DNA from: a virus
Taxonomy: Duplodnaviria; Heunggongvirae; Uroviricota; Caudoviricetes
IMG/VR virus record: IMGVR_UViG_3300006204_000424
Location: 22,382-86,381 of that record
Reading direction: 5' to 3' (one strand)
DNA: 64,000 nt
In this document: positions 1 to 64,000 of the stretch, one piece after another
Layout of the letters: every line of letters starts with the position of its first letter
Position numbering within the stretch: the stretch's first letter is position 1
The notes under the pieces: model-generated
What the model saw: the letters and a program-made list of their open reading frames with translations, nothing else
Database searches by the model: none
What the model was told of the DNA's origin: nothing
Program-made: the position numbers and the translations under genes

Positions 1-1
1 T

Positions 2-280
2 GAAACATATTCTGAGTTACATTCTTCTGAAAATTTCCCCGAACTGGAATTCATATCACAGAGGTTAAATGCATATCGCAATAAGTATGAGGAATCTCAG
101 GAGGTATTTGCAGAGCATGTTGGCATTCATATTGCATCACTTAGCCTGATGGAGCGGAAACGCATGAACCCAAGATTGAGCACACTGCAAAAAATTGCTG
201 CATATATGGGTATTACCGTTTCAGAGCTGCTAACGCCTTTGCAGGAAACACAGAATTCAGATAAGGAAATGAATAGATAA
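2..280 (+). CDS. XRE-family helix-turn-helix transcriptional regulator, 3' fragment (5' end lies outside the window)
   Basis: Open frame from the window edge to TAA at 278-280. Translation ...QEVFAEHVGIHIASLSLMERKRMNPRLSTLQKIAAYMGITVSELL matches the XRE/Cro-C1 HTH pattern. Confidence 0.5.
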   Translation, partial: ETYSELHSSENFPELEFISQRLNAYRNKYEESQEVFAEHVGIHIASLSLMERKRMNPRLSTLQKIAAYMGITVSELLTPLQETQNSDKEMNR

Positions 281-824
281 ATAACCGATACCGATTGGCA
301 TGAGTCAATGAATGATAAAAGAGCAGTTACTTTCGTAGCCGCTCTTTTGTTATGATTATTTTGTATTATCGCATTATAAATATCAAGGCGTTAAACCTAA
401 AAATAACCTATAGTATCTTATAACTACCAAATCAGATGTAAAATTTATACCTTACATTTCAAACCTAATCAAATTTTACCAACTTATCATATTTTGCCGG
501 AAAACAGTATTATTTGATTTATCAATATTATTTTTATAAGGGTTTGCTGAGTTACAATTATCGAAAAGATAATTAATAGAAATTATTATGTTATTAGATT
601 ATTAGCATAAACATTTGTTCTAGTCGCTTATCTATTATTCCACATTTGTTATGTAAATGTGGGGAATAATTGAATGAATAAATTTTTAACAATTGACTTA
701 TGGGAACATATATGCTATTATTGTCAAACAAATATTTCTATATTTCAATCAATGGGACTATATGTTTCCATTGATGAATTTTGTCGTAAATGATAGAATT
801 AAGGAGGTTATGGAGGTTATGGGT

Positions 825-2339
825 ATGTTAAAATCAATTAGCTTGGAAAATTATAAGTGCTTTAAAGATAAAACAGATATTAACGTTGCTCCCCTCACAG
901 TCCTGTGTGGGGTTAATAGCAGTGGGAAAAGTTCTATTCTGAAGAGTTTATTGGTGCTCAAACAATCAGCAACAGGGAATAATAAAAACTTTTCAATCTC
1001 ATTATCTGGTGATTTGGTTGATAGCGGTAACTTTAATAATGTAATCTATGATGGAGAAGATAGCGCGAGTAAGACTTTCAAAATTATTAATGAATTTAAG
1101 ATAAGAAATCATAATCTTGCTTCAATTGGTAAATATATTAAGAAATCGGATGCTGAAGCATTTAATGAATTAAGACGAATTTATACTGCTGTCAGAGGCA
1201 CAATTAAAGAATTTATCCTTAGAGTTGAGATAACTATTGAACAAAATTCTATTAATCTGGATGAATTAACAAAATATATAAATGATAATAGAATATGTGA
1301 ATATGCTATATTTATTTCTGCCATTGATAGGGAGAATAAAATCATTGAAGAATGTGCAAGCCATATTATTATTCGCAACCACAATGACAATAAACATCAT
1401 TTCATTACATGGGAAAATATACCTGGATTTGTAACATCTAGGAATGAAAATAGTTTTAAAAATTATCAATGTGTTTGTTCATTTAATGGGCTAACTGTTT
1501 CAAATATTTTTGCATATAATATGCCTAATTGGGTAAAAGGTATTGTCCCCAATATTCTAGCTATTTCCAGAATTGTATCTAATCAATATACAAATCTGCT
1601 ATATATAGCTCCTTTGAGAAATACACCGGAAAGAACATATATTATGAACAAAGATGTTGACTCTGTTGGCATAGCAGGGCAAGATACTCCAATTTTACTT
1701 GCAAAGCTTAAAAACAAAAAAGTAGATACAGATATGTACTGCCCTTTTAACAATATACTTTATAAAGATCAATTTGATTATACATATGCAGAATATTTAA
1801 CAATTATCCAGCAATGGCTTGACTATTTTGAAATAGGGAAATTGGATATTTCTGGTGAAAATAGAGTGCTAAATTTAAGATTAGATAAACACAATATCGC
1901 AGATGTTGGTTTTGGTGTGAGTCAGTTGTTACCTATTATTTCTCAGGGCGTTTGTATGAACAAAGAGCAAACTTTGCTAATAGAACAGCCTGAAATCCAT
2001 TTGCATCCAAAAATGGAATTGCAAATGGCTGATTTTCTTATTCATATGGCAAAAACAGAAAGACAGGTGATAGTGGAAACTCATAGTGACCATATTATTA
2101 ACAGGATTATAAAAAGAGCAATGGAAAACCCTAGTTTAGTAGCAGATACAAACCCTTTAATTAAGATTATCTTTTTGGATAAAGAGAATATGACATCTAC
2201 TCAAAAAATAGATATTCATATTGATAAATATAGGGGAGTATTGAATGGTACTAAAAATTTCTTTACTCAGTTTGGATTTGAGCAGATGGAAATCGCAAAA
2301 CAAGGATATGAAAACCACAAGAGGGATCAACTAAAATGA
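825..2339 (+). CDS. AAA/ABC-type ATPase (AAA_15/AAA_21-like), candidate NTPase subunit of a two-gene defence-like system
   Basis: Walker A GVNSSGKSS near the N-terminus. C-terminal LLIEQPEIHLHP (Walker B/D-loop-like) followed by VETHSDH (H-loop). Start chosen at ATG 825 with GGAGG 7 nt upstream; the ORF-track start at 693 has no RBS. 4-bp ATGA overlap with the next gene. Confidence 0.7.
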   Translation: MLKSISLENYKCFKDKTDINVAPLTVLCGVNSSGKSSILKSLLVLKQSATGNNKNFSISLSGDLVDSGNFNNVIYDGEDSASKTFKIINEFKIRNHNLASIGKYIKKSDAEAFNELRRIYTAVRGTIKEFILRVEITIEQNSINLDELTKYINDNRICEYAIFISAIDRENKIIEECASHIIIRNHNDNKHHFITWENIPGFVTSRNENSFKNYQCVCSFNGLTVSNIFAYNMPNWVKGIVPNILAISRIVSNQYTNLLYIAPLRNTPERTYIMNKDVDSVGIAGQDTPILLAKLKNKKVDTDMYCPFNNILYKDQFDYTYAEYLTIIQQWLDYFEIGKLDISGENRVLNLRLDKHNIADVGFGVSQLLPIISQGVCMNKEQTLLIEQPEIHLHPKMELQMADFLIHMAKTERQVIVETHSDHIINRIIKRAMENPSLVADTNPLIKIIFLDKENMTSTQKIDIHIDKYRGVLNGTKNFFTQFGFEQMEIAKQGYENHKRDQLK

Positions 2340-3205
2340 GAGTAATATTTTCTCCAAGTTTATATTGTACAGATTGCGCTTTATATAATCTACATCTATT
2401 AGATGATACTTTGAATTTTATTGTGGAGTATCTTGATGCGCAGTTAGATATTTATGATGAGGCTTTTTATAGCGGAAACAATCTATTTCAACCACCAGTT
2501 ACATACTATAATGAATATGCACAATATTGCGGAATATTTACTAAATTATGTAAATTAATGCAGCAAGGCGATAATGTTGTATTAGAACATACTAATACAG
2601 CATTTACAATAGAAAATCGTAATTTTCAGATGATCAATAAATTTGAATTACAGAAAATTATAGATTATATACACTGGTTATTATCAAAAAATTTAATCAG
2701 CGAAGTTATAATGTTTTCAGATGTTATGCCAGAAGATTGCACTAACAATAGTATAGAAATTTCAGTCAACGGCAATCAGATATGTATTCCAATTGTTGCC
2801 GATCCCTGGCTTGATGAAACTGGAAATTTTGATAATTTCATAAAAGAAAATATTAAAGATTATAATAGTATTTTTCCATGTAATGAACTTTGTTGTAAAA
2901 TAGGTAACATAACAATGGAAATTGGCAACAAAGCACTTTACAATAAATATGCAACAATTGTTGCAAACAGGAATGGATATAACAAAATACCGTATTCGTC
3001 TCGCCAATATAAAAATGTACCATATTTTATGCGTAATGATGGAGAGTATATAATATGTGTTGATACATTGCACGGATTATTTGAGGTATTTCAAAAAACT
3101 GGTTCAACATATGAAAAATATTTAGGGGAGTATGATTTTTCATGCAAGAAAGTATCTGCTAAAACATCTTCTTCTGAAACACATAAATGTTATAATGATT
3201 ATTAA
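2336..3205 (+). CDS. Cys-rich partner protein translationally coupled to the ATPase, unknown function (candidate effector; RloB/DUF4276- or AriB/DUF4435-like is untested)
   Basis: 289-aa ORF overlapping the ATPase stop (ATGA). Contains CTDC and CNELCC motifs. No domain recognised by eye. Confidence 0.45.
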   Translation: MRVIFSPSLYCTDCALYNLHLLDDTLNFIVEYLDAQLDIYDEAFYSGNNLFQPPVTYYNEYAQYCGIFTKLCKLMQQGDNVVLEHTNTAFTIENRNFQMINKFELQKIIDYIHWLLSKNLISEVIMFSDVMPEDCTNNSIEISVNGNQICIPIVADPWLDETGNFDNFIKENIKDYNSIFPCNELCCKIGNITMEIGNKALYNKYATIVANRNGYNKIPYSSRQYKNVPYFMRNDGEYIICVDTLHGLFEVFQKTGSTYEKYLGEYDFSCKKVSAKTSSSETHKCYNDY

Positions 3206-3232
3206 AAAAAGACACCATCAGGTGTCTTTTTT
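3204..3232 (+). terminator. Rho-independent terminator after the ATPase pair
   Basis: aaaaaaa GACACC atca GGTGTC tttttt directly after the stop at 3205. The A-run upstream makes it bidirectional. Confidence 0.6.
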
Positions 3233-3343
3233 AATGCCGCTTTTTATATGCTATTACAGCAAAACAATAATCAAAAATCGAATTATATCATAAAATATCG
3301 AATATGTATAGATAGGAATATACCTTCTAAAATGCAAAATTAA

Positions 3344-3392
3344 GGCTACTGAATAAATCACACAAATTATTGATATGATTTATTCAGTAGCC
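3344..3392 (-). terminator. 17-bp-stem hairpin terminator downstream of the minus-strand zinc-ribbon gene
   Basis: GGCTACTGAATAAATCA - 15-nt loop - TGATTTATTCAGTAGCC is a perfect 17-bp inverted repeat. On the minus strand it is followed by a T-rich stretch. Confidence 0.5.
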
Positions 3393-3424
3393 TTACTCTT
3401 AAAAAATATAGAAAGCCATGATAA

Positions 3425-3781
3425 TCAAAAATCACTCTTACACTTATTACAATGGTACTGTTTCCCTACTTTCTTGCTGCCAAAACCAAATAATCCCGTA
3501 GACACTATCCTACTCACTGCTGAAATTTTTGATGTATCTGTTGATTGACAGTATGGACATTTAACAACAGGTATATAATACGGACTATTGGGGTCTAGTG
3601 TTGGATCATATGGTGGTGTATTCTTTACTTTTTCAGCCAATTCCGTATCACAATCAAAATTATCTATAAATGTCAAATCACAATTACACTTTGGACAAAT
3701 TGCGTTATATTCTTTTGAAGTTTCAAATAAATAATATTCTTTACACTGAGGACATTCATATTGATTTTTATTTATAATCAT
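3425..3781 (-). CDS. Zinc-ribbon protein with four CxxC pairs
   Basis: CPQC..CPKC..CPYC..CNKC in a 118-aa ORF. Transcribed divergently from the tape-measure gene. Confidence 0.5.
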   Translation of the reverse strand: MIINKNQYECPQCKEYYLFETSKEYNAICPKCNCDLTFIDNFDCDTELAEKVKNTPPYDPTLDPNSPYYIPVVKCPYCQSTDTSKISAVSRIVSTGLFGFGSKKVGKQYHCNKCKSDF

Positions 3782-3893
3782 AGATTTCCACTCCTGTTTT
3801 TATTTTTAATTATACTTCCTAACAATGTATAAATCAAGTACAACCCCAACAATGTACTAAAAGTGTATCCCAACAATACACACAGACTATAGT

Positions 3894-6800
3894 ATGATAT
3901 TCAGAACGATAACAGACGATATAACAGGAGCAAATAAATCTGTCGGATTATTTGGAAAAACTCTAAATGACCTTAAAGGAATATTCAATTCTTTTAAGCA
4001 GAACGGAATTGTAAGCACATTACTCAACACGCCTCTAATCAATATTGATATGCGTGCCATAAATAGATATAATGACGCAATTAGAGCTGGTAAAAATTTT
4101 GAAGAAGGATTAGCTACAGCACGAAGAACTACTAATGCTGCTACGCTCGCGCTGATTGAATCCTCTCATGGAGCTGAAGTCCAAATTGAAAGAATAACTG
4201 CTGCACAAAGGGCTTCAACCATTGCCGCCAAGGCTCATTCAGCCGCCCTCAAAGCCCTCTCCATTGCAGGGAACATTGCAATGATGATAGCAATCAGCAA
4301 AGCAATCCAGCTTGCCATATCCGCATACGACAATTATGTCCATAGGCTTGATAATGCAAAAGAAGCATTAAATTCTTCTGCCGAATCCTATGAAAAGAAT
4401 AAAAAGGAAATTGAAGAATTACAGAAGCAAGTAGATGAATGTGCAAAGTCTATTGCTAACCTTGAAAAGCTGGAAAAAGATGGAAGTATCTCTATCATTC
4501 AGCAGGACGAATTGGACACACTGCGCCAGACAAATGAAGAACTTCAAAGAGAACTTCTCATTAAGCAGGAACTGGCAAAGGTAGATGCTCGTAAAACTGC
4601 TGACGATGCTACCAAACTATTTAATACTGCTGTTAAAAGTGAGTATGCTGGAAATATATATTATAAATCCAGAATTTTAGGAGATGTATCCCAACAGCAA
4701 GAACTTGAGTTTTCTATTGAAGAATACCAACGCCTTGCAGAACAGCAGAAGCGAAACGACATTGCATACGCCAACGGAGAAATTTCATTAAAGAAATACA
4801 CCAAAACAAACGATAAACTGATACAGGGAATGGCAGATGCCAGGAACAGGGCAACCGAAATGGCAGATGTTATCAATCAAACTGGCACCGCCTTGCAAAC
4901 ACTTGAATCATCTGGTGAAACTTTAACTTCTGACCAACAAACCCTGTTGTCACAGACAAATGCCCTAGGTGATGAGTATTCCAACTTCATCCACCAGATC
5001 GATGCAGCAACAAACGCTTTTGAGCAATTAGATGAGAAACAAAAGAGAGTCCGAGTGAAAACAAGGATTATAGAATCTGGTATCAGTGAAAGTGATGCGC
5101 AATCTATTGTTGACAGTTTTAAGGAGAAAGATCTGGATGTAGTTGGTTCTGTAAAGTTTGACTTTGAAGCACCTGAAAAGTCAGATTTTGATTCCGCAGA
5201 GGAATGGGGAAAGGCTTACGCAGAGAAATTCTTAGAAAGTGCTGTTGAGACTATCGAGAAAGATGAAAGCCTGCAAAATGCAATTGGGCAAACAGCAGAA
5301 AAAATGATTACTTCACTTGAATCGCTTTCCGATGGTTTTGATAAGATTTCTTCCATTTATGAGGATGTACAGAACAAAGCTGATTTCGATTATGGAAGTC
5401 TGATTGATGAAGATTTTGTCAATATTTTCAAAGCATACACAGCGGAATATGAGAATTTTGTTGATGTAATAAGTAACTCCCCTACTGACATTAAGGCTTG
5501 CCAATCCGCATTTGATGATTTGGTAACAGCATGGTTTAATGGGCAGGAACCTTTGAAAAACATCACCGAAGAAACATACGCACTTACTGTAAAATGGTTA
5601 GAGCAAAATGGTGTTGCAAACGCAAACGAAGTTGCAACCTATGCGCTTGCCAAGAGCAAGGTTGAGGCTTTCATTGCAGGACGTGACCTGTCACAAGTTA
5701 CTGACGAAGAAATTGCAAAATTCCTTGAAGAAAATGCCGCGCTTGGTGTAACGCAAGAGATGCTTTGGAAGTTACAGCTTGAAATGATTAACGCCAGCAA
5801 TACAAAACTGGATTTCAGCCAACAGCTTGAAGCATTAAATGAACTTGCTGAACGGGCTGGCGTTGCTGCTATCAGCCTGAGTAATATCGGCGGAGTACAG
5901 ACTGGAAACGCTATTGCAAATAACCTGATTAATTCTATTGCAAACCCTATGGGGACTCAATTTCAGAAAACCGCAATTGCCCATCAACAGAAAGCAATTC
6001 AGGATAAAATCAATAGCGGTACACCAAAAGTTTCCTACACACCCCGTTCTTCTGGTTCTTCTGGCAGTGGTTCATCTGCAAAAGAAAAATACGCTGCCGA
6101 AATTGACAAGTATAAAGACCTTTCTGAAGCCGTAGAGGACGTACAGACGAAGATTGAACATCTCAACGATGTTTACGACCACACAGACGATATTAACGAG
6201 CAGATTGCACTCAAGGACAAGCTGATTGGTCTGTATCAGGATGAGAAAAACGCCCTCTCCGCTTTGAACAATGCCAGAGATAAAGAAATCGCAGAGAATG
6301 TCCAAAAACTTCGTGATGCAAATTTCCAGGTTGATTACGACCCGAAAACTGACAGACTGAAAATCCATAATCTTGAGCATTTGAACGAGCTTTCTCAGGA
6401 TACTATCAAAGATTATGAAGATTTAATCAAGAAAACTGAGGAACTTAACGATGCCAATAAGGACAGCGCAGAGCAATGGACTGACCTTACTTATAAAATC
6501 GTTGAGGCTGGCGATGCAATCAGGGATTTGGAAACCAAAAAATACGAACAGTATATCAAGGATACGGAGCACCTGATTACACTGATGAGCAACCGCAAGG
6601 ATACGCTTGGCGGGGACATTCCTTTCTACACTAATATGATGAACGCCGCTGTTGAGCGGATGATGAAGCTTGCAAAAGAGGGCTACGAGAAAAACAAGGA
6701 CGAAATCCAAGACCTGCAGCGTGACTGGATGGATTACTACGACAAGCGTCTGGAACGAGAAAAGGAAATCCTTGAAATGCAGCTTGACAAAAAAGACGGC

Positions 6801-9215
6801 GCACTTGACGCTGTTATCAATCTGATTGACGAGCAAATCAAACAGCTTGACGATGAGCTTGATTCCATGAAAAAGCTGAACGAGGAGCGGAAAGAAGCAC
6901 TTGAACTGCAAAAAGCACAGGCTGCTTTGGACAAGGCAAAGGATCAGAAGGTCAGAAAAGTCCTGCGTGACGGGAAAGGCTATGTTTACGAAGCCGATGA
7001 AGATGCAGTCAAAGAAGCAGAAGAAAATCTTGCAGACCTGAAATATGAAAGCAAAGTTTCCTCTATTGAGAAGGAAAAGGAAAAATTAGAGGAATACAAA
7101 AACCTCTGGGCTGAAATCCCCAATCTGTTTGAGAAATACCAGAACGAACTTCTTGCAGAACAGATTCTTGGCGCAGGCTGGGAGCAGAAAATTCTTGACG
7201 GACGCTTAGATGTTTACAACGATTTCAAAGATTCCTACTTTGATTTGCAGCAGGATATTTTTGACAAGACCGAGGAACTAAACAACCACATGAATCAGGA
7301 ATACCTTGACATGATGGAAATGTTCCAGAAAATGACTGAGATGGCTGAAACACCTGCGGCTGAAGAAAAGAAACAGGGCAAGGTATGGTATGTCCAGAAA
7401 AACGGACAGGCACCCTCTCAGGCACAGGTTGGAGATAAGATTGTAACCAAAGGCGGCATATACGAAATCGCAGAACCTAATTCCGAAGGGGCGCACTACA
7501 ACGCTGAATCGGGTTTCTGGAACAGGAAACTCAGCGATTATCAGGCAAATGTCGTTGATGGTATGTGGGGAACGGAAGTCAAAAATGCAAATGCTGAACT
7601 CTCCAATATTCTTGGGCTGAATACCCTTTCTAACAAAGATATTGTTGATGCTGCGGAAAATCAGGTCGATGAAATTCGGAACAGTATCATCGCTTCTGGC
7701 GCACTTTCCAAATACACTTCTGAAAACAGCGAGATTACGCAAGACCAGATCCGCACTATGTTTGAAAACATGGATACTCTGGATGGGAACAGCGTCAGCG
7801 TTGAAGGAAATTCCGTCAGGATTGGTGACAATACCTATGCGCTTGAGGATTTGACAAATGCGCTGAATAATTTTGAAATCAATGTAGATATTCCACAGAT
7901 TGCTCCTGATACCAGCGAACCATTTGACGACAGCCAAATGTCCGATACAGACCAGACATATATTAAACAGCTCCAAACTGCATGGAATACTGCCAAAGCA
8001 AATGGCGATACTGAGATGATGAATAAGCTTCATGCAATGGCTGAGGCAAAGCGTGATGAATACAGGAGCGGCAAAACTCCAGAAGAAGCCAAGGTTTATG
8101 AAAAGTCGCAATATGAGTTAAAGAACACGTCTAAAACTGGCGGGGCTTCCCATGGCGGTGAGAAATCAGCACTTCAGCGTGAATATGAATGGCAGTTATC
8201 TAAAGCGAAGGAGTTTGGCGCAAGCAAGGAATATATCAGCAAACTGGAAAGTGCTATTGCGCGTGAGGAATACGGTTCAGGACATACGGTTGACACTTAT
8301 ACTGACCAATACGGGAAAACCAGCACGATTATCAATGCAACAGATAAGTCAGAAGCGAATATGTCCACTGATGAACTTCAGAAAAAGTATAACAGCAACC
8401 TGAACAAGAACAGCGGCAGTATGGATAAGCTTGGCAAAGACCTTGGAAAAACAAGTGATGCCCTTTCTGACACAAGCGATTCCATGTATGATGCAAGCGA
8501 CAATATTGGCACTTCTGCAAAAGATGTTGTAGATTCTAATACAGGGTTGAAGGAAAGCCTTGATGGAGTAAAAACGGCTGTCGAGGGTATGAATTTTGGC
8601 AGCGGGAATTATAGCTCAGAAAGCACATATATTGGCGGGACTCGATTCGTAACTGACAAAAGTTCTGGTAAATTAGTTGCCGCAGGTGATAAAGAGGTTG
8701 GTATTTCTTCCAATGACAAAGTTGTGGGTACAAAAACATGGTCATCTGGCGGTAAGACGTATCAAACTACATCTTATCAGAAACCTGGCGGCAAAGTGGT
8801 TACATCCACAAAAGTAACCAGCAGTAACAAGAAGAAAGCCAAAGGTGGTCTAAACCTTCCCCCCGATATTTATAATGTAGATGAATTGGGTAAGGAAATG
8901 ATCATTGAGCCTGTGCCCCAAGCCATTCAGGGCAGGTATCACGAAATGACATATGGCGGCAACGTAATCCCTGCCGAGGTGAGTGGAAAGCTCTGGGAAT
9001 TTGGTTTGAACCCTGCGGAGTTCATAGAAAAGAACCTGACGAAACTTGTCCAGCCTAATATTTACCCTACTGTTTCCCCCGCATCTTCAAACGTGGAAAA
9101 CCATTACCATGTTGAAAGCCTTGCCCTGCCTAATGTGCAGGATGTTCCTAGTTTCCTGAAAAACCTCTCTATGCTCCCTAATCTAGCCAGCCAGTATGCG
9201 GCAAGGAGGATTTGA
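3894..9215 (+). CDS. Phage tail tape measure protein
   Basis: 1773 aa, very long coiled-coil-rich protein. Ala-rich hydrophobic segment near the N-terminus. C-terminal Gly/Ser/Thr-rich region. Typical size and composition for a siphovirus tape measure. Confidence 0.85.
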   Translation: MIFRTITDDITGANKSVGLFGKTLNDLKGIFNSFKQNGIVSTLLNTPLINIDMRAINRYNDAIRAGKNFEEGLATARRTTNAATLALIESSHGAEVQIERITAAQRASTIAAKAHSAALKALSIAGNIAMMIAISKAIQLAISAYDNYVHRLDNAKEALNSSAESYEKNKKEIEELQKQVDECAKSIANLEKLEKDGSISIIQQDELDTLRQTNEELQRELLIKQELAKVDARKTADDATKLFNTAVKSEYAGNIYYKSRILGDVSQQQELEFSIEEYQRLAEQQKRNDIAYANGEISLKKYTKTNDKLIQGMADARNRATEMADVINQTGTALQTLESSGETLTSDQQTLLSQTNALGDEYSNFIHQIDAATNAFEQLDEKQKRVRVKTRIIESGISESDAQSIVDSFKEKDLDVVGSVKFDFEAPEKSDFDSAEEWGKAYAEKFLESAVETIEKDESLQNAIGQTAEKMITSLESLSDGFDKISSIYEDVQNKADFDYGSLIDEDFVNIFKAYTAEYENFVDVISNSPTDIKACQSAFDDLVTAWFNGQEPLKNITEETYALTVKWLEQNGVANANEVATYALAKSKVEAFIAGRDLSQVTDEEIAKFLEENAALGVTQEMLWKLQLEMINASNTKLDFSQQLEALNELAERAGVAAISLSNIGGVQTGNAIANNLINSIANPMGTQFQKTAIAHQQKAIQDKINSGTPKVSYTPRSSGSSGSGSSAKEKYAAEIDKYKDLSEAVEDVQTKIEHLNDVYDHTDDINEQIALKDKLIGLYQDEKNALSALNNARDKEIAENVQKLRDANFQVDYDPKTDRLKIHNLEHLNELSQDTIKDYEDLIKKTEELNDANKDSAEQWTDLTYKIVEAGDAIRDLETKKYEQYIKDTEHLITLMSNRKDTLGGDIPFYTNMMNAAVERMMKLAKEGYEKNKDEIQDLQRDWMDYYDKRLEREKEILEMQLDKKDGALDAVINLIDEQIKQLDDELDSMKKLNEERKEALELQKAQAALDKAKDQKVRKVLRDGKGYVYEADEDAVKEAEENLADLKYESKVSSIEKEKEKLEEYKNLWAEIPNLFEKYQNELLAEQILGAGWEQKILDGRLDVYNDFKDSYFDLQQDIFDKTEELNNHMNQEYLDMMEMFQKMTEMAETPAAEEKKQGKVWYVQKNGQAPSQAQVGDKIVTKGGIYEIAEPNSEGAHYNAESGFWNRKLSDYQANVVDGMWGTEVKNANAELSNILGLNTLSNKDIVDAAENQVDEIRNSIIASGALSKYTSENSEITQDQIRTMFENMDTLDGNSVSVEGNSVRIGDNTYALEDLTNALNNFEINVDIPQIAPDTSEPFDDSQMSDTDQTYIKQLQTAWNTAKANGDTEMMNKLHAMAEAKRDEYRSGKTPEEAKVYEKSQYELKNTSKTGGASHGGEKSALQREYEWQLSKAKEFGASKEYISKLESAIAREEYGSGHTVDTYTDQYGKTSTIINATDKSEANMSTDELQKKYNSNLNKNSGSMDKLGKDLGKTSDALSDTSDSMYDASDNIGTSAKDVVDSNTGLKESLDGVKTAVEGMNFGSGNYSSESTYIGGTRFVTDKSSGKLVAAGDKEVGISSNDKVVGTKTWSSGGKTYQTTSYQKPGGKVVTSTKVTSSNKKKAKGGLNLPPDIYNVDELGKEMIIEPVPQAIQGRYHEMTYGGNVIPAEVSGKLWEFGLNPAEFIEKNLTKLVQPNIYPTVSPASSNVENHYHVESLALPNVQDVPSFLKNLSMLPNLASQYAARRI

Positions 9216-9327
9216 GTTTGAGGGACTGTCTTTGGACAGCCCCTCGAAAATAAAAATACTATATAAAAAATCTTCTATTTTACTATATCAATTTATGATA
9301 TAATATATATAATAGGAGGTGATATAT

Positions 9328-9498
9328 TTGGAAAAGAATAATAAAAATCAAAACTCTATCCATGAAGTAAACAATATCTTTTCCCAATATACAAAACATG
9401 GAGAACATCAAAGCGGCAAAAATCTTTTAGACAATTTGATAAAAATTCATCAAGAACCCAATTTGTCTGAAGATACAACAAACGAAAGTGAGTGAGTA
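9328..9498 (+). CDS. Small hypothetical protein (TTG start) coupled to the downstream membrane protein
   Basis: AGGAGGTG 7 nt before TTG at 9328. 56 codons. Its TGA overlaps the GTG start of the 9492 ORF. Confidence 0.3.
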
Positions 9499-10121
9499 AA
9501 ATAGATTTATATGAATTGATAAAACTGATACCAGAATTATTGAATTTATTTCTTTCTGGTTTTATTTGTATTACCATTTTTAATTGGCTTGCAAATAAAA
9601 AAATGGAATTTTCAACTATGACATTGTGGAGTGTATTTACAAGCATACTTATAAAAAGTTGCTGCTCCTTAATACATAGTTTTTGCTTAACATCTATTGT
9701 GTTTAGCGAATATAGTAAGATTATAATATATGTGCTCATTGGTTGCATTTTGCCATTTATCGCAATATTATTATGTAAAAATAGTTATCTGCAAAAAATT
9801 TTATACAAAATAAGTAGTAAATCAGTTTGCGCAAACATTTTTGACGATGTACTTGATTATAAAAAAAGAACGACCCTCCAGGTATACTTAAAGGATTCTA
9901 ATATAATGTATATAGGCACTTTTAAGTTTCTCGAAGAAAATGGATTAGACTCTTATATTGTTTTAATTGACTATGCCTCTTTCGATAAACAAACAAAAGC
10001 AGTAATTTTTGAACCAGACAAACATAATTTACATTCTGTTGCCGTTGTAAATCTTCGTGATATTGAAAGAATAGAAATAATTTATTCAGAAAATTCGGAA
10101 GTATGGAAAAGAATAACTTGA
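9492..10121 (+). CDS. Membrane protein (moron; N-terminal TM helices plus a soluble C-terminal domain)
   Basis: GTG start overlapping the upstream small ORF. Hydrophobic segments LNLFLSGFICITIF and IIIYVLIGCILPFIAILL. Confidence 0.45.
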   Translation: MSKIDLYELIKLIPELLNLFLSGFICITIFNWLANKKMEFSTMTLWSVFTSILIKSCCSLIHSFCLTSIVFSEYSKIIIYVLIGCILPFIAILLCKNSYLQKILYKISSKSVCANIFDDVLDYKKRTTLQVYLKDSNIMYIGTFKFLEENGLDSYIVLIDYASFDKQTKAVIFEPDKHNLHSVAVVNLRDIERIEIIYSENSEVWKRIT

Positions 10122-10145
10122 TAAAATTCACAGCAGAAATATAGG

Positions 10146-10175
10146 TTGAATATATCCTATGTATCTGGTATAATA
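10146..10175 (+). promoter_or_regulatory. Sigma-A-type promoter for the phd-doc operon
   Basis: TTGAAT - 17 nt - TATAAT (tatctggTATAATac) 25 nt upstream of the phd start. Confidence 0.55.
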
Positions 10176-10199
10176 CTATCAAAAAAAGGATGTGGATAT

Positions 10200-10442
10200 A
10201 TGCAGGTTAATATAAAAAGTTTAGTTTCGATGACAGAAGCAAATCAGAATTTTTCTAAAGTGGCACGGCTTGTAGATGAGAATGGTATTGCTGTTATTTT
10301 GAAAAATAATGCTCCCAGATATGTTATACTTGACTACAGCAAACTTCAAGAAGATGAAATTGCTGATAACCAGACAGTTGAAGATGTTTCAAAAATGATC
10401 TTAGAGAAACATCTTAAAGCATTTGAGGAGTTGGCAAAATGA
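10200..10442 (+). CDS. phd: Type II antitoxin, Phd/YefM family
   Basis: MQVNIKSLVSMTEANQNFSKVARLVDENGIAVILKNNAPRYVILDY fits the Phd/YefM N-terminal fold pattern. ATGA overlap with the downstream Doc gene. Confidence 0.75.
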   Translation: MQVNIKSLVSMTEANQNFSKVARLVDENGIAVILKNNAPRYVILDYSKLQEDEIADNQTVEDVSKMILEKHLKAFEELAK

Positions 10443-10813
10443 TTAGATTAACAAAAGAACAAATTGTCACAATGCACAAGTTGCTCATAATTAAAACTGG
10501 TGGATTAGATGGCATTAAAGATAATGGATTACTTGAATCTGCGATTCAAAGTCCCTTTCAAACCTTTATGGGAGAAGAACTTTACCCTACAATAATTAAG
10601 AAAGCTTCCGTTCTCTGCTATGGATTAATAAACAATCATGCATTTTTTGATGGGAACAAACGTATTGGCATTTTAACAATGCTAACATTTCTGAAATTAA
10701 ATGGTGTTGTTCTTACTTGCACTGATAATGAAATCGTACAGCTTGGTCTTGGAATTGCTTCTGGAAATATCAGCCATAATGAAATATCGAACTGGATCAT
10801 ACAGCACTGTTAA
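10439..10813 (+). CDS. doc: Type II toxin, Doc (death-on-curing) / Fic-fold
   Basis: Fic/Doc motif HAFFDGNKRIG (HxFx[DN]GNKR). 124 aa, typical Doc size. Confidence 0.8.
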   Translation: MIRLTKEQIVTMHKLLIIKTGGLDGIKDNGLLESAIQSPFQTFMGEELYPTIIKKASVLCYGLINNHAFFDGNKRIGILTMLTFLKLNGVVLTCTDNEIVQLGLGIASGNISHNEISNWIIQHC

Positions 10814-10879
10814 AAATGTAAAATGGCACACTCAAGGAGATGATGTTAAACGAAAGACACAGACTATCTATTAAAGGCA

Positions 10880-11092
10880 ATGGAAATCATTGCCGAAACC
10901 CTCCCCCACCCTTTCGACCAAACAAAGCGCGGGAGAGTGGCTGAAAAACTACCCAACAACCAATACAAAGTCCAATTACAGGACAAAGTATATACAATTA
11001 AATCAAATTTTTCTTTTGAGGTCAATGAGAGCGTTCTTGTGATGTTTCCACAGGGGCGTGACACTGACCTTTATTTATATCCGAATAGATGA
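10880..11092 (+). CDS. Hypothetical small protein
   Basis: 70-aa ORF in the moron block. No recognisable domain. Confidence 0.25.
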   Translation: MEIIAETLPHPFDQTKRGRVAEKLPNNQYKVQLQDKVYTIKSNFSFEVNESVLVMFPQGRDTDLYLYPNR

Positions 11093-11268
11093 TGGTGGAT
11101 TAAATTACTATAGAATCCTAAATGCTATCTTCTTTCTAATTTCTTGGAATATTTAAGTCAAATGGATTATTATTTGTAGAAAATATCATTTTTATAGAAA
11201 CTATGTATACATTGTTCTTAAATCTACTTTGCAGTTGACAATATTAGACAATTTATGGTATAATTTCT

Positions 11269-12225
11269 TTGGTGATTAAATTGAAAGTAAAATTTGAACA
11301 ACTAATTTTAACATCAATGAAAGAATATATTATGGCTATTTTTCTTATAGTAATCATTATTATATTCATTTATAAATTAGAAAAAATAAAATTTCTACAG
11401 AAAAAAATTGCCAATATATTAACTATAATTATACCGATTGTTGCAATGACTGTATCAGTAATCTCACAACCTTATTCTTTATCTATTGTATTAGGTTTTC
11501 TTTTTTTACTTTCTTTTGTTTTAGGCTTTGTTCTTGTAAAAAACAAATTTCAAACTAAAAAATATGTAACTGATTATAAAACTTCAAAGATTGCAGTGAA
11601 ATTACCCATAGATGCGAAATATTCCTTTGATTCCCACCTCATAGAAAATATACCATCCTATGTAGATTCAATTTCATATATGTGCGAAGCTATCCGCATA
11701 GCAACAAATGAATTTATATTAAAATTTGAAGAAGAAAGTATAGATGAAAAAAGAGAGTTATTGCTACAAGCATTTTTTACTTCAATCTGTTACACTATTG
11801 CAACTATGTTTGATAATTCAACCCGTGTTCATGTAAGAAAATTTAATGGGCATACTTATAGTAAATTTGTTGCAACATATAGCAGAAGATTATATTCGAC
11901 TTCAATGAAGGATATGTCCTTTGGCAATCTTATGATTGAAGAATCGTTTAAAAAAAGATGCTCTCTTATAAAAACATTAAATCCTAAATTACATGAAGAT
12001 GGTAGTAGTTATAAATTTAAAAATTATTTAACTTTTGCATTACCCCAAATTACTAAAGACAATAAACCAATTTTTTCTATGGGTATTTCTGTTACAGATA
12101 AAAGAAACGAACTTCTCTTTTTTTTGAATTATTGTAGAATTGAAACTTTGATTGGTCAATATATCGCAGATGTCGCAAAAAATCGAAACTTCACAGATTT
12201 TATAGATAGGTTTTATTTTAAGTAA
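11269..12225 (+). CDS. Membrane-anchored hypothetical protein (moron)
   Basis: Two N-terminal hydrophobic helices (IFLIVIIIIFIY, LSIVLGFLFLLSFVLGFVLV) followed by a roughly 230-aa soluble domain. True start probably an internal Met. Confidence 0.4.
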   Translation: MVIKLKVKFEQLILTSMKEYIMAIFLIVIIIIFIYKLEKIKFLQKKIANILTIIIPIVAMTVSVISQPYSLSIVLGFLFLLSFVLGFVLVKNKFQTKKYVTDYKTSKIAVKLPIDAKYSFDSHLIENIPSYVDSISYMCEAIRIATNEFILKFEEESIDEKRELLLQAFFTSICYTIATMFDNSTRVHVRKFNGHTYSKFVATYSRRLYSTSMKDMSFGNLMIEESFKKRCSLIKTLNPKLHEDGSSYKFKNYLTFALPQITKDNKPIFSMGISVTDKRNELLFFLNYCRIETLIGQYIADVAKNRNFTDFIDRFYFK

Positions 12226-12282
12226 CATCTTTCTTGCTTTATAATATATTAACTATAACATTACATAAAACTAAAGGTCAAG

Positions 12283-12522
12283 GTGGAAATCATGAAAACA
12301 GATATTAATCAAACAATAATTGATCAATTAGATATTTTTATTAAAATGGCAGAAGCTATAAACAGCGGTAATTTAACAATGGCAAAAAATATTGACCAAA
12401 TTATCCGCCAAAAATTAATTGAACACAAGAAATGTCATACACTAAGTACAACTTTTTCTCTTACAGATGAAGAATTATTTATTATTAAAAAAAACCGAAC
12501 AACAAATTCTTCTCCAATTTAA
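12283..12522 (+). CDS. Hypothetical small protein
   Basis: 79-aa ORF preceded by AAGGTCAAGGTGGAAATC-ATG. Confidence 0.3.
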   Translation: MEIMKTDINQTIIDQLDIFIKMAEAINSGNLTMAKNIDQIIRQKLIEHKKCHTLSTTFSLTDEELFIIKKNRTTNSSPI

Positions 12523-12665
12523 AATTTATAATTTAATTTAGGTTAAATTACAATTATATAAATATTGTCCTTGTAAGTAACAAAATACTGTAAATACAGT
12601 AAGCGTCAAACCTAAGAGTGGATTGGCGCTTACTAAATACAAGACAAAATAACAAGTTACAATAC

Positions 12666-12714
12666 GAAGAAAGTAACTGTTCAGTTTCTGAGGCTGAGGA
12701 CAGTTACTTTCTTG
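12666..12714. terminator. Bidirectional 15-bp-stem hairpin between convergent genes
   Basis: GAAGAAAGTAACTGT - 19-nt loop - ACAGTTACTTTCTTG, 14 of 15 paired. T-rich flanks on both strands. Confidence 0.4.
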
Positions 12715-12793
12715 CATTCTTGCCAATCACGTAACCTATTTTATATGCAGCACCGCACAAAATACTTGCAATACCTACAAGGTAAATAACAAA

Positions 12794-13231
12794 TTAATTA
12801 TTTTTTAACATCATAATTGCAATCGCTTGTTTCGCAGATTCAACCGCAATATCGTGAGCTACTGTTTCAACAAAGCCAAGTGTATGATTTCCAAATTTAT
12901 TTGCTATTGCCTTTGTCTTTTCCCAAACAGATGGTTCTTTTAATGATTCAATAAAATTGTATCCTGCCATTGTAATATCTTCAATAGTACAGCGTACTAA
13001 ATATGGTGCATTTTCTGGAAACTTTGTGGAAATCTTCAAAAAACCGCATTCATCTAATTTAAGCACTGAACGCATTATTTCTTTTTTACTAAATGAACTC
13101 AAATCCGATGAAGCATACATCATGACTAAATTTACACTTTTTGTCTGCCAGTCATTCCCAAATTCTTCATAATCAATATTGTCAACACAGTATTTCATAA
13201 CACATCTTATGCAGTCTAAATTTATATCCAT
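12794..13231 (-). CDS. Hypothetical protein (moron, minus strand)
   Basis: 145-aa ORF antisense to the tail operon. No recognised domain. Confidence 0.4.
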   Translation of the reverse strand: MDINLDCIRCVMKYCVDNIDYEEFGNDWQTKSVNLVMMYASSDLSSFSKKEIMRSVLKLDECGFLKISTKFPENAPYLVRCTIEDITMAGYNFIESLKEPSVWEKTKAIANKFGNHTLGFVETVAHDIAVESAKQAIAIMMLKNN

Positions 13232-13592
13232 TGTCTACCTCCATAACGTATAGAAAGGGTTGAGTTTTTATAGAATTTACACTTCCAAATACAAAAAAAC
13301 TTTATCTTGTTGTTGAAATATCCCAGCTTTTGCATCAATATAACTGCACTTATAATGAAGCTGATTTCATATTAAACCTTATTACTGAAGAAATAAAACA
13401 ACAGCGGGAAGATTTGGAGTATGATTTCGTATTTGACGATATAAACGAAAGCATTGAGAAAGTCAAAGTATGCAATGCTGATAATCGTATTATCCAAAAA
13501 ATGAACCATTGTCCTCCATATGGTTGATTATAAATATATCTTATCTTTTTGTCAATTTATATAATCTCTAACAGAAACGAGGTGAACACTAA

Positions 13593-14699
13593 ATGGCAGT
13601 TTCCCCTATCCTGCTGAACACCCTGCCCTTTGATGCAGAAAAAGAACATACTCTACAATTCACATATACAGGGGCGCAGATTTTCGCCCACAAAATTGTA
13701 ATAAAAGATAACAGCACAAACACTGTTGTATACAACAAGAAAACCAGCGCAATGAACACGCTGGCTCGTATCCCACCAAATACTTTGACAAATGGCAATA
13801 CCTATAATATCCAAATCTCAGTATTCGACCACGAGGGTAAAGAAAGCCCTCTCAGCAATCCAGCCATTCTGAAATGCTTAAAGACCCCTACTTTTACATT
13901 CACAAATATCCATGAAGGTCTAATAGTCAGAAATTCATTCTTAGATGCAGAGTTATCTTATTCCCAAGAAAACGGCGAATTACTGAACGCTTACAGCGTC
14001 ACTCTATATGCTGTCAACCAAACCACAGTTGTCTATGACTCTGGTATACGATACTTTAGTGATAACCTTATCGTAAGAGTACCTGAGATGCTGGATGATA
14101 CCACATATTATATCCGTGCAACTGGCGAAACCGTAAACGGCATGGAGATGGATACAGGGCTGATTGAAATTGTCTGCGATTATCTGAAACCAGACATTTT
14201 CTTAAAATTCCGTGCAGACAACATTTCAGAAGAAGGCAGCGTCCGCCTTACATCGAACTTTATCCTGATTGAAGGTAAATCTGAGCCAGAGGAACTTGTC
14301 TATATTGACGATGAAAAAGTCAGCTTGCTAAACGGGGAAAAGGTATGGTTTGACGATGGATTTACGGCTGATAACTTCGTGTGTGAAATTATTGCAGAAC
14401 AAATACCTGATTTCACGAAATTTATTACATTCAACATGAAATCCGCAATGGCATATATCACATGGAACTATGGATACTTTGAAGGTTCTGAGGAAAAACA
14501 ATATTATGCTGAACTAACGGCATATCAATATGTTGGCAGCGAAAAGCTAAATTATGTTCAAATCAGTAATCGTATCCCTCCCCTTTCAGATGGCGAGCAG
14601 GTACATTTCTGGATGCGTCATATAAATGGGGCTTTCGACTTAATCATTACAAAACTCAATGGAACAAATACACTTATAGAAGGAGGCGACAGTGCATGA
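13593..14699 (+). CDS. Phage tail component (distal-tail-protein position, Ig/FN3-like repeats)
   Basis: Position downstream of the tape measure. Beta-rich repeat composition. 4-bp overlap with the next gene. Confidence 0.5.
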   Translation: MAVSPILLNTLPFDAEKEHTLQFTYTGAQIFAHKIVIKDNSTNTVVYNKKTSAMNTLARIPPNTLTNGNTYNIQISVFDHEGKESPLSNPAILKCLKTPTFTFTNIHEGLIVRNSFLDAELSYSQENGELLNAYSVTLYAVNQTTVVYDSGIRYFSDNLIVRVPEMLDDTTYYIRATGETVNGMEMDTGLIEIVCDYLKPDIFLKFRADNISEEGSVRLTSNFILIEGKSEPEELVYIDDEKVSLLNGEKVWFDDGFTADNFVCEIIAEQIPDFTKFITFNMKSAMAYITWNYGYFEGSEEKQYYAELTAYQYVGSEKLNYVQISNRIPPLSDGEQVHFWMRHINGAFDLIITKLNGTNTLIEGGDSA

Positions 14700-15595
14700 T
14701 GTTCTTAGGGGCTTTTCTTGGCTTCAAAACTTCACTTGATCCAACGCCTGTTGCCGCTGGCACGACAGAATATTTTGAGATTGAAAACGGAATCTTTGAC
14801 GAAGTATACCTTGACAGTGACATACAAAGGGAACACAGCACAGTCATTCCAGACTGGGGATATTCCACAATCCTTGACGCAAAATTCAAAGGAAATATTC
14901 TTGCTGGCAATGTAGATTTTACCCTGTCTTCTATTTCATCTATGCTGTTGAAACGCCGTAAAAAAGGAACTTATAAATGGACTACTATTCACCAAATCCC
15001 TATCAGCAGTGAAGATGATTTTGATTTTTACTTCAACGATATCAGTGTGGCATCACAAACTACATATGAATATGCCGCCGTTCCTATTATCAATGGTGTT
15101 GAGGGAACTTATCAAATTATTGGTGTCGATGTAGCATTTGACGGTGCATTTATCATTGACCCAACATATGGATATCAAATCATCCTTAACTTTAAGCGCG
15201 AAAATCTAACCCGTGGCATTCCGTCTAATGTTTTAGAGCCTGTCAATTCTTACTATCCTATTGTGAATTATTATTCCAAAAAAAGATATGACAGTGTAAC
15301 ACTTTCTGGAACATTTATCGAGCTTGACAGAAATACTTGTAATTTTGATACAATTCATAGCTGGCGTTACAGAAAGATGCTACGTGACTTTTTGAGCAAC
15401 CAGCGTTCTAAAATTGTAAAACTCTATGATGGACAGATATGGATGGCATGTGTTGTCGACCCAATCTCAGAAAGTTATAACGGACATCCAGAAAATGTAA
15501 TCACCACTATCAATATTGTTGAAATTGGCGATGTTGAAAATAACCGTGACCTCTATTATCATGGCTTTGCAAACTTTTTGGAGGTGCATATCTAA
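14696..15595 (+). CDS. Phage tail protein
   Basis: Overlapping-stop operon structure within the tail module. No specific motif recognised. Confidence 0.45.
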   Translation: MMFLGAFLGFKTSLDPTPVAAGTTEYFEIENGIFDEVYLDSDIQREHSTVIPDWGYSTILDAKFKGNILAGNVDFTLSSISSMLLKRRKKGTYKWTTIHQIPISSEDDFDFYFNDISVASQTTYEYAAVPIINGVEGTYQIIGVDVAFDGAFIIDPTYGYQIILNFKRENLTRGIPSNVLEPVNSYYPIVNYYSKKRYDSVTLSGTFIELDRNTCNFDTIHSWRYRKMLRDFLSNQRSKIVKLYDGQIWMACVVDPISESYNGHPENVITTINIVEIGDVENNRDLYYHGFANFLEVHI

Positions 15596-17139
15596 TGCCC
15601 TACTACCCTACCCAAAAAGATATACAGGCACTTGGTTTTAGCGAAAAAATAATTCTGGTAAGAATCGTACTATTAAATAATCAGCTTCAAAGCGTTTATG
15701 AATTAAAGTACGAATACATTTCTGGTGATATGACAACCGACACTGACTCTGATATACGAAACACATTCAGTATGACACTTGCAGCTTGCGATGAAAGCGT
15801 TGGAATTGCAGAGAATAAAAAATTATGGATAGATAAATTTATAAAAGTATTTATCGGCATAAAAGTGCCTTGCTGGGAAGAAACATTATGGTATGATAAA
15901 GGCATTTTTGTTATGACAGATTATTCTTATGATGCAATAAATCGTACCCTGCACATTAACTGTTCTGATTTGGTATGTGCCTTAAATGGTGATGTTGGCG
16001 GCAGCCTGGAAGGCTTGGAAACCATTATTTATGAAGCAGATAAGCATACAATTCGTTATGCCATTATTGAAACGCTCACAGACCTTACCCCTTTTCGAAA
16101 ATATTATATAGAGGATATGTCAAAACTTATCCCATTTGATTTGGAATTTGGGGCAACTGATACTGTCTGGACGATCCTGACAAAGTTACGTGATTTGTAT
16201 CCTGGCTATGAAATGTTCTTTGATACAGATGGTACATTTATCTGTTGCAAAGTTTCTACTCTGGAAAGTGACCCTGTATTGCTGGATGACAGCATCTTAC
16301 AACCACTTTATTTATCGGAAACAGATAATGGTGACTTAAAAGACATTCGGAATGTTTCAAAGGTATGGGGAAAATGCTTGGATACAGACTATTTTACAGA
16401 CACTTGCACCTATGATGCATCTTCAAATACTTATAGCGCACATTTCACAGGTATAGCAGTCAATGAAGATGGCAGTTTACCAACCAGCACAAAATTTGCA
16501 GTAAAAATACCAACAACAAATACAGATGCAGGAACAAAGCTTGCAATCTATAACAAAACCAACGCTACAGCCTCGGAAACCCTTGTGTCTACATTGCCAA
16601 TTACTGACAGCTTAGAACAGGAAATTAAAAAAGGTTTTTTCCTTTCATCACGCTCTTTCGTATTCCGTTACCGTAGAAAAAGTATGTATGTAATGGGGCA
16701 ATGGCAGATTTTTGCAGTAAATAAGCTGCGGAACACTGCTCCTACTACTGCACAACATAATGCAGATAAAGCAAAACATGGATGCGATGATATTACTTAC
16801 ACAATTATATCCGACTCCCCATTTGCAATTGAACGGATTGGAGAGCGGCTTAAGACGTTTGAGGGCGGAGAATATGACGACATACAGGCAATAGACGACT
16901 GCATTACCCGCGCAGAGTATGAAACATGGCTGGCGGCAAAAATCGGCTACACCATTACGCTGGAAATGGTATACATCCCATGGCTTCAGGGAAACGAAAA
17001 AATCCGGTTCACTCTGGCGGCAACTGGCGAAACAAAAGACTGGGTTGTTACCAGCATCAGCACATCGTTAAGCGAAGGAACTATGACCCTGACATTAACG
17101 GAGTTCATGCCATTATATAACTTTGAAGTTGTTGAATAA
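15595..17139 (+). CDS. Phage tail/baseplate protein (tail-associated-lysin-like position)
   Basis: 514 aa. ATG overlaps the upstream stop. Tail-module context. Confidence 0.45.
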   Translation: MPYYPTQKDIQALGFSEKIILVRIVLLNNQLQSVYELKYEYISGDMTTDTDSDIRNTFSMTLAACDESVGIAENKKLWIDKFIKVFIGIKVPCWEETLWYDKGIFVMTDYSYDAINRTLHINCSDLVCALNGDVGGSLEGLETIIYEADKHTIRYAIIETLTDLTPFRKYYIEDMSKLIPFDLEFGATDTVWTILTKLRDLYPGYEMFFDTDGTFICCKVSTLESDPVLLDDSILQPLYLSETDNGDLKDIRNVSKVWGKCLDTDYFTDTCTYDASSNTYSAHFTGIAVNEDGSLPTSTKFAVKIPTTNTDAGTKLAIYNKTNATASETLVSTLPITDSLEQEIKKGFFLSSRSFVFRYRRKSMYVMGQWQIFAVNKLRNTAPTTAQHNADKAKHGCDDITYTIISDSPFAIERIGERLKTFEGGEYDDIQAIDDCITRAEYETWLAAKIGYTITLEMVYIPWLQGNEKIRFTLAATGETKDWVVTSISTSLSEGTMTLTLTEFMPLYNFEVVE

Positions 17140-17157
17140 GAAAAGAGGTGAAAATAA

Positions 17158-18288
17158 ATGAGTGAAACATATCTGGATCTGACACACAGTAATTTTCCAG
17201 AGCAAATGGATAAAATGTACGGCTGGCGAGACCCCTCCGCAAGCGAAGTGCCGCTGATTGCACAATATCAGTCCCTAATCGCGTCTGGGCAGGTTGTGAC
17301 TGCTGTTGAGTACCTGAACAGCCACCCTTCCTTAATGGACGTTATCATAAACGCCGACAAGCTGCTCCGCTTACAGCATGGACTGACTGCCGTACAGCGG
17401 TATTTTTACGATAATGTTCTGGATAAGATATACCGCCTTGGAAACATGAAAGGCGATTGGAACAGTCAAATGTCATCCGAAGCAGGCGGGCAGAACCGTT
17501 TGAATAAATTTGACGTAGTACGCTATCCCGTTGACGGCGTAAAACAGTATTTCCTCGTCATCGGTGAAGAAGTCCCTGCTGGTACACTGCCTACTGACGA
17601 AACTGTATATTTGCAGCTTTCCATGAAGGGCGACAAAGGCGATGCCGGTATTGACGGTGTTGACGGCGCACCTGGGCTTGGCATGTCGCCACAAGGCGCA
17701 TGGGTAAATAACAAGCAGTATCATCAATATGACATCGTTTCCCATGATGGATATCTCTGGTATGCCACGGAAGATAATGCATTGACGGAGCCGTCCGATG
17801 ACAATGCTGTGTGGCAGCGTGTACAGATTTCCATGCAGGTTACAACCAGCACAGAAAGGCCCGTAAATTTAGATGATGGTGGTCTGTGGCTGCACATGCA
17901 GGAAGATGGCCACGTTATACTGAAAACAAAAAACGAGAATGGCGAATACCGCACTGTTTATCCAGAAATACAGGCCGCATATGTTTTAGATGCCGCTGGA
18001 GAAAATTTGCAGCGGAAAATATACCGCCATTATTTTGAACGAGATGATGTAACCTCGCACTACAAAGAAAATGACAATATTTACACAGGCGAAGCGAAGC
18101 TGATCAGCAATCCCGCTGTTACTGTTGCTAAGTCTGTAATGACGGATACTTCTGATACAGACGGAAGGTATACGGAAGAATTTACCGTTTATGATGAAAC
18201 TGGCGTTTATATTGTATACAAAACAAAACGTGTTTTTACAGAAAATGAAGATGGAAGCTATGACTGCACGCCAGAAGTGATTGTGTAA
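17158..18288 (+). CDS. Tail fibre protein with collagen-like Gly-X-Y segment
   Basis: KGDKGDAGIDGVDGAPGLG collagen-like repeat, typical of phage fibres. Confidence 0.55.
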   Translation: MSETYLDLTHSNFPEQMDKMYGWRDPSASEVPLIAQYQSLIASGQVVTAVEYLNSHPSLMDVIINADKLLRLQHGLTAVQRYFYDNVLDKIYRLGNMKGDWNSQMSSEAGGQNRLNKFDVVRYPVDGVKQYFLVIGEEVPAGTLPTDETVYLQLSMKGDKGDAGIDGVDGAPGLGMSPQGAWVNNKQYHQYDIVSHDGYLWYATEDNALTEPSDDNAVWQRVQISMQVTTSTERPVNLDDGGLWLHMQEDGHVILKTKNENGEYRTVYPEIQAAYVLDAAGENLQRKIYRHYFERDDVTSHYKENDNIYTGEAKLISNPAVTVAKSVMTDTSDTDGRYTEEFTVYDETGVYIVYKTKRVFTENEDGSYDCTPEVIV

Positions 18289-18317
18289 AGAACACAGAGA
18301 GGAGCTGAAAGAGTATA

Positions 18318-18443
18318 ATGACAATGTTAGTAGAAAGTTTGAGAAGGCTTTATTCCAAAGGCGAAATTACGCTGGAACGTTTGGAAAGCATGATTGGCAA
18401 GTCAATTACGAACGAAGATTTTAGATATATCACGAAAGAATAA
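18318..18443 (+). CDS. XkdX-like small phage protein
   Basis: 41 aa with ...KSITNEDFRYITKE C-terminus (IT..E.y..IT pattern shared with the XkdX-like ORF at 23402). AGAGGAG RBS. Confidence 0.4.
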   Translation: MTMLVESLRRLYSKGEITLERLESMIGKSITNEDFRYITKE

Positions 18444-18485
18444 TTGCCCGATTGAAAGGGTTTTTTATATGCTAAGGAGGAAAAT

Positions 18486-18527
18486 ATGACTTATATTTTA
18501 GGTAGAAAAATTACCCCCCCCCCCTAA
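18486..18527 (+). promoter_or_regulatory. Leader ORF A (MTYILGRKITPPP*) containing an 11-nt poly-C tract (18514-18524) upstream of fibre gene A
   Basis: AAGGAGG RBS, ATG, ...ATT ACC CCC CCC CCC TAA. One of three paralogous cassettes (see findings). Confidence 0.5.
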
Positions 18528-18580
18528 AACATATCTGATTACTATGAATTTGGCGGTATCTCGATTGGAGGTGCTGCGGT

Positions 18581-19372
18581 ATGAATGGTGATTTTGATTT
18601 ATATGTTTTGAATGGGAAAATAAAAGAACTGAGGAAAAGCAACGAGCGGCAGGAAAATGGACTCGGACAGATAGAAGAAAATATTTCTATGATTGGTGAA
18701 AAAATGGAAAACTTATCTGTTGACGTTGATTTGAGCAGCTTAAACAGTACGATTGGGACTGGCTCATTTGCTTCATTAGATAAAATCATTAAAGATGGAA
18801 CTTCAAGTGTCTCTGCCCTTATCTCTGCTTTGAATGGCAAAATAAGTACAGTTTCTGGAGGTGTAAGAAAGTTTACCGCCGATGGAACATTTACCGTTCC
18901 GGCGAATGTAACTAAGATTTGGATTACCGCTTGCGCAGGCGGAGGATACGGAGAACGATATAAAGGCGGCGATGGCGGAGATTGGCTGTTCCGTGAGCCA
19001 TACTCTGTAACTCCGGGGCAAAAACTTACTATTACGGTTGGAAAAGGTGGAATTAGGGTAGGAGATATAGGAGGTTCCACCGTAATTTCCCCTTTGGTAA
19101 CGCTTACTTGTCCGGGACAAAGAGGGGGTATTGGTGGAGATAGTAATGCATATGAATCGCCTTTTGGTATAAATGGAACTGATGGATATGCTGGTGGAGG
19201 TCATGGCACAACTATCAAATCAGGAGAAGGTTTTTTGGCTAATCGCTATGGCGGCGGAGGAAGTTTAGGGAGAGGAGGAGGATATAAAGGTGGGACAAAT
19301 ATTGATCCTGGATATGGTGGCGGTGGCAGCAGCGGAAATGGCAGCGATGGCGTTGTCATTATCGAATGGTAA
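18581..19372 (+). CDS. Glycine-rich tail fibre / receptor-binding candidate (fibre A)
   Basis: GGAGGTG RBS. GGGYG, GGIGGD and GGGGS repeats. Confidence 0.5.
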   Translation: MNGDFDLYVLNGKIKELRKSNERQENGLGQIEENISMIGEKMENLSVDVDLSSLNSTIGTGSFASLDKIIKDGTSSVSALISALNGKISTVSGGVRKFTADGTFTVPANVTKIWITACAGGGYGERYKGGDGGDWLFREPYSVTPGQKLTITVGKGGIRVGDIGGSTVISPLVTLTCPGQRGGIGGDSNAYESPFGINGTDGYAGGGHGTTIKSGEGFLANRYGGGGSLGRGGGYKGGTNIDPGYGGGGSSGNGSDGVVIIEW

Positions 19373-19384
19373 GGAGGTGAACGC

Positions 19385-19726
19385 ATGACGTATGCAATGA
19401 TTTTACAGAATAAAGTAATCGATGTACTGCCGAATCAGGAAACCGAACCATGGTGGCCGCCAGACCCAGCAGGGAATCCGGTTACGGCGGTGCTTTGCGA
19501 TGATACGGTCAAGAAAGGAATGGAATATGAACCAGAAACAGGTGAGTTTTCCGAATACATACCGCCAGAACCAGAACCAGAGCCAATCCCAGAACCGACA
19601 CAGCTTGACCGCATCGAAGCAGCAATCAGTCAATCAAATACATACCTTTCTCAAACTTACTCCGAAATTGAAAATAGAATTATCGACAACTACACAATGT
19701 CTTTGGTCGAAAACAATATCATCTAA
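19385..19726 (+). CDS. XkdW-like protein (paralog 1)
   Basis: PEPEPEPIPEPTQLDRIEAAISQSN motif shared with the ORFs at 23059 and 24750. Confidence 0.5.
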   Translation: MTYAMILQNKVIDVLPNQETEPWWPPDPAGNPVTAVLCDDTVKKGMEYEPETGEFSEYIPPEPEPEPIPEPTQLDRIEAAISQSNTYLSQTYSEIENRIIDNYTMSLVENNII

Positions 19727-19768
19727 AAAATCACCATTCATACAAACAACTTTAAGGAGGAAATTTGT

Positions 19769-20080
19769 ATGAATACAGTTTATGACTTTGCTCAACAGCG
19801 CAAAGCAGAAAAAGAACGATTAAAAAAATTCGATATTACATTATCCGCAGATCATTGGTCTGATACCCTCCCCTACTCTCAGACTGTACAGGTTCAAGGG
19901 GTTACTGGAACAAATATCGTTTTTATAGCCCCTGAACCTGTACAGGAAAATATTGAAGGAGTTGGTGATTGCAAAATCATAGCAACTGAACAAACTACGA
20001 ATGCAATCACCTTCACAGCATTTGACGCAAAGCCTGATATTAACATTAACTTTCATGTTTTAGTTGGGGGTGAGGGTTAA
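19769..20080 (+). CDS. Hypothetical tail-associated protein, overlaps the next gene (ATGCC/TAATG)
   Basis: AAGGAGG RBS. 103 aa. Stop overlaps the start of the 20080 gene. Confidence 0.4.
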   Translation: MNTVYDFAQQRKAEKERLKKFDITLSADHWSDTLPYSQTVQVQGVTGTNIVFIAPEPVQENIEGVGDCKIIATEQTTNAITFTAFDAKPDININFHVLVGGEG

Positions 20081-21318
20081 TGCCAATTATCAATGAAACC
20101 ATTATCAGCGGTGTAAATGCCAAAAATGCTACCGCTACCAGCAAGGATATTCTGCAAGGTAAAACTGCTGTTGCAGGAAAAGAATTGATTACAGGTTCTA
20201 TGCCAGACAAAACTGGTCAAACGGTTAATGGCACATTCTATTCTGGCACTACTGGCTATATCACAGGCAAAATTGCTCAAGAGGGACATTATGCTACGAA
20301 TAGTAAATTAAAGATACCTGTATCTAATTTAACTGCCGGGAATATTAAAAAAGGTATTAATATAGGCGGAGTTGTAGGCACTCTTGAACCTATTCCATCA
20401 AATTTGTCTTTGTTTGCCGAATATTTTTCTCCTGCTAATAACGATTCTGAAATTGTAAATTTTAGTAATGGCAGTTTAGCCATACCCAATACATATTCGG
20501 ATCGTGGCGGTGTATGTTTAGTCAATGGCATCACTACAACTGTTAAATCTTTGGTAAATGGCTCTAACGTTAGACAGTTAGTAGGCGGAGGAACTAAAGC
20601 TATGATCAGAGGGAACTATGGAGCTTTTATATCTACTGACTCTGGTTCTATCTGGAAATCCCCCGTTGGCGTTAATATAACTTCTAGTACAAGTGCGGCA
20701 TTTATAAGGTTCAATGGCTCTAAATTTTATGTATGTATAGGTCTGAATTACACAACCCCACACTATGTTTCAAATACTGCCTGTACTTCTTTTTCTGTTG
20801 TTTCTATTCCATCAAATGATTATGAAGTTGGAAGTAGCACTGATGGTATTTGGTATGCTTATAATCATTCACTGGGCGGCATTTATTCCTCCAGTGATTT
20901 AATAAATTGGACAAAAAAATATACTCTCACAAGCAATGTAACAAATTTTATTAGTCTTTACAAACTAGGTTCTATTGTGTGTGCAACTTTTAATGGGCGC
21001 AGTCGTTCAGGTAGCAATAATACTTCTGCCACATATATCTCTTATGATAACGGACTGACATTTAGTGATAGTTTAAGTATCGGTATATCCTCGTCATATA
21101 CTCATCATAACCATATATTTACCCATAAAAATAATATATTTGTATATAGTTTTCATTCTTCTAAATTACCTCAGACAGTCTACAAAGTTGCCAATGGCAC
21201 AAAAACCATTATTAACTTACCAACAGTAAACTCAAAATACCCGAACATTATAGGTTCTAATGGAACATCATTAATTTTAGCTTATAATAATGGCGTTATT
21301 AGAACAATGTCAGTATAA
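20080..21318 (+). CDS. Receptor-binding protein candidate with BNR/Asp-box (sialidase-like) repeats
   Basis: Asp-box-like S-x-D-x-G-x-(T/S)-W/F motifs (STDSGSIWK, SYDNGLTFS) in the C-terminal half. Confidence 0.5.
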   Translation: MPIINETIISGVNAKNATATSKDILQGKTAVAGKELITGSMPDKTGQTVNGTFYSGTTGYITGKIAQEGHYATNSKLKIPVSNLTAGNIKKGINIGGVVGTLEPIPSNLSLFAEYFSPANNDSEIVNFSNGSLAIPNTYSDRGGVCLVNGITTTVKSLVNGSNVRQLVGGGTKAMIRGNYGAFISTDSGSIWKSPVGVNITSSTSAAFIRFNGSKFYVCIGLNYTTPHYVSNTACTSFSVVSIPSNDYEVGSSTDGIWYAYNHSLGGIYSSSDLINWTKKYTLTSNVTNFISLYKLGSIVCATFNGRSRSGSNNTSATYISYDNGLTFSDSLSIGISSSYTHHNHIFTHKNNIFVYSFHSSKLPQTVYKVANGTKTIINLPTVNSKYPNIIGSNGTSLILAYNNGVIRTMSV

Positions 21319-21403
21319 GATACTGATACTATTTTCTTTATAGTAGTATTTTACTTATACAATAATACGATAAAATCATACAAAACAGTGAGGTGAACAA
21401 CAA

Positions 21404-21976
21404 ATGGATTTATCTGAATTTATTATCAGCAAAATAGAAAATATCACCCCCACAGCTATTATTTTCTGCTGTATTCTTCTGTTCCTTATCATTAATTGGG
21501 TCATTTCAAAAAAAGATTTCTTCATTGATACATGGAACAAATTTTATGAACATCGCAAACGCAGGGAAGAATTTTTTCAAATGCTGATTGATGATCATAA
21601 ACGAATAAAAGAGTATGAAGAAAATCGTATCCATGACAGGGAGCAGTCTTTTCAGATTCAAAAACAGCTGATTGATGCCAATGCAAATCTGGCAGAAAAA
21701 CTTGAATCAATGTCCCAGAAAATTGACGCAAATCAAAAACTTACCGATGAGAGATTTGCCGCATCTGAGGAAAGCAGCAAACAGCGTATACGTGCCGAAT
21801 TGAAAGACAAGCTTCTCAGGGCATACAGACAGCATCATGCCGCCGCACACATTTCTTCTATGGAATTAGAGGCAATGTCAGAACTGATTGAAGTATACTC
21901 TCAAAATGGCGGCAATAGTTTTGTACATGAAATCATTGTTCCCGAAATGTATACTTGGGAAGTTGTAGATGAATAA
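21404..21976 (+). CDS. Membrane-anchored coiled-coil protein
   Basis: N-terminal TM segment AIIFCCILLFLIINWVI, then charged coiled-coil. Confidence 0.4.
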   Translation: MDLSEFIISKIENITPTAIIFCCILLFLIINWVISKKDFFIDTWNKFYEHRKRREEFFQMLIDDHKRIKEYEENRIHDREQSFQIQKQLIDANANLAEKLESMSQKIDANQKLTDERFAASEESSKQRIRAELKDKLLRAYRQHHAAAHISSMELEAMSELIEVYSQNGGNSFVHEIIVPEMYTWEVVDE

Positions 21977-21990
21977 TCCGAGGTGGTAAA

Positions 21991-22332
21991 ATGGCTGCCA
22001 AAAATAAAACTGCCCATGCCACAAAAAAGGCTGCAAAACAAAAAGTACAGACATCAAAACTCATAGTATACTCAAGCCTTGCCCTGTCGTGGGCTTTTAT
22101 TATTTTTATTTGCTATGAGATGCACAGGCTATGTGATTTAAGTCCTGTTGCTGTCATAGGAACATCAATTGTAGGAATGATTGCGGCTACAAATGCGGCT
22201 TATATGTGGAGGGCAAAGCAGGAGGATTATTTAAGGCTTGAGTTAGAAAAAATAAAACGGCTCTCTGAAATGAAGAAAAAATATGGAGATGATTTCATTT
22301 CAGAGGAATTACACGAGGTAAATATGAACTAA
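21991..22332 (+). CDS. Small two-TM membrane protein with Lys-rich N-terminus
   Basis: AKNKTAHATKKAAKQK followed by two hydrophobic helices. Confidence 0.4.
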   Translation: MAAKNKTAHATKKAAKQKVQTSKLIVYSSLALSWAFIIFICYEMHRLCDLSPVAVIGTSIVGMIAATNAAYMWRAKQEDYLRLELEKIKRLSEMKKKYGDDFISEELHEVNMN

Positions 22333-22348
22333 ATGAAAGGAGCATTTC

Positions 22349-22399
22349 ATGGAATATTTGTTAAATAAAACTACCCCCCCCCCCGAAAATTTGAACTAA
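22349..22399 (+). promoter_or_regulatory. Leader ORF B (MEYLLNKTTPPPENLN*) containing an 11-nt poly-C tract (22374-22384) upstream of fibre gene B
   Basis: AAAGGAG RBS plus ATG. Poly-C encodes PPP. Paralogous to leaders A and C. Confidence 0.5.
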
Positions 22400-22457
22400 A
22401 TCAATGCGTACTTCAGACGATTTATTGTGGATATTTTCGAAAGAAGGTGTCCGCATA

Positions 22458-23057
22458 ATGATGGATTGGAATTATTTAATTTTAGGCAGAATCAAGAAAA
22501 TTTTAAACTCCATTTCTTCTATACAGAATCTGCTGTCTTCTACACAGAAGCTGATTGGTACAACAACAGACATAGGCGGGAGCCAGACGGCAGGGACGGT
22601 GTTTGGTAAGGAAAATGCGATACTGGAAACGTTGAAAGAACAGAATGCAAAAATCTTTACAAGTATGGTATGGAAGCAGACTGCAAAAAAGGCCGTGACA
22701 ACCGCTATGAGCGGAGTGAAAATATTGAGTTTTTCTTTTGAAAGTCCGGTTAAATTCAGAGCAATAAACATTGAAGGTACTATAGATTTAGGACAATTTG
22801 CTTCGGCGTATTTTATTAACGGAGAAAGCTCATTCACAGCGTTAGCGTCTATTGCCAGTTCTACTGCTAGATATATGATAGCCGTTGACGGTGGTTCCCG
22901 TAACCGCTTTTTACTTAAAACAAGTTTTGGAGAACGCGAAAATATTTTACAGGACATTTGGATAACACAGATAGATATTCATTTCCCTGCTGTTGCTGCG
23001 GATAAAGTTTCAACATACAATGGCTACGTAGAATATCAGGAAGGGCAGGCGGGATAA
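22458..23057 (+). CDS. Short tail fibre / receptor-binding candidate (fibre B)
   Basis: N-terminus MMDWNYLILGRIKKILNS is paralogous to fibre C (MISDWNTVILSKVKNILGK). Conserved upstream TTCGAAAGAAGGTGT element. Start moved from the track ATG 22404 to 22458 by this homology. Confidence 0.5.
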   Translation: MMDWNYLILGRIKKILNSISSIQNLLSSTQKLIGTTTDIGGSQTAGTVFGKENAILETLKEQNAKIFTSMVWKQTAKKAVTTAMSGVKILSFSFESPVKFRAINIEGTIDLGQFASAYFINGESSFTALASIASSTARYMIAVDGGSRNRFLLKTSFGERENILQDIWITQIDIHFPAVAADKVSTYNGYVEYQEGQAG

Positions 23058-23058
23058 A

Positions 23059-23370
23059 ATGCTGTTATATTTGGATGAAAACCGGAAAATCATTGATAAC
23101 AACTATGTAATCAGCCATGCCAGCGCATTAAAGATAATGGCAGAAAATCCCCTTGCGGAATGGCACGATATTGATTTTTCCTTTGCAATGGGCGAAAACA
23201 GGGCTGGATATGATAAAGTCTTTTATCTGGAAACGGATGGGATGATTCGGATTGAGTATGAGGAAATACCACCCGAACCAGCCCCGCCCCTTTCCGAACA
23301 GGAGCAGATTGCCATTGACACGGCGTTGAATGTGGAATACATTGCCTGCCTGATGGAGGCAAATTTATAA
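23059..23370 (+). CDS. XkdW-like protein (paralog 2)
   Basis: About 100 aa. EEIPPEPAPPLSEQEQIAIDTALN motif. Located between the fibre and the XkdX-like ORF as in PBSX-type late regions. Confidence 0.55.
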   Translation: MLLYLDENRKIIDNNYVISHASALKIMAENPLAEWHDIDFSFAMGENRAGYDKVFYLETDGMIRIEYEEIPPEPAPPLSEQEQIAIDTALNVEYIACLMEANL

Positions 23371-23401
23371 CGACTTTGAAATAATATGAGGAGGAATTTT
23401 C

Positions 23402-23542
23402 ATGATTTACACACTGCTGAAAAACAAAATCACACGGGGTACATACGACAGGGAGGATTTGAAAAACAAGATGGACACATACCTGCTGTTCGGACGCATC
23501 ACGGAGGAACAGTATACGGAACTGACGGGGCTGATGGCATGA
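23402..23542 (+). CDS. XkdX-like small phage protein
   Basis: 46 aa MIYTLLKNKITRGTYDREDLKNKMDTYLLFGRITEEQYTELTGLMA. GAGGAGG RBS. Sits immediately before the holin. Confidence 0.5.
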   Translation: MIYTLLKNKITRGTYDREDLKNKMDTYLLFGRITEEQYTELTGLMA

Positions 23543-23614
23543 TTACGATACATGAAAAGTGTTAATATTTCAACATAATCAGGAGTTTAACTGAAATATA
23601 TAAGGAGGAAAATT

Positions 23615-23980
23615 ATGACAGATATTACGATAATTTTAGAAACAATTATTAAGTTGGCTTGTTTGGTGTTTTTGCTTTTTGTAATCCCCTGTTTGAAAAC
23701 CGCTGGGGCAAATAACAAACTGCTGGCGGCATTAAAGGTCTCTGATGAAATTGCAAAAATTGCAGGTATTGTTGTACGTTCTGCAAACGAACTTGAAATC
23801 ACAGGAGACCTTCTAAAACTTGGAATTACAAAGGCTGATTATGCTATGGAACAGGTCAAAAAAGAACTTGAAAGCAGAGGAATTACTTTTAATGAAGATT
23901 TGATTGTAAAATATATCAAAGCCGCCGTGACAGAACTGCGGGTTGAAATTGCGAATACCCCCGCTGAAAAGGAAAACTAA
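23615..23980 (+). CDS. Phage holin
   Basis: 121 aa with N-terminal TM helix LACLVFLLFVIPCL and a charged C-terminal tail. Upstream of the endolysin. Confidence 0.6.
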   Translation: MTDITIILETIIKLACLVFLLFVIPCLKTAGANNKLLAALKVSDEIAKIAGIVVRSANELEITGDLLKLGITKADYAMEQVKKELESRGITFNEDLIVKYIKAAVTELRVEIANTPAEKEN

Positions 23981-24048
23981 ATAACTTTATTTGAGCAGGG
24001 TAAACCACCCTGCTCTATTCATTTCATACAAAAATGAGGAGGAATTCT

Positions 24049-24096
24049 ATGTATTTATTTGTTAGTAAAATCACCCCCCCCCCCCCGAAAATTTAA
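24049..24096 (+). promoter_or_regulatory. Leader ORF C (MYLFVSKITPPPPKI*) containing a 13-nt poly-C tract (24074-24086) upstream of fibre gene C
   Basis: GAGGAGG RBS plus ATG. Paralogous to leader B. Confidence 0.5.
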
Positions 24097-24156
24097 CCTA
24101 AAAACAAGACTTATTCCAGCCAGATTTTGTAAGTATTTTCGAAAGAAGGTGTTTGC

Positions 24157-24726
24157 ATGATTTCGGATTGGAATACAGTTATTTTGAGTAAGGTAAAAAA
24201 TATATTAGGTAAGATTACAGAACAAAGCAATAAAATAGATGCTGCCAGTTCTATTGCAGAAAATATCCATACAAAGATTGATACGTTGGATGAAAATATA
24301 AATGGAATTAAAACTACATCTGATTCTATCAGTTCAAGCGTGTCAAGTCTTGGTACAATCAATTCAAACGTTTCCTCTGTGAAAAATACCGTTTCAAGCA
24401 TGTCTTCTACGCTGTCTACGGTAAATACTAATGTGAAGAATTTAATGAATAGCGGGAATAGTGTGGTAAAGAGTGTACAGAGGGGAATCGTTAGTAGCAG
24501 TAGAACAATAACTATTTCGACTGTTAATTTATCTAAAAGTATTATTATTACATCTGGCGACGGCCCCGCTGCTTTTTTTGTTAGTAGTAATAGTAGTCTT
24601 TATGGCTCATATGGTCTGGGACGATTCGAAAGCAGTACCCAAATATTTATTAATGTTGCACGTGGAAGTTATGGGGGAAGTTCGTATAGTGCTCAAGTAG
24701 CCTGGCAAGTTATTGAATTTTATTGA
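24157..24726 (+). CDS. Short tail fibre / receptor-binding candidate (fibre C), located between holin and endolysin
   Basis: N-terminal paralogy to fibre B. Ser/Thr/Asn-rich repeats. Confidence 0.5.
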   Translation: MISDWNTVILSKVKNILGKITEQSNKIDAASSIAENIHTKIDTLDENINGIKTTSDSISSSVSSLGTINSNVSSVKNTVSSMSSTLSTVNTNVKNLMNSGNSVVKSVQRGIVSSSRTITISTVNLSKSIIITSGDGPAAFFVSSNSSLYGSYGLGRFESSTQIFINVARGSYGGSSYSAQVAWQVIEFY

Positions 24727-24749
24727 TAAATGGAAATGGAGGTGAATTT

Positions 24750-25052
24750 ATGTCTTTTATTTATGCACAAATTGATGAAAATAATATCTGCTGCGCTGTT
24801 TCTAATCTTTCTGGTGAAATATTCGATACACATTTAATCCCTATTCAAACATTCGACACAACCATGATTGGGAAGAAATTTTCAGATGGTCACTGGCTGG
24901 AAGTGCCAAAATCAGAAATGGGAGAAACCATAGCTCCTGAACCCACACAGCTTGACCGCATTGAAGCTGCCATAAATATGAAAAATAATGAAATTTCAGA
25001 AAGGGCAATTGATACATACACAAAGCAACTGTTGGAAAACGGTTTACTTTAA
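24750..25052 (+). CDS. XkdW-like protein (paralog 3)
   Basis: ETIAPEPTQLDRIEAAINMKNNE motif, nearly identical to the one at 19385. GGAGGTG RBS at ATG 24750. Confidence 0.5.
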   Translation: MSFIYAQIDENNICCAVSNLSGEIFDTHLIPIQTFDTTMIGKKFSDGHWLEVPKSEMGETIAPEPTQLDRIEAAINMKNNEISERAIDTYTKQLLENGLL

Positions 25053-25110
25053 CCTTATACTTCCCTGCCCTTCATCGGGTAGGGATTTTTTTACGAAATG
25101 AGGTGACAAA

Positions 25111-25743
25111 TTGTCAAAGAAAATGACAGGCAAAGAATTAGTGGCATTTGCAAGGTCTAAAATTGGAACACCTTATGTTTATGGTGCAAAGGGTGAGGTT
25201 TTAACAAAAGAAAAATATGACTGGCTGAAAAAACAATATGGTTCCTTGGTTTGGGACAGCGATAAGAAAAAAATCGGAAAGGTTTGTGTGGACTGCTCAG
25301 GACTGCTCTCTTGGGCTTGTGGTGTTGTTTTAGGCTCTAGTCAGTGGAATAGTCATGCTGATGTGAAAAAGCCGATACAAAGCATCTCAGAGGCTCCTAT
25401 GGGGGCTTTGGTCTGGTGTAAAGGACACATTGGCGTTTACAGTGGTTTGAAGAATGGAGTCCCTTGCTATATCGCAGCAGATGGATCAGCATATGGTGTG
25501 CGGGAAGTGCCATTGAGCCAGAATAAGTTCACACATTGGCTGCTTGTCCATGATTTTTTCGAGTATGAGGAGGACGAAATGGTAGAAAGAGATATGATTG
25601 TTGTAAATGATACAGAATATAGTGTTGATATGATTCGGAAAGATGGGACTACGTTTATTAAAACCAGGGATATTGCTGATATTCTAGGAATGAAGGTATC
25701 GAGTAATGGGAGGATTCCTGTGTTGGAGAGTGGGAAGAAGTGA
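25111..25743 (+). CDS. NlpC/P60 (CHAP-like) cell-wall peptidase, endolysin
   Basis: Catalytic Cys context CVDCSGL and His context KGHIGVYSG. End of the lysis cassette. Confidence 0.65.
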   Translation: MSKKMTGKELVAFARSKIGTPYVYGAKGEVLTKEKYDWLKKQYGSLVWDSDKKKIGKVCVDCSGLLSWACGVVLGSSQWNSHADVKKPIQSISEAPMGALVWCKGHIGVYSGLKNGVPCYIAADGSAYGVREVPLSQNKFTHWLLVHDFFEYEEDEMVERDMIVVNDTEYSVDMIRKDGTTFIKTRDIADILGMKVSSNGRIPVLESGKK

Positions 25744-26131
25744 AGTTATGGCATTTGAAATATCAGATTTAGAATTTATAAGTGGAATGGGATTATACTT
25801 AGATAAATTGCAATCTTTACCTGATGAAATTGCAAAAAAAGAAGCATTGTATGCTTTGATCCGCACTGGTGTATTGGATAAGGATGGCAAGGCAAAAAGT
25901 TGTATTGTTTCTTTAGTGTGAAGTTTCTTTAGTGTGAAAATAGATGTGCTAAAAATAGATAGGAGCAATATAGTATATACTCCACATAATATAACTGTAA
26001 AAACTTTAACATCATGCCTCTTGCCTTTTTTCTCTAATGGCATTATAATAAATCTGCATAGAATGACAAATTTCGCTTTTCTTATATAGTATACTGTTAT
26101 TGCTTAAACAAAAAATAAGAGAGGTTATTTT

Positions 26132-26350
26132 ATGCGTCCAAAAAAGAAGTTATCCAAGATGAAAGGGGATGTTTATATGCGGACTATAACTGATTCTCAT
26201 ATGAATGATTTGAAAAAACGCGCATCTCAAAGACGCATCCTTTTCCCCAATCAAAAAAACTCAGAAGATGTAAAACTAGAAAATGATTTTTTTGAAGATG
26301 TAAAGAATAAAATGTATGAACAAATTTCGGAGGATGAAAAATGGAATTGA
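26132..26350 (+). CDS. Putative antitoxin partner of the MazF-like toxin
   Basis: 72-aa ORF overlapping the toxin start by 10 nt. Basic N-terminus. Confidence 0.4.
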   Translation: MRPKKKLSKMKGDVYMRTITDSHMNDLKKRASQRRILFPNQKNSEDVKLENDFFEDVKNKMYEQISEDEKWN

Positions 26351-26760
26351 AACGTGGGGAAATATATTATATAACTTTTCCATATACCCTTGATCCAAAG
26401 TATCCTAATGGTAAACCTAAATTTGTATTGGTATTACAAGAGGGCGAATACTTTGCAAAATATAACACGGTTGAAATAATGCTTATTACTTCTGATAAGC
26501 AATATAAGCCTAGAGAAAAATATGCTACTGATGTAGAAATAGAAGTGGGGACAACAAAACTTAAAGATAAATCATGGGTTCTTTGTTCACAACCTTATCC
26601 AATTGAAAAGAAGTTATTTGAGCAATCTGGCGTATGGTGTGCGGGGATGTTATCTGCCGAAAAAATGGATGAAATCGATGAAGCTACTTATATTGGATTA
26701 TGTATGGGGTTACAGCATGAACTTGCACTTGAACCAGCAGATGAAGATTCTGATAATTGA
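26341..26760 (+). CDS. MazF/PemK-family mRNA interferase toxin
   Basis: RGEIYYITFPY...GKPKFVLVLQEG...VEIMLITSDKQ...KSWVLCSQPYPIEKK matches the MazF/PemK fold motif order. Confidence 0.65.
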   Translation: MELKRGEIYYITFPYTLDPKYPNGKPKFVLVLQEGEYFAKYNTVEIMLITSDKQYKPREKYATDVEIEVGTTKLKDKSWVLCSQPYPIEKKLFEQSGVWCAGMLSAEKMDEIDEATYIGLCMGLQHELALEPADEDSDN

Positions 26761-26804
26761 ATAGTTATTTTCTGGCACTATTATCGATTATAATTAAAAA
26801 TTTT

Positions 26805-26834
26805 AGGGATGCTTTTGAGCGTCCCTATTTTTTT
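26805..26834 (+). terminator. Rho-independent terminator after the MazEF-like pair
   Basis: AGGGATGC ttttga GCGTCCCT followed by ATTTTTTT. Confidence 0.55.
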
Positions 26835-27171
26835 GACTTTACGTGTCACCAAAAAAATGGACAGTGAGCCTTCATGGCTGGCTCAGGTCTATGGCGAACC
26901 GGAGATTATGTACGAAAGACATCTGCCGGAATAAGCAGGTGAAACCAGGCAGCGGTCTTGACACATTTATTTACAGCTGATATATATAACGAGGGCGAAA
27001 AGCTGATTCTCAAGCCTTTCGCCCAATCGTATCATAGAATATCTTTATTTACAGACTTTTGCTCACAGATTCCTGTTTTTGGTTACGCCATATTTGAAAA
27101 CAAATGGGCGTTTAAAACATGCAAAACTCGCCTCCTCCCAATATCAGGTCATCCTTGTTTCTGCCAGTAAT

Positions 27172-28170
27172 TTACAAGAAATTAAAATAACTGCCAAGAC
27201 CCTTTTCAAGAGCTCTTTTATAAGCAACTCCAGCAACGGCGATATCCATAGCCCCTGTACCAATAGGAATACATATAATTCGTTCTTTGCTAACATTTTG
27301 TACAGATTTCTTGTTAGTTGCAATTTCACCTATTGTAGCATAGATATTTTCTTCATGAATTTTTTCATCTTCAACTACATCATGCAGGGCTCCACGATGT
27401 AGGCATTGACCAATATGATCAACAATAATTCTATCAGCATTTAGCAGTAAAGTATCTTCGCATTCCGTATAAGAACCCATAGGGAACACAATTTGTCCTG
27501 GCTTGATCCAATCGTCTTTTATGAATTTATCTTTGGATTGTGTGAAAGCAACAACAACATCGCCAACTGCCGCATCTTCCGGATTGTCGCAAATAATAAT
27601 TTCACCTTTTACAACGTTTTTCATATTTTCCTTAAATTTTGCAGCTGCCGCCGGAAGCATATCATAAACCCTCAATTCTTTGATATCAAATAACTCCGCA
27701 AATGCCAATGTCTGCATATGTCCTTGCATACCAGCTCCATATAAGCCAATTTTAATTTCTTTCCCGGTATACAAATATTTTGTCGCAACAGCAGCTTGCG
27801 CACCTGTGCGCAGATTTGTAATCAAAGCACCATCCATCATACATTTAAATTCGCCAATCGAAGGGTCAATCAGCATAATTGCAGCCGTGACATAAGGTAA
27901 TCCCATTTCACGACGTTTTCCAAGAAATCCTCCAGCCCATTTAATACCAGCAATATCCAGCCATCCGACATAAGCAGGCATAGCATTCATAAAACCTTCG
28001 TAAGCAGGATAAGATGCGGTTTCTCCCAAATCAAGATTAACTTTCGTAGGATTAATTGTCGTCCCTTCACCAAACCCGATGAACGTTTTGTCAACAATCT
28101 CAACGATATCTTTCATAGTGAGAAGATTATCAATATCAGATTGTTTCAGTAGCATAGTCTTATGTTCCAT
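27172..28170 (-). CDS. Ornithine cyclodeaminase / mu-crystallin family enzyme
   Basis: 332 aa. N-terminal LLKQSDIDNLLTMKDIVEIVDKTF. Rossmann motif IGLYGAGMQG. Confidence 0.65.
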   Translation of the reverse strand: MEHKTMLLKQSDIDNLLTMKDIVEIVDKTFIGFGEGTTINPTKVNLDLGETASYPAYEGFMNAMPAYVGWLDIAGIKWAGGFLGKRREMGLPYVTAAIMLIDPSIGEFKCMMDGALITNLRTGAQAAVATKYLYTGKEIKIGLYGAGMQGHMQTLAFAELFDIKELRVYDMLPAAAAKFKENMKNVVKGEIIICDNPEDAAVGDVVVAFTQSKDKFIKDDWIKPGQIVFPMGSYTECEDTLLLNADRIIVDHIGQCLHRGALHDVVEDEKIHEENIYATIGEIATNKKSVQNVSKERIICIPIGTGAMDIAVAGVAYKRALEKGLGSYFNFL

Positions 28171-28194
28171 GATTCATTTCCCCTTTCTTTTTAA

Positions 28195-29667
28195 TCAGTC
28201 ATTATTTTTGTTTATAGTAGAAACTGAACCTCTATTGCTCAGTTTGCTAACAAGAAGGAGTGCAACTACAGATGCTATAAGTCCCCAGATTACATAAGGC
28301 ACAGGAGATTTAAGCAAGGTAGCAATGATACAGCCCAAAATTCCGCATATCATACTTGCTCGTATACCCGCAGTAGTCACCATATTTCTTTTGCGAAGAA
28401 AGTATCCCAGATACATAGGCGCAGCCAAACCAGCAGCAGAATATGCGTAGGTTGTTACAATCGCATTCAATACGTTTGGATAAATGATAGAAAGCGTTGC
28501 CGCAAGGATTAACACAATAACCGAAAGAATCCTTGAAATCTTTAGCAATTTTTTGCTGTCAGTTTCCGGATGTGCCGACTGATAAATATCATGTGTCAGA
28601 TTTACCACAACAGACTGTGCTGCTGAACTTATGGTAGACATAATTGTTGCTACTATCAGACCAGCAAACAGTGCAACCAAAAATATTGGCATCTGCGTCA
28701 ATAGCCATCCAGTGGCATTTTCTCCTTCTATATTAGGGTTCATAGCATGTATTCCCAGACCTAATATACAAGACCAAGCTAATCCTATCAGGATAATTAT
28801 GGCGCTGATGATCAAACTTCTATTAACTTGTTTTTTGTTCTCAATTGCACAAATCCTCTGAAAATACATCTGGTTTGTCATGCCGCCAGGTAATGTAGAA
28901 AAGATCCATAAAAATACAGTGCCCCAACCAACACTAATAAAACCTCTTGGCATTTCAATGATTTCAGATGGGACTCTAACTTTGATATCTGCCACAGAGC
29001 CGCCATTCCGCATAACGAAAGCAAAAGTAACCAGCATGATTACAAGCATAAAACAGCCAAAGAAAAAGTCTGTCCATGCTACTGTTTTCATGCCAGAAGG
29101 CATGACAAAGAGAATGCTGCATATCGCCATTGCAATAATTAGAAATTCCAAAGGCAATCCAGTGATTTCCCGATAGATTTTTGCAAAAGCGGTCATCTGG
29201 GAAATAAGCCAGCCAAATGGCACCAATATAGTTAAGATAGATGCACATACTTTTACAAAACGGTCATTGTTACTAAAACTGCCTACCATATCAGGAATTG
29301 TTTCAAATTCATTTTCTCGTATCCAATTACCAATGAGCATATAAATCAAAAATGGCAAAACAGCAAAAACAGCATAGATTATCATGGCTAAACCATTGTT
29401 ATACGCATTGCCAACCTGCCCGACAAGCACGCCTCCGCCCATTGCACTGGCAAACTGAGTGCCTATTATCACATAAAGCGGCAGGCTTCGACCACCAATA
29501 TTCCAATCTTCTGTTGCATCAGCTTTCTTCTTATTTCGCTTATTGATCACAGTTGTGAGGAAAAAACTCAAAGCCAAAATTGTAATTGTTGCTATAACTG
29601 TAATAATCGCTTTTGTCGTCATTTTTTTCTCCTTTCTGTTGAAATAACAATTCTCAGGATTCATCAT
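28195..29667 (-). CDS. Sodium:solute symporter family transporter
   Basis: 490 aa, multi-pass membrane protein. GTQFASAMGGGVLVGQ region typical of the SSS family. Confidence 0.65.
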   Translation of the reverse strand: MMNPENCYFNRKEKKMTTKAIITVIATITILALSFFLTTVINKRNKKKADATEDWNIGGRSLPLYVIIGTQFASAMGGGVLVGQVGNAYNNGLAMIIYAVFAVLPFLIYMLIGNWIRENEFETIPDMVGSFSNNDRFVKVCASILTILVPFGWLISQMTAFAKIYREITGLPLEFLIIAMAICSILFVMPSGMKTVAWTDFFFGCFMLVIMLVTFAFVMRNGGSVADIKVRVPSEIIEMPRGFISVGWGTVFLWIFSTLPGGMTNQMYFQRICAIENKKQVNRSLIISAIIILIGLAWSCILGLGIHAMNPNIEGENATGWLLTQMPIFLVALFAGLIVATIMSTISSAAQSVVVNLTHDIYQSAHPETDSKKLLKISRILSVIVLILAATLSIIYPNVLNAIVTTYAYSAAGLAAPMYLGYFLRKRNMVTTAGIRASMICGILGCIIATLLKSPVPYVIWGLIASVVALLLVSKLSNRGSVSTINKNND

Positions 29668-29682
29668 ATATATGATGAATCC

Positions 29683-29712
29683 ATCATAATCGATTATCGA
29701 TTATTTGTCAAT
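29683..29712 (-). promoter_or_regulatory. Promoter of the transporter/OCD operon with embedded direct repeats
   Basis: On the minus strand: TTGACA - 17 nt (aataATCGATaATCGAT) - TATGAT. A 16-bp perfect palindrome CATCATATATATGATG spans the start codons at 29662-29677. Confidence 0.45.
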
Positions 29713-29746
29713 AGATTGATTTTCATACAACTCATATTTATCATTA

Positions 29747-29775
29747 TTGACAAATGTTCTCAAAAAATGTAAAAT
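29747..29775 (+). promoter_or_regulatory. Divergent plus-strand promoter, probably for gntR with a long leader
   Basis: TTGACA - 17 nt - TAAAAT. Confidence 0.4.
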
Positions 29776-30114
29776 ATTTTCGTCAATATATACCCAATGT
29801 AGATTAAATGAAAAAAATCAAAAGCGGAAAAATGGAAGAAATAGGAATATATGTATTATTTGTACTGACACTGACAAAAGAAACGAATAAGTGAAATGAC
29901 ATATGATTCATTAGTTAAATTTCTGGGTTTTTAAGAAATAAAAAATACTATCTATAATAAATAAAAATATTATGAAGTAAAACTTCATTTATGTGTCTAT
30001 ATGTCGAAATTACAATATATGATTTTTTCGTTGTAATTTAACGTCAATGTTTCGCTATTTGCTCCTGGCTTGTATACATAACTTCTGTTCAAAAAGGAGG
30101 ATACACAGTAGATT

Positions 30115-30762
30115 ATGAAAGCAATTACTTTAAAGCAACAAATTTACCAGATACTAAAAAAACGTATTTTAGAGGGAGAGTATGCTTTGGGCGGAAAACT
30201 AAATATTGATATAATCCGCAAAGAGTTCTCCGTCAGTCTTGCGCCAGTTCGCGAAGCCTTAACTCTTTTAGTTAAAGACAATCTGGTTGTAATGAATCCA
30301 AATACCGGTGTTCGGGTAATTGATTTTGATCCGAAAGCATATTATGAATTAACAGATGCAGTTAATGGATTATTGCTGGGTGCTTATGAAATCTGTTGTC
30401 GACGTAACAAAAAACAAATACTTCTGGAACATCTTTCACTACGACTTGAAAAGTTTTTAGAAAGTGTAGCTTCTGGCACCGACCGTGAAAAATTTTATGC
30501 CATTCTATTGTTTGATCGTTGCTTTGTTACTGCTACAGAAAATAATATGTATATTGACATTTTTGATAATAGGTTAGACTATTTATATCTGGCATATAGA
30601 TATAACCATCAAAATCGGTCTATTGACTGGGAGCAAGCAATTCGGCGCAATAAAATCTTGCTAGAAGCTGTTCAGGCCGATAAGATTGATATTGTAAGAG
30701 ACATTTTGTATGAAAGAATTAGTCCACATATTGCAGATGAGAAAAATGGACGGATTCCTTAA
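30115..30762 (+). CDS. GntR-family transcriptional regulator (FCD-type C-terminal domain)
   Basis: N-terminal winged HTH: IYQILKKRILEGEYALGGKLNIDIIRKEFSVSLAPVREALTLL. Confidence 0.7.
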   Translation: MKAITLKQQIYQILKKRILEGEYALGGKLNIDIIRKEFSVSLAPVREALTLLVKDNLVVMNPNTGVRVIDFDPKAYYELTDAVNGLLLGAYEICCRRNKKQILLEHLSLRLEKFLESVASGTDREKFYAILLFDRCFVTATENNMYIDIFDNRLDYLYLAYRYNHQNRSIDWEQAIRRNKILLEAVQADKIDIVRDILYERISPHIADEKNGRIP

Positions 30763-30952
30763 ATTTATAATTTATTATCGCAGATATATTTAATCTATAT
30801 AAATTAAAGACAGCTCGATGTTGGAGTGGCTTCTGACAGGAATCGGGGGCGGACATTTTCTTGGACTGGTTATGCCGCATACATATGCTAAAGCATTTTT
30901 TATCAACCCCCAGTATAACCGGGGTTTTGTCTTGCCTATTCGGCGCACAATC

Positions 30953-30987
30953 AAAAAAGTCATTGTATAAAATACAATGACTTTTGA
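30953..30987 (-). terminator. Hairpin terminator for the minus-strand 31006-31305 gene
   Basis: AAAAGTCATTGTAT aaa ATACAATGACTTTT, 14-bp perfect stem. T-run on the minus strand. Confidence 0.5.
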
Positions 30988-31005
30988 TTAGGTATGATAT
31001 TTATT

Positions 31006-31305
31006 CTATTCATTATTAGCTAATTGACCAATACACTCTTTAGCTTCTTCTATGGTCAAACCTTTTTCTTGGATTAAGGAAAGAAGTCCTTCAATTTCCT
31101 CATTCTTTTTTGCTATTTCGAGTTCTTTTCTTTCAGCTTTAAGTTCCTTCAAAAGTTGTTCTGTTTCTGCAATTTTCTTGATGTTCTCATCTAAGCGTTC
31201 TGCAATCGTTTTAGGACTTTTGTTCTTGCGGATTCCTCTCATATCATCAGTACCTCCAAATAGTATTATTATCAGTCTAAGACAAAAAACAAAATTTTTC
31301 AACAC
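31006..31305 (-). CDS. Small coiled-coil hypothetical protein
   Basis: Charged heptad-like sequence (...KKIAETEQLLKELKAERKELEIAKKNEE...). Probable start at the internal Met (MRGIRKNK). Confidence 0.3.
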   Translation of the reverse strand: MLKNFVFCLRLIIILFGGTDDMRGIRKNKSPKTIAERLDENIKKIAETEQLLKELKAERKELEIAKKNEEIEGLLSLIQEKGLTIEEAKECIGQLANNE

Positions 31306-31432
31306 ATATGATTATAAATTTTAACGCATAAAAATACCCCGCATTATTCTTGACACTACCAAGCTGATGGATAATGTTGCGTTTTCCTTCTGTCATTTGT
31401 ACCCGATGTATGGGTTTCTTCTGTTTTGCCAT
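31287..31432 (-). pseudogene. Truncated ribbon-helix-helix-like small ORF reading across the 17-bp repeat
   Basis: Strong RBS TAGGAGGATC - 10 nt - ATG. N-terminus MAKQKKPIHRVQMTEGKRNIIHQL is RHH-like. The frame degenerates right after the repeat. Confidence 0.3.
31326..31342. repeat. 17-bp direct repeat copy 1 (GCATAAAAATACCCCGC)
   Basis: Exact match to 35087-35103. Confidence 0.5.
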
Positions 31433-31647
31433 AATAAAAGATCCTCCTATGATTTAGATTTTACCATAGAAGAACCTCTTCAATTACATATTTACAGAAA
31501 AAGTTTCACACTGCCTCCATATGTTGAATTGACGCTTACCAAACTTTCGCCACATAGTATCATAGAAGCTCTCTATTTATAGACTTTTGCTCCCATGCCC
31601 AACTTTTGCTTACAGACTCGAAAATGTTGCAATGTCCCTTTTATTAG

Positions 31648-33615
31648 TTACTCACTTTTCTTTGACTGATTTTCAAGAAAATCATATCCATTTTTCGACA
31701 TTTGAAAAATCGTTCTATCTGAATTCCGTTGTACCACAAATCCGACACGAATTAACTCTTCCAATGCTGCTTCCATTTTCACTATTTCACGTTGGTCATT
31801 ACTATTATTCATAGGAATACTTCCAGCCTGTATTACTGTTCCAGATAAATCTTTAATTACAAGTATTTGACCTGTAGAATCTTTTCCAGCATTGCTCAGA
31901 ATAGAAAAAGCTGTGTCATTTATTTTTACAACATTTTTAGAAGTTATTTTTAAAACTTCAGTGATAAATCTATTTCTTTTTTCTTCCCAATTATTCCTGT
32001 ATTTTAAATTAAAAATCTTTTTCAGCTTATCATAAACTTGGTTTAATCTATCTTTGACCTCCATCTCCTCATTATCAAGCTTAATAGCCGCTATTTCATT
32101 TCTTACAACACCATTCATCATGTCAAAGTCAAAATGCGGAAGTAATATAGATGTAAAACTGGTTTTTAACGCCCATGCAGCACCCATCTCATTTAGGCTT
32201 ATGATACTATTATAATAATTTTCTGAATGAATAAAAAATACATATAGATCATATTCTAAAAACTGTTTTTTTAAATAATCAAAAATATTTTCATCATTTG
32301 GTATATTGTATCCTGGTAAAGAACTACAAAAAATTTGCTCATCCCATAGTCCCATGTCTTCAAAAAGTTCAACCAATAATTTTACATAGGGAGCATCCTT
32401 GGAAGAATGGCTTATAAATATTTTAGGGAACTTTGTTTTCATTTTGACTTCCTCCTTAATTTGTATAATATTCTTTTTAGTTTTTGTCGAATGGCATATT
32501 TCGTACATTGGACAATTTACATATCTATCTTTATAATTGTTTTCTTTTATGTCATATGTCAATCTCTGAAATTCTCTATCTCTATTTCGATGGGCTACCA
32601 AATATCTTTCTAGGTACTTTTTCACTGCTTCGCTTCTTTCATAAAAATACCATTCACTAATGTTAGTCGCAATATTCTTATCATAAACATATAGCGATAA
32701 GCCTCTTGCAATCCCTTCTTTCACTCTATCATCTTTATACCAAATGGAAGGGCAATCTAAAATATCTTTTATATAGTCATAATTATTTTTAATAAAAGTT
32801 TGATCTCTCCAAATATTCGTTAATGCCCATTTTTTAGGTTGCAAATCAAGATTATCTATAAAATCATTTACACTACAATCCAAATTCAAATCTCTCACAC
32901 TAAAACTCTTTTGTAAATTAAAAGTTGTCATTGCAAATTTCTGCACATTGATATTATCATGACGTAAAAGGTCTGAAAATATTTCTTTTTTAAAAGATGA
33001 TGCCGGGTTTTTAATACAATTGCGATTTATCATATTATATATTGTCGCAAGGAAACATAATTCAGTTGCATCATTATTATTTATTATTTTATCAATTTGT
33101 TTTTTGCTCAGACGTTCGATTGCACCTTTAGCAGAATTTTTAGGGGAAAAAAATTTAGCTAATTCAATTTTAGACTTTGTAAGTTTGCAATCTGCATTAG
33201 ACATCTTGTCCAAATACTTACCATTTTCTTGATTTCTAAAAAAAATCTCTGAAGCCATCAACATTTGATTATATTTATCATTTTCGTAACGAAATGAATC
33301 TTCTGATAAATAATCTAAAGCTGGCAAATTTCTTGATACACATAAACGAAGTACACATCTTCTCACAACCTCATCATTATGCGTAAGCAAATTATCCAAT
33401 CTTTTATTTAAGAGTTCTTGGCATCGAACACAAAAGTATCTTCTCTTTTCTAAAATATCCAACATATGATGAAGACCATTTATAATTAAACGATTGTCAT
33501 CTGAATATAAATATGATATATATCTTTTAAAATCACACTTGGTTTTTCCTTCTCTAGGGAAAGCGCATACTCTCTCAGCATGGCAAAATTTGCTATTACC
33601 CAAAGTTAAATTCAC
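31648..33615 (-). CDS. TIR-domain protein with an approximately 390-aa alpha-helical N-terminal domain
   Basis: TIR hallmarks KIFISHSSKD (beta-A), central conserved region, and FIHSENYYNSIISLNEMGAAWAL (SxNYxxSxWCxxEl-like alpha-E). Confidence 0.6.
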   Translation of the reverse strand: MNLTLGNSKFCHAERVCAFPREGKTKCDFKRYISYLYSDDNRLIINGLHHMLDILEKRRYFCVRCQELLNKRLDNLLTHNDEVVRRCVLRLCVSRNLPALDYLSEDSFRYENDKYNQMLMASEIFFRNQENGKYLDKMSNADCKLTKSKIELAKFFSPKNSAKGAIERLSKKQIDKIINNNDATELCFLATIYNMINRNCIKNPASSFKKEIFSDLLRHDNINVQKFAMTTFNLQKSFSVRDLNLDCSVNDFIDNLDLQPKKWALTNIWRDQTFIKNNYDYIKDILDCPSIWYKDDRVKEGIARGLSLYVYDKNIATNISEWYFYERSEAVKKYLERYLVAHRNRDREFQRLTYDIKENNYKDRYVNCPMYEICHSTKTKKNIIQIKEEVKMKTKFPKIFISHSSKDAPYVKLLVELFEDMGLWDEQIFCSSLPGYNIPNDENIFDYLKKQFLEYDLYVFFIHSENYYNSIISLNEMGAAWALKTSFTSILLPHFDFDMMNGVVRNEIAAIKLDNEEMEVKDRLNQVYDKLKKIFNLKYRNNWEEKRNRFITEVLKITSKNVVKINDTAFSILSNAGKDSTGQILVIKDLSGTVIQAGSIPMNNSNDQREIVKMEAALEELIRVGFVVQRNSDRTIFQMSKNGYDFLENQSKKSE

Positions 33616-33898
33616 TCCTAGTATTCCAGTTCTAAAGTATTAGATTTTTGAAAAAATATCAATTTAAATATATTTTAAGCAATAAAATCTTACTCAACAA
33701 TATTTTACTTTCTTTATTATGTAAATTTTTCCAATATAATAATTTCTATACTAATCCAAATATCATATCTAAATTTCACACTTTTAAAATGAACATGCCA
33801 TACTAAGGATATTTATATCATTTTAACCTGATTTTCTACAGCTTATCAAACAGCTTTCACTGAAACATCATATTTCTTATAACTTTGATTGTCTTATT

Positions 33899-34690
33899 TC
33901 ATATTGTCAAAAATTTATCTATATCCAGCCATATTAATTTACCAATCTTTTTCCCATCACTATCTACTTGAAATATTCCGAAATATTTGCCCTTTTTATT
34001 TTTTTTATATATTTTTGTATAATGATTAACAAAATAATCAGCTGCTCCTATAGTTCCATTTGTACCACAGCCAAAAATAAGGTGAATTGTTTTTGGCTCT
34101 ATTTCTGAATTATTTTTATCTATAGTTATTTTAATTAAAATACCCCATCCTCTTCCTCCTTTAGAATATGGATAAAAAGTACCATCAATTAAAAAACCTT
34201 CATTTCCTTCATCCGATACTTCAATAAATTCATAATTTAATTTTTTTAAATTTTCGTCCCTTTTGTACTTATTCAAATGTTCATTCGTAACTATCCATTT
34301 AATATTCTTTAAATATAAATTAAAATAGTGATTTACATACTCGTTTGAAACTGGTCCCCCTATATGTATTTCATCATATAATACATTTTTTTCATTATTA
34401 AATAAAATGGTGACACCTATTTTATTTAATAAAAAACTTATATTATACATTAGATGTATTTCATCTAAAATTACGACATCACGTTTTCTATCCAGTATCT
34501 TACTTTTAAATTTCGGAATTGATACAAAACATTTTGGAGGATATGTTTTGAAGCATAATACTTTTTTTAGTATTCGAATTTTATTTTTTTCTTGTAAAAA
34601 ATGTACAAAATATACAAAAAACACAAAGTAGAGCAATTTTGTATATTTAATAAAGTTAATAAAAAAAGTTATTAAATCTAAAAAATCCAT
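33899..34690 (-). CDS. Membrane-anchored protein with a Gly-rich GCGTNGTIG motif (possible nucleotide-binding effector)
   Basis: N-terminal TM helix LLYFVFFVYFVHFL. C-terminal LIFGCGTNGTIGAADYF P-loop/Rossmann-like glycine motif. Confidence 0.4.
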   Translation of the reverse strand: MDFLDLITFFINFIKYTKLLYFVFFVYFVHFLQEKNKIRILKKVLCFKTYPPKCFVSIPKFKSKILDRKRDVVILDEIHLMYNISFLLNKIGVTILFNNEKNVLYDEIHIGGPVSNEYVNHYFNLYLKNIKWIVTNEHLNKYKRDENLKKLNYEFIEVSDEGNEGFLIDGTFYPYSKGGRGWGILIKITIDKNNSEIEPKTIHLIFGCGTNGTIGAADYFVNHYTKIYKKNKKGKYFGIFQVDSDGKKIGKLIWLDIDKFLTI

Positions 34691-35086
34691 AAAACTATTA
34701 CCTCATTGCCAAACGAATTAACACAATCAATTGAATCAATCTTAAATCTACCATCATCTTTCTAATAATCCTATATAATCCTCCTTGTAAAATTTTTCTA
34801 TTAATTCTACTATTTTTCTATGGCTAGGATATAAATCCGAATTATACTTCACACCTAATGCTACTGCTACCATTAAAATAATTATAAAAAAACTACAGCT
34901 CCGGATATTGCCACCATATTTTTATAATCTGTATTAATAATATCACCTTATTTCTAGTATATGTAGAATAAGAATTGTCACAACAAAATAAATCTAATAT
35001 TATAGACACTCTTATACTATCATGCCCTAAGACAAATTTCAACATTTTCCAACTAAAATATATTCTATCTTATTTTCATTTCTGAT

Positions 35087-35103
35087 GCATAAAAATACCC
35101 CGC
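35087..35103. repeat. 17-bp direct repeat copy 2 (GCATAAAAATACCCCGC), about 370 bp from the integrase gene end
   Basis: Exact match to 31326-31342. Confidence 0.5.
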
Positions 35104-35210
35104 CTCTCAGCAAAGTATTCTCTTCCCTATTAATAACTTTTCTACTGAAACACATCAAATTATTTAACTAGAAAAATCATCACATTAAGGCTCCTTATTC
35201 TCATTGGCAT

Positions 35211-35468
35211 AAATTGGTGTAAGTGTGGTGTAAATCAACCAAAACCATAGAAAAAGACGTGCTGGAAATCCAGTAAAATCAGGCATTGTTGAACTTTATT
35301 CTTTCTTTTCATACAACCTTTTCTTTTCTTGTTTCCAATATTTAATAAATGCTGATTTTCCTTGATATTTCGGCATTTTCTCGATTTTTTGATTTCATTA
35401 AGTGTAGCAAATTATGATCTATTTCAGTATAATTTGGTACAAGAATGGTGTAAATTTTGGTGTAAATC
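35211..35468. repeat. Arm-type-site-like GGTGTAAAT repeats next to the integrase
   Basis: GGTGTAAATC at 35227, GGTGTAAATT at 35447, GGTGTAAATC at 35459. Larger conserved blocks AATTGGTGTAAGTGTGGTGTAAATC and AATTTGGTACAAGAATGGTGTAAAT. Confidence 0.45.
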
Positions 35469-35476
35469 TATTTGCA

Positions 35477-36664
35477 TTAATTTGTATATTCACAAGTATT
35501 CAGTAATACATCTCTCATTGATTTCATCGCAACATCGCTTGACATATGTGTATAAATATCCAATGTTGTTTTAACATTCTTGTGACCCATAATATACTGT
35601 AAAGATTTTATATCAATTCCACGTTCAATCATCCTTGTACAAAATGTGTGTCGCATAGAATGAGGCGTTATGGCAGGGATTTTATCGTGATGAAATTGGT
35701 TATACAAATTAACAGCATCTGATATACTTTTGTTAAGCATACAATAAGTTACAATTTTTGATTTTTTGTGTGATTTTAGAAGAAATTTTGAATAGCCATC
35801 TATAATAATTTCAATAGGTGTTTCCTCATCTCTCCTTTTTATCAAATTCAAAAATGAAACATATGCTTTATCAGAAATATATATCTCTCGCTTTCCTGCT
35901 TCTGTTTTTAGTGTATCGATTCTGAGTGGTGTGTTAGCGACATTATTGCGAGAACACAGCTGATGGTTTATGCTTAGTTCCCTATTCTTCAAATCAATAT
36001 CATCTAATGTAAGACCCAAAAGTTCTCCAACGCGAATACCTGTTTCTAACATTATGACAAATATGTCATAATACCACTGTATCTTCTTTGTATTCTTCAC
36101 AAATTCCAAAAATTCTGTTTCTTGATTTTGTGATAAAATAGCTTTTTCTTTGTAATTTGAAGGCAAAAAATCCAACTTAATATCGCATGGGTTTTTACGT
36201 ATCCAATCATCTTGTAAAGCAATATTAAAACAAAGTTTCAAAACACAATGATAAAATTGAATTCTTTCTTTGTGGATACCTGCGTTGTATAAACTTAAGT
36301 AAAATTCTTTGATATGAGAAGATTTCACTTTATTTATTTTCATTTTTGCAATTGGATACTTGCTGATGACGTTGATACCATATCGCATTTTTTGTGTAGT
36401 AGATTGCTTCCATTTTTTATTGCTTTCAAAATATATTTTTAGTAACTCTAAAACAAACATATTTCCATTATTAATAGATAACCCATCATCAATATCTTTT
36501 TGAAGTTGTTTTTCCTTTACACGCAATTCTTTTAATGTCGGCGCATATATGGTATGCCTTTTACCATAGCCATCACTACATCGATACATATAGTTACCAT
36601 CTTTACGCTGGCTTTCTCCAGTGAACAAATTCCTGCCCTTATTATCTTTTCTCTTTTCAGCCAT
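35477..36664 (-). CDS. int: Tyrosine recombinase / phage integrase
   Basis: C-terminal catalytic region HSMRHTFCTRMIERGIDIKSLQYIMGHKNVKTTLDIYTHM (R..H..Y). N-terminal arm-binding-like GRNLFTGESQRKDGNYMYR. Start set at MAEKRK (GGAGAGAGGAG RBS); the track ORF extends to 36715. Confidence 0.85.
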   Translation of the reverse strand: MAEKRKDNKGRNLFTGESQRKDGNYMYRCSDGYGKRHTIYAPTLKELRVKEKQLQKDIDDGLSINNGNMFVLELLKIYFESNKKWKQSTTQKMRYGINVISKYPIAKMKINKVKSSHIKEFYLSLYNAGIHKERIQFYHCVLKLCFNIALQDDWIRKNPCDIKLDFLPSNYKEKAILSQNQETEFLEFVKNTKKIQWYYDIFVIMLETGIRVGELLGLTLDDIDLKNRELSINHQLCSRNNVANTPLRIDTLKTEAGKREIYISDKAYVSFLNLIKRRDEETPIEIIIDGYSKFLLKSHKKSKIVTYCMLNKSISDAVNLYNQFHHDKIPAITPHSMRHTFCTRMIERGIDIKSLQYIMGHKNVKTTLDIYTHMSSDVAMKSMRDVLLNTCEYTN

Positions 36665-36752
36665 ACAAATTCGCTCCTCTCTCCTGCCGAAAAGAGCCTT
36701 AATGTGATAAAACATATTTTACCACATCAAGGCTGCAATTACAAATTCCTCG

Positions 36753-36986
36753 TCAAATTACATTTATCTGATTTATCTCTTTTTCAAAAAGTTCTCTTTT
36801 CAGCAAAGCCTTGTTGCCATTCCAGAGAAGATAATCTGCCCTTGGGTTGCTTCTGATTATCTCCCGCAGTTTCTTTTCTCCGATATTAAAATATTCTGCC
36901 GCTTCAAATACTGTCAGCGCATACTTTTTCCAGATAGGAACTTTATTGTTTTCCAGTGCTTCCAATACCTCCTCTGTTCTCTCCAC
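36753..36986 (-). CDS. xis: Excisionase / HTH DNA-binding protein (Xis-like)
   Basis: 77 aa. [27 protein letters not shown]. Immediately upstream of int on the same strand. Confidence 0.6.
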
Positions 36987-37782
36987 TCAATTGGTCAACT
37001 TCCTCAAATTCAATTTGTGGTTGATGTTTCATTACCCTAAACTGACAGATGCGGTCATTTATATGGATTTCTGTATCTCTCAACGCATACGCTGGAAAAT
37101 GCCATTGATCGCCATTACCGCAATATGTCTCATCAATCAACCCCATATGATTTGTTTGAATCACACCAAAATTTTTAAATGTTGAACTCCTCGGAAGAAT
37201 ATGCGCTTCATAGCCCTTCGGCAGCTGCATAGCAACGCCAAGTGGGATCAACTTATATTCACCTGCTTTTAACGTAACATCCTCTGCTGCTCTCAAGTCA
37301 ATCCAATCGGATTTCCTATCAATGTATCTCAATTTTTCAATTTTATCTGTAAAATACTTAATTTTAATATCCATGTTTCTTTCTCCTTTGTTGTTTCTCT
37401 TATGAACTTCATTTATCTTCTTATCAGCAGTAAAATCTTCCGCGATTTGATATTTGGGTATAATCTTTGGCAAGCCACTTGTGTAGAATAGATTTTCCCA
37501 TGATTTTTTATTTTTGAATATCTCTTTTGACAAAGCACCTGCTGACTTTTTTCTTTTTAATTCAGTAATAGTGCCAATGGTTTCTATGTCTTCTTCTTTA
37601 GGGATTTGAACATTATGTGTTTCACAAATACGGCAATTATAGTACCAACGATATGCGTCATTTATTTCTTTTAATACTGGATAGTTTGTTCCTCTTATTC
37701 CTATCCAAAAATCATCGTCAATCAAAAATTTACCAGTTTGGCTATGATATTCACCTTGTATAAGATATAACATTTTTTGCAA
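36943..37782 (-). CDS. dut: dUTPase (trimeric type) with an approximately 135-aa N-terminal extension
   Basis: C-terminal half carries dUTPase motifs RSS.., [16 protein letters not shown] and RGGIGSTG. The N-terminal extension is unrecognised; an internal Met (MDIKIKYF) could be the real start. Confidence 0.65.
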
Positions 37783-37874
37783 ATGGCTTAATGTAACTGA
37801 TTTTCCTTCCCTGCAACATTTATCAATTATGTATTTTGCTAAGTTTAGCCCCTTTAAATTTTTGCTCCTTTGAT

Positions 37875-38723
37875 TTATCCGTAAATTTTATGTTCCTGAA
37901 CAACGAAAGCATTTAATACATTTTGCAGAAGTGCCAAACGTGTCAGCAAACCAACCCCGCCTGGAACTGGCGTACAAAAACCTGTTACTTGTTTCACATC
38001 ATCATAATCTACATCTCCGCACATCTTACCATTATTATCAAAGTTAATCCCTACATCAATAACAACAGCATTTGGCTTCACATATCTCCGATCGATAAAT
38101 TTTGCTTTTCCAACAGCAACAACCAGAATATCTGCCATTGAAGTAATCTGCTCTAAATTATTTGTCTTACTATGGCAAACTGTCACAGTTGCATCATTAT
38201 CCAGTATTGTTTTTGCTAACGGTTTCCCAACCAGTTCACTTCTTCCGACAATAACACAGTGATACCCTGCAAAGTTTTCGCCATTCGGAGAAAGGTAACT
38301 CATAATTCCCTGCGCTGTACAAGGAGTGTGCTTGCTGTCTTTTCTGAATCCATCAACATCTTTTTCTTTTGGAATCAGATTTATGATATTATCCCAAACA
38401 TTTTCAAGATGACATGGTAACGGCTTCTGAATAATCACTCCATGTACATCATTCATATTTGAAATTTTAGCAACTTCATCTGAAAATTCTGTTTCGGAAA
38501 TACCCTCTTCATATTTTAAGTAAATTGTCCTAATCCCAACCTCATCACAATCCGAGATTTTCCCTTTTATGTACCTGTTAGATGCAGGGTTGTCCCCTAC
38601 TTGAATAATCGCAAGTGTTGGAATTTTTCTGTCAGCATAGTTTTCACAAATATCTTTACATATAGTCTTTTCCTTTTCAACAAATTCCTTTATATCCTCT
38701 TTACTGCAAAATAAATGTGACAT
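37875..38723 (-). CDS. folD: Bifunctional methylene-THF dehydrogenase / methenyl-THF cyclohydrolase (FolD)
   Basis: 282 aa. [30 protein letters not shown] and GGVGLLT motifs. Confidence 0.8.
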
Positions 38724-38907
38724 TATATCTCCTTTCGCATTATTTACTTGTAATCTGATGTAAAAATGGCAGTGCTATCGGTCTGCCAGTCCGTCTGATT
38801 GGTTACAGAGTGTCAGCGTATTGATATTATCTCACTGTTCCACAAAAGATTTTTATCTTTACCAAATTTAAAGGATTGACATTAAATAGCAATATATATA
38901 GATATGC

Positions 38908-39789
38908 TTACAATGGTTTATACTCACTTTTAGACGTTACAACTGCCGTGCCTGCCCCTTGAACCGTCACCCATCCATGCTCCATTCTAGCTTCCGCTTC
39001 TTTCATATCAATCAATTCTCTTGTAATGCTACCAGCGATTACCTTGTTTGCTTCGGCTTCAGCCTGTGCTTTTGTTAAAGTAATGTCAGCCTCGTTTTTT
39101 GCTTTAATCAGCGCAGTTTCGGCTTCAACCCTTGCTGTTTCCTGTTCCGCCTGAGCCTGTTGTTTCTTTTGCAAAGCTGTTACACGGTTATCAATAGTTT
39201 GCTGGAGTTGTGCGTCTGGATGTACGTCAATAATGCTTGCATCAATCACTTGGATACCATATGCGTCAGAGAATTCTTTTGCAAGATAATCTGTGATTTT
39301 GTTGTTAATTTCGCTACGGTTCCCAGAATAAATGTCCATCATGGAGTAATCTGTTGTTACCTCCGAAATTTTAGATTTCAAAACAGTTTTTACACGGTTA
39401 TTTACAATATCCTCACCACTCATACCTCGGAATTTCTTATATGTATCTACCAAATCTTCCTGAATGAATTTATAGGACATCTGGAAACTTACAGAAATGC
39501 TTGCATCGTCCGCAGTAGATACATTGAAACTCTCATCCGTTTCACTTCCATCCCGTTCGTCTTTAGAAAGAATCAGCTGCTCGTTGCTCACTGTAAACTC
39601 CTTTACCTTTACCGTAGGCGACACAATGTGCCAGCCTTGAGAAAGCACCTCATCTTTCACGCCGCCATTCATAGAATACTGCACGCCGTTATAGCCATTC
39701 GGAATACGCTCAGTACAAATTCCAACACACAAAATTGTGCAAATCAAAATCACTGCAAAACTTACACCACCAATTAACCCTTTTTTCAT
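38908..39789 (-). CDS. SPFH/Band-7 (prohibitin/HflK-like) membrane protein
   Basis: N-terminal TM helix. Ala/Glu/Gln-rich C-terminal helix QQAQAEQETARVEAETALIKAKNEADITLTKAQAEAEANK. Confidence 0.65.
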   Translation of the reverse strand: MKKGLIGGVSFAVILICTILCVGICTERIPNGYNGVQYSMNGGVKDEVLSQGWHIVSPTVKVKEFTVSNEQLILSKDERDGSETDESFNVSTADDASISVSFQMSYKFIQEDLVDTYKKFRGMSGEDIVNNRVKTVLKSKISEVTTDYSMMDIYSGNRSEINNKITDYLAKEFSDAYGIQVIDASIIDVHPDAQLQQTIDNRVTALQKKQQAQAEQETARVEAETALIKAKNEADITLTKAQAEAEANKVIAGSITRELIDMKEAEARMEHGWVTVQGAGTAVVTSKSEYKPL

Positions 39790-39953
39790 TTTTCATCTTC
39801 TCCTTCTTCTTTATTGTCTTCTTCGTTTAAAATTTCTCTTGTATCATCCATAATTCTGTAAAGCCATTTCCCAAATGGTTTGAACAAAATTGATAATCCA
39901 AACCAAATGATTATTGTAGCTAGAATTACAAGAAACCAAAATACTGGATTCAT
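39786..39953 (-). CDS. 55-aa single-TM micro-protein translationally coupled (ATGA) to the SPFH gene
   Basis: GGAGG RBS. MNPVFWFLVILATIIIWFGLSILF... Its TGA overlaps the SPFH ATG. Confidence 0.35.
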   Translation of the reverse strand: MNPVFWFLVILATIIIWFGLSILFKPFGKWLYRIMDDTREILNEEDNKEEGEDEK

Positions 39954-39956
39954 TCT

Positions 39957-40154
39957 TTAACCTCCTATTGCAATCAAAACAGGTTTTACAATCCACGAAT
40001 CGATCAAAATAATGCCTGTCCCAGATAAAATCATGATCATCATAATTCGTTTTATGTCCTTAAATTCCATACTGTTGCAATTGTATGTATCACAACTAAA
40101 TTGATATAATACGAGTGCGACAACAATCAAAATAATACCTAAAATACTTGCCAT
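39957..40154 (-). CDS. 65-aa two-TM micro-protein
   Basis: Hydrophobic ORF. Its stop lies 3 nt before the next micro-ORF start. Confidence 0.3.
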   Translation of the reverse strand: MASILGIILIVVALVLYQFSCDTYNCNSMEFKDIKRIMMIMILSGTGIILIDSWIVKPVLIAIGG

Positions 40155-40155
40155 T

Positions 40156-40533
40156 TTATCTACCTACCTTTAATAGAATATTTTTAATTTCAAAAAAATA
40201 CTGCCTTAAATGTTCCTCAAAATCCTCTTTTGTGATCCATTGCATACTATGCGGTATATCATTTATAGAATAGAAATAGTTTTTTTCGATGATATATGAA
40301 TTTTCACCATTACAATCCCTTTCAGTAGTAAATAGCCAACATCCAATACTTCTGGTTTTTTCGTTATATGTATCAAACATCAAATATTCAGCATCATCAC
40401 GTAAAACCATGTAATACTCGCCCTGGAGATTTATCAGATTTTCTCTGTTGATCTTATCTTTCAGCCTATTTTTTTCTTCTATATTTTTTTGTATTATTAT
40501 TTCTAATTCATCAAACCTTTCTTTATCATTCAT
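40156..40533 (-). CDS. Hypothetical protein
   Basis: 125-aa ORF in the operon. No recognised domain. Confidence 0.35.
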   Translation of the reverse strand: MNDKERFDELEIIIQKNIEEKNRLKDKINRENLINLQGEYYMVLRDDAEYLMFDTYNEKTRSIGCWLFTTERDCNGENSYIIEKNYFYSINDIPHSMQWITKEDFEEHLRQYFFEIKNILLKVGR

Positions 40534-40562
40534 ATAACATCACCTCTCTGGTGGGCAGGTTT

Positions 40563-41108
40563 TTACCCCTGCCTATACAAAATAATCTTTCCGTATTTCA
40601 AAGTTTTTTGAACGTCTATAACACGTTGGTTTGTACTGCCAGCATATGGATAATTTATATCTGCCAAATGTTTTACGAATTTTCCATCTACTAAAACATC
40701 TATATGGCGCAACAAATCATTTCCAATATTTCTTGTCACATTGAAGTCATCTGTCGTTACGCTTCCTTCGTGAATATATATTTGTTCAAAAGTATATCCC
40801 GAGTAAATCCAGATTGTTTTATTCGGAAATTGTGTTTTGATTTCTCTACACAAGTTATACACTGTCAAAATATTATCCGGATGTAATGGGTCGCCGCCAG
40901 AAATGGTAAGTCCGCTAATATAATCGTGTTTCATTTCGTTTATGATTTCTGTCTTAGCATCAATATCAAATTCTATTCCGCTACTTGGGTCGTGCGTTTG
41001 CGGGTTATGGCATCCATCGCAATGATTGCTACAACCAGAAACAAATAATACCACACGCAGCCCGCTGCCATTTCTCATATCATCATGAAGAATGTCATGA
41101 TAATTCAT
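40563..41108 (-). CDS. nrdG: Anaerobic ribonucleotide reductase activating protein (radical SAM), NrdG
   Basis: CSNHCDGC (CxxxCxxC) cluster. 181 aa. ATGA overlap with nrdD exon 2. Confidence 0.8.
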   Translation of the reverse strand: MNYHDILHDDMRNGSGLRVVLFVSGCSNHCDGCHNPQTHDPSSGIEFDIDAKTEIINEMKHDYISGLTISGGDPLHPDNILTVYNLCREIKTQFPNKTIWIYSGYTFEQIYIHEGSVTTDDFNVTRNIGNDLLRHIDVLVDGKFVKHLADINYPYAGSTNQRVIDVQKTLKYGKIILYRQG

Positions 41109-41572
41109 TACATGCTCACCCGCTCTTTCAGTTCTGCGTTTTTTGCAGCATTATATCTAGTGTCACCATGGACTCTCGTGTACCCAAGGTATCCGTTCAT
41201 CCTGTCAATTTTAGTGATCAAGCTGCTCCCGCATTTAGGGCAAACGTCCATTTCCAATTCTTCGTATCCGCATTCTTCACAGTATGCCAGAGAAAGGTTG
41301 ATACCTTCATAAAAACCCATATCCATAGCTCTTCTTACAAGTGTTCGGATTGCCTCTTTGTTATAATTTATAGGGTATCTACAATATTGGATTTTTCCGC
41401 CATTAAACAAATTCCAGAAACGCCCCTCAAGATTTTGTTTTTCAATCGGTGTAATATCTTCCCAAACACCACAATGAAAAGAGTTACTTACATATGGTCT
41501 ATCAGAAACACCTTCAATAATGCCATATTTTTTACGAAATTGCTCTATTTGCAATCCACATAAGGATTCTGC
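41108..41572 (-). CDS. nrdD: nrdD exon 2 (C-terminal glycyl-radical / Zn-ribbon part of anaerobic RNR)
   Basis: AESLCG..VSNSFH..CEECGYEELEMDVCPKCGS..RMNGYLGYTRV (glycyl-radical RxxGY) pattern. Frame open without ATG back to 41572. The preceding nucleotide is the intron omega-G. Confidence 0.6.
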   Translation of the reverse strand, partial: AESLCGLQIEQFRKKYGIIEGVSDRPYVSNSFHCGVWEDITPIEKQNLEGRFWNLFNGGKIQYCRYPINYNKEAIRTLVRRAMDMGFYEGINLSLAYCEECGYEELEMDVCPKCGSSLITKIDRMNGYLGYTRVHGDTRYNAAKNAELKERVSM

Positions 41573-42676
41573 CGTTATACCCTCGGTTTCCCGATATTTA
41601 TTAGGGGACTAGACTATATTATGTTCTCTATAATAGAGAACCCTCATCTTTCGATTTAAACTGGACTTAATCGGAACATTGCCAGTACCTAACATCTAGG
41701 CTCTACTCTACTCGCTTCGTGTAAATTTCACCTTATTCTATTATTTTTATAATAGTGCTTTCGATAGTCGTTAGAAATCATTGACTGTTTGCTATTTTCA
41801 TTATTTATAGATTTATACAGAAAACTTCAAATTTTTTGTTCCTGTAAATTTCAAATATTCTTCTTTAGATATACTTTTAAAATAATAACCTTTTCTTCCT
41901 TTTGTGTTTTTGTCAATCATTTTTGCAATATTATTTTTACTATAACCTTCAATGCATCTTGCGGCTTGGCTAATAGAACCATACATTGAAACAAAATTAT
42001 CATTATTTTTATATACAGATACTGGTTTAGATTGACTATCAGATATACCTATATCATTCTTAGCCAATTGATCATCAAATGCCTTTTTGGTATTTTCGCT
42101 TGTATTAGTCCAATATAGATTGCTTAAATCAAAATTTGATTTATCATTATCTTTATGCCCAACTATGTCATACTCATTTGGTTTTGGATTACTAATAAAA
42201 GCTTGAGCTAAAAGTCTATGTAATCTTCTACTCCTATTTTTTCCATCCTTACATGTTATTCCAATATAAACATATCCGTTATGTTTATTTATATTGAATT
42301 TTTTAGGATAAAACCAGTCTTCACCATAATCTTTATATACTTTTCCTGAAGGGGTAATATAATCAGTATTACTTTCTTCAATCAAAATCATTTTTTCTTG
42401 TATATCTTCTTTTTTTATTAAGTTTTTTAATAGTTTTCTTCTTGCTATGCAACATCACCTTCCATTTTGATTTTGTTTATAGCAAACAGTCAACAACTTA
42501 CGGTATTATCTCTATCCTATAAGTTAATATAGGACTTTAGAATCTCTTACCAGCCTGCTTCGTCTTTTTTATATTGCTATCTGCATCTGCCTTGAGCAAT
42601 AGTCTTATTCTGGCTATGACCGTTTAATGAGGTGTTTTCGACTTAATATCACTATTAAGCTGCCCACTTATGTTTA
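41573..42676 (-). mobile_element. Group I intron (about 1.1 kb) interrupting nrdD and carrying an HNH homing endonuclease ORF
   Basis: The 5' exon ends in U (cct|). The intron ends in G (taacG|gca). Exon frames join to give ...IYGTP|AESLCG... Internal free-standing HNH ORF. Confidence 0.55.
41813..42391 (-). CDS. HNH-family homing endonuclease (intron-encoded)
   Basis: NRSRRLHRLLAQAFISNP and GHKDNDKSN segments typical of phage HNH_3 / AP2-type homing endonucleases. Confidence 0.65.
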   Translation of the reverse strand: MILIEESNTDYITPSGKVYKDYGEDWFYPKKFNINKHNGYVYIGITCKDGKNRSRRLHRLLAQAFISNPKPNEYDIVGHKDNDKSNFDLSNLYWTNTSENTKKAFDDQLAKNDIGISDSQSKPVSVYKNNDNFVSMYGSISQAARCIEGYSKNNIAKMIDKNTKGRKGYYFKSISKEEYLKFTGTKNLKFSV

Positions 42677-44358
42677 GGCGTTCCATAAATTGCATAAAGA
42701 ATACCATCTTCTTCTTTAAATTCACTCACACGTTGATTAATATACTCCATAACCTCAATAGCAAACCCACCATCTTCTACAATTGATTTGCCATTATAAA
42801 GCTCTTGTAGCTCATTTAATGCTGTAATACCAAAGCTCATTGTCATAGGTTTCAAAATAGGTTTAATTTTATCATTTGGTTGCAAATAACCTCCATAAAA
42901 TCCACCCATACAATATGCCAAAGGATTAGTGGATGCTTTCTTTTCGCCAAGATATTCATAAGTCTTGATATGGAGTTTCCTGATCAATTCAAGATAAAAA
43001 TCAAGAACTTCATAAAAATCTTTATTCTCTTGCTTTGCTTTTGCCAAAATCATAGGTAAATGAAGGCTGATAGCACCAAGGTTAAAGCGGCCTTCAAAAA
43101 CAGGCATATCATTTTCATCCGCTGGATACATTCCTCCGCGCTCATACCATGGAGAAAGCGATGCCCTGCAGCCCATCAGCGATACAACCTTCCCATACTT
43201 TTTATACATAGAAGGGATATATCCTTCTCCAGTCAAAGAAAGAAAATCTGGATACATTGCTTTGCTGGAACAATCTATTGCTGTTTCAAACAGGCTTTCC
43301 AATTTCTTACCTTTTCCATGTAAATTTTCATCATACAAAAACGTCAGCTTAGGGAACAATACCACTTTTCTAAATCCATCTTTTCCTTGCCCATTCATTC
43401 TTGTTTTCAATACCACTTCGCTTGCCATTACACCCCATCTTGAGGTATCAATACCAAAACTAATGGAAGTAAATGGGTAATCTCCTCTGGAACTTCCGAC
43501 AGTGTTAAACCTCATCTCCCAAGATTGGAAGCCCTGCTCAAAATCACGTTTAACCTTCTTTGCCGCATATTCATCCGCTTTATCAAGGAAATGATTTTGT
43601 GATAACCCTTCTGTAAATCCGTCCGTAATCTCAAGATATTCTTTTTTATATTTTTCATAGGATTTTTCTGCATAAGGAGCAAGAAGGCTATCAACTCTTG
43701 GAATAGTAAAACCACCATATTGGCAGGCGGCTGCACTGATCGCAACATCACTGATCACATCAAATGCAACATCTAGTGTTTTAGGTTCGTTATACCACAC
43801 ATTACCCATCTCAAAACCACCGGCCAGCACCTCATCCATTCGGAACAAGCAGCAATTGACCGTATCGCGTCTTGCCGACATATCATGAATATAAATGTAT
43901 CCATCCCGACAAGCCTGAAGTTCTTCTGTATTTAAAAAGAATTTTTTATAAAGTTCCTTGTTTAACTCATTATAAATCAGGCTGCGCTGTGTCGGAACCA
44001 ATGCACTATCGCTGTTTGCATTATCTTTATCTCCAATGTACATAATAGACTGTGCTTTCTTATAAACTTCGTCCAGCATCTTTACAAAATCCTGTTTATA
44101 GTTTCTGTAATTACGGTAACTTGTCGCAACAGATGGATTTACTTTTTCCAATGCTGTTTCTACTGCATAATGCATTGTTGAAATTGGTACATCCTCTATT
44201 CCCAAATGTGTGATAATACTCAAAACATTTTCACAGATCTGTTCATCATCTTCTGTCGAAAGTCTAACCATTGCTCTCTCGGCAGATTTGCCCACAGCTA
44301 CAATAATTTTTTGCTTATTAAATTTTTCTTTTGTTCCATCCTTCTTTATTACGTTCAA
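42677..44358 (-). CDS. nrdD: nrdD exon 1 (anaerobic ribonucleoside-triphosphate reductase, N-terminal and core part)
   Basis: 561 codons to ...AIYGTP. The ORF-track frame runs 6 codons into the intron (KHKWAA*). Confidence 0.7.
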
Positions 44359-44810
44359 TTACATTCCTCCAAACATGTGATTTTTCCATATATTTTCTGA
44401 ATATCGCTCTTTAAGCATTTGTATGAATTATCATTTATATTCAACAATCCACAATCATAACATTTTCTTTGTATTTTATTTTGTCCGAAACAATTTTCAC
44501 TCATGATTTGATAATAAATATTGTGATTTTTGCAGTATGCGATTTCAGACATACATCCTATACTAAACTGATAATCTCCAAATACCCACATTTCATCGCA
44601 TTTTTCTAGCAGCCATAAACACATATTTAAACCTTTTTGATATGAAACATCATGATAAGCAAATGAGAAGGAATGGATCGGAGATATGAATAGAAAATCA
44701 GGAAACGTTTTTTGCAATTTTACAATAAGCCTTCCTATTATTCTTTGATTATTTTCATCTCCACCAAAAGGGTGAGAAATATAGATTATACTTTTGTACT
44801 TCATAACCAC
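44355..44810 (-). CDS. Nucleoside 2-deoxyribosyltransferase-like (DUF4406-like) protein
   Basis: YISHPFGG...MWVFGDYQFSIGCMSEIAYC resembles the NDT-fold pattern. Low certainty. Confidence 0.35.
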   Translation of the reverse strand: MVMKYKSIIYISHPFGGDENNQRIIGRLIVKLQKTFPDFLFISPIHSFSFAYHDVSYQKGLNMCLWLLEKCDEMWVFGDYQFSIGCMSEIAYCKNHNIYYQIMSENCFGQNKIQRKCYDCGLLNINDNSYKCLKSDIQKIYGKITCLEECN

Positions 44811-45325
44811 CTCATTTTGTAATAAATATGTGCTGCCATTTTAGCGACTGTATTACGTTCCATAACGAAAATATCGGGCTGCTTTTCGAAACCTGAAAAT
44901 TCTTTTCTGTCATAGAAAATACGCCTAAGCGAATCAATAAATCCATCGCCACGCTTTACCATTCGATATAATCTGACAATCCAATTCACTTTTAAATATA
45001 TTACTTTATATTGTTTTTCGCCATTGTAGTGATTTTGAAATGATTTTACTCCGCAGGGATCAATCACATAGACATCTGCTTCGTCACACTGCTCTTTTGT
45101 TGCACAATAATAATTGCCATGGTAATATGTTGTCGCAACCTTATTTTTCAGCATAACATAATCTTCATACGAAATAAAAACATGACCTTTTTCATTCTCT
45201 GTTCTTGGAGGACGTGTTGTGTAGCTTTCCAGCATCTTCATACCGTAATGTTTCTCAAGATACGTTGACAAATATGTCTTTCCCGATCCCGATTTACCTA
45301 CAAGCAAAATCAATGGTTTAGCCAT
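44801..45325 (-). CDS. Guanylate-kinase-like (d)NMP kinase
   Basis: P-loop GKSGSGKT and YTTRPPR motif. Confidence 0.65.
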   Translation of the reverse strand: MAKPLILLVGKSGSGKTYLSTYLEKHYGMKMLESYTTRPPRTENEKGHVFISYEDYVMLKNKVATTYYHGNYYCATKEQCDEADVYVIDPCGVKSFQNHYNGEKQYKVIYLKVNWIVRLYRMVKRGDGFIDSLRRIFYDRKEFSGFEKQPDIFVMERNTVAKMAAHIYYKMRWL

Positions 45326-45971
45326 ATATTGCCTTCATCCTTTCATAAAAATCCTCATTATATAGGGCATACCGTTCCTGAATATTTAAAAGATTCTCTT
45401 TCTGATATTTTTGTACAAATGCAGACCAAAAACCACATTCTTTAAATTCTGGACAACCACATCTATAAATACAATGCGGCACTAATACATCAGCCTCAAA
45501 CGGGTTTGTCTTATGTAATGTGTATTTGAAGTTCTCACCATACGATCTTGCTTCTGGTGTTGCTGCATTACACAACCTCTTACGCCATGCATCAATAAGA
45601 TTTTGCATATTGGCGTATCCATCAAAGGAAACAGGTGCCTCCTGTAGTTTTTCTCCTCTTGGAACAACATCTTTTAATCTGTCATTTCTTTGTGTGCTGA
45701 TAAATTTTTCAAACTTATGCCTCGACCACTCAGTAGAAACCCAATACGGTATAGACTTCCATGTCCAGTCAAACTCTATCAGACGGATTGGAGAATGTTC
45801 TGAAATCAATAGCTGCCATTTGAATGCATCCGTTGCATTATTTTCAGTAAAATCTTTATTATCCGTTGTCCTGCAATGGTTTTTTACCCTTTTCCAATCA
45901 TCTGCAATCCAGTTAAATACTGTTACAATATTTGTTTTCTGCATTTTAACCTCCTTTATCTTACTATCCAT
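45318..45971 (-). CDS. ThyX-like (flavin-dependent thymidylate synthase family) protein, divergent
   Basis: EHSPIRLIEFDWTW...STEWSRHKFEKFISTQRNDR aligns with the ThyX HGSPFEH..FTFEI...RHRxxSxxxxSQRY core. 217 aa. Confidence 0.45.
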   Translation of the reverse strand: MDSKIKEVKMQKTNIVTVFNWIADDWKRVKNHCRTTDNKDFTENNATDAFKWQLLISEHSPIRLIEFDWTWKSIPYWVSTEWSRHKFEKFISTQRNDRLKDVVPRGEKLQEAPVSFDGYANMQNLIDAWRKRLCNAATPEARSYGENFKYTLHKTNPFEADVLVPHCIYRCGCPEFKECGFWSAFVQKYQKENLLNIQERYALYNEDFYERMKAIYG

Positions 45972-46390
45972 ACATCAACATTTTTCTGTCTGCCAAGCTG
46001 AAACGCTTCAGAAGTTTTTTCTACAAATACATCAATCTTGTTTCCTTTTATAGCACCTCCAGTATCCTCTGCGTATCTTACTCCAAAACCATCTATTTCA
46101 ATCATTGTTCCATATGGAATTAAAGATGGGTCAACCGCTACTGTTCTCCCAACAACAGGCATTACTCCTGTTGCTGTTGGTGAATAGGGAAATTGTTCTT
46201 TAGAATAGAATGTTAATTCAAACTTTCCGATATGTTCTTTTTCAATTTGCGATACAGCTTCTTCTGCATCGTAATTGGAAATTGTTACATATCCATCAAA
46301 TGTTTGCGCAAAATCAATTCCTGTTCCTGCACATAATACATTTGATGTTAAAATTGCCGAAAAAATAATTGTTGTTAAAATGATAAATAT
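45956..46390 (-). CDS. Secreted 3D-domain protein with no canonical start codon
   Basis: 3D-domain motif VAVDPSLIPYGT...EDTGGAIKGNKIDVFV. Upstream in-frame signal peptide ILTTIIFSAILTSNVLCAG after AGGAAGGAGAG, but only ATA/ATT/ATC codons are available as starts. Confidence 0.45.
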   Translation of the reverse strand: MFIILTTIIFSAILTSNVLCAGTGIDFAQTFDGYVTISNYDAEEAVSQIEKEHIGKFELTFYSKEQFPYSPTATGVMPVVGRTVAVDPSLIPYGTMIEIDGFGVRYAEDTGGAIKGNKIDVFVEKTSEAFQLGRQKNVDVWIVR

Positions 46391-46413
46391 ATCTCTCCTT
46401 CCTGTATAAACTT

Positions 46414-46608
46414 CTATCTTTGCTTTATATCACCTTCTTTAGTTTCGTTATTTCGTATATTGTATTTGGTTTCTAACATATATACCCTTTTCTTCAAAGA
46501 ACAAATTTCTGAAATAAATCTTCTTATCCAAGTACAAGCAAAGCATCCAAGGCCACACCACAAAATAATATCCACCCAAATAGGGATAAAAGATTGCATA
46601 CCAATCAT
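46414..46608 (-). CDS. Small membrane protein
   Basis: 64-aa hydrophobic ORF. Confidence 0.3.
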   Translation of the reverse strand: MIGMQSFIPIWVDIILWCGLGCFACTWIRRFISEICSLKKRVYMLETKYNIRNNETKEGDIKQR

Positions 46609-46645
46609 ATGTTATTCACACCCTTATTATAAACTTGTCTAATTA

Positions 46646-46834
46646 TCATTTAACTGCATTCGCTTGTTCAACAATCCATTTATACAGATTACAGCAACAG
46701 GGAATATGTAAGTTTTCTTTTTCATTTCTTGTGCGTTTCTCGTACCCATATATCTCCACAGGACAATTATCGCATTCAGTTAAACAACAAAATTGAATTG
46801 CTAATTCTTTAAGAGTTCGAATCGGTCTTTCCAT
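46646..46834 (-). CDS. Small Cys-rich protein
   Basis: CCLTECDNCP...PCCCN in 62 aa. Confidence 0.3.
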   Translation of the reverse strand: MERPIRTLKELAIQFCCLTECDNCPVEIYGYEKRTRNEKENLHIPCCCNLYKWIVEQANAVK

Positions 46835-47549
46835 ATGTTTCTACCTCTTTCAATCTATCCACAGTAATTTTCACAGCTTTTTCGTTGATATCACATCCTA
46901 TGTATTGTCTCCCCAATTCTTTAGCAACTACGCAGGTAGTACCTGAACCGCAGAAAAAATCTGCAACAATACCATTTGCAGGACAGCTTGAGTCGATTAT
47001 TTTATACAATAATTCTTTTGGTTTTTGTGTTGAATAACCAACCCTCTCCGTTTTATCATTTTGCCCTAATATATTTATTCTCCATACATCATCCATTATT
47101 TTTCCGCGACTATCGTAATATTTCTCTTTTTCATATCCTCGCGGAGCTGTTTTAGAATATTCTTGCCTAATATATTGGCTATTTTCATTGAAATAATAAT
47201 TATCCGATTTGCTGTATCGAAAAATTGTGTCGTGTCTCTTCCCGAAGTCTTTCTTTTTTCTTGGCGCAGAATTATACCACCAAATTATTTCATTTCTGAA
47301 ATTGGCTTCGCCAAAAATTTTATCAAGTGCTATTTTTATATAATGTGACAAATTGCAATCACAATGTATATACAATAAGCCAGTAGGTTTCAATACTCTT
47401 TTCATTTCAAACAATCTTGGGGAATACCATTGAACCGCTTCTGATATGCTTCCTAAATTATCAATAAAATCATCATATTTTTTGCCTGTATTATATAAAA
47501 TGTCATTGTAGATAAGATCTATGCTTTCATCCTCTAACTTCTGCAGCAA
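46809..47549 (-). CDS. DNA methyltransferase (N6-A/N4-C family, beta class)
   Basis: Motif IV-like DLIYNDILYN precedes motif I ADFFCGSGTTCVVAKELGR. Confidence 0.65.
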   Translation of the reverse strand: MLQKLEDESIDLIYNDILYNTGKKYDDFIDNLGSISEAVQWYSPRLFEMKRVLKPTGLLYIHCDCNLSHYIKIALDKIFGEANFRNEIIWWYNSAPRKKKDFGKRHDTIFRYSKSDNYYFNENSQYIRQEYSKTAPRGYEKEKYYDSRGKIMDDVWRINILGQNDKTERVGYSTQKPKELLYKIIDSSCPANGIVADFFCGSGTTCVVAKELGRQYIGCDINEKAVKITVDRLKEVETYGKTDSNS

Positions 47550-47605
47550 ATCTAAATTGTCAGTTTTATATATAGTATTTACTTTTATTTTTTTACCCCC
47601 CTTAT

Positions 47606-49372
47606 TTAATTATAACTTGGTTCACTTTTGTCAAATCTTACAGTTTCAAACACTGGAAATTGGATTGATATACCTCCATCCTTATTCTTTGTTTCTTCTT
47701 TATACTTCACAGTAATGATTTTACCAATTACGCCTTCAGGATTTTGCCAAATTCGTTTTCTATCTTCATCAGAAAATCCACTCCCAACATTAACTTTATT
47801 CCCCTTATAGTCACACACCAACGCTCCCAATGTTCCTCTGTTGCGTCCTGAACCTCCTTCTATGCCAATACACTTAATATCGCAAGATAAAAACTTTTTA
47901 ACCTTTATCAAATTTTTAGTACGCTTGCATTCATAAGGTTCATCTAAATTGATAATAACGCCCTCCCAGTCATTTTCTTCAGCATAATCTAGCCACTTCC
48001 AGATTTCAGAATGATCTGTACCGGCATATAACTGATTTACAACCTCTATATTCTTACAGCAAACATCCTGCAATTGTAAATCAAATAGATTTAAGGCTTT
48101 TCTGCGATTTTTATACGTATTATGTGATTTGCCATTCCAAAATTCTTCTAGCGGAAACAAATCAAATACTACTAATTTTAAGTCCAGTTTATTTTCATCT
48201 TTACTCATCGCTATTCCAGTACCTTTTTGGAAAGATTCTGAGTCTGATAGCCCTTCGCTATTTTTATATAAAAGTTCACCATCAATGAAATAATTCTCAT
48301 ATCCCGTTTTCGTAATATCATTGATAATATGATCCAAGCCTATATATTCTTTTCCCTGTCTGGTCATACACTTATTGCCTACAAAAGCACATCTACAATT
48401 ATGAACCGCATATCCATTTGCGAAATAAGTATGATTATTCTCAACTTCTATGTCATAAGCTCTATTGGATTTTCTTTCACTTGAATGGTTAAATTTAAGT
48501 TCTTCACTTAAAATAATTTTTTCTATTTTTCTTTCAATTAATTTATATTCCCCATAACATTTCGTCCAATCATAATCCTTAATATAGATAGTATCTCCTT
48601 TATATAAGGTTCCCGCCTCTTTCCACCCATCAGGAGTGAATATTTTATGATTTTTTGTTACTTGAATAAAATCTCTAAGGTTCCCTCTTTCTACGGCAGT
48701 TTCTATTTGCATCCATTCTGACCTATCTTTTAGTCCGTTATCAAATACATTTATTACTTTTTGTTTTGATATTTTTTTGGTATTTTCATTAAATGATAAA
48801 ACTTCATCGCCTATAACTATATCTTTAATTTTCTTTTTTGTATTATCAGACATAGTAATATATGTATTTCCATCAAAACATCCGTTTAACTTTCTGGATA
48901 TAGAAATCCATTCATTGCCTTTTAGTTTCACTTTATCAATCGGAGTACCAAGCATAACATCAAAGGTCGGAATAAGTCCATGAATGCACTTGTTCACTAA
49001 TTTTGCATCAGCTCCAAGTTTTATACTTTTTGTGATCAATCCTCTAACAAAATCTTTTACTTCATTACTCATCATACAGCACCACGACTGTACATGTATT
49101 ACATCTTCTTCTCTTCCTGTGTTGTGTTGCTTAATATAATTCAACAATCCTAAAAATTCACTATCAATATCATTATGTACCCAATCTGATGTTTGAACTG
49201 TAATTGAATCAAATTTCTTTTCTGCAATTCCTGTTGTTACATTTCCATCTAACAGGAACTTCAAACATTCCTTAAATAACTCGTTATCTTTGTTATTTGT
49301 AATGATTTTCTTTTTGTCATTTAGGCTACTTGTTTTCTGAATTTGCTTAAATAATTTTATAACTTCTAACAA
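47606..49372 (-). CDS. ATP-dependent DNA ligase interrupted by a mini-intein
   Basis: After removing residues 165-325, motif I is KLNG|CR. Motif III LVVFDL, motif IV EGVIINL, motif V LIKVKK. C-terminal OB-like FPVFETVRFDKS. Confidence 0.65.
   Translation of the reverse strand: MLEVIKLFKQIQKTSSLNDKKKIITNNKDNELFKECLKFLLDGNVTTGIAEKKFDSITVQTSDWVHNDIDSEFLGLLNYIKQHNTGREEDVIHVQSWCCMMSNEVKDFVRGLITKSIKLGADAKLVNKCIHGLIPTFDVMLGTPIDKVKLKGNEWISISRKLNGCFDGNTYITMSDNTKKKIKDIVIGDEVLSFNENTKKISKQKVINVFDNGLKDRSEWMQIETAVERGNLRDFIQVTKNHKIFTPDGWKEAGTLYKGDTIYIKDYDWTKCYGEYKLIERKIEKIILSEELKFNHSSERKSNRAYDIEVENNHTYFANGYAVHNCRCAFVGNKCMTRQGKEYIGLDHIINDITKTGYENYFIDGELLYKNSEGLSDSESFQKGTGIAMSKDENKLDLKLVVFDLFPLEEFWNGKSHNTYKNRRKALNLFDLQLQDVCCKNIEVVNQLYAGTDHSEIWKWLDYAEENDWEGVIINLDEPYECKRTKNLIKVKKFLSCDIKCIGIEGGSGRNRGTLGALVCDYKGNKVNVGSGFSDEDRKRIWQNPEGVIGKIITVKYKEETKNKDGGISIQFPVFETVRFDKSEPSYN
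48398..48880 (-). mobile_element. 161-aa mini-intein (no endonuclease domain) inserted at ligase motif I
   Basis: Begins with Cys + block A (CFDGNTYITMSDNTKKKIKDIVIGDEVLS). Ends TYFANGYAVHN followed by the +1 Cys. Confidence 0.65.
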
Positions 49373-49400
49373 ACATACACTCCTTTCTTCAAAACAAACA

Positions 49401-49676
49401 TTAATCTAATCCGATTATACTTCTATATTTTGTTATAGAAATCTTTTTCATTTTCATATCTATATATGCTTTTAAATTTGTTACATCATATAAGCTTGGC
49501 ATATTATAAATATAATCACGGATTTTATTGACAGCACTTTTACTATCAATATGTTGTTTAGATTCGTCAACACAAACTTCGCCAATTAAACATTGGCTAT
49601 TTCTAAAATTTTCTATTAGATAAATCAATTGTTTTTTTGATAGTTTTTTTAATGTTTCTTTCTCTCTTTTTGTCAC
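49401..49676 (-). CDS. Hypothetical protein
   Basis: 91-aa ORF. No recognised domain. Confidence 0.3.
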   Translation of the reverse strand: MTKREKETLKKLSKKQLIYLIENFRNSQCLIGEVCVDESKQHIDSKSAVNKIRDYIYNMPSLYDVTNLKAYIDMKMKKISITKYRSIIGLD

Positions 49677-49706
49677 TTTCTTCTCCTTTAAAATGCGATT
49701 TCAATA

Positions 49707-50159
49707 CTATTTCTGCTCTAAACTTTCTGCATATTCCCTGATCTTATCTACATTACTTTTCTTTGCCATAATAGAAATTTCTACATATGAATCAACATTT
49801 TTCAAATACTCTTTTACAGCTTTAATATCTTCATCTAAATCTAAATCCTTTTCGTCACAAATATCTTTCACCTTATAATAAAGCCTGTCTCCATCTTCAT
49901 TTAGATTCCAGTCACAATCTGCAACTTCATCTTCTGAATACACTTCTATGGAAAGATCCCCTTCTACTTCACTATGTTTACCATCCAACTCACCAACATA
50001 GATACCACTTGCATTTTCATTGTTTTCGGAATCATATTCATCTAATTCTGTTTTGATTTTTTCATATAAATTCTTTGATATAACCACATCTTCTTCATAA
50101 GTAGCTCCACTATAATACGCCTCTGCATAAACATTTAATTTTACAATATCCATAGTCAC
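49707..50159 (-). CDS. Acidic hypothetical protein
   Basis: 150 aa, strongly Asp/Glu-rich. Confidence 0.35.
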   Translation of the reverse strand: MTMDIVKLNVYAEAYYSGATYEEDVVISKNLYEKIKTELDEYDSENNENASGIYVGELDGKHSEVEGDLSIEVYSEDEVADCDWNLNEDGDRLYYKVKDICDEKDLDLDEDIKAVKEYLKNVDSYVEISIMAKKSNVDKIREYAESLEQK

Positions 50160-50204
50160 ATTCTCCTTTATTTTTTTCTTTGAAAGACTTGTTTCATTAC
50201 CTCA

Positions 50205-50783
50205 TTATTTATCAAAATCTACATTATTCAAAATTTGATATAACTCCCTAATAACTTTCGCATCATATAAAGCATTGTGCTTTTCGCCACTAACTGTGTT
50301 ATCCTTCCACCTATCCCATAATATTTGTTCTCTTGATTTATCAAATGCTTCAGATTGACTAATTCTATAATGTCTTGCAACATCTTGATTTATATCGTAG
50401 CAACTTGCGCTTACATTTTTAGGCAAGTCAAACGCTGTTCCAAACAAATCAATTAATAGAACCATATCGTAATGGCATACATCAGACACCAATTCTACTC
50501 CATCAAATTGGCTAAACCAATTACCAAGAGCCAATGCAATATCATCCTTTGTTCCAATATGATAATTAGGAATATATTTTCTGTCATTTTCACTTTTTGA
50601 TTTATAAAGATTTGCAATGACATTTTCTTCTATCCAATTCCAATTATCTGTATCTGGTAATGTTCTTTTATAATCTGTTAGTTCTGCATAAAAACATCTT
50701 CGATCTTCTGAAATTAGCCCAATGCTAATTAATGTTGTATCTTTATGTAACCCTGTAAATTCTGTATCAAAAAATATTTTCAT
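50205..50783 (-). CDS. DEDDh 3'-5' exonuclease (DnaQ-like)
   Basis: Exo I FFDTEFTG, Exo III HNALYDAKV. Confidence 0.7.
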   Translation of the reverse strand: MKIFFDTEFTGLHKDTTLISIGLISEDRRCFYAELTDYKRTLPDTDNWNWIEENVIANLYKSKSENDRKYIPNYHIGTKDDIALALGNWFSQFDGVELVSDVCHYDMVLLIDLFGTAFDLPKNVSASCYDINQDVARHYRISQSEAFDKSREQILWDRWKDNTVSGEKHNALYDAKVIRELYQILNNVDFDK

Positions 50784-50920
50784 TAGTTAGTTTTATACCT
50801 TACCTTTCCACACTTTTTACATTCACAATGATATAACTTAGCCATTCCTCCGTTAATCATGTAAAGATAAGTGTATTTATAATCATGTTTGCAGAATAAT
50901 CTTTTAATAAATTTCTTCAT
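50784..50920 (-). CDS. 45-aa Cys/His micro-protein coupled (TAATG) to the exonuclease gene
   Basis: AAAGGAG RBS. CKHDY...CECKKCGK. Stop overlaps the exonuclease ATG. Confidence 0.3.
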
Positions 50921-50949
50921 TGTCCAATTTCTCCTTTGAAAGCGTGGAT

Positions 50950-51351
50950 TCATTGTCTCATATATTTCTTTAAAATCGCTATCCTCTGCCTAATCTCAGT
51001 TTCATGTTGTTTAATCTCTTCCACATCGTCATCAGTTATAAAATTAGCCCATCCATACAAATCATTTTCTATGTCTTTAATAAGTTCTTTCTCCAAATCC
51101 TCTATCTTCATCTCAGAAAAATCATGTAATATTGGTTTCTCTTTTTCTTCAATAATAAATAATGAATATGGAGTTATTACTAATGTAAATTCTGTGCCTT
51201 CTTCATCAAACCAAATCACTCCACAGCCTTTATTATGATAATCTATAAAAGCTGCAAGTATATCTATTGGCACGTCTGTTAAATAACTTGGTGTACCATC
51301 AAATGTCCCTAATTTGAAATTACACCAACCATGTTTAGGATTTGAGATCAT
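50950..51351 (-). CDS. Hypothetical protein
   Basis: GAGGAGG RBS before MISNPKHGW. No recognised domain. Confidence 0.35.
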   Translation of the reverse strand: MISNPKHGWCNFKLGTFDGTPSYLTDVPIDILAAFIDYHNKGCGVIWFDEEGTEFTLVITPYSLFIIEEKEKPILHDFSEMKIEDLEKELIKDIENDLYGWANFITDDDVEEIKQHETEIRQRIAILKKYMRQ

Positions 51352-51490
51352 ATAATTCCTCCTCAAATATCTCTTCTACTTTCTGAGCAAACTCAATACC
51401 AATATTTTCAGATACAATTCTGAGAACATCTGATAAGTCTTTGACTTGCTCCCAGTTCCCATTTATCATTATCATAGATAGTCCTCCCGT

Positions 51491-52003
51491 TTATTTATTT
51501 AGAATATTTATAGCCATATCTACATGTTCTCTTTTTAAACCTCCATCACCAAACCATGTAGGCTGTATCCAATTATTTTCATACCCATAATCAGACCATT
51601 GCCAATCTTCATCATCCAATATCACGAAACTTTCTACATCATGTTCGTCAGCCCATTTTTGAATTTCCGCAGCTCTTCCAGTTCCATACTTACATTTAAT
51701 ATCTAAATCTTCTTCTAATCTTATTGTTTCAGGAATATCACCTATAATTTCTGTTTTTAAATATGGTGTATCACCTAAAACATCTATATTATTCTTTGAT
51801 AAAATTTTTCTCAAAACATGATATATTTGAGGTGTATATTTTTCAAATCCTCGCCAGCTAGAGCTAATAACAACTTTTGCATCTGTTTTGTCACATATTT
51901 CTTTAAGAAGTTTCACTTTTCCAATATCAATATTTGCAGTTTCTTCATTTTTATAATTGCTATATGTAAGTTCTCCGTCCACATCCAAAAATATAATTTT
52001 CAC
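51491..52003 (-). CDS. HAD-superfamily phosphatase-like protein
   Basis: N-terminal motif I FLDVDGEL. 170 aa. Confidence 0.45.
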   Translation of the reverse strand: MKIIFLDVDGELTYSNYKNEETANIDIGKVKLLKEICDKTDAKVVISSSWRGFEKYTPQIYHVLRKILSKNNIDVLGDTPYLKTEIIGDIPETIRLEEDLDIKCKYGTGRAAEIQKWADEHDVESFVILDDEDWQWSDYGYENNWIQPTWFGDGGLKREHVDMAINILNK

Positions 52004-52039
52004 ATAATCACCTCACATTCACTGGATAAAACGAGCGAT

Positions 52040-52759
52040 TCATTGATACAAACCTATTCTTTCTTTCGCAATCTGAAAATATTTTTCAGCAATTTCAATT
52101 CCAATAAATTTTCTGTCAAGTTTTTTGCAGCTAACACCACATCCGCCGATACCCATAAAAGGATCAAAAATCGTATCGCCTTTATTAGAAGAATTTTGAA
52201 TTAGAATGTCAGTTAATTCAACTGGCTTTTCTGTATCATGAATTGTCTTATTATTTTCATCCTTCATTTTTTTATTAGCAATTTGTAAAACATCACTTGT
52301 GCCACAATTATTGATTTTCTTGTGTGAGCCTTTCCTTAGCATAATAATATATTCAAACTGACTCATATAAGTTTGTCCCATAATCTTATTATCCTTAACC
52401 CATATAAGACATTTGATATAGTGAAAATCTGATTTATCAATAACATCAAGATAGTGTGTAATATTTTTATTATTGGTCATTATGTAACAGTGACTATTAT
52501 CTTTCAGAACTTTATAGAACTTTGGCAACCAGTCTTCAATTTCCAAATCATTTACATTAAATACCCTTCCATTGTTGACCTCTTTTTTTTGAAACATACC
52601 GCCTGAATTACCACCATTACCCCTTGCTGTAATTTTATAAGGTGGATCAGTAAAAATCATATCTACCTTCTTACCCTTTTCTATCATTAAATCCAATATA
52701 TCTAATGCACTTTCATTAAATATTAAATGTTTATCTTCATTAAGTTTTAAATATTTCAA
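52040..52759 (-). CDS. DNA methyltransferase (DPPY motif; N6-A/N4-C, beta class)
   Basis: IFTDPPYKI (motif IV) precedes DPFMGIGGCGVSCKKLDRKFIGIE (motif I). Confidence 0.75.
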   Translation of the reverse strand: MKYLKLNEDKHLIFNESALDILDLMIEKGKKVDMIFTDPPYKITARGNGGNSGGMFQKKEVNNGRVFNVNDLEIEDWLPKFYKVLKDNSHCYIMTNNKNITHYLDVIDKSDFHYIKCLIWVKDNKIMGQTYMSQFEYIIMLRKGSHKKINNCGTSDVLQIANKKMKDENNKTIHDTEKPVELTDILIQNSSNKGDTIFDPFMGIGGCGVSCKKLDRKFIGIEIAEKYFQIAKERIGLYQ

Positions 52760-52920
52760 TATTTTTTAGGAGCAAATCATGATTTTCTGTGCGCACAAAT
52801 CTCTTTACTCCTTTCATTTATTTTTTTACCTTTGAAACCTATCTTTCATTGATTCATAGGTATTTATTTTCTTATAAATATATGATATACTTAGTCCAAA
52901 AAAATAGTGAGGATATCAAT

Positions 52921-53343
52921 ATGAGCAACCCATCTGGAAATAGAATAAATCATGATTTAGACTATATAAATATTTTACATGATGAATGGAAATTTAGACT
53001 ATCTCAATATTGGTCTCTTACATCCAAAACTGTTTTACTCAGTTTTATATTATTTTTTATTCCTTATATGAAAGACGCTTGGGGTGCTAATACAGGAAAT
53101 TTGCCGAATCAAATTTTTCCAGTAGTAGGAATTATTTTTTCTATTTTTACATGTTTATTATCTACTATTGAAATGAAGAAAATAAATACCATAAAGAATT
53201 CAATCAAAAAATATATTTTAGTACATTCCCAACAAATTGATAGTCCTTACAATTACAATAATACAATTCACCATAATTTACCTATTGCCATATGCTGCGC
53301 TCAAATTATTATAGGTTTTTTTGTACTCATAAGCATTTCATAA
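52921..53343 (+). CDS. Membrane protein, the only plus-strand gene in the replication block
   Basis: 140 aa with three or four hydrophobic helices. The ORF-track start at 52789 was trimmed to Met at 52921. Confidence 0.4.
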   Translation: MSNPSGNRINHDLDYINILHDEWKFRLSQYWSLTSKTVLLSFILFFIPYMKDAWGANTGNLPNQIFPVVGIIFSIFTCLLSTIEMKKINTIKNSIKKYILVHSQQIDSPYNYNNTIHHNLPIAICCAQIIIGFFVLISIS

Positions 53344-53374
53344 TACATAAAAGTCCTATTTTATTGGCATATTT

Positions 53375-53430
53375 AGTCTATATATAGTGGTTTTGCGCTT
53401 TGCAAGCTACTATATATAGACTGTTTTTTA
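53375..53430. terminator. Bidirectional hairpin terminator
   Basis: AGTCTATATATAGTGG - 17 nt - TACTATATATAGACT followed by GTTTTTT. Confidence 0.5.
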
Positions 53431-53432
53431 AA

Positions 53433-55688
53433 TCAAAACACCAACTTTGGATGAGCAGTATCATATAAACATTGCTGCAGATGGGTTTGCTTCTTACTTA
53501 CTCCCTCTTTACTAATCGCCATTCTCAACGCTCCAATTTGTGCTACCATATCACACATTCTTTTTGCTCTCGTGATTCCTGTATATAATAATTCTCTTGT
53601 TAGCAGCGAATATGACCCAAAATCAATCCCGAATATTACATGGTCAAATTGTGATCCTTGCGATTTATGAACAGTAATTGCGTATCCAAGTTCAATACTG
53701 TTTACCTGAGTTCCTTCAACATAAACTTCTCCAATTCCCATGAATGAAATAATTAATGCTTTGTCTTCTGGGAACACATCTTTAATAATCCCCAAATTAC
53801 CGTTAAAAATTGGTGGAATGGTCTTATAGGTATTCTGTGTATTTATAACCTTGTCTCCCTGTCGGAGAATTGTAACTTTTCCTTGGGACACTACTTCAAT
53901 CTGTGGTTTGCTGTCATCACTTGGATTGTACAAATCTTGAATTGTATTATTGATATTATAAGTACAAGCATCTCCATTATTTTTTACTGGCACTAATATC
54001 TGAGTTTCCATTATGTCAAAATTTTCTTTATTCATTGCTTCTGAAAACTTCTGCATAACTTTATAAAATGTATTGCTCTTGTCAGAATAACAATCTAAAG
54101 ACAAATCCTTTAGTTCTCCTCGAATATCTGTACCAACCCAATCTTTTTCTACAATCTGTATTCCTTGTCTAATCTGTCTTGCCTCTGTAACGATTGCTGA
54201 TGAAGCAGCTTGTCTATGCACCTGGCTAAGATACACTGTAGGAATTTCTGGCGAATGGATCATATCAAACGCAATATTTCCACAACCAATAGACTCTAAC
54301 TGTCCCATATCACCCAAACAAATCAGCTTTGCTCCTGAAGGAATCGCTCTAATCAGATAATAGAACAAATACGCATCTACCATTGAAATTTCATCAACAA
54401 TTACGATATCTACGTCCAAAGGATTTTCATCGTGATATGTAAAACCATTTTTACCACCTTCGCCTTGGCACGGATATTTCAACAACCTATGAATCGTGTA
54501 CCCTTCTTCTCCTGTAATCTCTGCCATTCTGGAACTTGCTCTACCAGATAATGCACATTGTACATATACATAATTCTTTAGTGCTTCAAGAAAAGCTGAT
54601 ACAGAAGAACTTTTTCCTGTTCCGGCTTCTCCATGAATAACCACCACATTGTTTTCAAGTGCTTCTTTCACACCTAGCTTTTGTTCTTCTGTAAATTGCC
54701 AGCCATTCTTATGTTCAACGTGCTTAATTGTGTCTTCCCAATCTCCATAAGCGATTTCTGACTTTGCATCTCGTATTCTGATTAATTCTTTCGCAATCTT
54801 ATCTTCTACATTGAAATATTTTCTGAGTCCGATTTGCGTTTTGTCCTCATTCCACCACAAATCTTCTTCCATAGCATGAATCGCTTCTGTAATATTGGCA
54901 TCAGGTATTTCTTCTCCTAACATTTCAATAATTGCACCCATTAGTTCATCTGGTGTTACCCATGAACAACCATTCTGTCCCGAATCGTCCAAATACTTAT
55001 ACATATAAGCACTGATACGCTCTATACTATATTCTCCCATTCCTCCTTCAAGTGCGATTTTATCAGCGGTCTTCCAGCCGATACCTTTCACTTCATTGCA
55101 TAAAACATATGGATTGTTTTTTACTTTCTCAATTACAAGGTCTGGCGAATTGTACTTCTCCATCAATCTTTGTACCATATTATTTGTCAGGTTAAAATCC
55201 TCTAATTCCGAGAAAATCTTTGCAAGATGCATATTTCGATTGAATCTATCTATCCATCTTGCAGCCGTATCAAGCCCACACCCTTTTACTTGAACCAAAT
55301 CTTCTGCTCTATTATTCTTCAAAGACTCAAATGGATTATCTAAAACAGCGTACATATTCTCAATCTGTAACGGAGTAAACAAAGTGGACAGGAATTTTTT
55401 CTGTCCCACTATGTCATCCTCACCAAAAGTAATAGCACTATAGATTGAAATGATATTGTACTGACCTCCCCATTTCGGATCTTCTACATAATCAGCTACC
55501 AATATATAAGGATTACCTTCAATCAATTGAGGCATTGTTCCCTTAATAATAATTTGGTTGAATTTATCTGTCTTTAGTTTACCTTCCTTTACTTTGTCTA
55601 CCGAAACAACCGCTATACCAAATTCATTTTTATAAAACCTGATTGTTTCTACACTGCAAATAATTTTTATTCTATCTTCTAGTGCCAT
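53433..55688 (-). CDS. RecD2/YrrC-like SF1 DNA helicase
   Basis: Walker A HGEAGTGKSS, Walker B VIVDEISMVD, motif YAITVHKSQGSQFDHV. Confidence 0.75.
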   Translation of the reverse strand: MALEDRIKIICSVETIRFYKNEFGIAVVSVDKVKEGKLKTDKFNQIIIKGTMPQLIEGNPYILVADYVEDPKWGGQYNIISIYSAITFGEDDIVGQKKFLSTLFTPLQIENMYAVLDNPFESLKNNRAEDLVQVKGCGLDTAARWIDRFNRNMHLAKIFSELEDFNLTNNMVQRLMEKYNSPDLVIEKVKNNPYVLCNEVKGIGWKTADKIALEGGMGEYSIERISAYMYKYLDDSGQNGCSWVTPDELMGAIIEMLGEEIPDANITEAIHAMEEDLWWNEDKTQIGLRKYFNVEDKIAKELIRIRDAKSEIAYGDWEDTIKHVEHKNGWQFTEEQKLGVKEALENNVVVIHGEAGTGKSSSVSAFLEALKNYVYVQCALSGRASSRMAEITGEEGYTIHRLLKYPCQGEGGKNGFTYHDENPLDVDIVIVDEISMVDAYLFYYLIRAIPSGAKLICLGDMGQLESIGCGNIAFDMIHSPEIPTVYLSQVHRQAASSAIVTEARQIRQGIQIVEKDWVGTDIRGELKDLSLDCYSDKSNTFYKVMQKFSEAMNKENFDIMETQILVPVKNNGDACTYNINNTIQDLYNPSDDSKPQIEVVSQGKVTILRQGDKVINTQNTYKTIPPIFNGNLGIIKDVFPEDKALIISFMGIGEVYVEGTQVNSIELGYAITVHKSQGSQFDHVIFGIDFGSYSLLTRELLYTGITRAKRMCDMVAQIGALRMAISKEGVSKKQTHLQQCLYDTAHPKLVF

Positions 55689-55702
55689 TCTTCCTCTCTT
55701 TC

Positions 55703-58700
55703 CTATACCTTTGTCCGTTCAGATTGCAATAATAATGTTCCATCTTCATAAATCTCTTGGACTCTATTAACTGTGTGTTGATAAATTGTATCTTTGTATA
55801 TCATTGGTCTAAAACTGTCTTCTCTTCTAATACCAGCAACGATAATTTTTGAACCACGACTTAACCAACTTTTTTCAAGTACTGTCTTTTTGTCACTATC
55901 AGGATCAAGTTTCGCTGAAATCTGTTTGTTATAAAACGCATAGTGTCCTTTATTAAATTTCACTTGCACAGCTCCATGTCTGGTTAAAAGTGTTACCATA
56001 CAATGAAGATTATCTGCATTGATTACTGTACCAGCAATTCGAGAAATCTTAAATTTAGGCATTTGTCTTGGTGTCCCGTCTATGTACCGAGTATAATAAT
56101 CATATGGTTCTGGTTCTTCTGGTAATTCAAAGAAATTCACTACACCATATAATTCTTCATTCATATGTTCCAACTCATGTTCTCCATCATAGAAACTTAA
56201 TGCTTGCATAGACCATGAAGGCAAGGAACCATCAGCGTTTTTTCTCCATATTGTTTGGTAGACAGAATCATTATACAATTTCAATGTATCTTCATTTTCA
56301 AACCAATCCTTTAATGACTGAATCTTTTGATCTGCCTCTTTTGCAAATAATTTCTCTGAAACAATGTAATAATCTCCTTTGGTTTTTACTATTGAATCCT
56401 CTGTAAAATGTTCTTTAAAGAATGGCTGTGAATTATCATCTAAAATATAGTAGCCATCATGATATCCTCTTTTGGGTATCTTCTTTCCTTCTTCAATATG
56501 TTTTTCAAATAAGTTTTCATCATCTAAAACATACTTTTTAAAATTCACTGTTCTAACTGCCAAATCTAAGTTGTCAGGTATGATACCCAATCCTATAAGT
56601 TTTCCAAATTGTTGCATTGTAATCTTTTCGCAAGGAATAAAGGCATACTTCTTTAAAAACCAGTCCATTGTTTTTTCTCTATCTTGAGAATGTAAATCTG
56701 TAAAGCAACCAGCTTTTATCAACTGAACCATTTTAGAATTTGTGATCAGCTTAGTATCCAACATTCTCGTGGCAAAATCTTCAATAGAATTAAATGGTTT
56801 GTTTTGAATAATAGCTTGTACAATATCATCACCAATACCATTGATACCCTTAAAGCCAAAAATAATTCTATTGTTCTCAACATCAGCTTTAAAACCAAAT
56901 TCCGCTGAATTGATAAGTGGTAGTTCTACTTTAACATTCTCTTTTTGTACAGACGCTATTGCTATTGCCATCTTGCCATAATTGGTAGAGTCACCAGCAT
57001 TTTCATCTATTGCACCTGAATCTACAATTAAATTCGCTGTCTGCCAATAAATCGGATTGTATTTATAACATAAATTCAATTCCTGTAATCCGATAATCGA
57101 ATATGCCAATGTATGCGATTTATTAAATCCATATCCCCTTTGAGTACATATAAGAACATTCCACACATAATTCGTTAGGTTCTTTGATAAATTTTTCTCT
57201 TTTGCGTTTGCAAAAAATTCATCTTGCAACTGTAGAAACTCTTTAGGTTTCTTTTTTGCTACTGCTTTTCTTAACCTGTCACCCCAAGCCAACGAAAAAC
57301 CACCAATTTTAGGATGCTGTGTTAATAGCACTAAATATTCCTGTGCTTCACAAATGCCAAATGATACGCCTATAATGTCTTTCAAAATATCCTGTTCTTC
57401 TTGCGTAAGTCCGTATTCAGTCATTTCATCATACCAATACTGAATATTTTCTCTAAACCTAGCGTATTTTTGCAATGGAGATTCTGCGCCCTTTTCTTGT
57501 GCCATTAGTCTCAATACAGAATTGATTGTTGCTAATTCGTCAACGGATGCAGGCTTTGCTAATGCAACCGCTTGTACTCCACTTTCTTTTTCCATCTGAA
57601 AGAAAGACATTACTTTGTGGTTCCACAACATCTTCCACATATCTTCTGCTTCACGTTCAAGTGTATATACTCCAATATATTTCTCATAAGTCGCTTTCAA
57701 AGAGCCTTGCCATTCAATTAATTTATTCTCTAATAACAAATCCAATTCCGCTTGCATTTTATCTAATGCATCAATACACAATAAATCTACCTTAATAAGC
57801 GAACAATCCTCGCACATATGAAGATCAAATTGTGTAATTATATCTCCTGAATTGGTTTTCATTAAAGCAGTTGTATCGGTAAAAGGCTTATCTACAAGAA
57901 TAATCCCTCCTGCGTGTGAACCCACACCATTTACTAACCCTTCTATTTTTTGTGCTGCGTTCCACAATTCAGGGTATTTATCCATCTCAGTTACAAATTC
58001 TCTAACTGGTGGATTATCATCATCTCCATAATACATTTGGGATAATGTTCTTAATTGTCCTCTATCTGCTACAATCAAAGAACTGATATATTGTGCAATA
58101 TCATTGTCAATTTTCAATCCACGAGCAGCAGTTAAAATAGCACTTCTACTTTTTTCAGTAGATAAGGTCATGACCTTACTAACTCTATCTTCTCCATAAG
58201 TGTCTTTCATTGCCTGAATAACTGTCTCACGCTTTGAACCACATATATCAATATCTATATCTAACACAGAGGCACGTTCTGGATTCAAAAATCTCCAAGG
58301 ATAAGTTTTTGTCTTTTCTCTCAATGGATTAATTTGTGTAATACCAAGTATATTTAGCAGACAAAATCCTACTCCTGATCCTCGTCCTGCTCCTACCAAT
58401 GTTCCAGCTTCCCAAGCAATCTGTACATCAATGGCAATCTGTAACAGATACTTAGACCATCGTACTTTCATTTTTTCGGAAGAATCCTTGATATAATGCA
58501 AACACTCATTGATTTTTTCATAGGCTTCTTTTGTACGATAATATTCATCCGTATCTATGTATGCGACAATATCTCTTACCAGATGCCTGTCACAGTCATA
58601 TTTTGATTCATAAAAGTCCTTTAATAATGCAATTTTACTTTTGTATTTTTCATATAAGTCTTTGTTTGGTTCACTTGTATCAAGAGGCAAATAAGGAATA

Positions 58701-59638
58701 TCTAAATCTTTTGTTAATTTGTAATACTCTGCTTTTTCATAGATGAGCATTGTATTATCCAAACCTTTTTGCACCACATCATATCCATAATAGTCATCCA
58801 TATAATCATGAATTTCTTCTTCACTCATTATGTAAGTGGTAGAATAAAAATCATCTACTTCCCTATCACCGTCCTGCGACTCTAAAAAGATTTTGTGAAT
58901 CTCTCGATCCTCTTTTTTTAAATAATGTGCATCGGTGGTAATGATGTATGGTGTACTAGTTTCGGCTGATAACTGTAGCAATTTTTGATTGACATATATT
59001 TGCTCTTGCATATGAGAAGGCTGCAATTCTAAGAAGAAATATCCTTCCCCAAATATTTCATTCATATATGCAATCCAATCTTTACAAGACTGCCAAATTT
59101 CTGCATATTGTTTTGGATTATTTTTTTCTAAATCCTGAAATTGCAATAATCTATGCGGTAATGCTCCTCCAAGGCAAGCACTACTCCCCACAATATCCCC
59201 CTTATAGTTCGCCATCATTTCTTCAAGATCACTATAATAAGTAGGGACTCGCATCATAACATGCATAAATGAATTTACAATCCATGCTTTTGTACTTAAT
59301 TCTCTAATGCCCTTATGACCATTTGCATTTAAAGCCACCAAAATAAAATGTGGATAACGGTTATTAAATTTGTTTTCTGCTGTTACATCTTCAGTACACA
59401 GGTATATCTCATTACCAAGAACAACTTTAAATCCTTCCCATCCCTCTATATTTCTGTGATTATCATAATATTTCAATGCGTCTAAAGAGGAAGTAATTGA
59501 TTCATGTTCTGTAAAACAAATACCAGAATGACCCAATGAGTGAGCATACTCAATCATTTCTGGTATTTTATTTATGGAATCTCGAAGTCTGAGATTACTT
59601 CCCTCATCACTATGATTATGTACTCCAAAAAAACTCAC
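55703..59638 (-). CDS. dnaE: DNA polymerase III alpha subunit (DnaE type, N-terminal PHP domain)
   Basis: 1311 aa. N-terminal PHP motifs FFGVHNHSDEGS and HSGICFTEHE. Confidence 0.8.
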   Translation of the reverse strand: MSFFGVHNHSDEGSNLRLRDSINKIPEMIEYAHSLGHSGICFTEHESITSSLDALKYYDNHRNIEGWEGFKVVLGNEIYLCTEDVTAENKFNNRYPHFILVALNANGHKGIRELSTKAWIVNSFMHVMMRVPTYYSDLEEMMANYKGDIVGSSACLGGALPHRLLQFQDLEKNNPKQYAEIWQSCKDWIAYMNEIFGEGYFFLELQPSHMQEQIYVNQKLLQLSAETSTPYIITTDAHYLKKEDREIHKIFLESQDGDREVDDFYSTTYIMSEEEIHDYMDDYYGYDVVQKGLDNTMLIYEKAEYYKLTKDLDIPYLPLDTSEPNKDLYEKYKSKIALLKDFYESKYDCDRHLVRDIVAYIDTDEYYRTKEAYEKINECLHYIKDSSEKMKVRWSKYLLQIAIDVQIAWEAGTLVGAGRGSGVGFCLLNILGITQINPLREKTKTYPWRFLNPERASVLDIDIDICGSKRETVIQAMKDTYGEDRVSKVMTLSTEKSRSAILTAARGLKIDNDIAQYISSLIVADRGQLRTLSQMYYGDDDNPPVREFVTEMDKYPELWNAAQKIEGLVNGVGSHAGGIILVDKPFTDTTALMKTNSGDIITQFDLHMCEDCSLIKVDLLCIDALDKMQAELDLLLENKLIEWQGSLKATYEKYIGVYTLEREAEDMWKMLWNHKVMSFFQMEKESGVQAVALAKPASVDELATINSVLRLMAQEKGAESPLQKYARFRENIQYWYDEMTEYGLTQEEQDILKDIIGVSFGICEAQEYLVLLTQHPKIGGFSLAWGDRLRKAVAKKKPKEFLQLQDEFFANAKEKNLSKNLTNYVWNVLICTQRGYGFNKSHTLAYSIIGLQELNLCYKYNPIYWQTANLIVDSGAIDENAGDSTNYGKMAIAIASVQKENVKVELPLINSAEFGFKADVENNRIIFGFKGINGIGDDIVQAIIQNKPFNSIEDFATRMLDTKLITNSKMVQLIKAGCFTDLHSQDREKTMDWFLKKYAFIPCEKITMQQFGKLIGLGIIPDNLDLAVRTVNFKKYVLDDENLFEKHIEEGKKIPKRGYHDGYYILDDNSQPFFKEHFTEDSIVKTKGDYYIVSEKLFAKEADQKIQSLKDWFENEDTLKLYNDSVYQTIWRKNADGSLPSWSMQALSFYDGEHELEHMNEELYGVVNFFELPEEPEPYDYYTRYIDGTPRQMPKFKISRIAGTVINADNLHCMVTLLTRHGAVQVKFNKGHYAFYNKQISAKLDPDSDKKTVLEKSWLSRGSKIIVAGIRREDSFRPMIYKDTIYQHTVNRVQEIYEDGTLLLQSERTKV

Positions 59639-59652
59639 TCATGTCCTCCTCT

Positions 59653-60438
59653 TTATAACTGTTTTAATAAACTTCTTACTGGTTCTCTTCCATAATTCTC
59701 TTTTAACCAATCAATATATCCTTTATCTTCTGAAGCTATATCTATCAACTTTCTATCTTTGTACTTACCAAAAGTTAAAACATATGTATTTAATGGTGGC
59801 AATTCAGGTTTCTCCCAATTATCAAATTGAAGTTCTATATCTTTACGAGAAGCCAAATAATCACATTCATGTACAAATTCTTGTGTCAATGTTATTGGCT
59901 TAGATAAAATCACTTCCGACTTTTTACTAACGTTCCATTGTCCCATATGGGTATCAATACAATTAGCAATCATATCTATTTCATCTACTAATCGAGGAAA
60001 TTTTTCTTCCATTTTCTTTACAGCTTCAAACATTAATCTGGGATGTTCATGTACTGTATGCCCACTATCTTCTTCTCCAGATTTTCTTCCGTCATGACAC
60101 AAACAAGCAATCCTTAAACAGTCTCTTTGTCTTGAATCAAATTTGTTTTGATTTTGCTCCAGTTCTAATTTCCAATTACAGAATCTAGCAACCGCAATTT
60201 GGTGTCTCATCAATCCACCCTCTCCCAGATCCGTTGATGGATGATACTTTCCAGAAGAACTTCCTGGAACATGCCAAATATAATCCGGCATATCATCTAA
60301 TATTGCGACACATAATTCTTTCAAATCTTTATTTTCAATGGAATCCACAATTCTTTCAACCAACTTATATCTATCTTCTGTCATCAAAATACCAACTTTC
60401 TTTTCGTTGTAGGGTTCATATTTTCTAATGCGTTCCAC
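59653..60438 (-). CDS. HD-domain phosphohydrolase
   Basis: GKYHPSTD ... CLCHDGRK (H..HD..D pattern). Confidence 0.55.
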   Translation of the reverse strand: MERIRKYEPYNEKKVGILMTEDRYKLVERIVDSIENKDLKELCVAILDDMPDYIWHVPGSSSGKYHPSTDLGEGGLMRHQIAVARFCNWKLELEQNQNKFDSRQRDCLRIACLCHDGRKSGEEDSGHTVHEHPRLMFEAVKKMEEKFPRLVDEIDMIANCIDTHMGQWNVSKKSEVILSKPITLTQEFVHECDYLASRKDIELQFDNWEKPELPPLNTYVLTFGKYKDRKLIDIASEDKGYIDWLKENYGREPVRSLLKQL

Positions 60439-61355
60439 TTTTTATTAACCTCAAATGTTTTCTGTGTTGGAGTCCACTTAGAAAAATATTCACATTCATT
60501 TCTATAAATTGTTGCTTCTGGATTAGTCTGGCAGAAATTACACCAATGACATAAAGGAGATGGTTTTGGTACAAAAACTTTCTTATTTTCGCTTGCTTCT
60601 ATATCACCAAACACTTTATCTAACGCTTTGATTAAACGCTTCTCCCACCCTTTTGTAAGAGCATACTGCTCATCGTCAATAAGAATAAATCTGTATTTTG
60701 ATTCAGCAGGCAATACTCCAAATTCATTCAAAATTGCCAAGGCATAAATTCCAAACTGTAATGAAGTAGCCAATTTGCTTTGTTCATATACTTTTTTGGA
60801 AGTCTTATAATCCACAGTTCTATATTGTCCATCTTTTACATCTATGCGATCTATGAAGCCTTTCAAAATTACTTTGTTATCCCAAACAAACTCAAACGGT
60901 CTTTCAAAATATGTAGATTCCCACTCAGTATCTTCCATTTCTTTATGTAATACTTGATCAAACAATTTGATTTTTTCATCATATGAAGCACCACTAGCAT
61001 TGTCTGCCTCGTGCCATACTTCAAAATACTTTCGTTTTAATTGACTTACACCCAACAACTTTTCTTTTGTTTTTTCATCTACTTCCGATACACCGTCTAG
61101 CAAAATATTATTTAGTTTGTCATAATCAACTTTTTGTTTAGCAGCAACCATTCGTCCTTTCTGTTCTAAAACATAGTGACACAAGCTCCCAAGTTCTAAA
61201 GCAATTGAAGTATCCTGAGAATACTTTTTTTCAATATACTTATATCTATATTGCAACGGACAGTTTTTAAAAACTTCCAATTTACTATAAGAAAATACTG
61301 GAAGTTCTTTATCTGTCTCCGTTACAGGTCTAATTCTATTTAGTAATTCTTGCAA
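60384..61355 (-). CDS. PD-(D/E)XK nuclease, Cas4/RecB-like with C-terminal Cys cluster
   Basis: GFIDRIDV ... DYKTSKK nuclease core. CHWCNFC...C cluster. Confidence 0.6.
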   Translation of the reverse strand: MQELLNRIRPVTETDKELPVFSYSKLEVFKNCPLQYRYKYIEKKYSQDTSIALELGSLCHYVLEQKGRMVAAKQKVDYDKLNNILLDGVSEVDEKTKEKLLGVSQLKRKYFEVWHEADNASGASYDEKIKLFDQVLHKEMEDTEWESTYFERPFEFVWDNKVILKGFIDRIDVKDGQYRTVDYKTSKKVYEQSKLATSLQFGIYALAILNEFGVLPAESKYRFILIDDEQYALTKGWEKRLIKALDKVFGDIEASENKKVFVPKPSPLCHWCNFCQTNPEATIYRNECEYFSKWTPTQKTFEVNKKWNALENMNPTTKRKLVF

Positions 61356-62522
61356 TTATTTCTCCTTCTTTGTTTCTTTTAATACTCTATTAACCTCATC
61401 CATAGTAATCACAATTTTCTCGTCAAGCAGTTCCAATAAAACTTCCTTTCCCATATCTGTAGGACTAGCTTTATATGGCAACCTATTTTCGCTATCCAAC
61501 AATAAACACACCTTACAATATGGAACTATATTTGCTACCTTTTTAACCAATTTGTTATAATATATCTCTGCTTCAAACGAATGCGGATCGTCATATTCTC
61601 TATCAAAAGCCAGAATAATCTCTTCACACTTCAAGTAGTAAAGTAATATTTTTTGTTGTGTGAGAGTTATATTGCTTCCACAAGTAGCAACAGCAAAAGA
61701 ATCTTCTCCAAAATAGGAATAATTTTGCATACATCCTTTTTCTGATTCTAATATCATAGCTTTCCTAATGCTTTTGATTTTGTCTTGTGTAACATTGATT
61801 CCATATAAATTTGAACCTAACTGATGACTTAAAAATCTACCGTTTATTTGCAATGGAACATATTTTCCAACTCTTTCTATGTCCTTTTCATCAAGGTATC
61901 TACCCCTTATTCCAATCAAACGTCCCTCTTTATCTCTGTGAGGAATAACAATTTGATTTGTCAATCCATAATATCCTATCTCATATCTGCTAAGTGCTTC
62001 ACGAGAAATATTGTCATTTAACCAATCTTCATGTGGTGCATAGTAAAATGTTTCTAAAACATTTTCATTAACTTTGGACAATGTAGGAATTTCTTTTTTG
62101 TTCTTCTTTACAGATTTTAATCTGTTAATCCATTCAAAATCTGTAATGTGATTCTTTTCTTTTTCTACATCTTCAGCACTTGTTGTTGCCAATTTATTTG
62201 TTAATTGTCCAATATATCTAAGGGCTTTATACCATGTAACAGTTTTTCCTTTCGTTCTATTTGCTCTAATTACTAATTCAACGATGTTAAAACTATCACT
62301 ACATCTGGAATAACAATGAAAAGTTCTGCCCTTATAATCTTTTTCTTCATTTGGTTCGTGATAGTAATATAATTTCCATGAATCCGATCCATGACAGACC
62401 GATTGAAAAATCAAATCACCATTACTATCTGATTTAGGATATGCAGAACCAAGATTCATAACGATTTTGATAATATCTTCTTTAGTAAGTGAGTTGAGAA
62501 TTGCATCTTTATCTAAATACAT
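61356..62522 (-). CDS. DNA primase (CHC2 zinc finger plus TOPRIM, DnaG-like)
   Basis: CHGSDSW...CYSRC zinc motif. TOPRIM-like ILESEKG and AFDRE motifs. Confidence 0.7.
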   Translation of the reverse strand: MYLDKDAILNSLTKEDIIKIVMNLGSAYPKSDSNGDLIFQSVCHGSDSWKLYYYHEPNEEKDYKGRTFHCYSRCSDSFNIVELVIRANRTKGKTVTWYKALRYIGQLTNKLATTSAEDVEKEKNHITDFEWINRLKSVKKNKKEIPTLSKVNENVLETFYYAPHEDWLNDNISREALSRYEIGYYGLTNQIVIPHRDKEGRLIGIRGRYLDEKDIERVGKYVPLQINGRFLSHQLGSNLYGINVTQDKIKSIRKAMILESEKGCMQNYSYFGEDSFAVATCGSNITLTQQKILLYYLKCEEIILAFDREYDDPHSFEAEIYYNKLVKKVANIVPYCKVCLLLDSENRLPYKASPTDMGKEVLLELLDEKIVITMDEVNRVLKETKKEK

Positions 62523-62535
62523 GTCATCACCTCAC

Positions 62536-63996
62536 TTACCAATTTCCCCAACTTTTCTTATCAGTTGGTTCTTCCTCATTTTCTTCTAATGGACTATCAG
62601 GAACTTGTGACAGCAAGACAGAATGTTCTTTTATTTTTTCTTCTACCTGTTCAATCTTTGTAAAATCCATATCAATTAGTTCAAAATCGTAATTGGTAAC
62701 AAATAAACATTGTTCTGTCATGGTACCCAAATCAATTTTTGTCCAAATAATAATTCGTGTTAGTCTGCCTCGCCTTACCTTATATACCCAATGGCACATA
62801 TTGGGTACTGGCATATTGACCATCTTGTGTAAAACTGCTTCAATCTTTTTTCTCTCTGCCTTTGTTGGAGCCATTGAAATAACCCCCATATCTAACTTGT
62901 TTGCCAATGCTTTTGAACCAGCCAACAAATTCTGATCTTTATACAAAGCGTTTTGTGCTTCTCCGTTTAACTGTGAAGCGGTATAAATGAATACATCTAA
63001 TTGCTGTGCTATCGTTTTTAATTCTGTTGCAAATACCAAAAGTAATTGATGTTCTTTTAATCCCATACCAGATTTACTATTAACCTCTGCCATTAGCCGT
63101 AATGAAGTATGGATATAATCAAAGAAAAAATATCGCACAGAAAATTCTCTATTGTATTTTTTAATCTGGTTCTTTATATCTTCAATGGAAAAATCGGGAA
63201 TGTGTACGATATATAGTGGACTGGATTCTATGTAAGAAATTGCTTGTGTTACTCTGTCTAGTTCATCATTTTCATATGTCCCATACAAAATATGCTCTTC
63301 GTTCACCTTGCTAACGGCTGCTATCAAAAGTGTTTGTATCTCATCAACCGGCATTTCTGTTGAAAATATTGTTGTTGGTTCACTGTTTCCCGTAAATACA
63401 TACTGTTTTGTACTCACATCATAGAAATAGGGAACCGCTATTTTACAGGCATCACCTGCCGCCATCCTTGTCTTGCCGCCGCCCTGGGGGCAAGAACGCA
63501 TAAATAAACACCCCAACCTTGCGCCTCTTGATACCGTATTTAAGCCCACATTGTTTAGTGCTAAACCCACATCAGGAACTTCCATTAATTCATTAACAAG
63601 ATCCGTCATACCATCACCAGCTTGAACATCTGTACTGAGTGTATTGGTGCAATACTTCATATTGGGATTGATAACGAATGTTGTTTCAACAATCTCAATA
63701 ATGTCTTGTTCCGTATAATTGTCAAACTTAATCTTTTCTGCTTCTATTTTTGAAGCGTCAGCGATTGTACTGTCATATATAAAGCGTGTGTCTAACCCTT
63801 GTTTTTCATAATATCTTAGTAATGAATATTTCCTCAATCTATGGTAGTGGTAATCATAGTTTTCAAGCGTTGCTATTTCTCTGGCATTAGAAAGATATTC
63901 GATTCCCTGATTCTCTTGAAAAATGGAATATTGTTCTTTATAGTTGCTCAAATACGAATCAATATTGAATTCATCAATTGTGGTACAACCTTGCAT
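62536..63996 (-). CDS. DnaB-like replicative helicase (SF4); N-terminus may extend past the window end
   Basis: Walker A CPQGGGKT. DnaB H4-like SQLNGE. The first visible Met is 4 nt from the window edge. Confidence 0.65.
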   Translation of the reverse strand: MQGCTTIDEFNIDSYLSNYKEQYSIFQENQGIEYLSNAREIATLENYDYHYHRLRKYSLLRYYEKQGLDTRFIYDSTIADASKIEAEKIKFDNYTEQDIIEIVETTFVINPNMKYCTNTLSTDVQAGDGMTDLVNELMEVPDVGLALNNVGLNTVSRGARLGCLFMRSCPQGGGKTRMAAGDACKIAVPYFYDVSTKQYVFTGNSEPTTIFSTEMPVDEIQTLLIAAVSKVNEEHILYGTYENDELDRVTQAISYIESSPLYIVHIPDFSIEDIKNQIKKYNREFSVRYFFFDYIHTSLRLMAEVNSKSGMGLKEHQLLLVFATELKTIAQQLDVFIYTASQLNGEAQNALYKDQNLLAGSKALANKLDMGVISMAPTKAERKKIEAVLHKMVNMPVPNMCHWVYKVRRGRLTRIIIWTKIDLGTMTEQCLFVTNYDFELIDMDFTKIEQVEEKIKEHSVLLSQVPDSPLEENEEEPTDKKSWGNW

Positions 63997-64000
63997 ATGC

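Follow-up and report, generated by a model that had tools for sequence, protein, structure and literature searches.

A candidate two-gene relative of Menshen and HEC-03, with an NsnB-like ATPase and a predicted colicin E3-type effector, in apparent phage cargo from gut Clostridia

Menshen is a three-component defence system (NsnA-NsnB-NsnC), reportedly described by Millman in 2022, in which NsnA (a ParB-DUF262 protein with a ParBDB domain) is the presumed sensor. The published survey of this system (PMC12065111) presents NsnB as an ATPase with several peculiarities, namely a Walker B ending in E-N, an Arg where the Q-loop Gln would be expected and a GxG replacing the SGG signature, and assigns to its DUF3696 tail the predicted role of a clamp on the PIN-like domain of the effector. 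In its text, the effectors are catalogued as inPIN1-35 and 15 NsnC-C families, with C-terminal domains that are Gp49-, YoeB-, Ntox21- or Ntox18-related, or belong to the PB-BECR, Toprim, PLD and other types. That survey was seeded on NsnA, and therefore pairs lacking NsnA could not be found by it. A smaller arrangement is represented by HEC-03 (Hma-embedded candidate 03), formed by an ABC ATPase and a PIN protein, which is reported to be experimentally anti-phage and to require both genes (bioRxiv 10.1101/2024.01.29.577857). On the side of the toxins, colicin E3 (ColE3) and the CdiA-CT of Enterobacter cloacae, CdiA-CT(ECL), both cut 16S rRNA between A1493 and G1494 (PMC9304027).

The locus described here lies in a stretch of viral DNA of 64,000 nucleotides (64 kb), referred to as the window, and consists of the gene of an ABC-type ATPase and that of a partner whose only public annotation is "hypothetical protein". 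The original prediction had proposed a two-gene unit in which the partner is coupled to the ATPase, and this holds: both reading frames are present (Table 1), and the stop of the ATPase and the start of the partner share an ATGA at 2336-2339, read directly in the sequence. The open frame of the ATPase extends over 693..2339, the ATG at 825 giving 504 aa; there is a GGAGG 8 nt 5' of this ATG, and residue 1 counted from it falls on profile position 1 in the alignments with both AAA_15 and NsnB. An AAA_15 ATPase is encoded directly upstream of the partner homologues in all eight independent lineages examined, with genes that overlap or are at most 15 nt apart, and the partner homologues of those lineages diverge down to about 16-30% identity. 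The pairing of ATPase and partner is therefore not a matter of chance, since it is kept in eight independent lineages, and the ATGA overlap and the conserved adjacency indicate translational coupling and co-expression of both genes. In view of the comparisons given below, we consider it probable, although far from assured, that the pair is a self-contained two-gene relative of Menshen (NsnABC) and HEC-03, made up of an NsnB-type ATPase and an NsnC-type effector with a PIN-like and a ColE3-type domain.

Table 1. Features of the ATPase-partner locus and of the region upstream of it (positions in the window; residues in the respective protein)
Feature	Position	Strand	Details
XRE-family HTH regulator, 3' end	1..280	+	stop TAA at 278-280; frame read from sequence
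Hairpin AAAAGAGC...GCTCTTTT with a T-rich run after it	317..352	+	read by eye; weak
Candidate promoter TTGACT-17-TATTAT, extended -10 TG	693..721	+	best such site 5' of the ATPase gene
ABC ATPase ORF	825..2339	+	504 aa from ATG at 825
Walker A GVNSSGKS	909..932	+	residues 29-36
PLR, Arg at the Q-loop position	1611..1619	+	residues 263-265; NsnB hallmark
GFGVSQ, GxG replacing the ABC signature SGG	1908..1925	+	residues 362-367; NsnB hallmark
Walker B LLIEQ	1974..1988	+	residues 384-388; E-Q, no D-E dyad
H-loop THS	2079..2087	+	residues 419-421
DUF3696-like C-terminal tail	2163..2291	+	residues 447-489; sub-threshold
Effector (partner) ORF	2336..3205	+	289 aa
N-terminal PIN-like alpha/beta domain	2336..2905	+	residues ~1-190; without the canonical PIN acidic quartet
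C-terminal colicin E3-type RNase domain (Tox-ColE3 / Pfam Cytotoxic-like), predicted	2909..3202	+	residues 192-289
Predicted catalytic block D243-T-L-H246-G247-L-F-E250	3062..3085	+	hhalign register to ColE3 D510-S-Q-H513-G-E-L-E517
H283	3182..3184	+	invariant in the family; at most 2 alignment columns from ColE3 R545

The ATPase matches Pfam AAA_15 over its full length (1.6e-27), and its top PADLOC model is Menshen NsnB (5.9e-62, 208 bits; residues 1-483 against 1-335 of 345), with the HEC-03 ATPase (HEC-03B) as runner-up (2.1e-43, 147 bits). Weaker PADLOC matches are those of PDC-M55A (1.2e-35) and, over the full length, AriA (1.9e-34, 118 bits), and those of AbiLi (47.5 bits), PtuA (41.4 bits), GajA and Old are partial. 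Dozens of defence-ATPase models in PADLOC match the protein altogether, which lends support to the general idea put forward originally, that of an ABC-type ATPase and an effector carried as mobile cargo and probably directed against phages. The same ranking recurs outside the window: NsnB was the top model (216-251 bits) for five out of five other partner-linked ATPases, the HEC-03 ATPase always came second, and in every ATPase tested NsnB was ahead of AriA by 90 bits.

All the motifs that had been named beforehand were found, i.e., GVNSSGKS at residue 29, LLIEQPEIHLHP at residue 384 and ETHS at 418-421. The ATPase has the same motif oddities as NsnB, with a Gln instead of an Asn at the second position of the Walker B pair, and the canonical catalytic Glu is absent from its LLIEQ, so that, judging by this motif, the protein might perhaps be a poor enzyme. 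The likeness to Menshen may extend to a DUF3696-type tail, which in the window ATPase stays below threshold (12.9 bits, E 0.14, for a Pfam cut-off of 22). At the same C-terminal position, DUF3696 reaches 26.7 bits, above the cut-off, in the ATPase of locus L018 and 16 bits in those of L023 and L024, and it was not detected in those of L009 and L013; the tail is thus detectable in four of six ATPases, and above threshold in one. The window ATPase is an NsnB-like member of the AAA_15/OLD-ABC clade, and we propose that it acts as the holder and regulator of the toxin and possibly as its sensor.

The partner family comprises 78 clusters in 1.84 billion proteins, nearly all of them full-length (280-310 aa). 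The window partner stays below every curated threshold of Pfam, PADLOC, NCBIfam and PHROGs, a relative of it was sought in IMG/VR and not found, and the family profile retrieved only noise from the PDB sequences (a cellulase at E 0.12). No PADLOC model matches it at E<=1, the NsnC and HEC-03 PIN models included. It had been described as a Cys-rich protein of no recognisable fold, and neither part of this description stands. The AF2 model (pLDDT 83.8, pTM 0.82) consists of a PIN-like domain followed by a colicin E3-type RNase domain, and only C186 (54/59) and C8 (32/59) are conserved among its 12 Cys residues (4.2%); there is therefore no metal-binding Cys cluster, and a metal-binding Cys-rich partner was rejected on the basis of the 59 family sequences.

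No conserved PIN acidic quartet was found across these 59 sequences, and position 6, an Asp in 27 of them, is a Ser in the window protein. The window allele also deviates from the conserved N-terminal F-x-G-x-x-N motif (G129D and N132P), and these substitutions could affect docking or regulation, the functions that we propose for the PIN-like domain. The plan of the protein is that of NsnC, with an inactive-PIN-like N-terminal domain and a C-terminal RNase-type toxin domain, but the latter is of the ColE3/Cytotoxic type, which may distinguish it from the NsnC domains named in the survey text, unless it corresponds to a catalogued family such as an Ntox21-related one. The proper partner of the HEC-03 ATPase is a VapC-like PIN protein, and its description in the text mentions no C-terminal toxin domain, whereas the PIN-like domain in the window lacks the catalytic acids and has a ColE3-type domain appended.

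The similarity of the partner to ColE3 is remote (13-24% identity). With a shallow alignment of 13 sequences the hhalign comparison was weak (P 0.018); with the profile of 59 sequences against the ColE3 sequence, whose residues and numbering were checked against PDB chains, it reached P=5e-5, about 10 sd over shuffles, with the D, H and E in register. PF09000 (Cytotoxic) was the only recurrent Pfam match, obtained for three of the 59 family members (best E 0.0046); the window partner itself gave no PF09000 match, and the Pfam gathering threshold was not reached. N213, D243, G247, E250 and H283 are invariant in the 59 sequences, R212 is present in 54, H246 in 43 and a His at position 262 in 37, and no member has lost both of the alternative histidines, a pattern that is also that of Tox-ColE3. 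The five invariant residues and the near-invariant R212 fit the Tox-ColE3 signature, defined as R, Dxx[HK], E, H (PMC3482391), as do H246 and the His at 262, and H283 is a probable active-site residue. As in ColE3 (PF09000) and the E. cloacae CdiA-CT (Ntox21), the predicted domain has one helix and a twisted antiparallel sheet, a D-x-x-H-G-x-x-E block and a (H)LG-x-aromatic-D/N strand in register, together with a conserved Arg and a basic or His residue at the C-terminal end. Unlike them, it is neither secreted nor delivered, as no carrier of the translocation, receptor, Rhs, CdiA or LXG kind accompanies it; it forms one protein with a PIN-like domain, is coupled to an ATPase and scores below the Pfam threshold. 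No cognate immunity gene (Im3, CdiI or Imm-Cloacin/Imm45) is encoded directly downstream of the partner. We propose the ColE3-type domain as the toxic output of the pair; should the sensor-less reading given below be true, this would be, to our knowledge, the first anti-phage system with an effector of the ColE3 ribotoxin fold.

The pair is rare, and it was located in phages (in variable cargo hotspots), in an ICE-like element and in defence islands of gut Clostridia, where its neighbours include genes of Kiwa, SoFic, PemK and Phd-Fic. Its two genes travel together from one mobile element to another, unrelated one and, like Menshen, the pair is mobile and polymorphic and has adjacent, overlapping genes. 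A housekeeping family for the partner and a core-genome context for the pair were both looked for and neither was encountered, the latter never being seen among the loci examined. The best explanation for the window pair is that it is cargo of a temperate phage whose host belongs to the low-GC gut Clostridia/Lachnospiraceae. In L009, GmrSD_N and DUF6731 are encoded near the pair; they were rejected as parts of the system, the sibling loci being devoid of them.

A mechanism can be outlined from the NsnB4-NsnC2 complex, itself a prediction, and from PARIS and Septu, where, as a working analogy, an oligomer of an OLD-ABC-clade ATPase sequesters a nuclease effector that is released or activated upon infection. 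These last two are often phage- or satellite-borne as well, and in PARIS it falls to the complex of the ATPase to sense the trigger. Oligomers of the window ATPase would grip the PIN-like domain of the effector by means of the DUF3696-like tail and silence the RNase, and because the ATPase would keep it silent no immunity gene would be needed. Given that no NsnA/ParB-DUF262 sensor is linked to the pair, the infection cue may be sensed by the ATPase itself or by the complex, as AriA does in PARIS, and ATP binding, rather than fast hydrolysis in view of the E-Q Walker B, would switch the complex and free or activate the effector. The fold and the conservation of the active site suggest that the ColE3-type domain would then cut RNA, most probably the decoding centre of 16S rRNA at A1493/G1494, since both of its closest structural relatives cut there, after which translation would stop and the infection would abort. 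The gain for the carrier phage would be that competing phages are kept out of its lysogen. This complete picture, that is, a sensor-less Menshen-like lineage in which the NsnB-type ATPase senses, the ColE3-type RNase cuts 16S rRNA and phages and ICEs spread the pair as an exclusion weapon, is put forward tentatively, as possible rather than probable.

Could the pair be, after all, part of an ordinary three-component Menshen, whose sensor NsnA (ParB-DUF262) is supplied in trans by a gene located elsewhere? The NsnB- and NsnC-like architecture of ATPase and effector would agree with that, and in one lineage (L009/L010, and only there) an unlinked NsnA-like gene (PADLOC NsnA, 5.1e-33) lies 5 kb upstream of the pair in the same island. 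However, in the sibling contigs L011 and L012 the same pair is present and the NsnA-like gene is not, and the pair has two genes where Menshen has three, with no NsnA (ParB-DUF262 + ParBDB) adjacent to it in any of the eight lineages examined. A hidden NsnA in the window was rejected, as the motif scan of the 64 kb found no DGxQR/DUF262 ORF, tblastn with an NsnA-like protein gave no hit (E 0.85 at best) and PADLOC found no NsnA among the neighbours of the pair. Together with its spread between unrelated elements as a two-gene unit, and with the case of HEC-03, an ATPase-PIN pair reported to work with two genes, this makes an NsnA acting in trans very unlikely. The families originally suggested, PARIS (AriA+AriB), Septu (PtuA+PtuB-HNH) and AbiL/RloAB (ATPase+DUF4276/RloB Toprim), have in common with the window pair the overlapping two-gene layout and the ATPase matches mentioned above (full-length for AriA; partial for PtuA, GajA, Old and AbiLi), but a divergent form of any of them is hardly credible. 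The HMM and PADLOC searches place the ATPase with AAA_15 and NsnB, far ahead of AriA and PtuA, and detect no Toprim/DUF4435, HNH, DUF4276 or RloB in the 59 partner-family members at E<=10 (Pfam; PADLOC), while the modelled partner has neither the Toprim fold of AriB nor the HNH of PtuB. What does endure of that suggestion is the divergent or new variant that it also contemplated, with an ATPase nearest to Menshen NsnB and a partner without a PADLOC match.

The trigger and the target of the pair could also differ from those of our preferred reading. The tight translational coupling, a toxin domain of the bacterial-warfare type without an immunity gene and the presence on mobile elements beside classic TA pairs (PemK, Phd-Fic) would all be expected if the pair were chiefly a toxin-antitoxin-like module for addiction or stabilisation, or an inter-element weapon to the benefit of the phage or ICE, with the ATPase in the role of antitoxin and without sensing of any phage. 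Nevertheless, an ABC ATPase of 500 aa with conserved Walker A and H-loop would be a costly antitoxin, and its nearest relatives (NsnB, HEC-03 and AriA) come from experimentally validated defence systems; this explanation, which we deem unlikely, differs mainly in the trigger, given the mechanistic overlap between abortive infection and TA. With respect to the target, the C-terminal domain might act on tRNA or mRNA, or only bind RNA or the ribosome, and the PIN-like domain might be a nuclease where Asp6 is kept. The low identity to ColE3 leaves room for it, the Asp at position 6 of nearly half the family is in line with it, and so are a 2026 preprint, which argues that acidic residues are retained in some Menshen PIN domains, and the cleavage of tRNAs reported for the PARIS and Retron-Eco7/Septu effectors, likewise ATPase-coupled. 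Yet throughout the family the catalytic D, E and His either do not vary or complement one another, both of the closest folds belong to RNases of the 16S decoding centre, and neither the Ser at position 6 of the window protein nor the family, without a conserved acidic quartet, speaks for an active PIN; a different target is thus, in our judgement, distinctly unlikely.

If the pair is a two-gene relative of Menshen and HEC-03, as we favour, a family of "hypothetical" proteins that the models of Pfam, PADLOC, NCBIfam and PHROG leave undetected acquires a structural and mechanistic annotation, and the NsnB-NsnC-like core would be able to stand and spread as just two genes, independently of NsnA, the presumed sensor. 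Such a core touches on the way in which NsnB receives the signal of NsnA and on whether NsnA is needed at all, and the NsnA-less pair offers a simple test bed of sensing by the ATPase. It would also mean that intracellular immunity gated by an ATPase uses the ColE3 ribotoxin fold, known from bacteriocins and from warfare by CDI and Rhs, with a predicted lesion (16S rRNA cut at A1493/G1494) that is precise and easily assayed and, should the sensor-less reading be true, in principle reversible by ribosome repair of the RtcB2-PrfH type. In addition, the pair would add to the defence cargo of phages from gut Clostridia, which have figured too little in the discovery of defence systems.

Regarding the neighbourhood, the XRE regulator upstream of the pair and the tail genes downstream were anticipated and are borne out. 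The former is, in contigs of identical layout, a protein of 165 aa with two HTH_3 domains; its gene is probably a separate transcription unit and was counted as context. The hairpin that follows is a possible terminator of the XRE gene, dividing it from the pair, and was not flagged by the terminator scan because its loop exceeds 8 nt. The promoter in Table 1 is a candidate only, since promoter-like sites upstream of the ATPase are no commoner than in shuffles, and in this AT-rich region the promoter/terminator scan was uninformative as evidence. Downstream of the partner, a gap of 220 nt precedes a convergent Zn-ribbon gene (3425..3781), which is kept beside the phage-type loci but accompanies neither the divergent pairs nor the pair of the ICE-type locus; a role as third component or as immunity factor was rejected for it, and its position was read as phage-backbone/hotspot synteny. 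Megablast of positions 1-25000 of the window gave no match in the INPHARED phages. The placement at a prophage border has to be revised, as phage-like genes, including RusA and a PhageMin_Tail fragment, occupy no less than 10 kb upstream of the identical pair in longer contigs, and therefore the pair is internal cargo beside the tail module and not at an end. The GC content of the cargo is about 29%, versus 40-46% in the adjacent giant gene.

Both open reading frames of the original prediction are real, and the ATPase motifs quoted in it were found. Residue 1 of the ATPase, as counted from the ATG listed in the table, falls on position 1 of both the AAA_15 and the NsnB profiles, and the two genes are translationally coupled, the partner ATG and the ATPase TGA overlapping as ATGA. 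In Pfam, the ATPase has a full-length match to AAA_15 (1.6e-27) and one to AAA_21. Its top PADLOC model is NsnB, the ATPase of the Menshen anti-phage system (5.9e-62, 208 bits, full length), followed by the ATPase of HEC-03, an ABC ATPase-PIN system (2.1e-43), PDC-M55A (1.2e-35) and AriA (1.9e-34); GajA, PtuA, Old and AbiLi match around the nucleotide-binding motifs only. The same order, NsnB (216-251 bits) and then HEC-03, is kept in five ATPases encoded beside divergent partner homologues. According to the published study of Menshen (PMC12065111), NsnB is peculiar in that the D-E dyad of Walker B is E-N, the Q-loop Gln is Arg and SGG is GxG; the matching places of the window ATPase read LLIEQ, PLR and GFGVSQ. 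The DUF3696 C-terminal helix of NsnB is sub-threshold in it (12.9 bits in Pfam), and at the same position exceeds the cut-off in one partner-linked ATPase (26.7 bits), two more reaching 16 bits. Judged by its sequence, the window ATPase is NsnB-type.

Features of the window and of related loci (other contigs carrying partner homologues)
Feature	Locus	Coordinates	Strand	Remarks
ATPase, open frame	window	693..2339	+	
ATPase CDS	window	ATG at 825	+	504 aa; GGAGG 8 nt upstream
Partner CDS	window	2336..3205	+	289 aa
Family F-x-G-x-x-N	window	2717..2734		partner residues 128-133
Two-zinc-ribbon protein	window	3425..3781	-	118 aa; convergent
Coiled-coil-rich protein	window	3894..9215	+	1773 aa; no Pfam domain
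Phd/YefM-type antitoxin; overlapping Fic	window	10146..10442; 10439..10813	+	Fic 124 aa
Ornithine cyclodeaminase and sodium:solute symporter	window	27172..29667	-	
Tn916-type tyrosine integrase	window	35477..36715	-	
ATP-dependent DNA ligase with intein	window	47606..49372	-	inside replication module
NsnA-like ParB-DUF262; DUF6731 protein	L009	2048..3046; 3307..4218		likewise in L010
KwaA and KwaB (Kiwa), and pair with split ATPase	L021	331..1717, 3888..5416		Kiwa 3 kb upstream of pair
Fic, 329 aa	L018; L019	418..1407; 319..1308		PADLOC SoFic 4.7e-44
DDE-type transposase and truncated partner	L015 (uncultured Dorea sp. MAG)	410..1695		partner: C-terminal 120 residues

The partner, publicly annotated as 'hypothetical protein', has no direct match in Pfam, PADLOC, NCBIfam or PHROGs. 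A word-indexed search for its relatives gave 15 clusters, and an exhaustive HMM search of 1.84 billion proteins gave 78 at 50% identity. Nearly all of these relatives are matched over their whole length of 280-310 aa, which indicates that the two-domain architecture is fixed; neither domain was seen in any other protein context in that search. The AlphaFold2 model of the partner is confident (pLDDT 83.8, pTM 0.82), and its N-terminal part matches a series of PIN domains (Nmd4 5.2, EST1A 4.8, VapC15 4.4, SMG5 4.3, VapC26 4.3, VapC11 4.2). In PIN domains, the first Asp sits at the end of strand 1. The corresponding position 6 of the partner is Ser in 29 members, including the window protein, and Asp in 27. 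Across the family, this domain is acid-rich at positions 38 and 160 alone. This mixture and the scarcity of conserved acids fit the NsnC (Menshen effector) N-terminal domains, termed 'inactive PIN-like' in the published description. The window allele, with D129 and P132 (G129D, N132P), departs from the family F-x-G-x-x-N, where 52 of the 59 members have G or S at 129 and 53 have N at 132; the exact window form is found on at least 25 contigs. The partner had also been described as Cys-rich, which is no property of the family, since of its 12 Cys just C186 and, to a lesser degree, C8 are conserved.

The C-terminal domain resembles the RNase of colicin E3 (ColE3). Recovering the ColE3 sequence from PDB chains (residues 494-551 identical to the query used) fixed the numbering of D510-S-Q-H513-G-E-L-E517 and R545. 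Across 59 members, aligned down to 16% identity, N213, D243, G247, E250 and H283 are invariant and R212 nearly so, and the consensus ...SID.EHGGFEVF...HLGEY.FSG...P..HK resembles ColE3 ...EWDSQHGELEGY...HLGSFDPKTG...PKRNIK. The comparison of the 59-member profile with the single ColE3 sequence by hhalign scored 26.1 (P=5e-5), against 8.9+/-1.6 (maximum 13.1) for 60 shuffles, in a register equating D243/H246/E250 with ColE3 D510/H513/E517. Of the Pfam families, only PF09000 'Cytotoxic', to which ColE3 belongs, is matched by more than one of the members (three of 59, best E 0.0046). The published Tox-ColE3 signature is 'R, Dxx[HK], E, H', the first His being dispensable in some members and the second conserved (Zhang et al., PMC3482391). 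In the partners, His246 and His262 are both present in 21, only the first in 22 and only the second in 16, and none lacks both. The assignment of the effector as PIN-like plus ColE3-type, its active-site residues conserved, is well supported and, with D243, H246, E250 and H283 all intact, the window protein is predicted to be catalytically competent.

Are these two genes a new kind of system? In eight lineages (the window type, L001-L008; the partner lineages P0004, P0009, P0044, P0061, P0080 and P0017, the last with a frameshifted ATPase; and Clostridium sp. AM49-4BH), the partner lies 3' of an AAA_15 ATPase, overlapping it or separated by at most 15 nt. None of the eight has an adjacent ParB-DUF262 gene, and there is none anywhere in the window. 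An NsnA-like ParB-DUF262 gene (PADLOC NsnA 5.1e-33) occurs in L009/L010 only, at a distance of 5 kb upstream, with a PemK toxin-antitoxin pair and an oppositely oriented repressor between it and the ATPase-partner pair. This gene may belong to another system built on DUF262 or be a Menshen sensor that was displaced, and the sibling contigs L011 and L012 carry the same pair without it. The pair has neither a linked sensor gene nor an immunity gene. Its nearest known kinds are Menshen, which it resembles in ATPase and effector plan but whose defining NsnA it lacks, and HEC-03, in which an ABC ATPase and a VapC-like PIN protein make up a validated two-gene system and in whose available description no toxin domain appears, whereas the window partner adds the ColE3-type one. 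The Menshen survey was seeded on NsnA (PMC12065111), so pairs without NsnA were out of its reach. The same paper mentions Ntox21-related NsnC domains and, as Ntox21 is the CdiA-CT(ECL) family (PMC3482391), the family of an Enterobacter cloacae CdiA toxin, canonical Menshen may already use an effector domain related to this one. Among the papers listed by a full-text search of one literature collection, none joins colicin E3 with phage-defence terms; the same collection does report other defence effectors that cleave rRNA. The pair is best taken as a variant of the Menshen/HEC-03 kind rather than as a new kind of system.

An anti-phage role is plausible. On the model of the predicted NsnB4-NsnC2 complex, and of PARIS and Septu, an ATPase oligomer would grip the PIN-like domain via a C-terminal tail, silencing the RNase. 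The ATPase complex itself would sense an infection cue and change its nucleotide state; as an E-Q Walker B points to slow hydrolysis, ATP binding may be the switch. The effector, freed or activated, would then cut RNA, its predicted target being most probably the 16S rRNA decoding centre, and the resulting translation arrest would abort the infection. PMC9304027 names ColE3 and CdiA-CT(ECL) as the two families of toxins known for cutting 16S rRNA between A1493 and G1494.

The pair is carried on mobile elements. In phage-like contigs it occupies a variable hotspot beside CI/LexA-type or XRE regulators and giant tape-measure-like genes; other carriers are an ICE-like region (sortase, T4SS-like genes, a 1784-aa methylase-helicase) and a phage-like contig that encodes thymidylate synthase and an RNA ligase. 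The core-genome conservation that the original prediction had set against itself is not the case: only two loci, in a Dorea MAG and Clostridium sp. AM49-4BH, were found among 185,579 species genomes, which makes the module rare and mobile, not core. The Dorea copy, cut right after a DDE-type transposase gene, is an IS-disrupted remnant without ATPase. The proposed site at a prophage border did not hold, as in longer contigs the XRE gene is itself preceded by phage genes and the pair is thus internal cargo. The GC content of this cargo region is about 28-31%, versus 40-46% in the adjoining 1773-aa gene, which is far above the 25-30% of the cargo on the flanks of that gene. In L002, L005 and L007, six extra genes missing from the window (131, 542, 110/99, 146, 120/98 and 161 aa, all lacking Pfam domains) lie between the same partner and a 1788-aa gene, showing the site to be a hotspot of variable cargo.

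Neighbours at some loci include Kiwa, SoFic-like Fic, PemK and Phd-Fic. The Kiwa locus is a defence-island setting with a possibly decaying copy of the pair, its ATPase being split into ORFs of 290 and 206 aa. The SoFic-like gene stops 14 nt short of the ATPase gene in a divergent pair; the arrangement could be an operon of three genes or a stack of two defence genes. The zinc-ribbon gene downstream of the pair keeps its C-terminal ribbon (CPxCxST..KI..R...G...K..C..C) in all phage-type loci; being absent beside divergent pairs and at the ICE-type locus, it was rejected as a system component and probably reflects hotspot or backbone synteny.

Farther along the window, the 1773-aa protein, presumably tape-measure-like, has only a single short match in PHROGs, to a family of unknown function. 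Between its gene and the distal tail genes (15.6-19.4 kb), the Phd/YefM-Fic genes, whose domains were read across from contigs sharing this gene layout, look like a second toxin-antitoxin-like cargo pair. Host-like metabolic genes and the Tn916-type integrase occupy 27-37 kb, and the window may run from one mobile element into another, or hold the end of a prophage together with a second integrated element. From 42 kb, a minus-strand replication module encodes NrdD, a RecD2-like helicase, Pol III alpha and DnaB, and the Hint/Intein_splicing domains of its ligase sit between the adenylation region and the OB domain.

Follow-up and report, generated by a model that had tools for sequence, protein, structure and literature searches.

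The window analysed here (64,000 nt of DNA) appears to hold three tail-fibre or receptor-binding cassettes of a temperate phage, each placed behind the same putative leader switch. The reading that we consider likely, on computational evidence alone, is that of a slipped-strand contingency tract within a leader ORF, on whose length the translational coupling to alternative receptor-binding proteins depends. Coordinates are those of the window, and all features named lie on the + strand.

Three paralogous modules (A, B and C) were found, each with a Shine-Dalgarno (SD) sequence, an ATG, a leader, a C tract (11, 11 and 13 C) and a cassette gene. All three have kept the leader SD, its ATG and the reading frame that leads into the tract. 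One frame of each module reaches the downstream start, and the remaining two stop 0-12 nt after the tract. The leaders measure 13-17 aa in the short form versus 34-36 aa in the long form. Relative to the downstream start, the long frame ends at -8 nt (A), +2 nt (B, as TAATG) and -1 nt (C, as ATGA). Coupling through a sequestered SD calls for an upstream ORF that ends at or beside the downstream start, and in all three modules one frame only satisfies this. No tract length joins leader and fibre ORF in frame in any of the three modules, and homopolymers ≥8 are absent from the window's fibre ORFs. As assembled, modules A, B and C are all in the short, presumably OFF, frame.

C runs of 11 or more occurred three times in the window and were absent from 100 dinucleotide-preserving shuffles (mean 0.00). 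The composite pattern SD-ATG-20..27 nt-A-C10 was also found three times, with 0 expected. All three tracts have the length (~8 or more) that is asked of a G/C homopolymer in a simple-sequence-repeat contingency locus. The anatomy and the frame logic of the modules are shown by these readings.

The leader SD of module A, AAGGAGG (18474-18480), was read directly from the sequence, and the pattern is present in all three modules. After a 5 nt gap, the leader ORF (18486-18527) runs ATG ACT TAT ATT TTA GGT AGA AAA ATT ACC CCC CCC CCC TAA, that is, 13 codons behind a strong SD, with the TAA stop at 18525-18527. This assembled form, MTYILGRKITPPP followed by the stop, is the short, presumably OFF, frame. 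The poly-C tract (11 C) lies at 18514-18524, and 7, 10 or 13 C give the long frame. With 10 C, the leader becomes MTYILGRKITPPPKTYLITMNLAVSRLEVLRYEW and ends at TGA 18589-18591; with 12 C, it ends at TGA 18536-18538. The long-frame stop lies 8 nt beyond the first base of the fibre ATG (18581), and the two ORFs overlap by 11 nt. The MTYILGRKITPPPKTYLITMNLAVSRLEVLRYEW peptide (34 aa) is encoded by natural 10-C contigs, and gene callers annotate the 34-aa ORF.

The first-pass annotation of this locus had described an RBS-ATG leader with 11 C coding for PPP and a stop at 18525, a read-through to TGA 18589-18591 with 10 C and a stop at 18536 with 12 C. All of this held, and the natural 10-C contigs encode the leader that it predicted. 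Its claim that the long-frame stop overlaps the fibre ATG held only in part, in that the stop is just inside the fibre ORF and not on the ATG. Its figure of ~30% GC for the genome was corrected to 34.4% for the whole window and ~41% around module A.

The leader ORF of module B (22349-22399; SD at 22335-22342) is assembled as MEYLLNKTTPPPENLN and contains 11 C at 22374-22384. The leader ORF of module C (24049-24096; SD at 24036-24042) is assembled as MYLFVSKITPPPPKI and contains 13 C at 24074-24086. Both have the long frame with 9 or 12 C. In B, this frame ends with TAA 22456-22458, which overlaps the ATG at 22458 in an exact TAATG (22456-22460); in C, it ends with TGA 24158-24160, which overlaps the ATG at 24157 in an exact ATGA (24157-24160). 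A terminator-like hairpin (23993-24015) lies between the holin gene and module C.

PHROG and Pfam matches, a structure model and BFVD fold matches identify gene A (18581-19372; 263 aa) as a tail-fibre or baseplate distal protein, with a helical stalk at the N-terminus and then a Gly_rich_2 beta domain. The structure model was only partly confident (mean pLDDT 61), and its BFVD matches were tail-fibre, baseplate and glycine-rich phage proteins with low TM-scores. They support the prediction of a phage fibre or baseplate protein at that level only. Gene B (22458-23057; 199 aa) is a baseplate receptor-binding module, and gene C (24157-24726; 189 aa) has the N-terminal motif M..DWN..IL.K.K in common with it. 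The N-terminal and SD alignment of the two places the true start of gene B at 22458 and not at the SD-less ATG 22404. A BppU_N fusion of 363 aa shares 96% identity with gene B over 84% of its length, and this 363-aa architecture adjoins Dit/Tal genes in siphophage contigs. A PDB sequence search with genes A and B gave no useful matches.

Genes A and C are each followed on the 3' side by a small gene, of 113 aa (19385-19726) and 109 aa (24723-25052), respectively; the two are homologues with 40% identity. The one after gene A is a candidate fibre accessory protein or chaperone, a function that is inferred. In a relative (L130), the gene-B homologue lies directly 3' of the fibre gene and the leader is absent; the module is therefore an added regulatory layer.

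The start of each cassette gene is masked by a predicted hairpin. The SD sits in the 3' arm in modules A, B and C, and the 5' arm is translated by the long frame only. The module A hairpin over the fibre-A translation start (18533-18598) has an MFE of -35.3 kcal/mol (z = -2.9); in its inner stem, 18553-18562 pairs with 18568-18577, and the SD GGAGGTG is at 18567-18573. Module B has a 13-bp hairpin (22426-22455; 5' arm 22426-22438, loop GAAA, 3' arm 22443-22455), which is predicted to sequester the SD GAAGGTG at 22443-22449. The 13-bp hairpin of module C (24128-24157; 5' arm 24128-24140, loop GAAA, 3' arm 24145-24157) is predicted to sequester the SD along with the A of the AUG. The predicted SD pairing probability was 0.82 in module A and 1.00 in module B.

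Conservation and covariation of the hairpin are shown by sequence comparison. The 13-bp helix of B and C was 100% paired in five distinct sequences, versus 35-68% in slid controls. Four of the 13 pairs vary and all remain paired, i.e. the changes are compensatory. The A, B and C hairpins contain SD and AUG and are without a U-tract, and a terminator scan found none between tract and gene start in the modules. Sequestered-SD coupling further asks that a conserved structure inside the upstream ORF pair with the downstream SD. The predicted structures satisfy this; dependence of downstream on upstream translation is inferred. The SDs of the downstream genes are decent in themselves, and many G-U pairs go into the predicted hairpins; the OFF state is therefore possibly leaky.

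The tracts were the only indels among near-identical metagenome contigs, with an overall range of 8-14 C. Tract A had 8-13 C in 14 contigs, tract B 9-13 C and tract C 9-14 C. One contig (L001) showed 0 substitutions in 12,792 nt, and its sole difference was 2 C at tract C. Two others had 1 substitution in 10,850 nt (L003) and 0 in 10,021 nt (L007), with indels confined to tracts A and B. Within one strain from different samples (L005, L006 and L008), tract A had 12, 10 and 9 C and tract B had 13 and 9 C. All three frame classes occur, and natural long-frame states were found for every module: 8 of 14 contigs in A, 1 of 12 in B and 1 of 8 in C. The rare long frames in B and C would fit accessory fibres that are seldom ON and would fit the opposite polarity just as well. 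The metagenome scan added one new contig only (L396), which has a diverged module C with the frame open and the helix intact. Assemblies can break, as in L383 and L384.

Tract lengths were taken from short-read assemblies, in which long G/C homopolymers are error-prone, and there were no read-level or population data. Within short-read assemblies, the polymorphism of repeat number that is expected of a contingency locus is shown. The first-pass annotation had called the C tract a slipped-strand hotspot and had named a uniform tract length in populations, together with no effect on downstream expression, as grounds for refutation. Hypervariability was observed, the tract being the sole indel among otherwise identical contigs and varying from 8 to 13 C; slippage as its mechanism is inferred.

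In the mechanism that we propose, each module begins with a strong SD and ATG, followed by 8-9 sense codons, the poly-C tract, stops in two frames 0-12 nt after it, a spacer of ~60-70 nt open in the third frame only and the predicted hairpin burying the SD and partly the AUG. Slipped-strand mispairing in DNA replication would lengthen or shorten the C tract. For two of the three length classes, translation of the leader would end just 3' of the tract, the hairpin would stay closed and the fibre gene would be poorly translated (OFF). In the third class (7, 10 or 13 C in A; 9 or 12 C in B and C), the ribosome would cross the 5' anti-SD arm, melt the hairpin and end on the fibre start codon or a few nt past it. 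ON translation may then proceed via reinitiation, via new initiation on the SD now laid bare, or via both. With three such modules switching independently, a population would come to contain mixed fibre repertoires, meaning a bet-hedging of host range. The replicative and heritable change in length, the equation of the long frame with ON and the effect on host range are inferred, and there are no expression data.

The earlier claim that tract length gates the delivery of ribosomes to the fibre start is supported by the frame logic, the hairpin and the recurrence of the design, and its effect on expression is inferred. Beyond the mere overlap of stop and start, coupling is likely to act by unmasking the sequestered SD, with or without reinitiation, as inferred from sequence alone. 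The long frame of module A stops 8 nt within the fibre ORF, off the start codon. The three classes could become less distinct through slippage of RNA polymerase or through a +1 slip of ribosomes on CCC-C.

Recurrence of the module in unrelated phages and its association with tail fibres are shown. In an unrelated gut phage of 45% GC (L137-L140, L143), three Gly_rich_2 genes are each preceded by the same module, there with G8-9; each has an ATGA overlap, and the G tract varies in length. Most of the modules, of which there were at least about 40 distinct ones, came from pattern scans blind to gene function; they often formed tandem arrays. Among the 25 most frequent PHROGs of the downstream proteins, all functionally named ones were tail fibre, tail collar or tail protein, and unrelated poly-G modules almost always precede tail-fibre or collar genes. 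The mean SD pairing probability was 0.69 for module genes versus 0.46-0.51 for control genes of the same loci (P about 3e-6 to 3e-7). The median distance 3' of the tract was 12 nt for OFF-frame stops and 30 nt for the start of the anti-SD arm. A frame ended at the gene start in 29 of 32 deduplicated cases versus 16.5 expected from shuffled spacers, a null that is already high for this arrangement (16.5/32).

The use of poly-G in analogous modules speaks against any function peculiar to polyproline or poly(C), and from this use (Gly) the polyproline coding pointed out in the first-pass annotation is inferred to be incidental. The Gly_rich_2 fibre genes of other contigs (L142, L144) have tracts inside the ORF. 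An apparent conserved 'TA' beside the tracts exists because the stop codon is placed directly after the tract. A first motif scan with C9-KAAAAYWT was too generic and mainly returned in-ORF N-terminal tracts (e.g. lipoprotein signal peptides) and opposite-strand poly-G leaders. The 3' leader motif TTTTCGAAAGAAGGTG had no relatives in IMG/VR. At gathering thresholds, no Rfam families were found in the window, and tRNA genes were absent. In GenBank phages, neither DNA nor protein matches were found to the fibre region of the window, to the fibre A protein or to one module array from another phage (L206), and a second array (L160) had only three matches, of 40-70 nt. Among the GenBank phages searched, the module class could not be linked to any studied phage.

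Other explanations were weighed against the DNA switch. The tract might make RNA polymerase slip or ribosomes shift on CCC-C and so act as a non-heritable rheostat, in which each template length would give a fixed small long-frame fraction and a low stoichiometry of accessory fibres, with DNA variation as a side effect. The tracts of 9-14 nt are at least as long as the RNA:DNA hybrid, which favours transcriptional slippage (established knowledge; reviewed in PMC5009743). CCC-C is a +1 frameshift-prone context, and the phage keeps all three window modules though they are assembled in short frames. However, DNA length differs among otherwise identical genomes, all three frame classes are natural, and the post-tract stops in the two other frames suit a three-state DNA switch equally. 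We regard the rheostat as unlikely, and it and the DNA switch are not mutually exclusive. It is similarly doubtful that the polarity is reversed, with ribosomes in the long leader frame occluding the SD/AUG and the short frames expressing the gene. The short frame in 11 of 12 B contigs, in 7 of 8 C contigs and in all three window modules speaks for such a reversal, as does the 11 nt by which the module A long frame overlaps the fibre ORF. Against it stand the position of the SD, inside a conserved and covarying hairpin that is out of reach of short-frame ribosomes, and module A, which has the long frame in 8 of 14 contigs. Moreover, positive coupling has its standard signature in ATGA and TAATG overlaps.

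A sequencing or assembly artefact, with a tract that in truth has one fixed length and a leader that is merely a spacer or an ordinary constitutive uORF, is very unlikely. Illumina and PCR errors do climb steeply in G/C homopolymers ≥10 nt, and some contigs were broken or chimeric at the tract. Yet a consensus normally gives the modal length, and 8-14 C were found across independent samples and three assemblers. The conserved three-frame design also recurs with G in unrelated phages, which is hard to explain unless length matters. Just as improbable is a signal independent of frame, be it a promoter-spacer homopolymer, Rho-loading poly(C), an EF-P-dependent polyproline stall sensor or an sRNA target. 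Rho has an ideal substrate in poly(C), PPP is known as a stall motif, and Bordetella fim and Neisseria opc/porA are promoter-spacer homopolymer switches. Homopolymers in mRNA leaders can also tune sRNA pairing (PMC8295292), as H. pylori RepG does with G-repeats. What such signals leave unexplained is that SD, ATG and frame into the tract are kept in all three modules and that the stop-codon layout is frame-specific; the analogous poly-G is neither a rut site nor a run of proline codons. No sigma-70-like hexamer pair spans the tracts, and promoter-like matches were at chance level, but non-canonical phage late promoters could not be scanned. Polyproline/EF-P and Rho-rut were rejected as a general mechanism in view of the poly-G (GGG = Gly) analogues with the same layout, and an invertible segment or DGR was rejected in the absence of inverted repeats in 13000-28000.

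The contingency leader resembles the leader-peptide phase variation of Streptococcus gallolyticus pil1 (Danne et al. 2014, PMC3894217). There too, the translated leader ORF contains a hypermutable repeat whose copy number determines how long the leader is, and only long leaders let ribosomes disrupt an inhibitory stem-loop, which switches on a surface-structure gene. The difference is in the parts: pil1 has a pentanucleotide GCAGA repeat and an intrinsic transcription terminator (attenuation), whereas the phage modules have a homopolymer and an SD/AUG stem-loop and would be translational. The phage leader differs further from pil1 in that its long form stops on the start codon and in that three copies of the switch stand before alternative fibre genes. 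The phage modules are inferred to work like the pil1 family without belonging to it, the intrinsic terminator that would define a member being missing.

Receptor-binding protein genes of Fletchervirus (Campylobacter phage) contain polyG tracts (Sorensen et al. 2021, Cell Rep 35:109214; PMC10877375), and here as well a phage-encoded G/C homopolymer is thought to create subpopulations with different receptor-binding proteins. The Fletchervirus tract is inside the coding sequence and truncates the protein by frameshift, whereas the window modules leave the protein sequence untouched and would gate translation alone. Bet-hedging via slippage-prone simple repeats has also been described for the contingency loci of phages T2 and T4 (Gomez, Barrick and Waters 2025, bioRxiv 10.1101/2025.10.21.683753). 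Those repeats are short (6 nt or more), mainly A/T runs inside ORFs and reportedly under-represented in tail-fibre genes, and that study has no leader-ORF or coupling design, unlike the window modules.

Coupling via a sequestered ribosome-binding site is known from the MS2 coat/replicase and lysis genes and from erm-type translational attenuation. These have in common with the modules a downstream SD hairpin opened by a ribosome in the upstream frame and an overlap of stop and start. In those systems, the upstream frame does not vary, or a drug-stalled ribosome gates it, whereas in the window modules a mutable homopolymer would decide whether the ribosome arrives. The Mu G segment, the P1 C segment and the DGR of Bordetella phage BPP-1 likewise diversify receptor specificity within a phage population, by way of alternative tail-fibre variants. 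They use site-specific inversion or mutagenic retrohoming, whereas neither an invertase nor a reverse transcriptase was seen here and 13000-28000 is free of inverted repeats.

A bolder reading, towards which we lean only slightly, is that of a widespread class of contingency leaders: a hypermutable G/C homopolymer in a short uORF gates a hairpin-masked start, almost entirely in fibre or receptor-binding cassettes and often in tandem. No published description of such a leader switch was found in the literature searched. If the reading is true, gut and other uncultured phages would hold combinatorial host-range switches, heritable but reversible, without any change to the fibre proteins themselves. 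For many uncultured phages, host range would then be a stochastic reversible state and not a fixed property of the genome, and this state would be set by a few homopolymer lengths, which are routinely collapsed or mis-called by assemblers. This would affect host prediction from metagenomes, the reading of microdiversity within samples and, for therapeutic or engineered phages, both design and stability. Leader-peptide phase variation would be extended to viruses and to translational control; the sole bacterial example in the literature searched, pil1, is transcriptional. The module of ~150 nt (uORF, tract and anti-SD hairpin) is self-contained and portable, and a protein factor would be unneeded. 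In this compact form, it could be tested with reporters and is a potential synthetic stochastic switch. Scans of GTDB representative genomes for the host found nothing, and the sole host hint was an integrase-cluster member named Anaerotignum sp. MAG.

The module A leader was confirmed by re-reading the sequence. It spans 18474–18527 and reads AAGGAGG, five nucleotides, then ATG ACT TAT ATT TTA GGT AGA AAA ATT ACC CCC CCC CCC TAA. The first-pass annotation had placed 11 C at 18514–18524 within this leader ORF and had claimed that with one C fewer the frame reads on to a TGA at 18589–18591, and that with one C more it stops at 18536. All three claims held. The read-on frame comprises 34 codons, and the predicted 34-aa peptide was found verbatim in natural 10-C contigs and was also annotated by gene callers. 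Gene A (263 aa) starts at ATG 18581 and has its own Shine-Dalgarno sequence (SD), GGAGGTG. The claimed GC content of roughly 30% failed, as the window has 34% GC. C runs of ≥11 nt occurred in none of 100 dinucleotide-preserving window shuffles vs. three in the real window. Overall, the observation was confirmed and its interpretation supported, and the single tract was extended to a three-module system and then to a broad class.

Only three G/C homopolymers of ≥8 nt are present in the 64 kb, at 18514 (11 C), 22374 (11 C) and 24074 (13 C). They belong to modules A, B and C, upstream of genes A, B (199 aa) and C (189 aa). The order of parts is common to all three: SD and ATG, 22 or 25 nt, the C tract, (T/G)AAAA, a spacer, and the SD and ATG of the gene. 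The tract is entered in the same codon phase (A-CC) each time. Modules B and C share the motif TATTTTCGAAAGAAGGTG directly 5' of the gene start; the start of gene B was therefore set at 22458, and the ATG at 22404, which lacks an SD, was discarded as its start. The frames also follow one logic: two short frames stop soon after the tract, and one long frame reaches the gene start. In module A, the short-frame stops lie 0 and 11 nt past the tract, and the long frame is open at 7, 10 or 13 C and stops 8 nt inside the gene. In modules B and C, the short-frame stops lie 7 and 12 nt past the tract, and the long frame is open at 9 or 12 C and ends in a TAATG overlap (B) or an ATGA overlap (C). The window assembly is in a short frame in all three modules.

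Contigs encoding identical fibre proteins were collected from independent metagenomes, and tract length varied among them, with every length figure coming from short-read assemblies. Contig L001 showed no substitution in 12,792 nt, the sole difference from the window being 2 C at tract C. L003 had one substitution in 10,850 nt and length differences only at tracts A and B, and L007 had none in 10,021 nt and differed only at these two tracts. A single strain in three samples had 12, 10 and 9 C at tract A, and 13 and 9 C at tract B. Counting unique contigs, the tract A lengths were 11, 11, 10, 10, 10, 12, 10, 13, 9, 10, 10, 10, 11 and 8 (long frame in 8 of 14). Tract B measured 11, 11, 10, 10, 10, 13, 9, 10, 10, 10 and 13, plus an A-to-C variant (long frame in 1 of 12), and tract C 13, 11, 10, 10, 14, 11, 11 and 9 (long frame in 1 of 8). 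Some contigs end or turn chimeric exactly at tract C, and such assembly breaks may conceal modules of this kind in metagenomes. L383 carries 19 C at 229–247 followed by unrelated sequence, and L384 begins immediately past tract C.

All three modules have a hairpin with its 5' arm in the spacer and the gene SD within its 3' arm. In module A, 18553–18562 pairs with 18568–18577 within a larger stem (18533–18598, z = −2.9). Modules B and C form a 13-bp stem with a GAAA loop. This helix was 100% paired across five distinct sequences, including the diverged C module of L396, vs. only 35–68% in slid-register controls. Sequence differences affect four of the 13 pairs without breaking standard pairing: two change from G-C to A-U, one occurs as A-U, G-U or G-C, and one changes from U-G to C-G. 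In L396, several substitutions fall within the first ~40 nt of the spacer, yet the long frame is open and the ATGA overlap is kept. Short-frame stops lie 19–37 nt 5' of the arm pairing with the SD (anti-SD arm). A scan of modules A, B and C for terminators and sigma-70-like promoters found none spanning the tracts.

In the mechanism we propose, the tract is a slipped-strand contingency element whose length would pick one of three frames of the translated leader. In the two short frames, translation would terminate early and the fibre start would stay masked. In the long frame, the ribosome would translate the anti-SD arm and reach the start codon, unmasking the start and coupling translation. 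Three independent switches would then give mixed fibre repertoires within a phage population. The data directly show the anatomy, the frame logic, the tract-length polymorphism in nature, the conserved and covarying hairpin, the recurrence in unrelated phages and the link to tail-fibre genes. That the slippage is replicative and heritable, that the long frame is ON and that host range is affected are inferences, and there are no expression data. The main rival is a pure rheostat, in which transcriptional or ribosomal slippage on CCC-C sets the output. Slippage of both types probably does render the states of the proposed switch leaky. The contingency switch, as a three-module system and as a wider class, is directly testable.

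The same device recurs beyond this phage, in unrelated ones. One of them, a human-gut phage with 45% GC, was found only via weak protein similarity of its Gly_rich_2 genes and has the same parts before each of three fibre genes: SD, ATG and 7 codons, a G8–9 tract, a ~70-nt spacer, an anti-SD/SD hairpin and an ATGA overlap. The tract of its middle module has 9 G in one contig and 8 G in three, and a relative has one module only. As Gly-coding poly-G serves in the same layout, proline coding and poly(C) RNA are incidental, and tract length is what counts. IMG/VR was also searched by two pattern scans blind to gene function (GGAGG-N4-10-ATG-N12-30 followed by G9 or C9), whose counts are lower bounds. 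Sense poly-G gave at least 55 in-ORF tracts, 38 uORF-coupled modules and 26 other or truncated cases; sense poly-C gave at least 60, 12 (mostly two families) and 38, respectively. About 40 distinct modules were gathered, many as tandem arrays of two or three. Proteins 3' of them match Collar (6), Gly_rich_2 (6), Gp10_C, Laminin_G_3 and Big_3, and all functionally named families among their 25 most frequent PHROGs are tail fibre, tail collar or tail protein. SD pairing was 0.69 in the gathered modules vs. 0.46–0.51 in control genes of the same loci (P 3e-6 to 3e-7). A frame ending at the gene start was present in 29 of 32 deduplicated cases vs. 16.5 expected from shuffled spacers.

Among loci L145–L378, sense poly-G leader modules outnumber poly-C ones ~3 to 1 (38 vs. 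12), and within ORFs the two tract types are equally frequent. The excess could reflect Gly vs. Pro codons, pairing of G tracts with C/U-rich anti-SD segments or a strand bias of slippage. Tandem arrays at L151:1343–2745, L206:5210–7125 and L160:4136–5734 hold short genes for fibre tips, two or three per array, and every gene has its own poly-G leader module; array genes of L206 and L217 encode a phage tail Collar domain. Such arrays might be multi-cassette host-range switchboards, which they resemble. In other phages, a G10 (L142:6125–6134) or G9 (L144:2475–2483) tract lies within the Gly_rich_2 fibre ORF itself, so this family has in-ORF tracts in some phages and leader-ORF tracts in others.

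Mechanistically, the nearest precedent is pil1 of S. gallolyticus (PMC3894217), whose transcription terminator is under the control of a GCAGA repeat within a leader peptide. Modules A, B and C have no terminator and are therefore a functional analogue of pil1, not a member of its type. MS2 and erm are classical examples of translational coupling via a sequestered SD. Contingency loci have been described in phages before, as in-ORF tracts in RBP genes of Fletchervirus (Sorensen et al. 2021, Cell Rep 35:109214) and in T2/T4 (Gomez, Barrick and Waters 2025, bioRxiv 10.1101/2025.10.21.683753). The full-text literature searched, subscription-only papers being outside its scope, contained no account of phage fibre genes coupled to a leader ORF that a homopolymer gates. 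A phrase check of a 2025 phase-variation review found 'leader peptide', 'translational coupling' and 'attenuation' absent.

The modules sit at the tail-fibre and lysis end of a large temperate phage genome. Genes 5' of them match tail and tail-fibre families of PHROG. A holin is encoded at 23615–23980 and an integrase at 35477–36715, and past the latter follows a replication module (DnaE-like polymerase, RecD2, NrdD, ligase). Gene A encodes an N-terminal helical stalk and a Gly_rich_2 domain, and its predicted structure resembles phage tail-fibre, baseplate and glycine-rich proteins. An N-terminal motif is common to genes A, B and C, and the small genes directly after A and C are homologous to each other. 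Over 84% of its length, gene B is 96% identical to a BppU_N fusion protein of 363 aa. The 103-aa protein after it (23059–23370) has an exact copy in siphophage contigs (L386, L387, L394), directly following a BppU_N gene of 363 aa, with Dit and Tal genes alongside, in a baseplate operon. Gene B is therefore read as a baseplate receptor-binding module moving between phages, and these data make a recent horizontal exchange between very different phages likely. In L130, a relative with 55% identity, the gene B homologue directly follows the fibre gene without a leader, so the leader is an added regulatory layer.

Several features of the neighbourhood were also recorded. Terminator-like hairpins at 23993–24015 and 25062–25085 flank cassette C (leader, 189-aa gene and 109-aa gene), which has the holin gene on one side and a 210-aa gene on the other and resembles an inserted moron. 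The 210-aa gene has a weak, sub-threshold NlpC/P60 match (E 0.006). A PemK/MazF-like toxin gene (26341–26760) lies just 3' of the lysis cassette and is kept in related contigs. Between the lysis genes and the integrase, 27172–30762 encodes an ornithine cyclodeaminase, a Na+/solute symporter and a GntR regulator. This resembles a metabolic cargo island, and it was found in several metagenome contigs. In L130, the integrase follows the lysis genes at a distance of ~1.5 kb, and this gap holds just two small ORFs, both on the minus strand. An AAA_15/AAA_21 (AbiEii-like) ATPase gene at the left window end (693–2339) is possibly a phage-carried defence gene. The ATP-dependent DNA ligase gene (47606–49372, minus strand) is split by a Hint/intein splicing domain, i.e. 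it encodes an intein-containing phage ligase.

Follow-up and report, generated by a model that had tools for sequence, protein, structure and literature searches.

A variable poly-C tract in a short leader frame as a likely contingency locus, acting by translational coupling, upstream of a putative receptor-binding gene in a phage of a gut Firmicute

Contingency loci have reportedly been recognised in phages only recently, in those of Campylobacter in 2021 and in T-even phages in 2025, and to our knowledge all the phage cases described are frameshifts inside genes. Other phages switch their tail fibres by means of invertible segments (Mu Gin/G, P1 Cin) or carry a diversity-generating retroelement (BPP-1). 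Control of one gene through the translation of another reading frame upstream is represented by MS2, where expression from coat to replicase and lysis involves translational coupling via a hairpin sequestering the Shine-Dalgarno (SD) sequence, and by ermC and cat, which are subject to translational attenuation by a leader peptide. In Haemophilus influenzae, lex2A and Lex2B are reportedly linked by coupling.

The repeat of the lex2 locus is a tetranucleotide located in lex2A, and Lex2B is the glycosyltransferase (PMC3116884). A G-repeat in a 5' UTR of Helicobacter pylori is targeted by a small RNA, and H. influenzae hmw involves a 5'-UTR hairpin and RNase III (PMC12721329). Among phages, receptor-binding protein genes of Campylobacter Fletchervirus reportedly contain polyG tracts (Sorensen et al. 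2021, Cell Rep 35:109214, via 10.1101/2025.10.21.683753), and in-ORF contingency loci have been described in T2 and T4 (10.1101/2025.10.21.683753).

The phage analysed here is similar to SPbeta of Bacillus, its source being a gut Firmicute. The window, that is the whole stretch of 64,000 nucleotides that was analysed, has long C runs at exactly three places, namely C11 at 18514, C11 at 22374 and C13 at 24074. No further C run is longer than 6 and no G run longer than 5, and by our own estimate from base composition (18.9% C) the number of runs with 11 or more C expected in 64 kb is about 6e-4, against the three observed. Each tract lies 25-28 nt 3' of an SD sequence and ATG, has its first C at codon position 2 and is located upstream of a putative receptor-binding gene. 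We consider it likely that cassette B, the second of these loci, is like its paralogues A and C a contingency locus acting via translational coupling, the effect on expression being an inference. The features of cassette B are as follows.

22336-22342, plus strand: SD sequence AAAGGAG of leader B, 6 nt 5' of the leader ATG
22349-22399, plus strand: leader ORF B as sequenced (C11), MEYLLNKTTPPPENLN followed by a stop; ATG 22349-22351, TAA 22397-22399
22349-22458, plus strand: long leader frame B, 36 aa with C12 and 35 aa with C9; traverses the hairpin
22374-22384, plus strand: hypermutable poly-C tract B, C11 here and C7-C13 among relatives
22426-22455, plus strand: hairpin B, 13 bp with a GAAA loop, UGUGGAUAUUUUC-GAAA-GAAGGUGUCCGCA, -16.1 kcal/mol
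22458-23057, plus strand: main gene B, encoding a putative receptor-binding or tail-tip protein of 199 aa
23059-23370, plus strand: 103-aa ORF after B, separated from it by a 2-nt gap

The SD sequence of leader B begins 4 nt past the stop of the preceding 113-aa ORF (21991-22332) and is kept across all homologous contigs. In the sequenced C11 state the leader ends 27 nt 5' of the hairpin. With 12 C it becomes MEYLLNKTTPPPRKFELNQCVLQTIYCGYFRKKVSA (36 aa), whose stop TAA at 22456-22458 has its A in common with the main ATG at 22458-22460 (TAATG), and with 10 C it ends in PPPKI at a TGA (22392-22394). More generally, the frames C10/C13 and C8/C11 stop 2-4 codons past the tract and so roughly 30 nt short of the hairpin, while the frame C9/C12 continues for 24 additional codons through the hairpin to a stop on the main start codon. 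The sequence thus bears out the initial annotation in its description of the 11-C tract, the leader coordinates, the 36-aa leader with TAATG obtained with C12 and the early stop obtained with C10. That annotation had also placed the sequenced tract one repeat unit away from the state wired for coupling; it is indeed one unit off, but C11 is merely one of two 'OFF' phases, and all three phases are populated among relatives. The labels 'ON' and 'OFF', as well as the reliance of the main gene on translation of the leader, are inferred in the absence of expression data.

A fusion of the leader with the main ORF, by an in-ORF switch, by readthrough or by reading TGA as Trp, was considered and rejected. 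The C10 leader phase is that of the main ORF, but in all variants it is interrupted before the main ATG, by a TGA in B and by two TAAs in C, and other ORFs of the window are normal under genetic code 11. The main frame of B is also open from an ATG at 22404 (217 aa), which has no SD sequence; position 22458 is favoured as the start because the resulting N-terminus is common with cassette C (MISDWN and MMDWN). Gene callers have given 199-aa, 217-aa and 36-aa ORFs at this one locus.

The product of B is only a putative receptor-binding or 'fibre' protein, an assignment based on context, including its place in the tail module, and on modularity, without family or structural support. Searches of Pfam, PHROG and PDB sequences gave no matches to protein B, and its AF2 model is poor (pLDDT 46), too low to warrant a fold search. 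Its N-terminal ~55 aa form a common adaptor, which in relatives carries unrelated C-terminal heads, and its C-terminal ~170 aa form an exchangeable head. The head shares 95% identity with a protein whose gene directly follows a tail-fibre gene in a P2-like prophage, and related heads are found on BppU_N proteins. The 103-aa ORF that follows B possibly encodes a chaperone or partner; in P2-like contigs, an ORF of 93 aa comes after the homologue of the B head.

The two paralogous cassettes have the same organisation.

18474-18591, plus strand: control region of cassette A; SD 18474-18480, leader ATG 18486, main ATG 18581
18514-18524, plus strand: tract A, C11; leader as sequenced MTYILGRKITPPP followed by a stop
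18553-18577, plus strand: hairpin A, containing the SD sequence GGAGGUG
18589-18591, plus strand: stop TGA of long frame A, reached with C10 (34 aa)
18581-19372, plus strand: main gene A, 263 aa, with a Gly_rich_2 domain and tail-fibre-like PHROG matches
24036-24160, plus strand: control region of cassette C; SD 24036-24042, leader ATG 24049, main ATG 24157
24074-24086, plus strand: tract C, C13; leader as sequenced MYLFVSKITPPPPKI followed by a stop
24128-24157, plus strand: hairpin C, containing the main SD sequence
24158-24160, plus strand: stop TGA of long frame C (ATGA), reached with C12 (36 aa) or C9 (35 aa)
24157-24726, plus strand: main gene C, 189 aa, with a B-like N-terminal motif, a coiled-coil stretch and a C-terminal WQVIEFY-type head

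Heads of the WQVIEFY type are found on proteins with BppU_N (baseplate upper protein, N-terminal domain) as well.

The length of the tracts varies widely among relatives. In cassette B it ranges from C7 to C13 across 17 independent contigs, the 247-nt flank differing at 0-2 positions among those with C10-C13; the ranges are C9-C14 for cassette C (14 contigs) and C10-C12 for cassette A (6 contigs). The predicted 36-aa leader is present exactly in two C12 copies of B (L087 and L090), and L067 is in the same phase. The tracts change length with ease, for which slipped-strand mispairing at replication is the most plausible cause, whereas the rate of switching and its reversibility are inferred. 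Could this variation be an artefact of sequencing or assembly? Illumina reads and assemblers do mis-call long C or G runs by about one unit, consensus contigs may carry such errors, and coverage is low in some contigs (2.2x in L063). However, the range of 7-14 is far wider than that, lengths within it occur at three loci across more than 30 contigs that come from different studies and were built with different assemblers, the window has no other long runs, and one allele is interrupted, so that an artefactual origin is scarcely credible.

The initial annotation had named two observations that would refute it, a lack of tract-length heterogeneity and a failure of the extended frame to be conserved in homologous phages. 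Neither was made: tract lengths vary in all three cassettes between near-identical flanks, and the long frame is open in every homologue and variant, even where its stop codon has changed. Two of the leader frames close within 5 codons and the third is open for 21-24 codons, always ending on the main ATG in B and C. Its stop overlaps the start as TAATG in most copies of B and as ATGA in L067, L068 and all copies of C; where TAA has changed to CAA, the overlap is retained by a shift to ATGA. In cassette A the long frame stops 8 nt past the main ATG.

The tracts could nevertheless be neutral and hypermutable, the leader and its long frame being relics of cassette duplication and the main genes being translated from their own SD sequences regardless. 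Since A, B and C are paralogous, their shared features could be inherited rather than selected, and the chance of a 24-codon open frame at this base composition is not tiny, at 0.18 in random sequence and 0.34 at any position of the window. The phases are also distributed approximately at random: 3 of the 17 contigs scored for B are in the long phase (against 6 with the ending ENLN and 8 with KI), as are 4 of 14 for C and 3 of 6 for A, so that the long state, with 10 of 37 observations against the third or so expected at random, is not enriched. On the other hand, long C tracts should decay in a genome of 34% GC unless they are maintained, and only one of about 37 copies (L068) is interrupted. 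The diverged cassette A retains the SD sequence and ATG, the tract phase, two early-stop frames, an open third frame and, with a different sequence, an SD hairpin. Together with the compensatory changes in the hairpin and the recurrence of the layout with poly-G and in unrelated phages, both described below, these observations leave little room for neutrality.

In all three cassettes the main gene SD sequence lies within the 3' arm of a stable hairpin, which for B contains GAAGGUG (22443-22449). An outer stem at B is formed by pairing of 22411-22423 with 22460-22470. The 13 pairs of the hairpin in B and C are 99.1% paired, compared with at most 68% when the partner is slid, and compensatory double changes (GG/CC to AA/UU) distinguish B and C in 3 pairs, although this covariation rests on few independent events, namely the split between B and C and a few point changes. 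The hairpin of A is unrelated in sequence and occupies an equivalent place (-14.5 kcal/mol). We found no alternative anti-sequestor pairing at the locus. As the hairpin is traversed only by the long leader frame, an SD sequence locked in a covarying structure provides a physical basis for coupling, and the coupling proposed by the initial annotation gains support to that extent, its effect on expression being inferred.

Tract length determines into which of the three frames a ribosome on the leader is led. We propose that in the short frames the hairpin would remain closed and the receptor-binding gene would be poorly translated; in the long frame the ribosome would unwind the hairpin and then re-initiate or admit a new 30S subunit, turning on the main gene and the small ORF after it. 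Three cassettes with different heads on a common N-terminal adaptor may then continuously yield virions with varied accessory host-recognition proteins, and mixing of virion types in the population could amount to bet-hedging on host range. Because the main genes have good SD sequences, leaky or structure-independent initiation cannot be excluded. All three cassettes are in a short-leader state in two genomes, the window and a JGI 66-kb contig; as for the possibility of exactly one cassette being 'ON' per genome, two genomes have none 'ON' and few have at least two cassettes scored. The lack of enrichment of the long state and the existence of all-short genomes imply that the genes are dispensable, leaky or served by slippage of RNA polymerase or ribosomes.

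The last of these possibilities can be taken further, to a non-heritable recoding in which slippage of RNA polymerase on C11-C13 or of tRNA-Pro (+1 or -1 on CCC-C) places a constant share of the ribosomes in the long frame at any DNA length, the DNA polymorphism being a by-product. Long homopolymers cause transcriptional slippage and CCC-C codons promote tRNA-Pro frameshifting, and recoding would account for the persistence of all-short genomes and for the unenriched long phase. Programmed frameshift sites, however, have a fixed slippery sequence and a stimulator 5-9 nt downstream, which is not met by tracts of 7-14 with a hairpin 41 nt after them, and the poly-G version of the layout would require another slippage chemistry. 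We regard this explanation as unlikely; and since the same leader and hairpin coupling would be needed, recoding would be a modifier of the proposed switch and not an alternative to it.

Another reading is that tract length tunes downstream transcription through the spacing of a promoter, as known from porA/opc of Neisseria and fim of Bordetella. In B and C the tract is flanked by TTGTTA, which is -35-like and lies within the leader, and by GAAAAT, which is -10-like and directly follows the tract. Measured from the leader ATG, the nucleotide motif ATTTGTTA is displaced by 1 nt in C compared with B and is therefore conserved as DNA and not as codons. Cassette C has a terminator-like hairpin on either side (23993-24015 and 25062-25085) and may for that reason depend on a promoter of its own. 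The hexamers are weak, however, with 8 of 12 matches, below the scan threshold; a spacer of 17-18 nt, within the 16-19 nt of such switches, requires C7-C8, whereas most natural tracts are C9-C14 and would give spacers of 19-24 nt; and cassette A is without comparable hexamers. Cassette B directly adjoins the preceding gene, and no terminator was found between the preceding ORF and leader B. Judging from this arrangement alone, B is probably co-transcribed with that gene, in which case control must act after transcription. Promoter spacing also leaves unexplained the conservation of the leader SD sequence and ATG and the third frame open onto the main ATG, and the SD-sequestering hairpin would still be present on any transcript so produced. 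Such a mode of control therefore seems to us very improbable.

The layout proposed for coupling is not restricted to the three cassettes. A poly-G version occurs in P2-like relatives upstream of a gene with the Gly_rich_2 domain found in fibre A, both in the short phase (L055, G10) and in the long phase ending in ATGA (L058, G8). Consequently, the design does not depend on stalling on proline, and the tract is unlikely to serve as a promoter spacer; a contribution of ribosome pausing at PPP, which the initial annotation had suggested, is unsupported, as this homologous cassette encodes Gly within the same layout. When aligned directly, L055 matches cassette A in the region of the main start; an inverted homology between L055 and leader B was rejected as probably due to AT-rich, quasi-palindromic flanks. 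The same layout with the SD sequence in a hairpin was found in unrelated phage contigs of IMG/VR (L001/L021, L022 and L038), and an unbiased scan of IMG/VR added L140, L160/L188, L161, L175 and L182/L212. A universal phage motif TA-Cn-GAAAATTT was discarded: the first scan had forced GAAAATTT, and the diverse flanks in the unbiased scan indicate that the motif is not general.

An Rfam search of 18000-25500 gave no relevant family, megablast of the tail region against GenBank phages gave no match, and a conserved 19-mer had no match in IMG/VR and only chance matches in species-representative genomes. It is conceivable, though we would not call it probable, that the cassette is one example of a widespread and undescribed class of phage modules in which gene expression is a heritable, stochastic and reversible three-state switch. 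Equally tentative is the definition of this class by a leader of 14-40 aa, a hypermutable poly-C or poly-G tract and one frame leading through an SD hairpin onto the start of an accessory gene, for instance one for a receptor-binding protein.

If the leader and hairpin wiring is correct, the protein would never be truncated but simply be produced or absent, gene and partner would switch as one operon unit, and three paralogous switches, each before a different head domain, would provide a temperate gut phage with up to 8 virion types without a recombinase or retroelement, in a compact design of about 110 nt. Assemblies and gene callers will mis-annotate such loci, and host-range predictions from consensus genomes may be wrong for part of the population. 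If general, the arrangement would be a second main way, beside in-ORF tracts, for phages to use contingency loci. None of the papers searched unites phase variation, a homopolymer and translational coupling.

The cassettes can be compared with several known systems. Like Mu, P1 and BPP-1, they would give phage populations with alternative host-recognition proteins, but by repeat slippage; neither an invertase nor a reverse transcriptase was seen in the window. In the H. pylori and hmw systems repeat length likewise alters expression post-transcriptionally via features of the mRNA, but through small-RNA pairing or RNA processing and not through the frame of a translated leader. In lex2, as proposed here, a separate gene is controlled by a simple-sequence repeat in a short ORF that precedes it; lex2 is bacterial and tetranucleotide, whereas the cassettes belong to a phage, are homopolymeric and exist as three paralogues, and we know of no SD hairpin at lex2. 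With the Fletchervirus and T-even loci the cassettes share hypermutable homopolymers of comparable length (7-11 G) that generate subpopulations differing in host-recognition or anti-defence genes. There the tract lies within the coding sequence and the frameshift truncates the protein; in the cassettes no frame joins leader and main ORF in any of the more than 30 variants, and the tract is in a separate leader of 14-36 aa. With MS2 and ermC they would have in common an upstream ORF that has to be translated across a structure masking the SD sequence and AUG of the downstream gene, and a stop-start overlap (TAATG or ATGA). The difference is in the input, which is constant in MS2 and in ermC is a drug-stalled ribosome that remodels the pairings, whereas the input proposed for the cassettes is a heritable and reversible change in DNA repeat length that picks the leader frame.

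Leader B, the short ORF that precedes the gene for the putative receptor-binding protein B, carries a homopolymeric tract near its start:

22336-22342, + strand: Shine-Dalgarno (SD) sequence of leader B, AAAGGAG, 5' of the ATG at 22349
22374-22384, + strand: C tract of cassette B, 11 C, beginning eight codons past the leader ATG at 22349

As sequenced (C11), the leader encodes MEYLLNKTTPPPENLN, with its stop codon at 22397-22399. With one C less it ends in PPPKI at a TGA (22392-22394), and with one C more it becomes a 36-aa peptide, MEYLLNKTTPPPRKFELNQCVLQTIYCGYFRKKVSA, whose TAA (22456-22458) overlaps by one base the ATG at 22458 of a 199-aa ORF. The description of tract, leader and stops in the initial annotation matches the window exactly on re-reading. 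Its prediction that a further C yields a 36-aa leader ending TAATG on 22458 was recomputed, and the natural C12 copies in two related contigs (L087 and L090) are identical to it. Long C runs are restricted to three in this window of 34% GC, at 18514-18524 (C11), 22374-22384 (C11) and 24074-24086 (C13), against a chance expectation of about 6e-4; besides these, no C run longer than 6 and no G run longer than 5 is found anywhere in the window. All three tracts lie 25-28 nt past an SD and ATG, start at codon position 2 (A-CC CCC...) and are embedded in paralogous 42-nt surroundings.

Homologues of protein B and exact sequence matches to the 113-aa protein next to it, to the holin and to protein A led to more than 30 independent contigs in which tract length could be compared.

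Tract length and leader phase in related contigs (long, leader read through to the main start; short, stop soon after the tract)
Cassette A: 6 contigs, C10-C12; long in 3 (C10), short in 3
Cassette B: 17 contigs, C7-C13; long in 3 (L087 and L090 at C12, L067 at ACT + C10); short in 6 ending ENLN and 8 ending KI
Cassette C: 14 contigs, C9-C14; long in 4 (all C9), short in 10

The length heterogeneity whose absence would have refuted the initial proposal is thus present in all three cassettes. The flanks of the B tract (247 nt) show 0-2 differences among C10-C13 contigs, which identifies the tract as a mutational hot spot. The range of lengths far exceeds homopolymer sequencing error, and its breadth, combined with the number of sources, excludes a sequencing or assembly artefact. 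One B copy (L068, 1496-1506) has an interrupted tract, C7-A-C3, and is therefore fixed in the short phase ending ENLN.

Depending on tract length, the same B locus (L082-L091) has been called as 199 aa, as 217 aa (from an SD-less ATG at 22404) or as a 36-aa ORF and a truncated one. Many short-read contigs end within about 250 nt past the tract, which suggests that the population is heterogeneous beyond this point, perhaps through head swapping.

The third frame of every B and C variant runs without interruption from the tract as far as the main start, where it terminates, the very conservation whose failure would have counted against the extended leader. Stop and start overlap as TAATG in most B copies and as ATGA in all C copies; in L067 and L068 the TAA is mutated to CAA and the next codon, TGA, creates an ATGA overlap. 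The remaining two frames are closed within five codons past the tract in A, B and C, and the distance from tract to hairpin is equal in B and C, though the spacer is only about half identical. Since a single 24-codon frame would be open by chance with a probability of 0.18-0.34, openness alone is weak evidence; for the full frame pattern, which recurs in the diverged cassette A, a chance origin is much less likely.

Folding places the SD of the main gene in the 3' arm of a hairpin in all three cassettes, ending 0-3 nt 5' of the ATG:

18553-18577: hairpin A, 10 bp, sequence unrelated to B and C, -14.5 kcal/mol
22426-22455: hairpin B, 13 bp with GAAA loop, -16.1 kcal/mol
24128-24157: hairpin C, helix as in B, -8.8 kcal/mol (inner) and -26.5 kcal/mol with the outer stem

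When nine distinct sequences of B and C are aligned, the paired fraction of pair cells is 99.1%, versus at most 68% when the partners are slid, and three pairs show compensatory double changes such as GG/CC to AA/UU. The outer stem, formed by the spacer and codons 2-5 of the main gene, encloses the AUG as well. Only the long leader frame takes ribosomes through the hairpin; termination in the short phases occurs about 30 nt upstream. The L068 hairpin (about 1548-1577) has a U-U mismatch (-9.2 versus -16.1 kcal/mol), and this copy may be a locked, constitutively leaky version, a suggestive but single case.

A perfect 17-nt inverted repeat, GTATGAATGGTGATTTT, at 18579-18595 and 19727-19743 brackets 1131 nt; its first copy spans the start codon of gene A and the second lies immediately past the stop codon that ends the following ORF (19385-19726). 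In 6.9 kb, chance would give about 0.001 such repeats. An invertase was not seen in its vicinity, and the minus-strand ORF from 19741 has only 35 aa. The repeat could be left over from an invertible segment or act by long-range RNA pairing to mask the AUG.

The sequences themselves show the tract and its variable length, what each of the three frames leads to, the overlap of stop and start, and a conserved hairpin over the SD. These features lend computational support to the coupling proposed in the initial annotation, its effect on expression being inferred, and we consider a coupling switch the likely mechanism. Replication slippage would change tract length; in a short phase the hairpin would stay closed and the main gene be poorly translated, whereas in the long phase it would be opened and re-initiation become possible. 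With three cassettes, mixed receptor-binding repertoires could arise within a phage population. Slippage of RNA polymerase or tRNA-Pro on the tract might allow leaky expression from short phases, which would be consistent with the short phases of all three cassettes in the window and in a 66-kb JGI contig. The tract could instead act as the spacer between promoter hexamers (TTGTTA and GAAAAT), an idea left some room by cassette C, which lies between two terminator-like hairpins and whose own transcription source is not settled. We nevertheless regard it as highly improbable: the hexamers are weak, their spacing is right only at C7-C8 while most copies are C9-C14, cassette B adjoins its upstream gene without an intervening terminator, and the leader SD and ATG, frame logic and hairpin remain unexplained.

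Similar arrangements occur elsewhere. A poly-G leader, MNSLHKFRGG(G)..., which follows the three-frame logic of the cassettes, precedes a Gly_rich_2 gene in P2-like relatives; the start region of this gene resembles that of cassette A. The leader is in the short phase in L055 (G10, 1564-1652) and in the long phase in L058 (G8, 1366-1452), where its frame HYLTGKCSGFPVSGGGCV terminates as ATGA at the start of the main gene. Judged from these predicted leaders, it does not matter which residue the tract encodes (Pro or Gly) or on which strand it lies, which speaks against PPP stalling being essential. Unrelated IMG/VR contigs (L001/L021, L022, L038) also contain G-tract leader ORFs with one frame ending on or next to a downstream ORF start, and there too the downstream SD lies in a hairpin. 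That the tracts are neutral relics without function is unlikely given this recurrence in other phages, the fact that long C tracts are kept although the genome is AT-rich, the hairpin covariation and a cassette A that is diverged yet isofunctional.

An unbiased scan for SD-ATG-(12-36 nt)-C10 or longer, with leader type assigned by a loose criterion, returned 38 in-ORF tracts, 16 leader-type candidates (some of them chance or ordinary small genes) and 16 others. Short leaders with G or C tracts and one frame ending at the downstream start were also noted in further unrelated IMG/VR phages (L140, L160/L188, L161, L175, L182/L212). In other contigs a long ORF carries the tract at its N-terminal end, in some cases within a lipoprotein signal peptide (L019, L043), and in the family aggagta-Cn-gaaaatttctttcat it measures 9, 9, 9, 10, 13 or 15.

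The cassettes belong to a phage tail and lysis region on the + strand (about 3.9 to 26 kb); replication functions occupy the - strand from 30 to 64 kb:

693-2339, + strand: AAA_15 / AAA_21 (AbiEii-like) ATPase, upstream of the tape-measure gene
tail/lysis region, + strand: tape-measure-like protein, 1773 aa
13593-18288, + strand: tail and fibre proteins
23615-23980, + strand: holin
27172-29667 (- strand) and 26341-26760 (+ strand): ornithine cyclodeaminase and sodium:solute symporter, between the two modules; a MazF-like gene adjoins
47606-49372, - strand: ATP-dependent DNA ligase interrupted by an intein (Hint / Intein_splicing domains), in the replication module
53433-55688, - strand: RecD2 helicase, replication module
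55703-59638, - strand: DnaE-type polymerase, 38% identity to YorL of Bacillus SPbeta-like phages
62536-63996, - strand: DnaB helicase, replication module

Because of its tail/lysis and YorL-like replication gene content, the element is probably a large (pro)phage of the SPbeta type with a Firmicute host; one related contig comes from mouse gut. The cyclodeaminase and symporter genes may represent morons or a piece of host DNA separating two elements, and the AbiEii-like ATPase may be a phage-borne defence or anti-defence gene.

Proteins A, B and C have in common the N-terminal motif M..D(W/F)(N/D)..(I/V)L..(I/V)K, and a 103-113 aa ORF lies close behind each cassette gene. Protein A (263 aa) contains a Gly_rich_2 domain and matches tail-fibre PHROGs; protein B (22458-23057) has no family match, PDB sequence searches gave no matches, and its AF2 model (pLDDT 46) is too poor to use. 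In P0005-P0008 the first ~55 residues of protein B are combined with unrelated C-terminal domains. Its C-terminal ~170 residues share 95% identity with a protein of P2-like prophage contigs (L053-L062) whose N-terminal ~30 aa differ, which on sequence evidence indicates a recent head-domain exchange between very different tail types. In these myovirus-type contigs the order is Baseplate_J, Tail_P2_I, tail fibre and, directly behind it and without a leader, the B-head homologue. Related heads are also joined to BppU_N baseplate proteins. We infer that proteins A, B and C are exchangeable receptor-binding tips on a common adaptor.

Translational coupling via hairpins that hide the SD is known. 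Coupling presumably links the H. influenzae ORF lex2A to the enzyme Lex2B. Repeats in the upstream lex2A govern Lex2B (PMC3116884), and hypermutable tracts in phage genes include the polyG receptor-binding proteins of Fletchervirus and the contingency loci of T2/T4 (10.1101/2025.10.21.683753). Among the papers searched, none describes a leader-ORF homopolymer selecting a frame that runs through an SD hairpin. Cassette B differs from the class of in-ORF homopolymers by failing its defining test, since no frame joins the leader to the main gene.

Follow-up and report, generated by a model that had tools for sequence, protein, structure and literature searches.

Candidate contingency loci in short upstream reading frames of three prophage fibre cassettes

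Three fibre cassettes of a prophage, all located in the 64,000-nt stretch of viral DNA analysed here (the window), are each preceded by a short open reading frame (ORF) that contains a long run of cytosines. Such runs raise the question of whether they belong to conserved leader peptides, act as phase-variable switches of the fibre genes, or have simply been misread by one base; all of these had been put forward in an earlier note on this DNA.

Leaders and poly-C tracts ahead of the fibre genes

C9 is matched 11 times (overlaps counted) in the window, where 0.05 matches would be expected, and the runs exceed the length of ~8 nt from which a homopolymer is regarded as slip-prone. Each tract lies 8-9 codons from the ATG of its short ORF, which has a good Shine-Dalgarno (SD) sequence in front of it (Table 1). 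Translation in three frames indicates that the tract length sets the reading frame, giving products of either 13-17 aa or 34-36 aa, with PPP encoded in all frames. The long frame continues for about 25 extra codons past the tract, and the other two stop 0-15 nt past it. As sequenced, leader B ends after 16 aa and leader C after 15 aa. With a C12 tract, as the earlier note had correctly described, each of them would instead encode 36 aa (MEYLLNKTTPPPRKFELNQCVLQTIYCGYFRKKVSA for B and MYLFVSKITPPPRKFNLKTRLIPARFCKYFRKKVFA for C, both followed by a stop codon); C9 has the same effect, and other lengths lead to an early stop. Cassette A, which that claim did not cover, has its long frame at C10 or C13, not at C12. 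The frame ending in PPPKI keeps the position of its stop codon, which is written as TGA in B, TAA in C and TAG in the diverged C' leader.

An open long frame is in itself not beyond chance, as it also occurs in 45-75% of dinucleotide shuffles; the open-frame count was therefore left out as evidence. The long frame is the only one whose stop overlaps the start of the fibre gene, in A, B, C and C' alike, which is the stop-at-start arrangement of translationally coupled genes. The overlap is TAATG in B and ATGA in both C and C'; in A, the last base of the stop is found 10 nt downstream of the A of the fibre ATG. The early stops leave a gap of 43-64 nt to the fibre start. The tracts themselves are 56-73 nt away from that start, in ORFs separate from the fibre ORFs, which stay unbroken at any tract length. 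A promoter scan, limited to sites of the sigma-70 type, found none across any of the three tracts.

Table 1. Features of the three cassettes in window coordinates. Leader coordinates begin at the leader ATG; hairpins A, B and C are predicted.
Feature	Position	Strand	Remarks
Leader ORF A, C11 form, MTYILGRKITPPP then stop	18486..18527	+	long form of 34-35 aa with C10 or C13
Poly-C tract A, C11 here	18514..18524	+	C9-C11 in other assemblies
Hairpin A	18553..18577	+	10 bp, -16.1 kcal/mol, predicted
Fibre/receptor-binding protein (RBP) A	18581..19372	+	Gly_rich_2 domain; PHROG tail-fibre family matches
Small chaperone-like ORF after fibre A	19385..19726	+	
Leader ORF B, C11 form, MEYLLNKTTPPPENLN then stop	22349..22399	+	long form of 35-36 aa with C9 or C12
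Poly-C tract B, C11 here	22374..22384	+	C10-C13 elsewhere; C14 in one anomalous contig
Hairpin B	22426..22455	+	13 bp, GAAA loop, -16.9 kcal/mol, predicted
Fibre/RBP B	22458..23057	+	
Chaperone-like ORF B	23059..23370	+	
XkdX-like 46-aa ORF after chaperone-like ORF B	23402-23542		
Terminator-like hairpin just 5' of leader C	23993..24015	+	
Leader ORF C, C13 form, MYLFVSKITPPPPKI then stop	24049..24096	+	long form with C9 or C12
Poly-C tract C, C13 here	24074..24086	+	C9-C13 elsewhere
Hairpin C	24128..24157	+	13 bp, GAAA loop, -9.6 kcal/mol, predicted
Fibre/RBP C	24157..24726	+	189 aa, coiled-coil N-terminal part
Chaperone-like ORF C	24750..25052	+	
Second terminator-like hairpin, after chaperone C	25062-25085		

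Over residues 33-199, fibre B shares 96% identity with a BppU_N protein that belongs to another prophage type, in the C-terminal head of that protein. The region has no match among 50,697 GenBank phages by BLAST, and scans of genome contigs with the chaperone alignment and with the baseplate protein gave none either. The window contains no tRNA genes.

Fibre start sites in predicted hairpins

A hairpin that would sequester the SD sequence is predicted within all the leaders, including the diverged C', with energies of -9.6 to -16.9 kcal/mol; hairpin C is the weaker one. The SD of fibre A (GGAGGTG, 18567-18573) is mostly contained in the 3' arm, its first G being in the loop, and that of fibre B (GAAGGTG, 22443-22449) falls in the 3' arm of hairpin B. 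In hairpin C, this arm holds the SD (24145-24151) together with the A of the fibre start codon. The pairing is kept at 100% over six variants, with two pairs fully compensatory (AU to GC or the reverse) and two more wobble-compatible, a covariation drawn from three independent lineages only (B, C and C'). In the computed accessibilities, the fibre start regions rank third to fifth least accessible among 28 starts (p=0.004), and the start regions of the leaders themselves are open. The two starts that are even less accessible also abut or closely follow a preceding ORF, one by an ATGA overlap, and the next rank above the fibre starts is again an overlap-coupled start. The predicted folds thus place each downstream SD or start in a structure within the upstream ORF, as in sequestered initiation. 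No Rfam family match was obtained in 18300-24300.

The reading we prefer, at a probability of roughly 0.6, is that of three contingency loci, located in upstream ORFs (uORFs) that are translationally coupled to the receptor-binding fibre cassettes. The length of the tract would shift by slipped-strand mispairing at the DNA level, presumably also within a clone. In one class of tract length, ribosomes would read the uORF through to the fibre start codon; in the two other classes, they would stop soon after the tract, and the 3' arm of the stable hairpin would keep the fibre SD locked. Only a ribosome in the long frame would melt the hairpin, before terminating at the fibre start codon, so that one length class would have the fibre ON and the remaining two would have it OFF or low. 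It is from this anatomy, which constitutes its basis, that we infer the coupling, and with it the dependence of fibre translation on translation of the long frame. Some initiation at the fibre genes independent of the leaders is likely, because each is itself preceded by a strong SD. With three independent switches, a phage population would carry mixed fibre repertoires, a form of bet-hedging that would act on host range.

The same anatomy would also serve switches that act at the DNA level through transcriptional polarity, in which an early stop in the uORF exposes bare RNA to Rho or RNase, the fibre mRNA is lost and the hairpin is secondary. The terminator-like hairpins flanking cassette C are suggestive of regulated transcription. 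However, the 43-64 nt of untranslated RNA would be short for the loading of Rho, and polarity has no need of the compensatory SD hairpin and the exact stop/start overlaps that coupling predicts, which makes this explanation unlikely.

Tract length, reading frame and the leader peptide

Slippage at the DNA level would leave tracts of different length in otherwise identical copies, and this was observed. At the same three sites, between near-identical flanks, the tract ranges from C9 to C13 in 39 observations from 22 independent assemblies, these lengths being assembly consensus, which can be wrong for long homopolymers, and in many cases coming from contigs of low coverage (e.g., cov 2-8). Each length change shifts the frame of the ORF, and all three frames exist among the natural copies. 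Three contigs (L018, L021 and L023) begin within the tract, where the assembly broke, and the base immediately 5' of it is polymorphic (A/G/C), indicating real variation at the tract border. The long frame is present in 10 of the 39 observations (A, 4/10; B, 1/14; C, 2/11; C', 3/4) and is the least common state for B and C; its products have been called as proteins in other samples (P0006 and P0007). The phase-variable ON/OFF option of the earlier note is thereby supported, and its suggestion to look for variable C-tracts in homologues was borne out at all three sites.

The most frequent genotype in B (8/14) and C (7/11) is the frame ending in KI, which exactly one +1 shift would turn into the long frame. 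Together with the tendency of CCC-C runs to undergo +1 shifts, this would fit a slippage of the ribosome, or of RNA polymerase, that fixes a low proportion of long-frame product, the DNA variation being incidental. We give this little credence, since programmed sites have a fixed slippery sequence and the tract length here differs between nearly all pairs of assemblies; in addition, folding found no structure or stimulatory element immediately after the tract, and natural copies exist in each of the three frames. Of the programmed frameshifting proposed earlier, what may hold is a spontaneous +1 slippage of ribosomes on the C run, which would be a leak in the switch and not a substitute for it.

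It had also been argued that the long form is a genuine coding frame, as its peptide seemed conserved despite divergence of the DNA. The alignment itself was reproduced: 18 of the 36 residues are common to B and C, among them RKF and YFRKKV, which C' has as well. However, the DNA of B and C is 70% identical, and all 18 shared residues (18/18) use identical codons, without a single synonymous difference. The nucleotide differences are evenly spread over the codon positions (9/10/14, and 13/13/13 in another comparison), and the other two frames are equally conserved (12-13/24). Between C and C', 11 of the 36 residues differ, by non-conservative changes. Purifying selection on the amino-acid sequence is thus not seen in the comparison of B, C and C'. 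The apparent conservation of YFRKKV results from the fact that this end of the frame is the 13-bp GAAA-loop hairpin holding the fibre SD; hairpin B encodes the stretch C.YFRKKVSA, and the compensatory changes in the RNA alter the peptide (G to K, S to F). As judged from these alignments, the seeming peptide conservation is that of an RNA hairpin rather than of peptides. The long form is probably a translated frame, for which the stop/start overlap and the SD-burying hairpin argue; the argument from the peptide fails.

The PPP motif present in all frames and the residues common to B, C and C' would be expected of functional polyproline leader peptides conserved as proteins, such as EF-P-dependent arrest peptides. 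Such a family is very improbable, as the shared C-terminus coincides exactly with the hairpin and its SD, and the codon and frame comparison leaves the peptide conservation, and hence the proposed family, unsupported. Among 5.8 billion proteins, a profile search retrieved no homologues from other lineages, only P0006 and P0007, which both come from this prophage lineage, and the analogous leaders of other phages are unrelated in sequence.

Scarcely credible as well, even if runs of more than 10 nt are prone to error and many contigs thinly covered, is a constant, long-form tract obscured by sequencing or assembly errors: each tract of the window would need its own correction, the lengths take five values, up to 4 nt apart, across 22 samples from several assemblers and data sources, and the border base varies too. 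The earlier idea of three tracts miscalled by one base is likewise unsupported, since the corrections would have to differ (+1 for B, -1 for C, and either -1 or +2 for A) and many different lengths are seen in other assemblies.

Known switches and recurrence of the design

Slipped-strand mispairing in G or C runs turns surface structures ON and OFF in bacteria, as in Neisseria pilC/opa, the polyG genes of Campylobacter and the poly-C promoters of Bordetella fim, and the same is proposed here. In those systems, the tract lies in the regulated gene or in a promoter spacer, whereas here it belongs to an independent uORF. The coupling part also has precedents. In MS2 (coat to replicase/lysis) and in ATGA gene pairs, the upstream stop is located at the downstream start, and in ermC and cat a leader ORF controls an SD hairpin. 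The likeness is in a downstream SD held in a hairpin and opened by upstream translation; the input in all these known systems is constitutive translation or drug-induced stalling, and here it would be a heritable and reversible change of frame in the DNA.

Among phages, the Campylobacter Fletchervirus group carries hypermutable polyG tracts in RBP genes (Sorensen et al. 2021, Cell Rep 35:109214; via PMC12823448, bioRxiv 10.1101/2025.10.21.683753). As cited in these two sources, such systems share with ours phage homopolymers of ~7-13 nt, the control of RBPs and subpopulations with different fibres. In Fletchervirus, the tract is reported to lie within the RBP coding sequence, in lytic phages whose host makes use of polyG too; in the present cassettes, it belongs to a uORF of 13-36 aa set apart from the RBP ORF, which is intact, the phage is temperate with three cassettes, and the proposed control would operate via translational coupling plus an SD hairpin. 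A tract inside the RBP gene, with a truncated RBP as the OFF state, is not what these cassettes have. Contingency loci are also described for coliphages T2 and T4, with reversible frameshifts at short homopolymers and bet-hedging (Gomez, Barrick, Waters 2025, bioRxiv 10.1101/2025.10.21.683753). There, the runs, of 6 nt or more, are inside ordinary genes and under-represented in tail-fibre genes, and a leader ORF or coupling design is not described (bioRxiv 10.1101/2025.10.21.683753). The G-segment inversion of Mu and the diversity-generating retroelement of BPP-1 are other host-range switches of phages that, as outlined in PMC12823448, stochastically provide one lineage with alternative receptor-binding proteins. 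By that outline, they are driven by recombinase or reverse-transcriptase activity, and the cassettes here would each switch independently, with no dedicated enzyme. A literature search for a uORF-coupled phase switch found no description of one.

In unrelated phage contigs, about seven in all (L009, L013, L027, L143, L153/L184/L215, L182 and L193), the design is found again, with tracts of G9-G11. Among tract-bearing short ORFs, the longest frame ends at the downstream start in 14 of 38 (p ~1e-5 versus controls), compared with 4/76 for their other two frames and 72/774 for tract-free short ORFs. Somewhat short of even odds, in our estimate, is the proposal that uORF-coupled contingency switches are a widespread and so far undescribed regulatory class of tailed phages. 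Their general design, which we advance just as tentatively, would be a homopolymer in a uORF of 10-40 codons, or near the 3' end of the gene ahead of the RBP, with one frame ending at the start codon of an RBP gene that has its SD sequestered; with the tract outside the RBP gene, the RBP coding sequence would never be damaged. If the switch does work in the proposed way, a temperate gut phage toggles three receptor-binding modules by replication slippage in uORFs, their coding sequences untouched, and the independent cassettes would give up to eight fibre repertoires from one genome. Contingency loci, described in lytic phages of Campylobacter and in T-even phages, would then also occur in prophages of gut bacteria, where the coupling logic would be new, and as a design that recurs in unrelated uncultivated phages. 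Gene callers and host-range predictors would misjudge such fibres, assemblies would break at the tracts, and phage preparations might be phenotypically mixed by design.

The 18-mer TATTTTCGAAAGAAGGTG occurs in viral contigs in only three chance ribosome-binding-site contexts, all without tracts, and the hairpin combined with a DW start pattern retrieved from metagenomes only this prophage plus chance matches, with no further diverged leaders. A flank motif, A-Cn-GAAAATTT, had appeared in seven contexts in a first scan; it was dropped as a general requirement because an unbiased TA-C11-G scan gave 107 contexts with heterogeneous flanks, GAAAAT being present only twice. Relatives with 62-67% baseplate identity (L026-L033) are mostly without tracts, and only L027 has a G9 run at the equivalent place.

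Fibre cassettes and their poly-C tracts

The plus strand of the window between ~3.9 and 25.7 kb carries the tail, fibre and lysis region of a prophage. Runs of nine C are far more frequent than expected (11 observed versus 0.05). The three fibre cassettes A, B and C share one organization: the poly-C tract lies 8-9 codons into a short leader ORF (uORF) with a good SD, 56-73 nt upstream of a fibre-like gene, and a chaperone-like ORF of 100-113 aa is located 3' of every fibre gene (3/3). Residues 33-199 of fibre B match the C-terminal head of a BppU_N protein (363 aa) at 96% identity; this protein belongs to a different, siphovirus-like prophage, where the identical 103-aa ORF and the 46-aa XkdX-like ORF lie downstream. 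Since the fibre B head and the ORFs 3' of it are common to another prophage type, the cassettes are exchangeable receptor-binding modules.

Contigs L037, L038, L040, L041, L043 and L045 represent a different prophage type (Sipho_tail, BppU_N and Prophage_tail genes) without a poly-C tract, and they carry identical copies of the 103-aa chaperone-like ORF of cassette B and of the XkdX-like ORF; the RBP-head/chaperone/XkdX module has recently been exchanged between phage types. Cassette C (leader, fibre and chaperone) is bracketed by two terminator-like hairpins and therefore looks like an insulated, moron-like module between holin and lysin. In some prophage copies (L016, L018, L019), a GIY-YIG/NUMOD1 homing-endonuclease-like gene (332 aa) is inserted 3' of chaperone C, and a Peptidase_C39_2 lysin replaces the window gene 25111-25743. 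At the prophage end, a small upstream ORF overlaps a PemK/MazF-type toxin (26341-26760; whole stretch 26132-26760), and the host genes OCD_Mu_crystall and SSF transporter follow on the opposite strand.

Features of the window and of compared contigs (L numbers); positions without prefix refer to the window
Feature	Position	Strand	Remarks
DUF5048 baseplate protein	within ~3.9-25.7 kb	+	
XkdX-like ORF	within tail/fibre/lysis region	+	
Tail-fibre protein	17158-18288	+	
Leader A ATG	18486	+	
Poly-C tract A	18514-18524	+	C11
Fibre A	18581-19372	+	Gly_rich_2 domain, PHROG tail-fibre matches
Leader B ATG	22349	+	
Poly-C tract B	22374-22384	+	C11
Fibre B	22458-23057	+	fibre-like gene
LL-H holin	23615-23980	+	
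Terminator-like hairpins	23993-24015, 25062-25085		9 bp, 6 GC pairs each
Leader C ATG	24049	+	
Poly-C tract C	24074-24086	+	C13
Fibre C	24157-24726	+	fibre-like gene
Hairpin A (RNA folding)			GCGGUAUCUC-GAUUG-GAGGUGCUGC, -16.1 kcal/mol; unrelated sequence, same design
Hairpin B (RNA folding)			UGUGGAUAUUUUC-GAAA-GAAGGUGUCCGCA, -16.9 kcal/mol
Hairpin C (RNA folding)			UGUAAGUAUUUUC-GAAA-GAAGGUGUUUGCA, -9.6 kcal/mol
Hairpin C' (RNA folding)			-16.9 kcal/mol; diverged paralogue, other assemblies
Homing-endonuclease-like gene	L016:6946-7944, L018:1027-2025, L019:1560-2558		
Homologous G tracts	L153:721-731, 1648-1658		
	L184:6329-6337, 7238-7248	-	
	L215:12638-12648	-	
A-C10 motif sites	L004-L015; 22374-22392, 24074-24094		
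Methyltransferase G10 tract	e.g. L006:5022-5031		frame ...KIFGGGVTQKVDLLLTDPPYG

Reading frames and tract-length variation

Exact translation at tract lengths C9 to C14 confirmed the frames that an earlier note had described for leaders B and C. A 35-36-aa product is obtained at C9 or C12 only; C10 or C13 gives ...TPPP(P)KI* and C11 or C14 gives ...TPPP(P)ENL(N/T)*. The long-frame stop coincides with the fibre start, as TAATG (B) or ATGA (C). Leader A follows the same pattern in another length class: its long frame requires C10 or C13, with a stop that ends 10 nt beyond the first nucleotide of the fibre start codon. At the tract lengths of the window, leaders A, B and C each read a short frame. 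By itself, an open long frame is not unusual, as 45-75% of dinucleotide shuffles contain one; the share is 8-15% once the other two frames are also required to stop within 20 nt. The KI* frame ends at a preserved stop that uses a different codon in each leader: TGA (B), TAA (C) and TAG (C', a diverged paralogue of leader C).

Fibre B itself is read in the KI* frame of its cassette (22404-22457). An in-frame ATG at 22404, 9 nt past the KI* stop, adds 18 aa to fibre B, and a 217-aa form is called by some gene callers. This extension is probably incidental, as the ATG has no SD.

Variable C-tract lengths, which the earlier note had proposed to look for in related copies, were indeed found, from C9 to C13 across 22 independent samples (one labelled mouse gut) whose prophage copies were retrieved by look-ups of identical neighbouring proteins. 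Tract A varies from C9 to C11, B from C10 to C13, and both C and C' from C9 to C13, with flanks identical or nearly so across >100 nt. These differences between samples argue strongly against a uniform one-base miscall, the other explanation put forward at that time. The variation fits hypermutable tracts, and we consider the tracts real and variable with high confidence. The long frame is present in 4/10 (A), 1/14 (B), 2/11 (C) and 3/4 (C') copies, and samples with several tracts read have zero or one of them in the long frame. In two samples, gene calling had listed long leader forms as proteins (P0006, P0007). The base directly 5' of the tract is polymorphic (A/G/C), and three contigs start inside a tract (L018, L021, L023).

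One low-coverage ERZ1755884 contig (L051:6008-6021 / L115:2936-3424) has a different sequence 5' of tract B. There, an ORF of 162 aa, weakly matching HTH_3, reads via C14 into the long frame and ends at the fibre B start. Either the tract was the site of a genuine rearrangement, or the contig is a chimera that the assembly joined via poly-C k-mers.

Leader RNA and a proposed translational switch

Conservation of the B and C long frames at the protein level, as formerly claimed, was not upheld. Leaders B and C have 18/36 residues in common, with the same codon in 18/18 and zero synonymous differences. Nucleotide differences are spread evenly over the codon positions (9/10/14 for B-C, 13/13/13 for B-C' and 7/6/2 for C-C'), and in the post-tract region the other two frames display the same apparent conservation (12-13/24).

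RNA folding of all leaders gave a hairpin with the fibre gene SD in its 3' arm, onto which the peptide block C.YFRKKV(S/F)A maps exactly. With six variants aligned without gaps, 78/78 hairpin cells are paired, compared to 36-68% in slid controls. Two pairs are fully compensatory (GG/CC in B versus AA/UU in C) and two others are wobble-compatible. Because the compensatory changes alter residues of the putative peptide (Gly to Lys, Ser to Phe), selection acts on the RNA. No Rfam family matched the region (18300-24300). The fibre start regions of A, B and C are the 3rd to 5th least accessible among 28 prophage start regions (hypergeometric p=0.004), and the leaders' own start regions are open. 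Only two starts are less accessible, and both directly adjoin the ORF before them or lie a short distance after it (one through an ATGA overlap). A third overlap-coupled start comes just after the fibre starts in order of increasing accessibility.

We propose, with a probability of about 0.6, that fibre translation is coupled to the long frame of the uORF. Replication slippage would alter the tract length. In one length class (ON), uORF ribosomes would traverse the hairpin and terminate on the fibre start codon, allowing (re)initiation. In the other two classes (OFF or low), they would terminate 27 nt or more short of the hairpin, which would keep the SD closed. With three independent switches, as many as eight fibre repertoires could result. 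The OFF states may leak through +1 slippage of ribosomes on CCC-C or through slippage of RNA polymerase; in B and C, the most frequent genotype lies precisely one +1 shift from the long frame.

Comparable tracts in other phages

Phage contingency loci with the tract inside the regulated gene are already known. In Fletchervirus phages, polyG tracts are reported to lie inside RBP genes (Sorensen 2021); the present prophage instead has each tract in a separate uORF, and its RBP ORFs stay intact. The homopolymers of T2 and T4 likewise lie inside ordinary genes (bioRxiv 10.1101/2025.10.21.683753), in contrast to the separate uORF. No description of a uORF-coupled phase switch was found in the searchable literature.

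Viral contigs were scanned without bias for TA-C11-G, in addition to earlier scans. The same design with sense-strand G tracts is present in unrelated phages (L153, L184, L215, L193, L182, L143, L009, L013, L027). It comprises an SD-ATG, 7-11 codons and a G9-G11 tract. One frame, 27-41 aa long, terminates at the start of a gene of 105-781 aa, either in ATGA or a few nt away, and the SD of this gene is covered by an anti-SD (CCUC) or a hairpin. L153, L184 and L215 have two different leaders, and the L027 tract lies in the tail of a chaperone-like gene. Among the downstream gene products are several tail proteins: a tail fibre, a minor tail protein rich in glycine, and a tail collar fibre (phrog_523, 1e-33). 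Three further products lacked a PHROG match. Outside this prophage, the longest frame ends at an SD-plus-start in 14/38 tract-bearing short ORFs (downstream ORFs of at least 80 aa counted), compared with 4/76 for their own other two frames (p=3e-5) and 72/774 for tract-free short ORFs (p=9e-6).

The homologous leaders of L153, L184 and L215, three unrelated viral contigs, share their tract sites, which hold G9 or G11. Owing to a 1-nt indel 3' of the tract, the long frame requires another length class; as assembled, none of the leaders is in the long frame. The motif A-C10-GAAAATTT (other strand AAATTTTC-G10-TA) occurs in 7 different viral contexts, with an unforced T before the A in 7/7. It was rejected as a general flank motif: in the unbiased scan, GAAAAT was found in 2/107 only. 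The excess of the motif is modest.

A DNA methyltransferase of one viral contig family (L006, L008, L010-L012, L014) has G10 in its N-terminal coding region and may be phase-variable. In the viral contig L004, a G10 tract (5226-5235) lies 17 nt past an SD-ATG and is of the classical tract-in-coding-region type: G11 would bring the ATG into the frame of a secreted protein of 1035 aa (signal peptide), and G10 leads to truncation after 9 aa.
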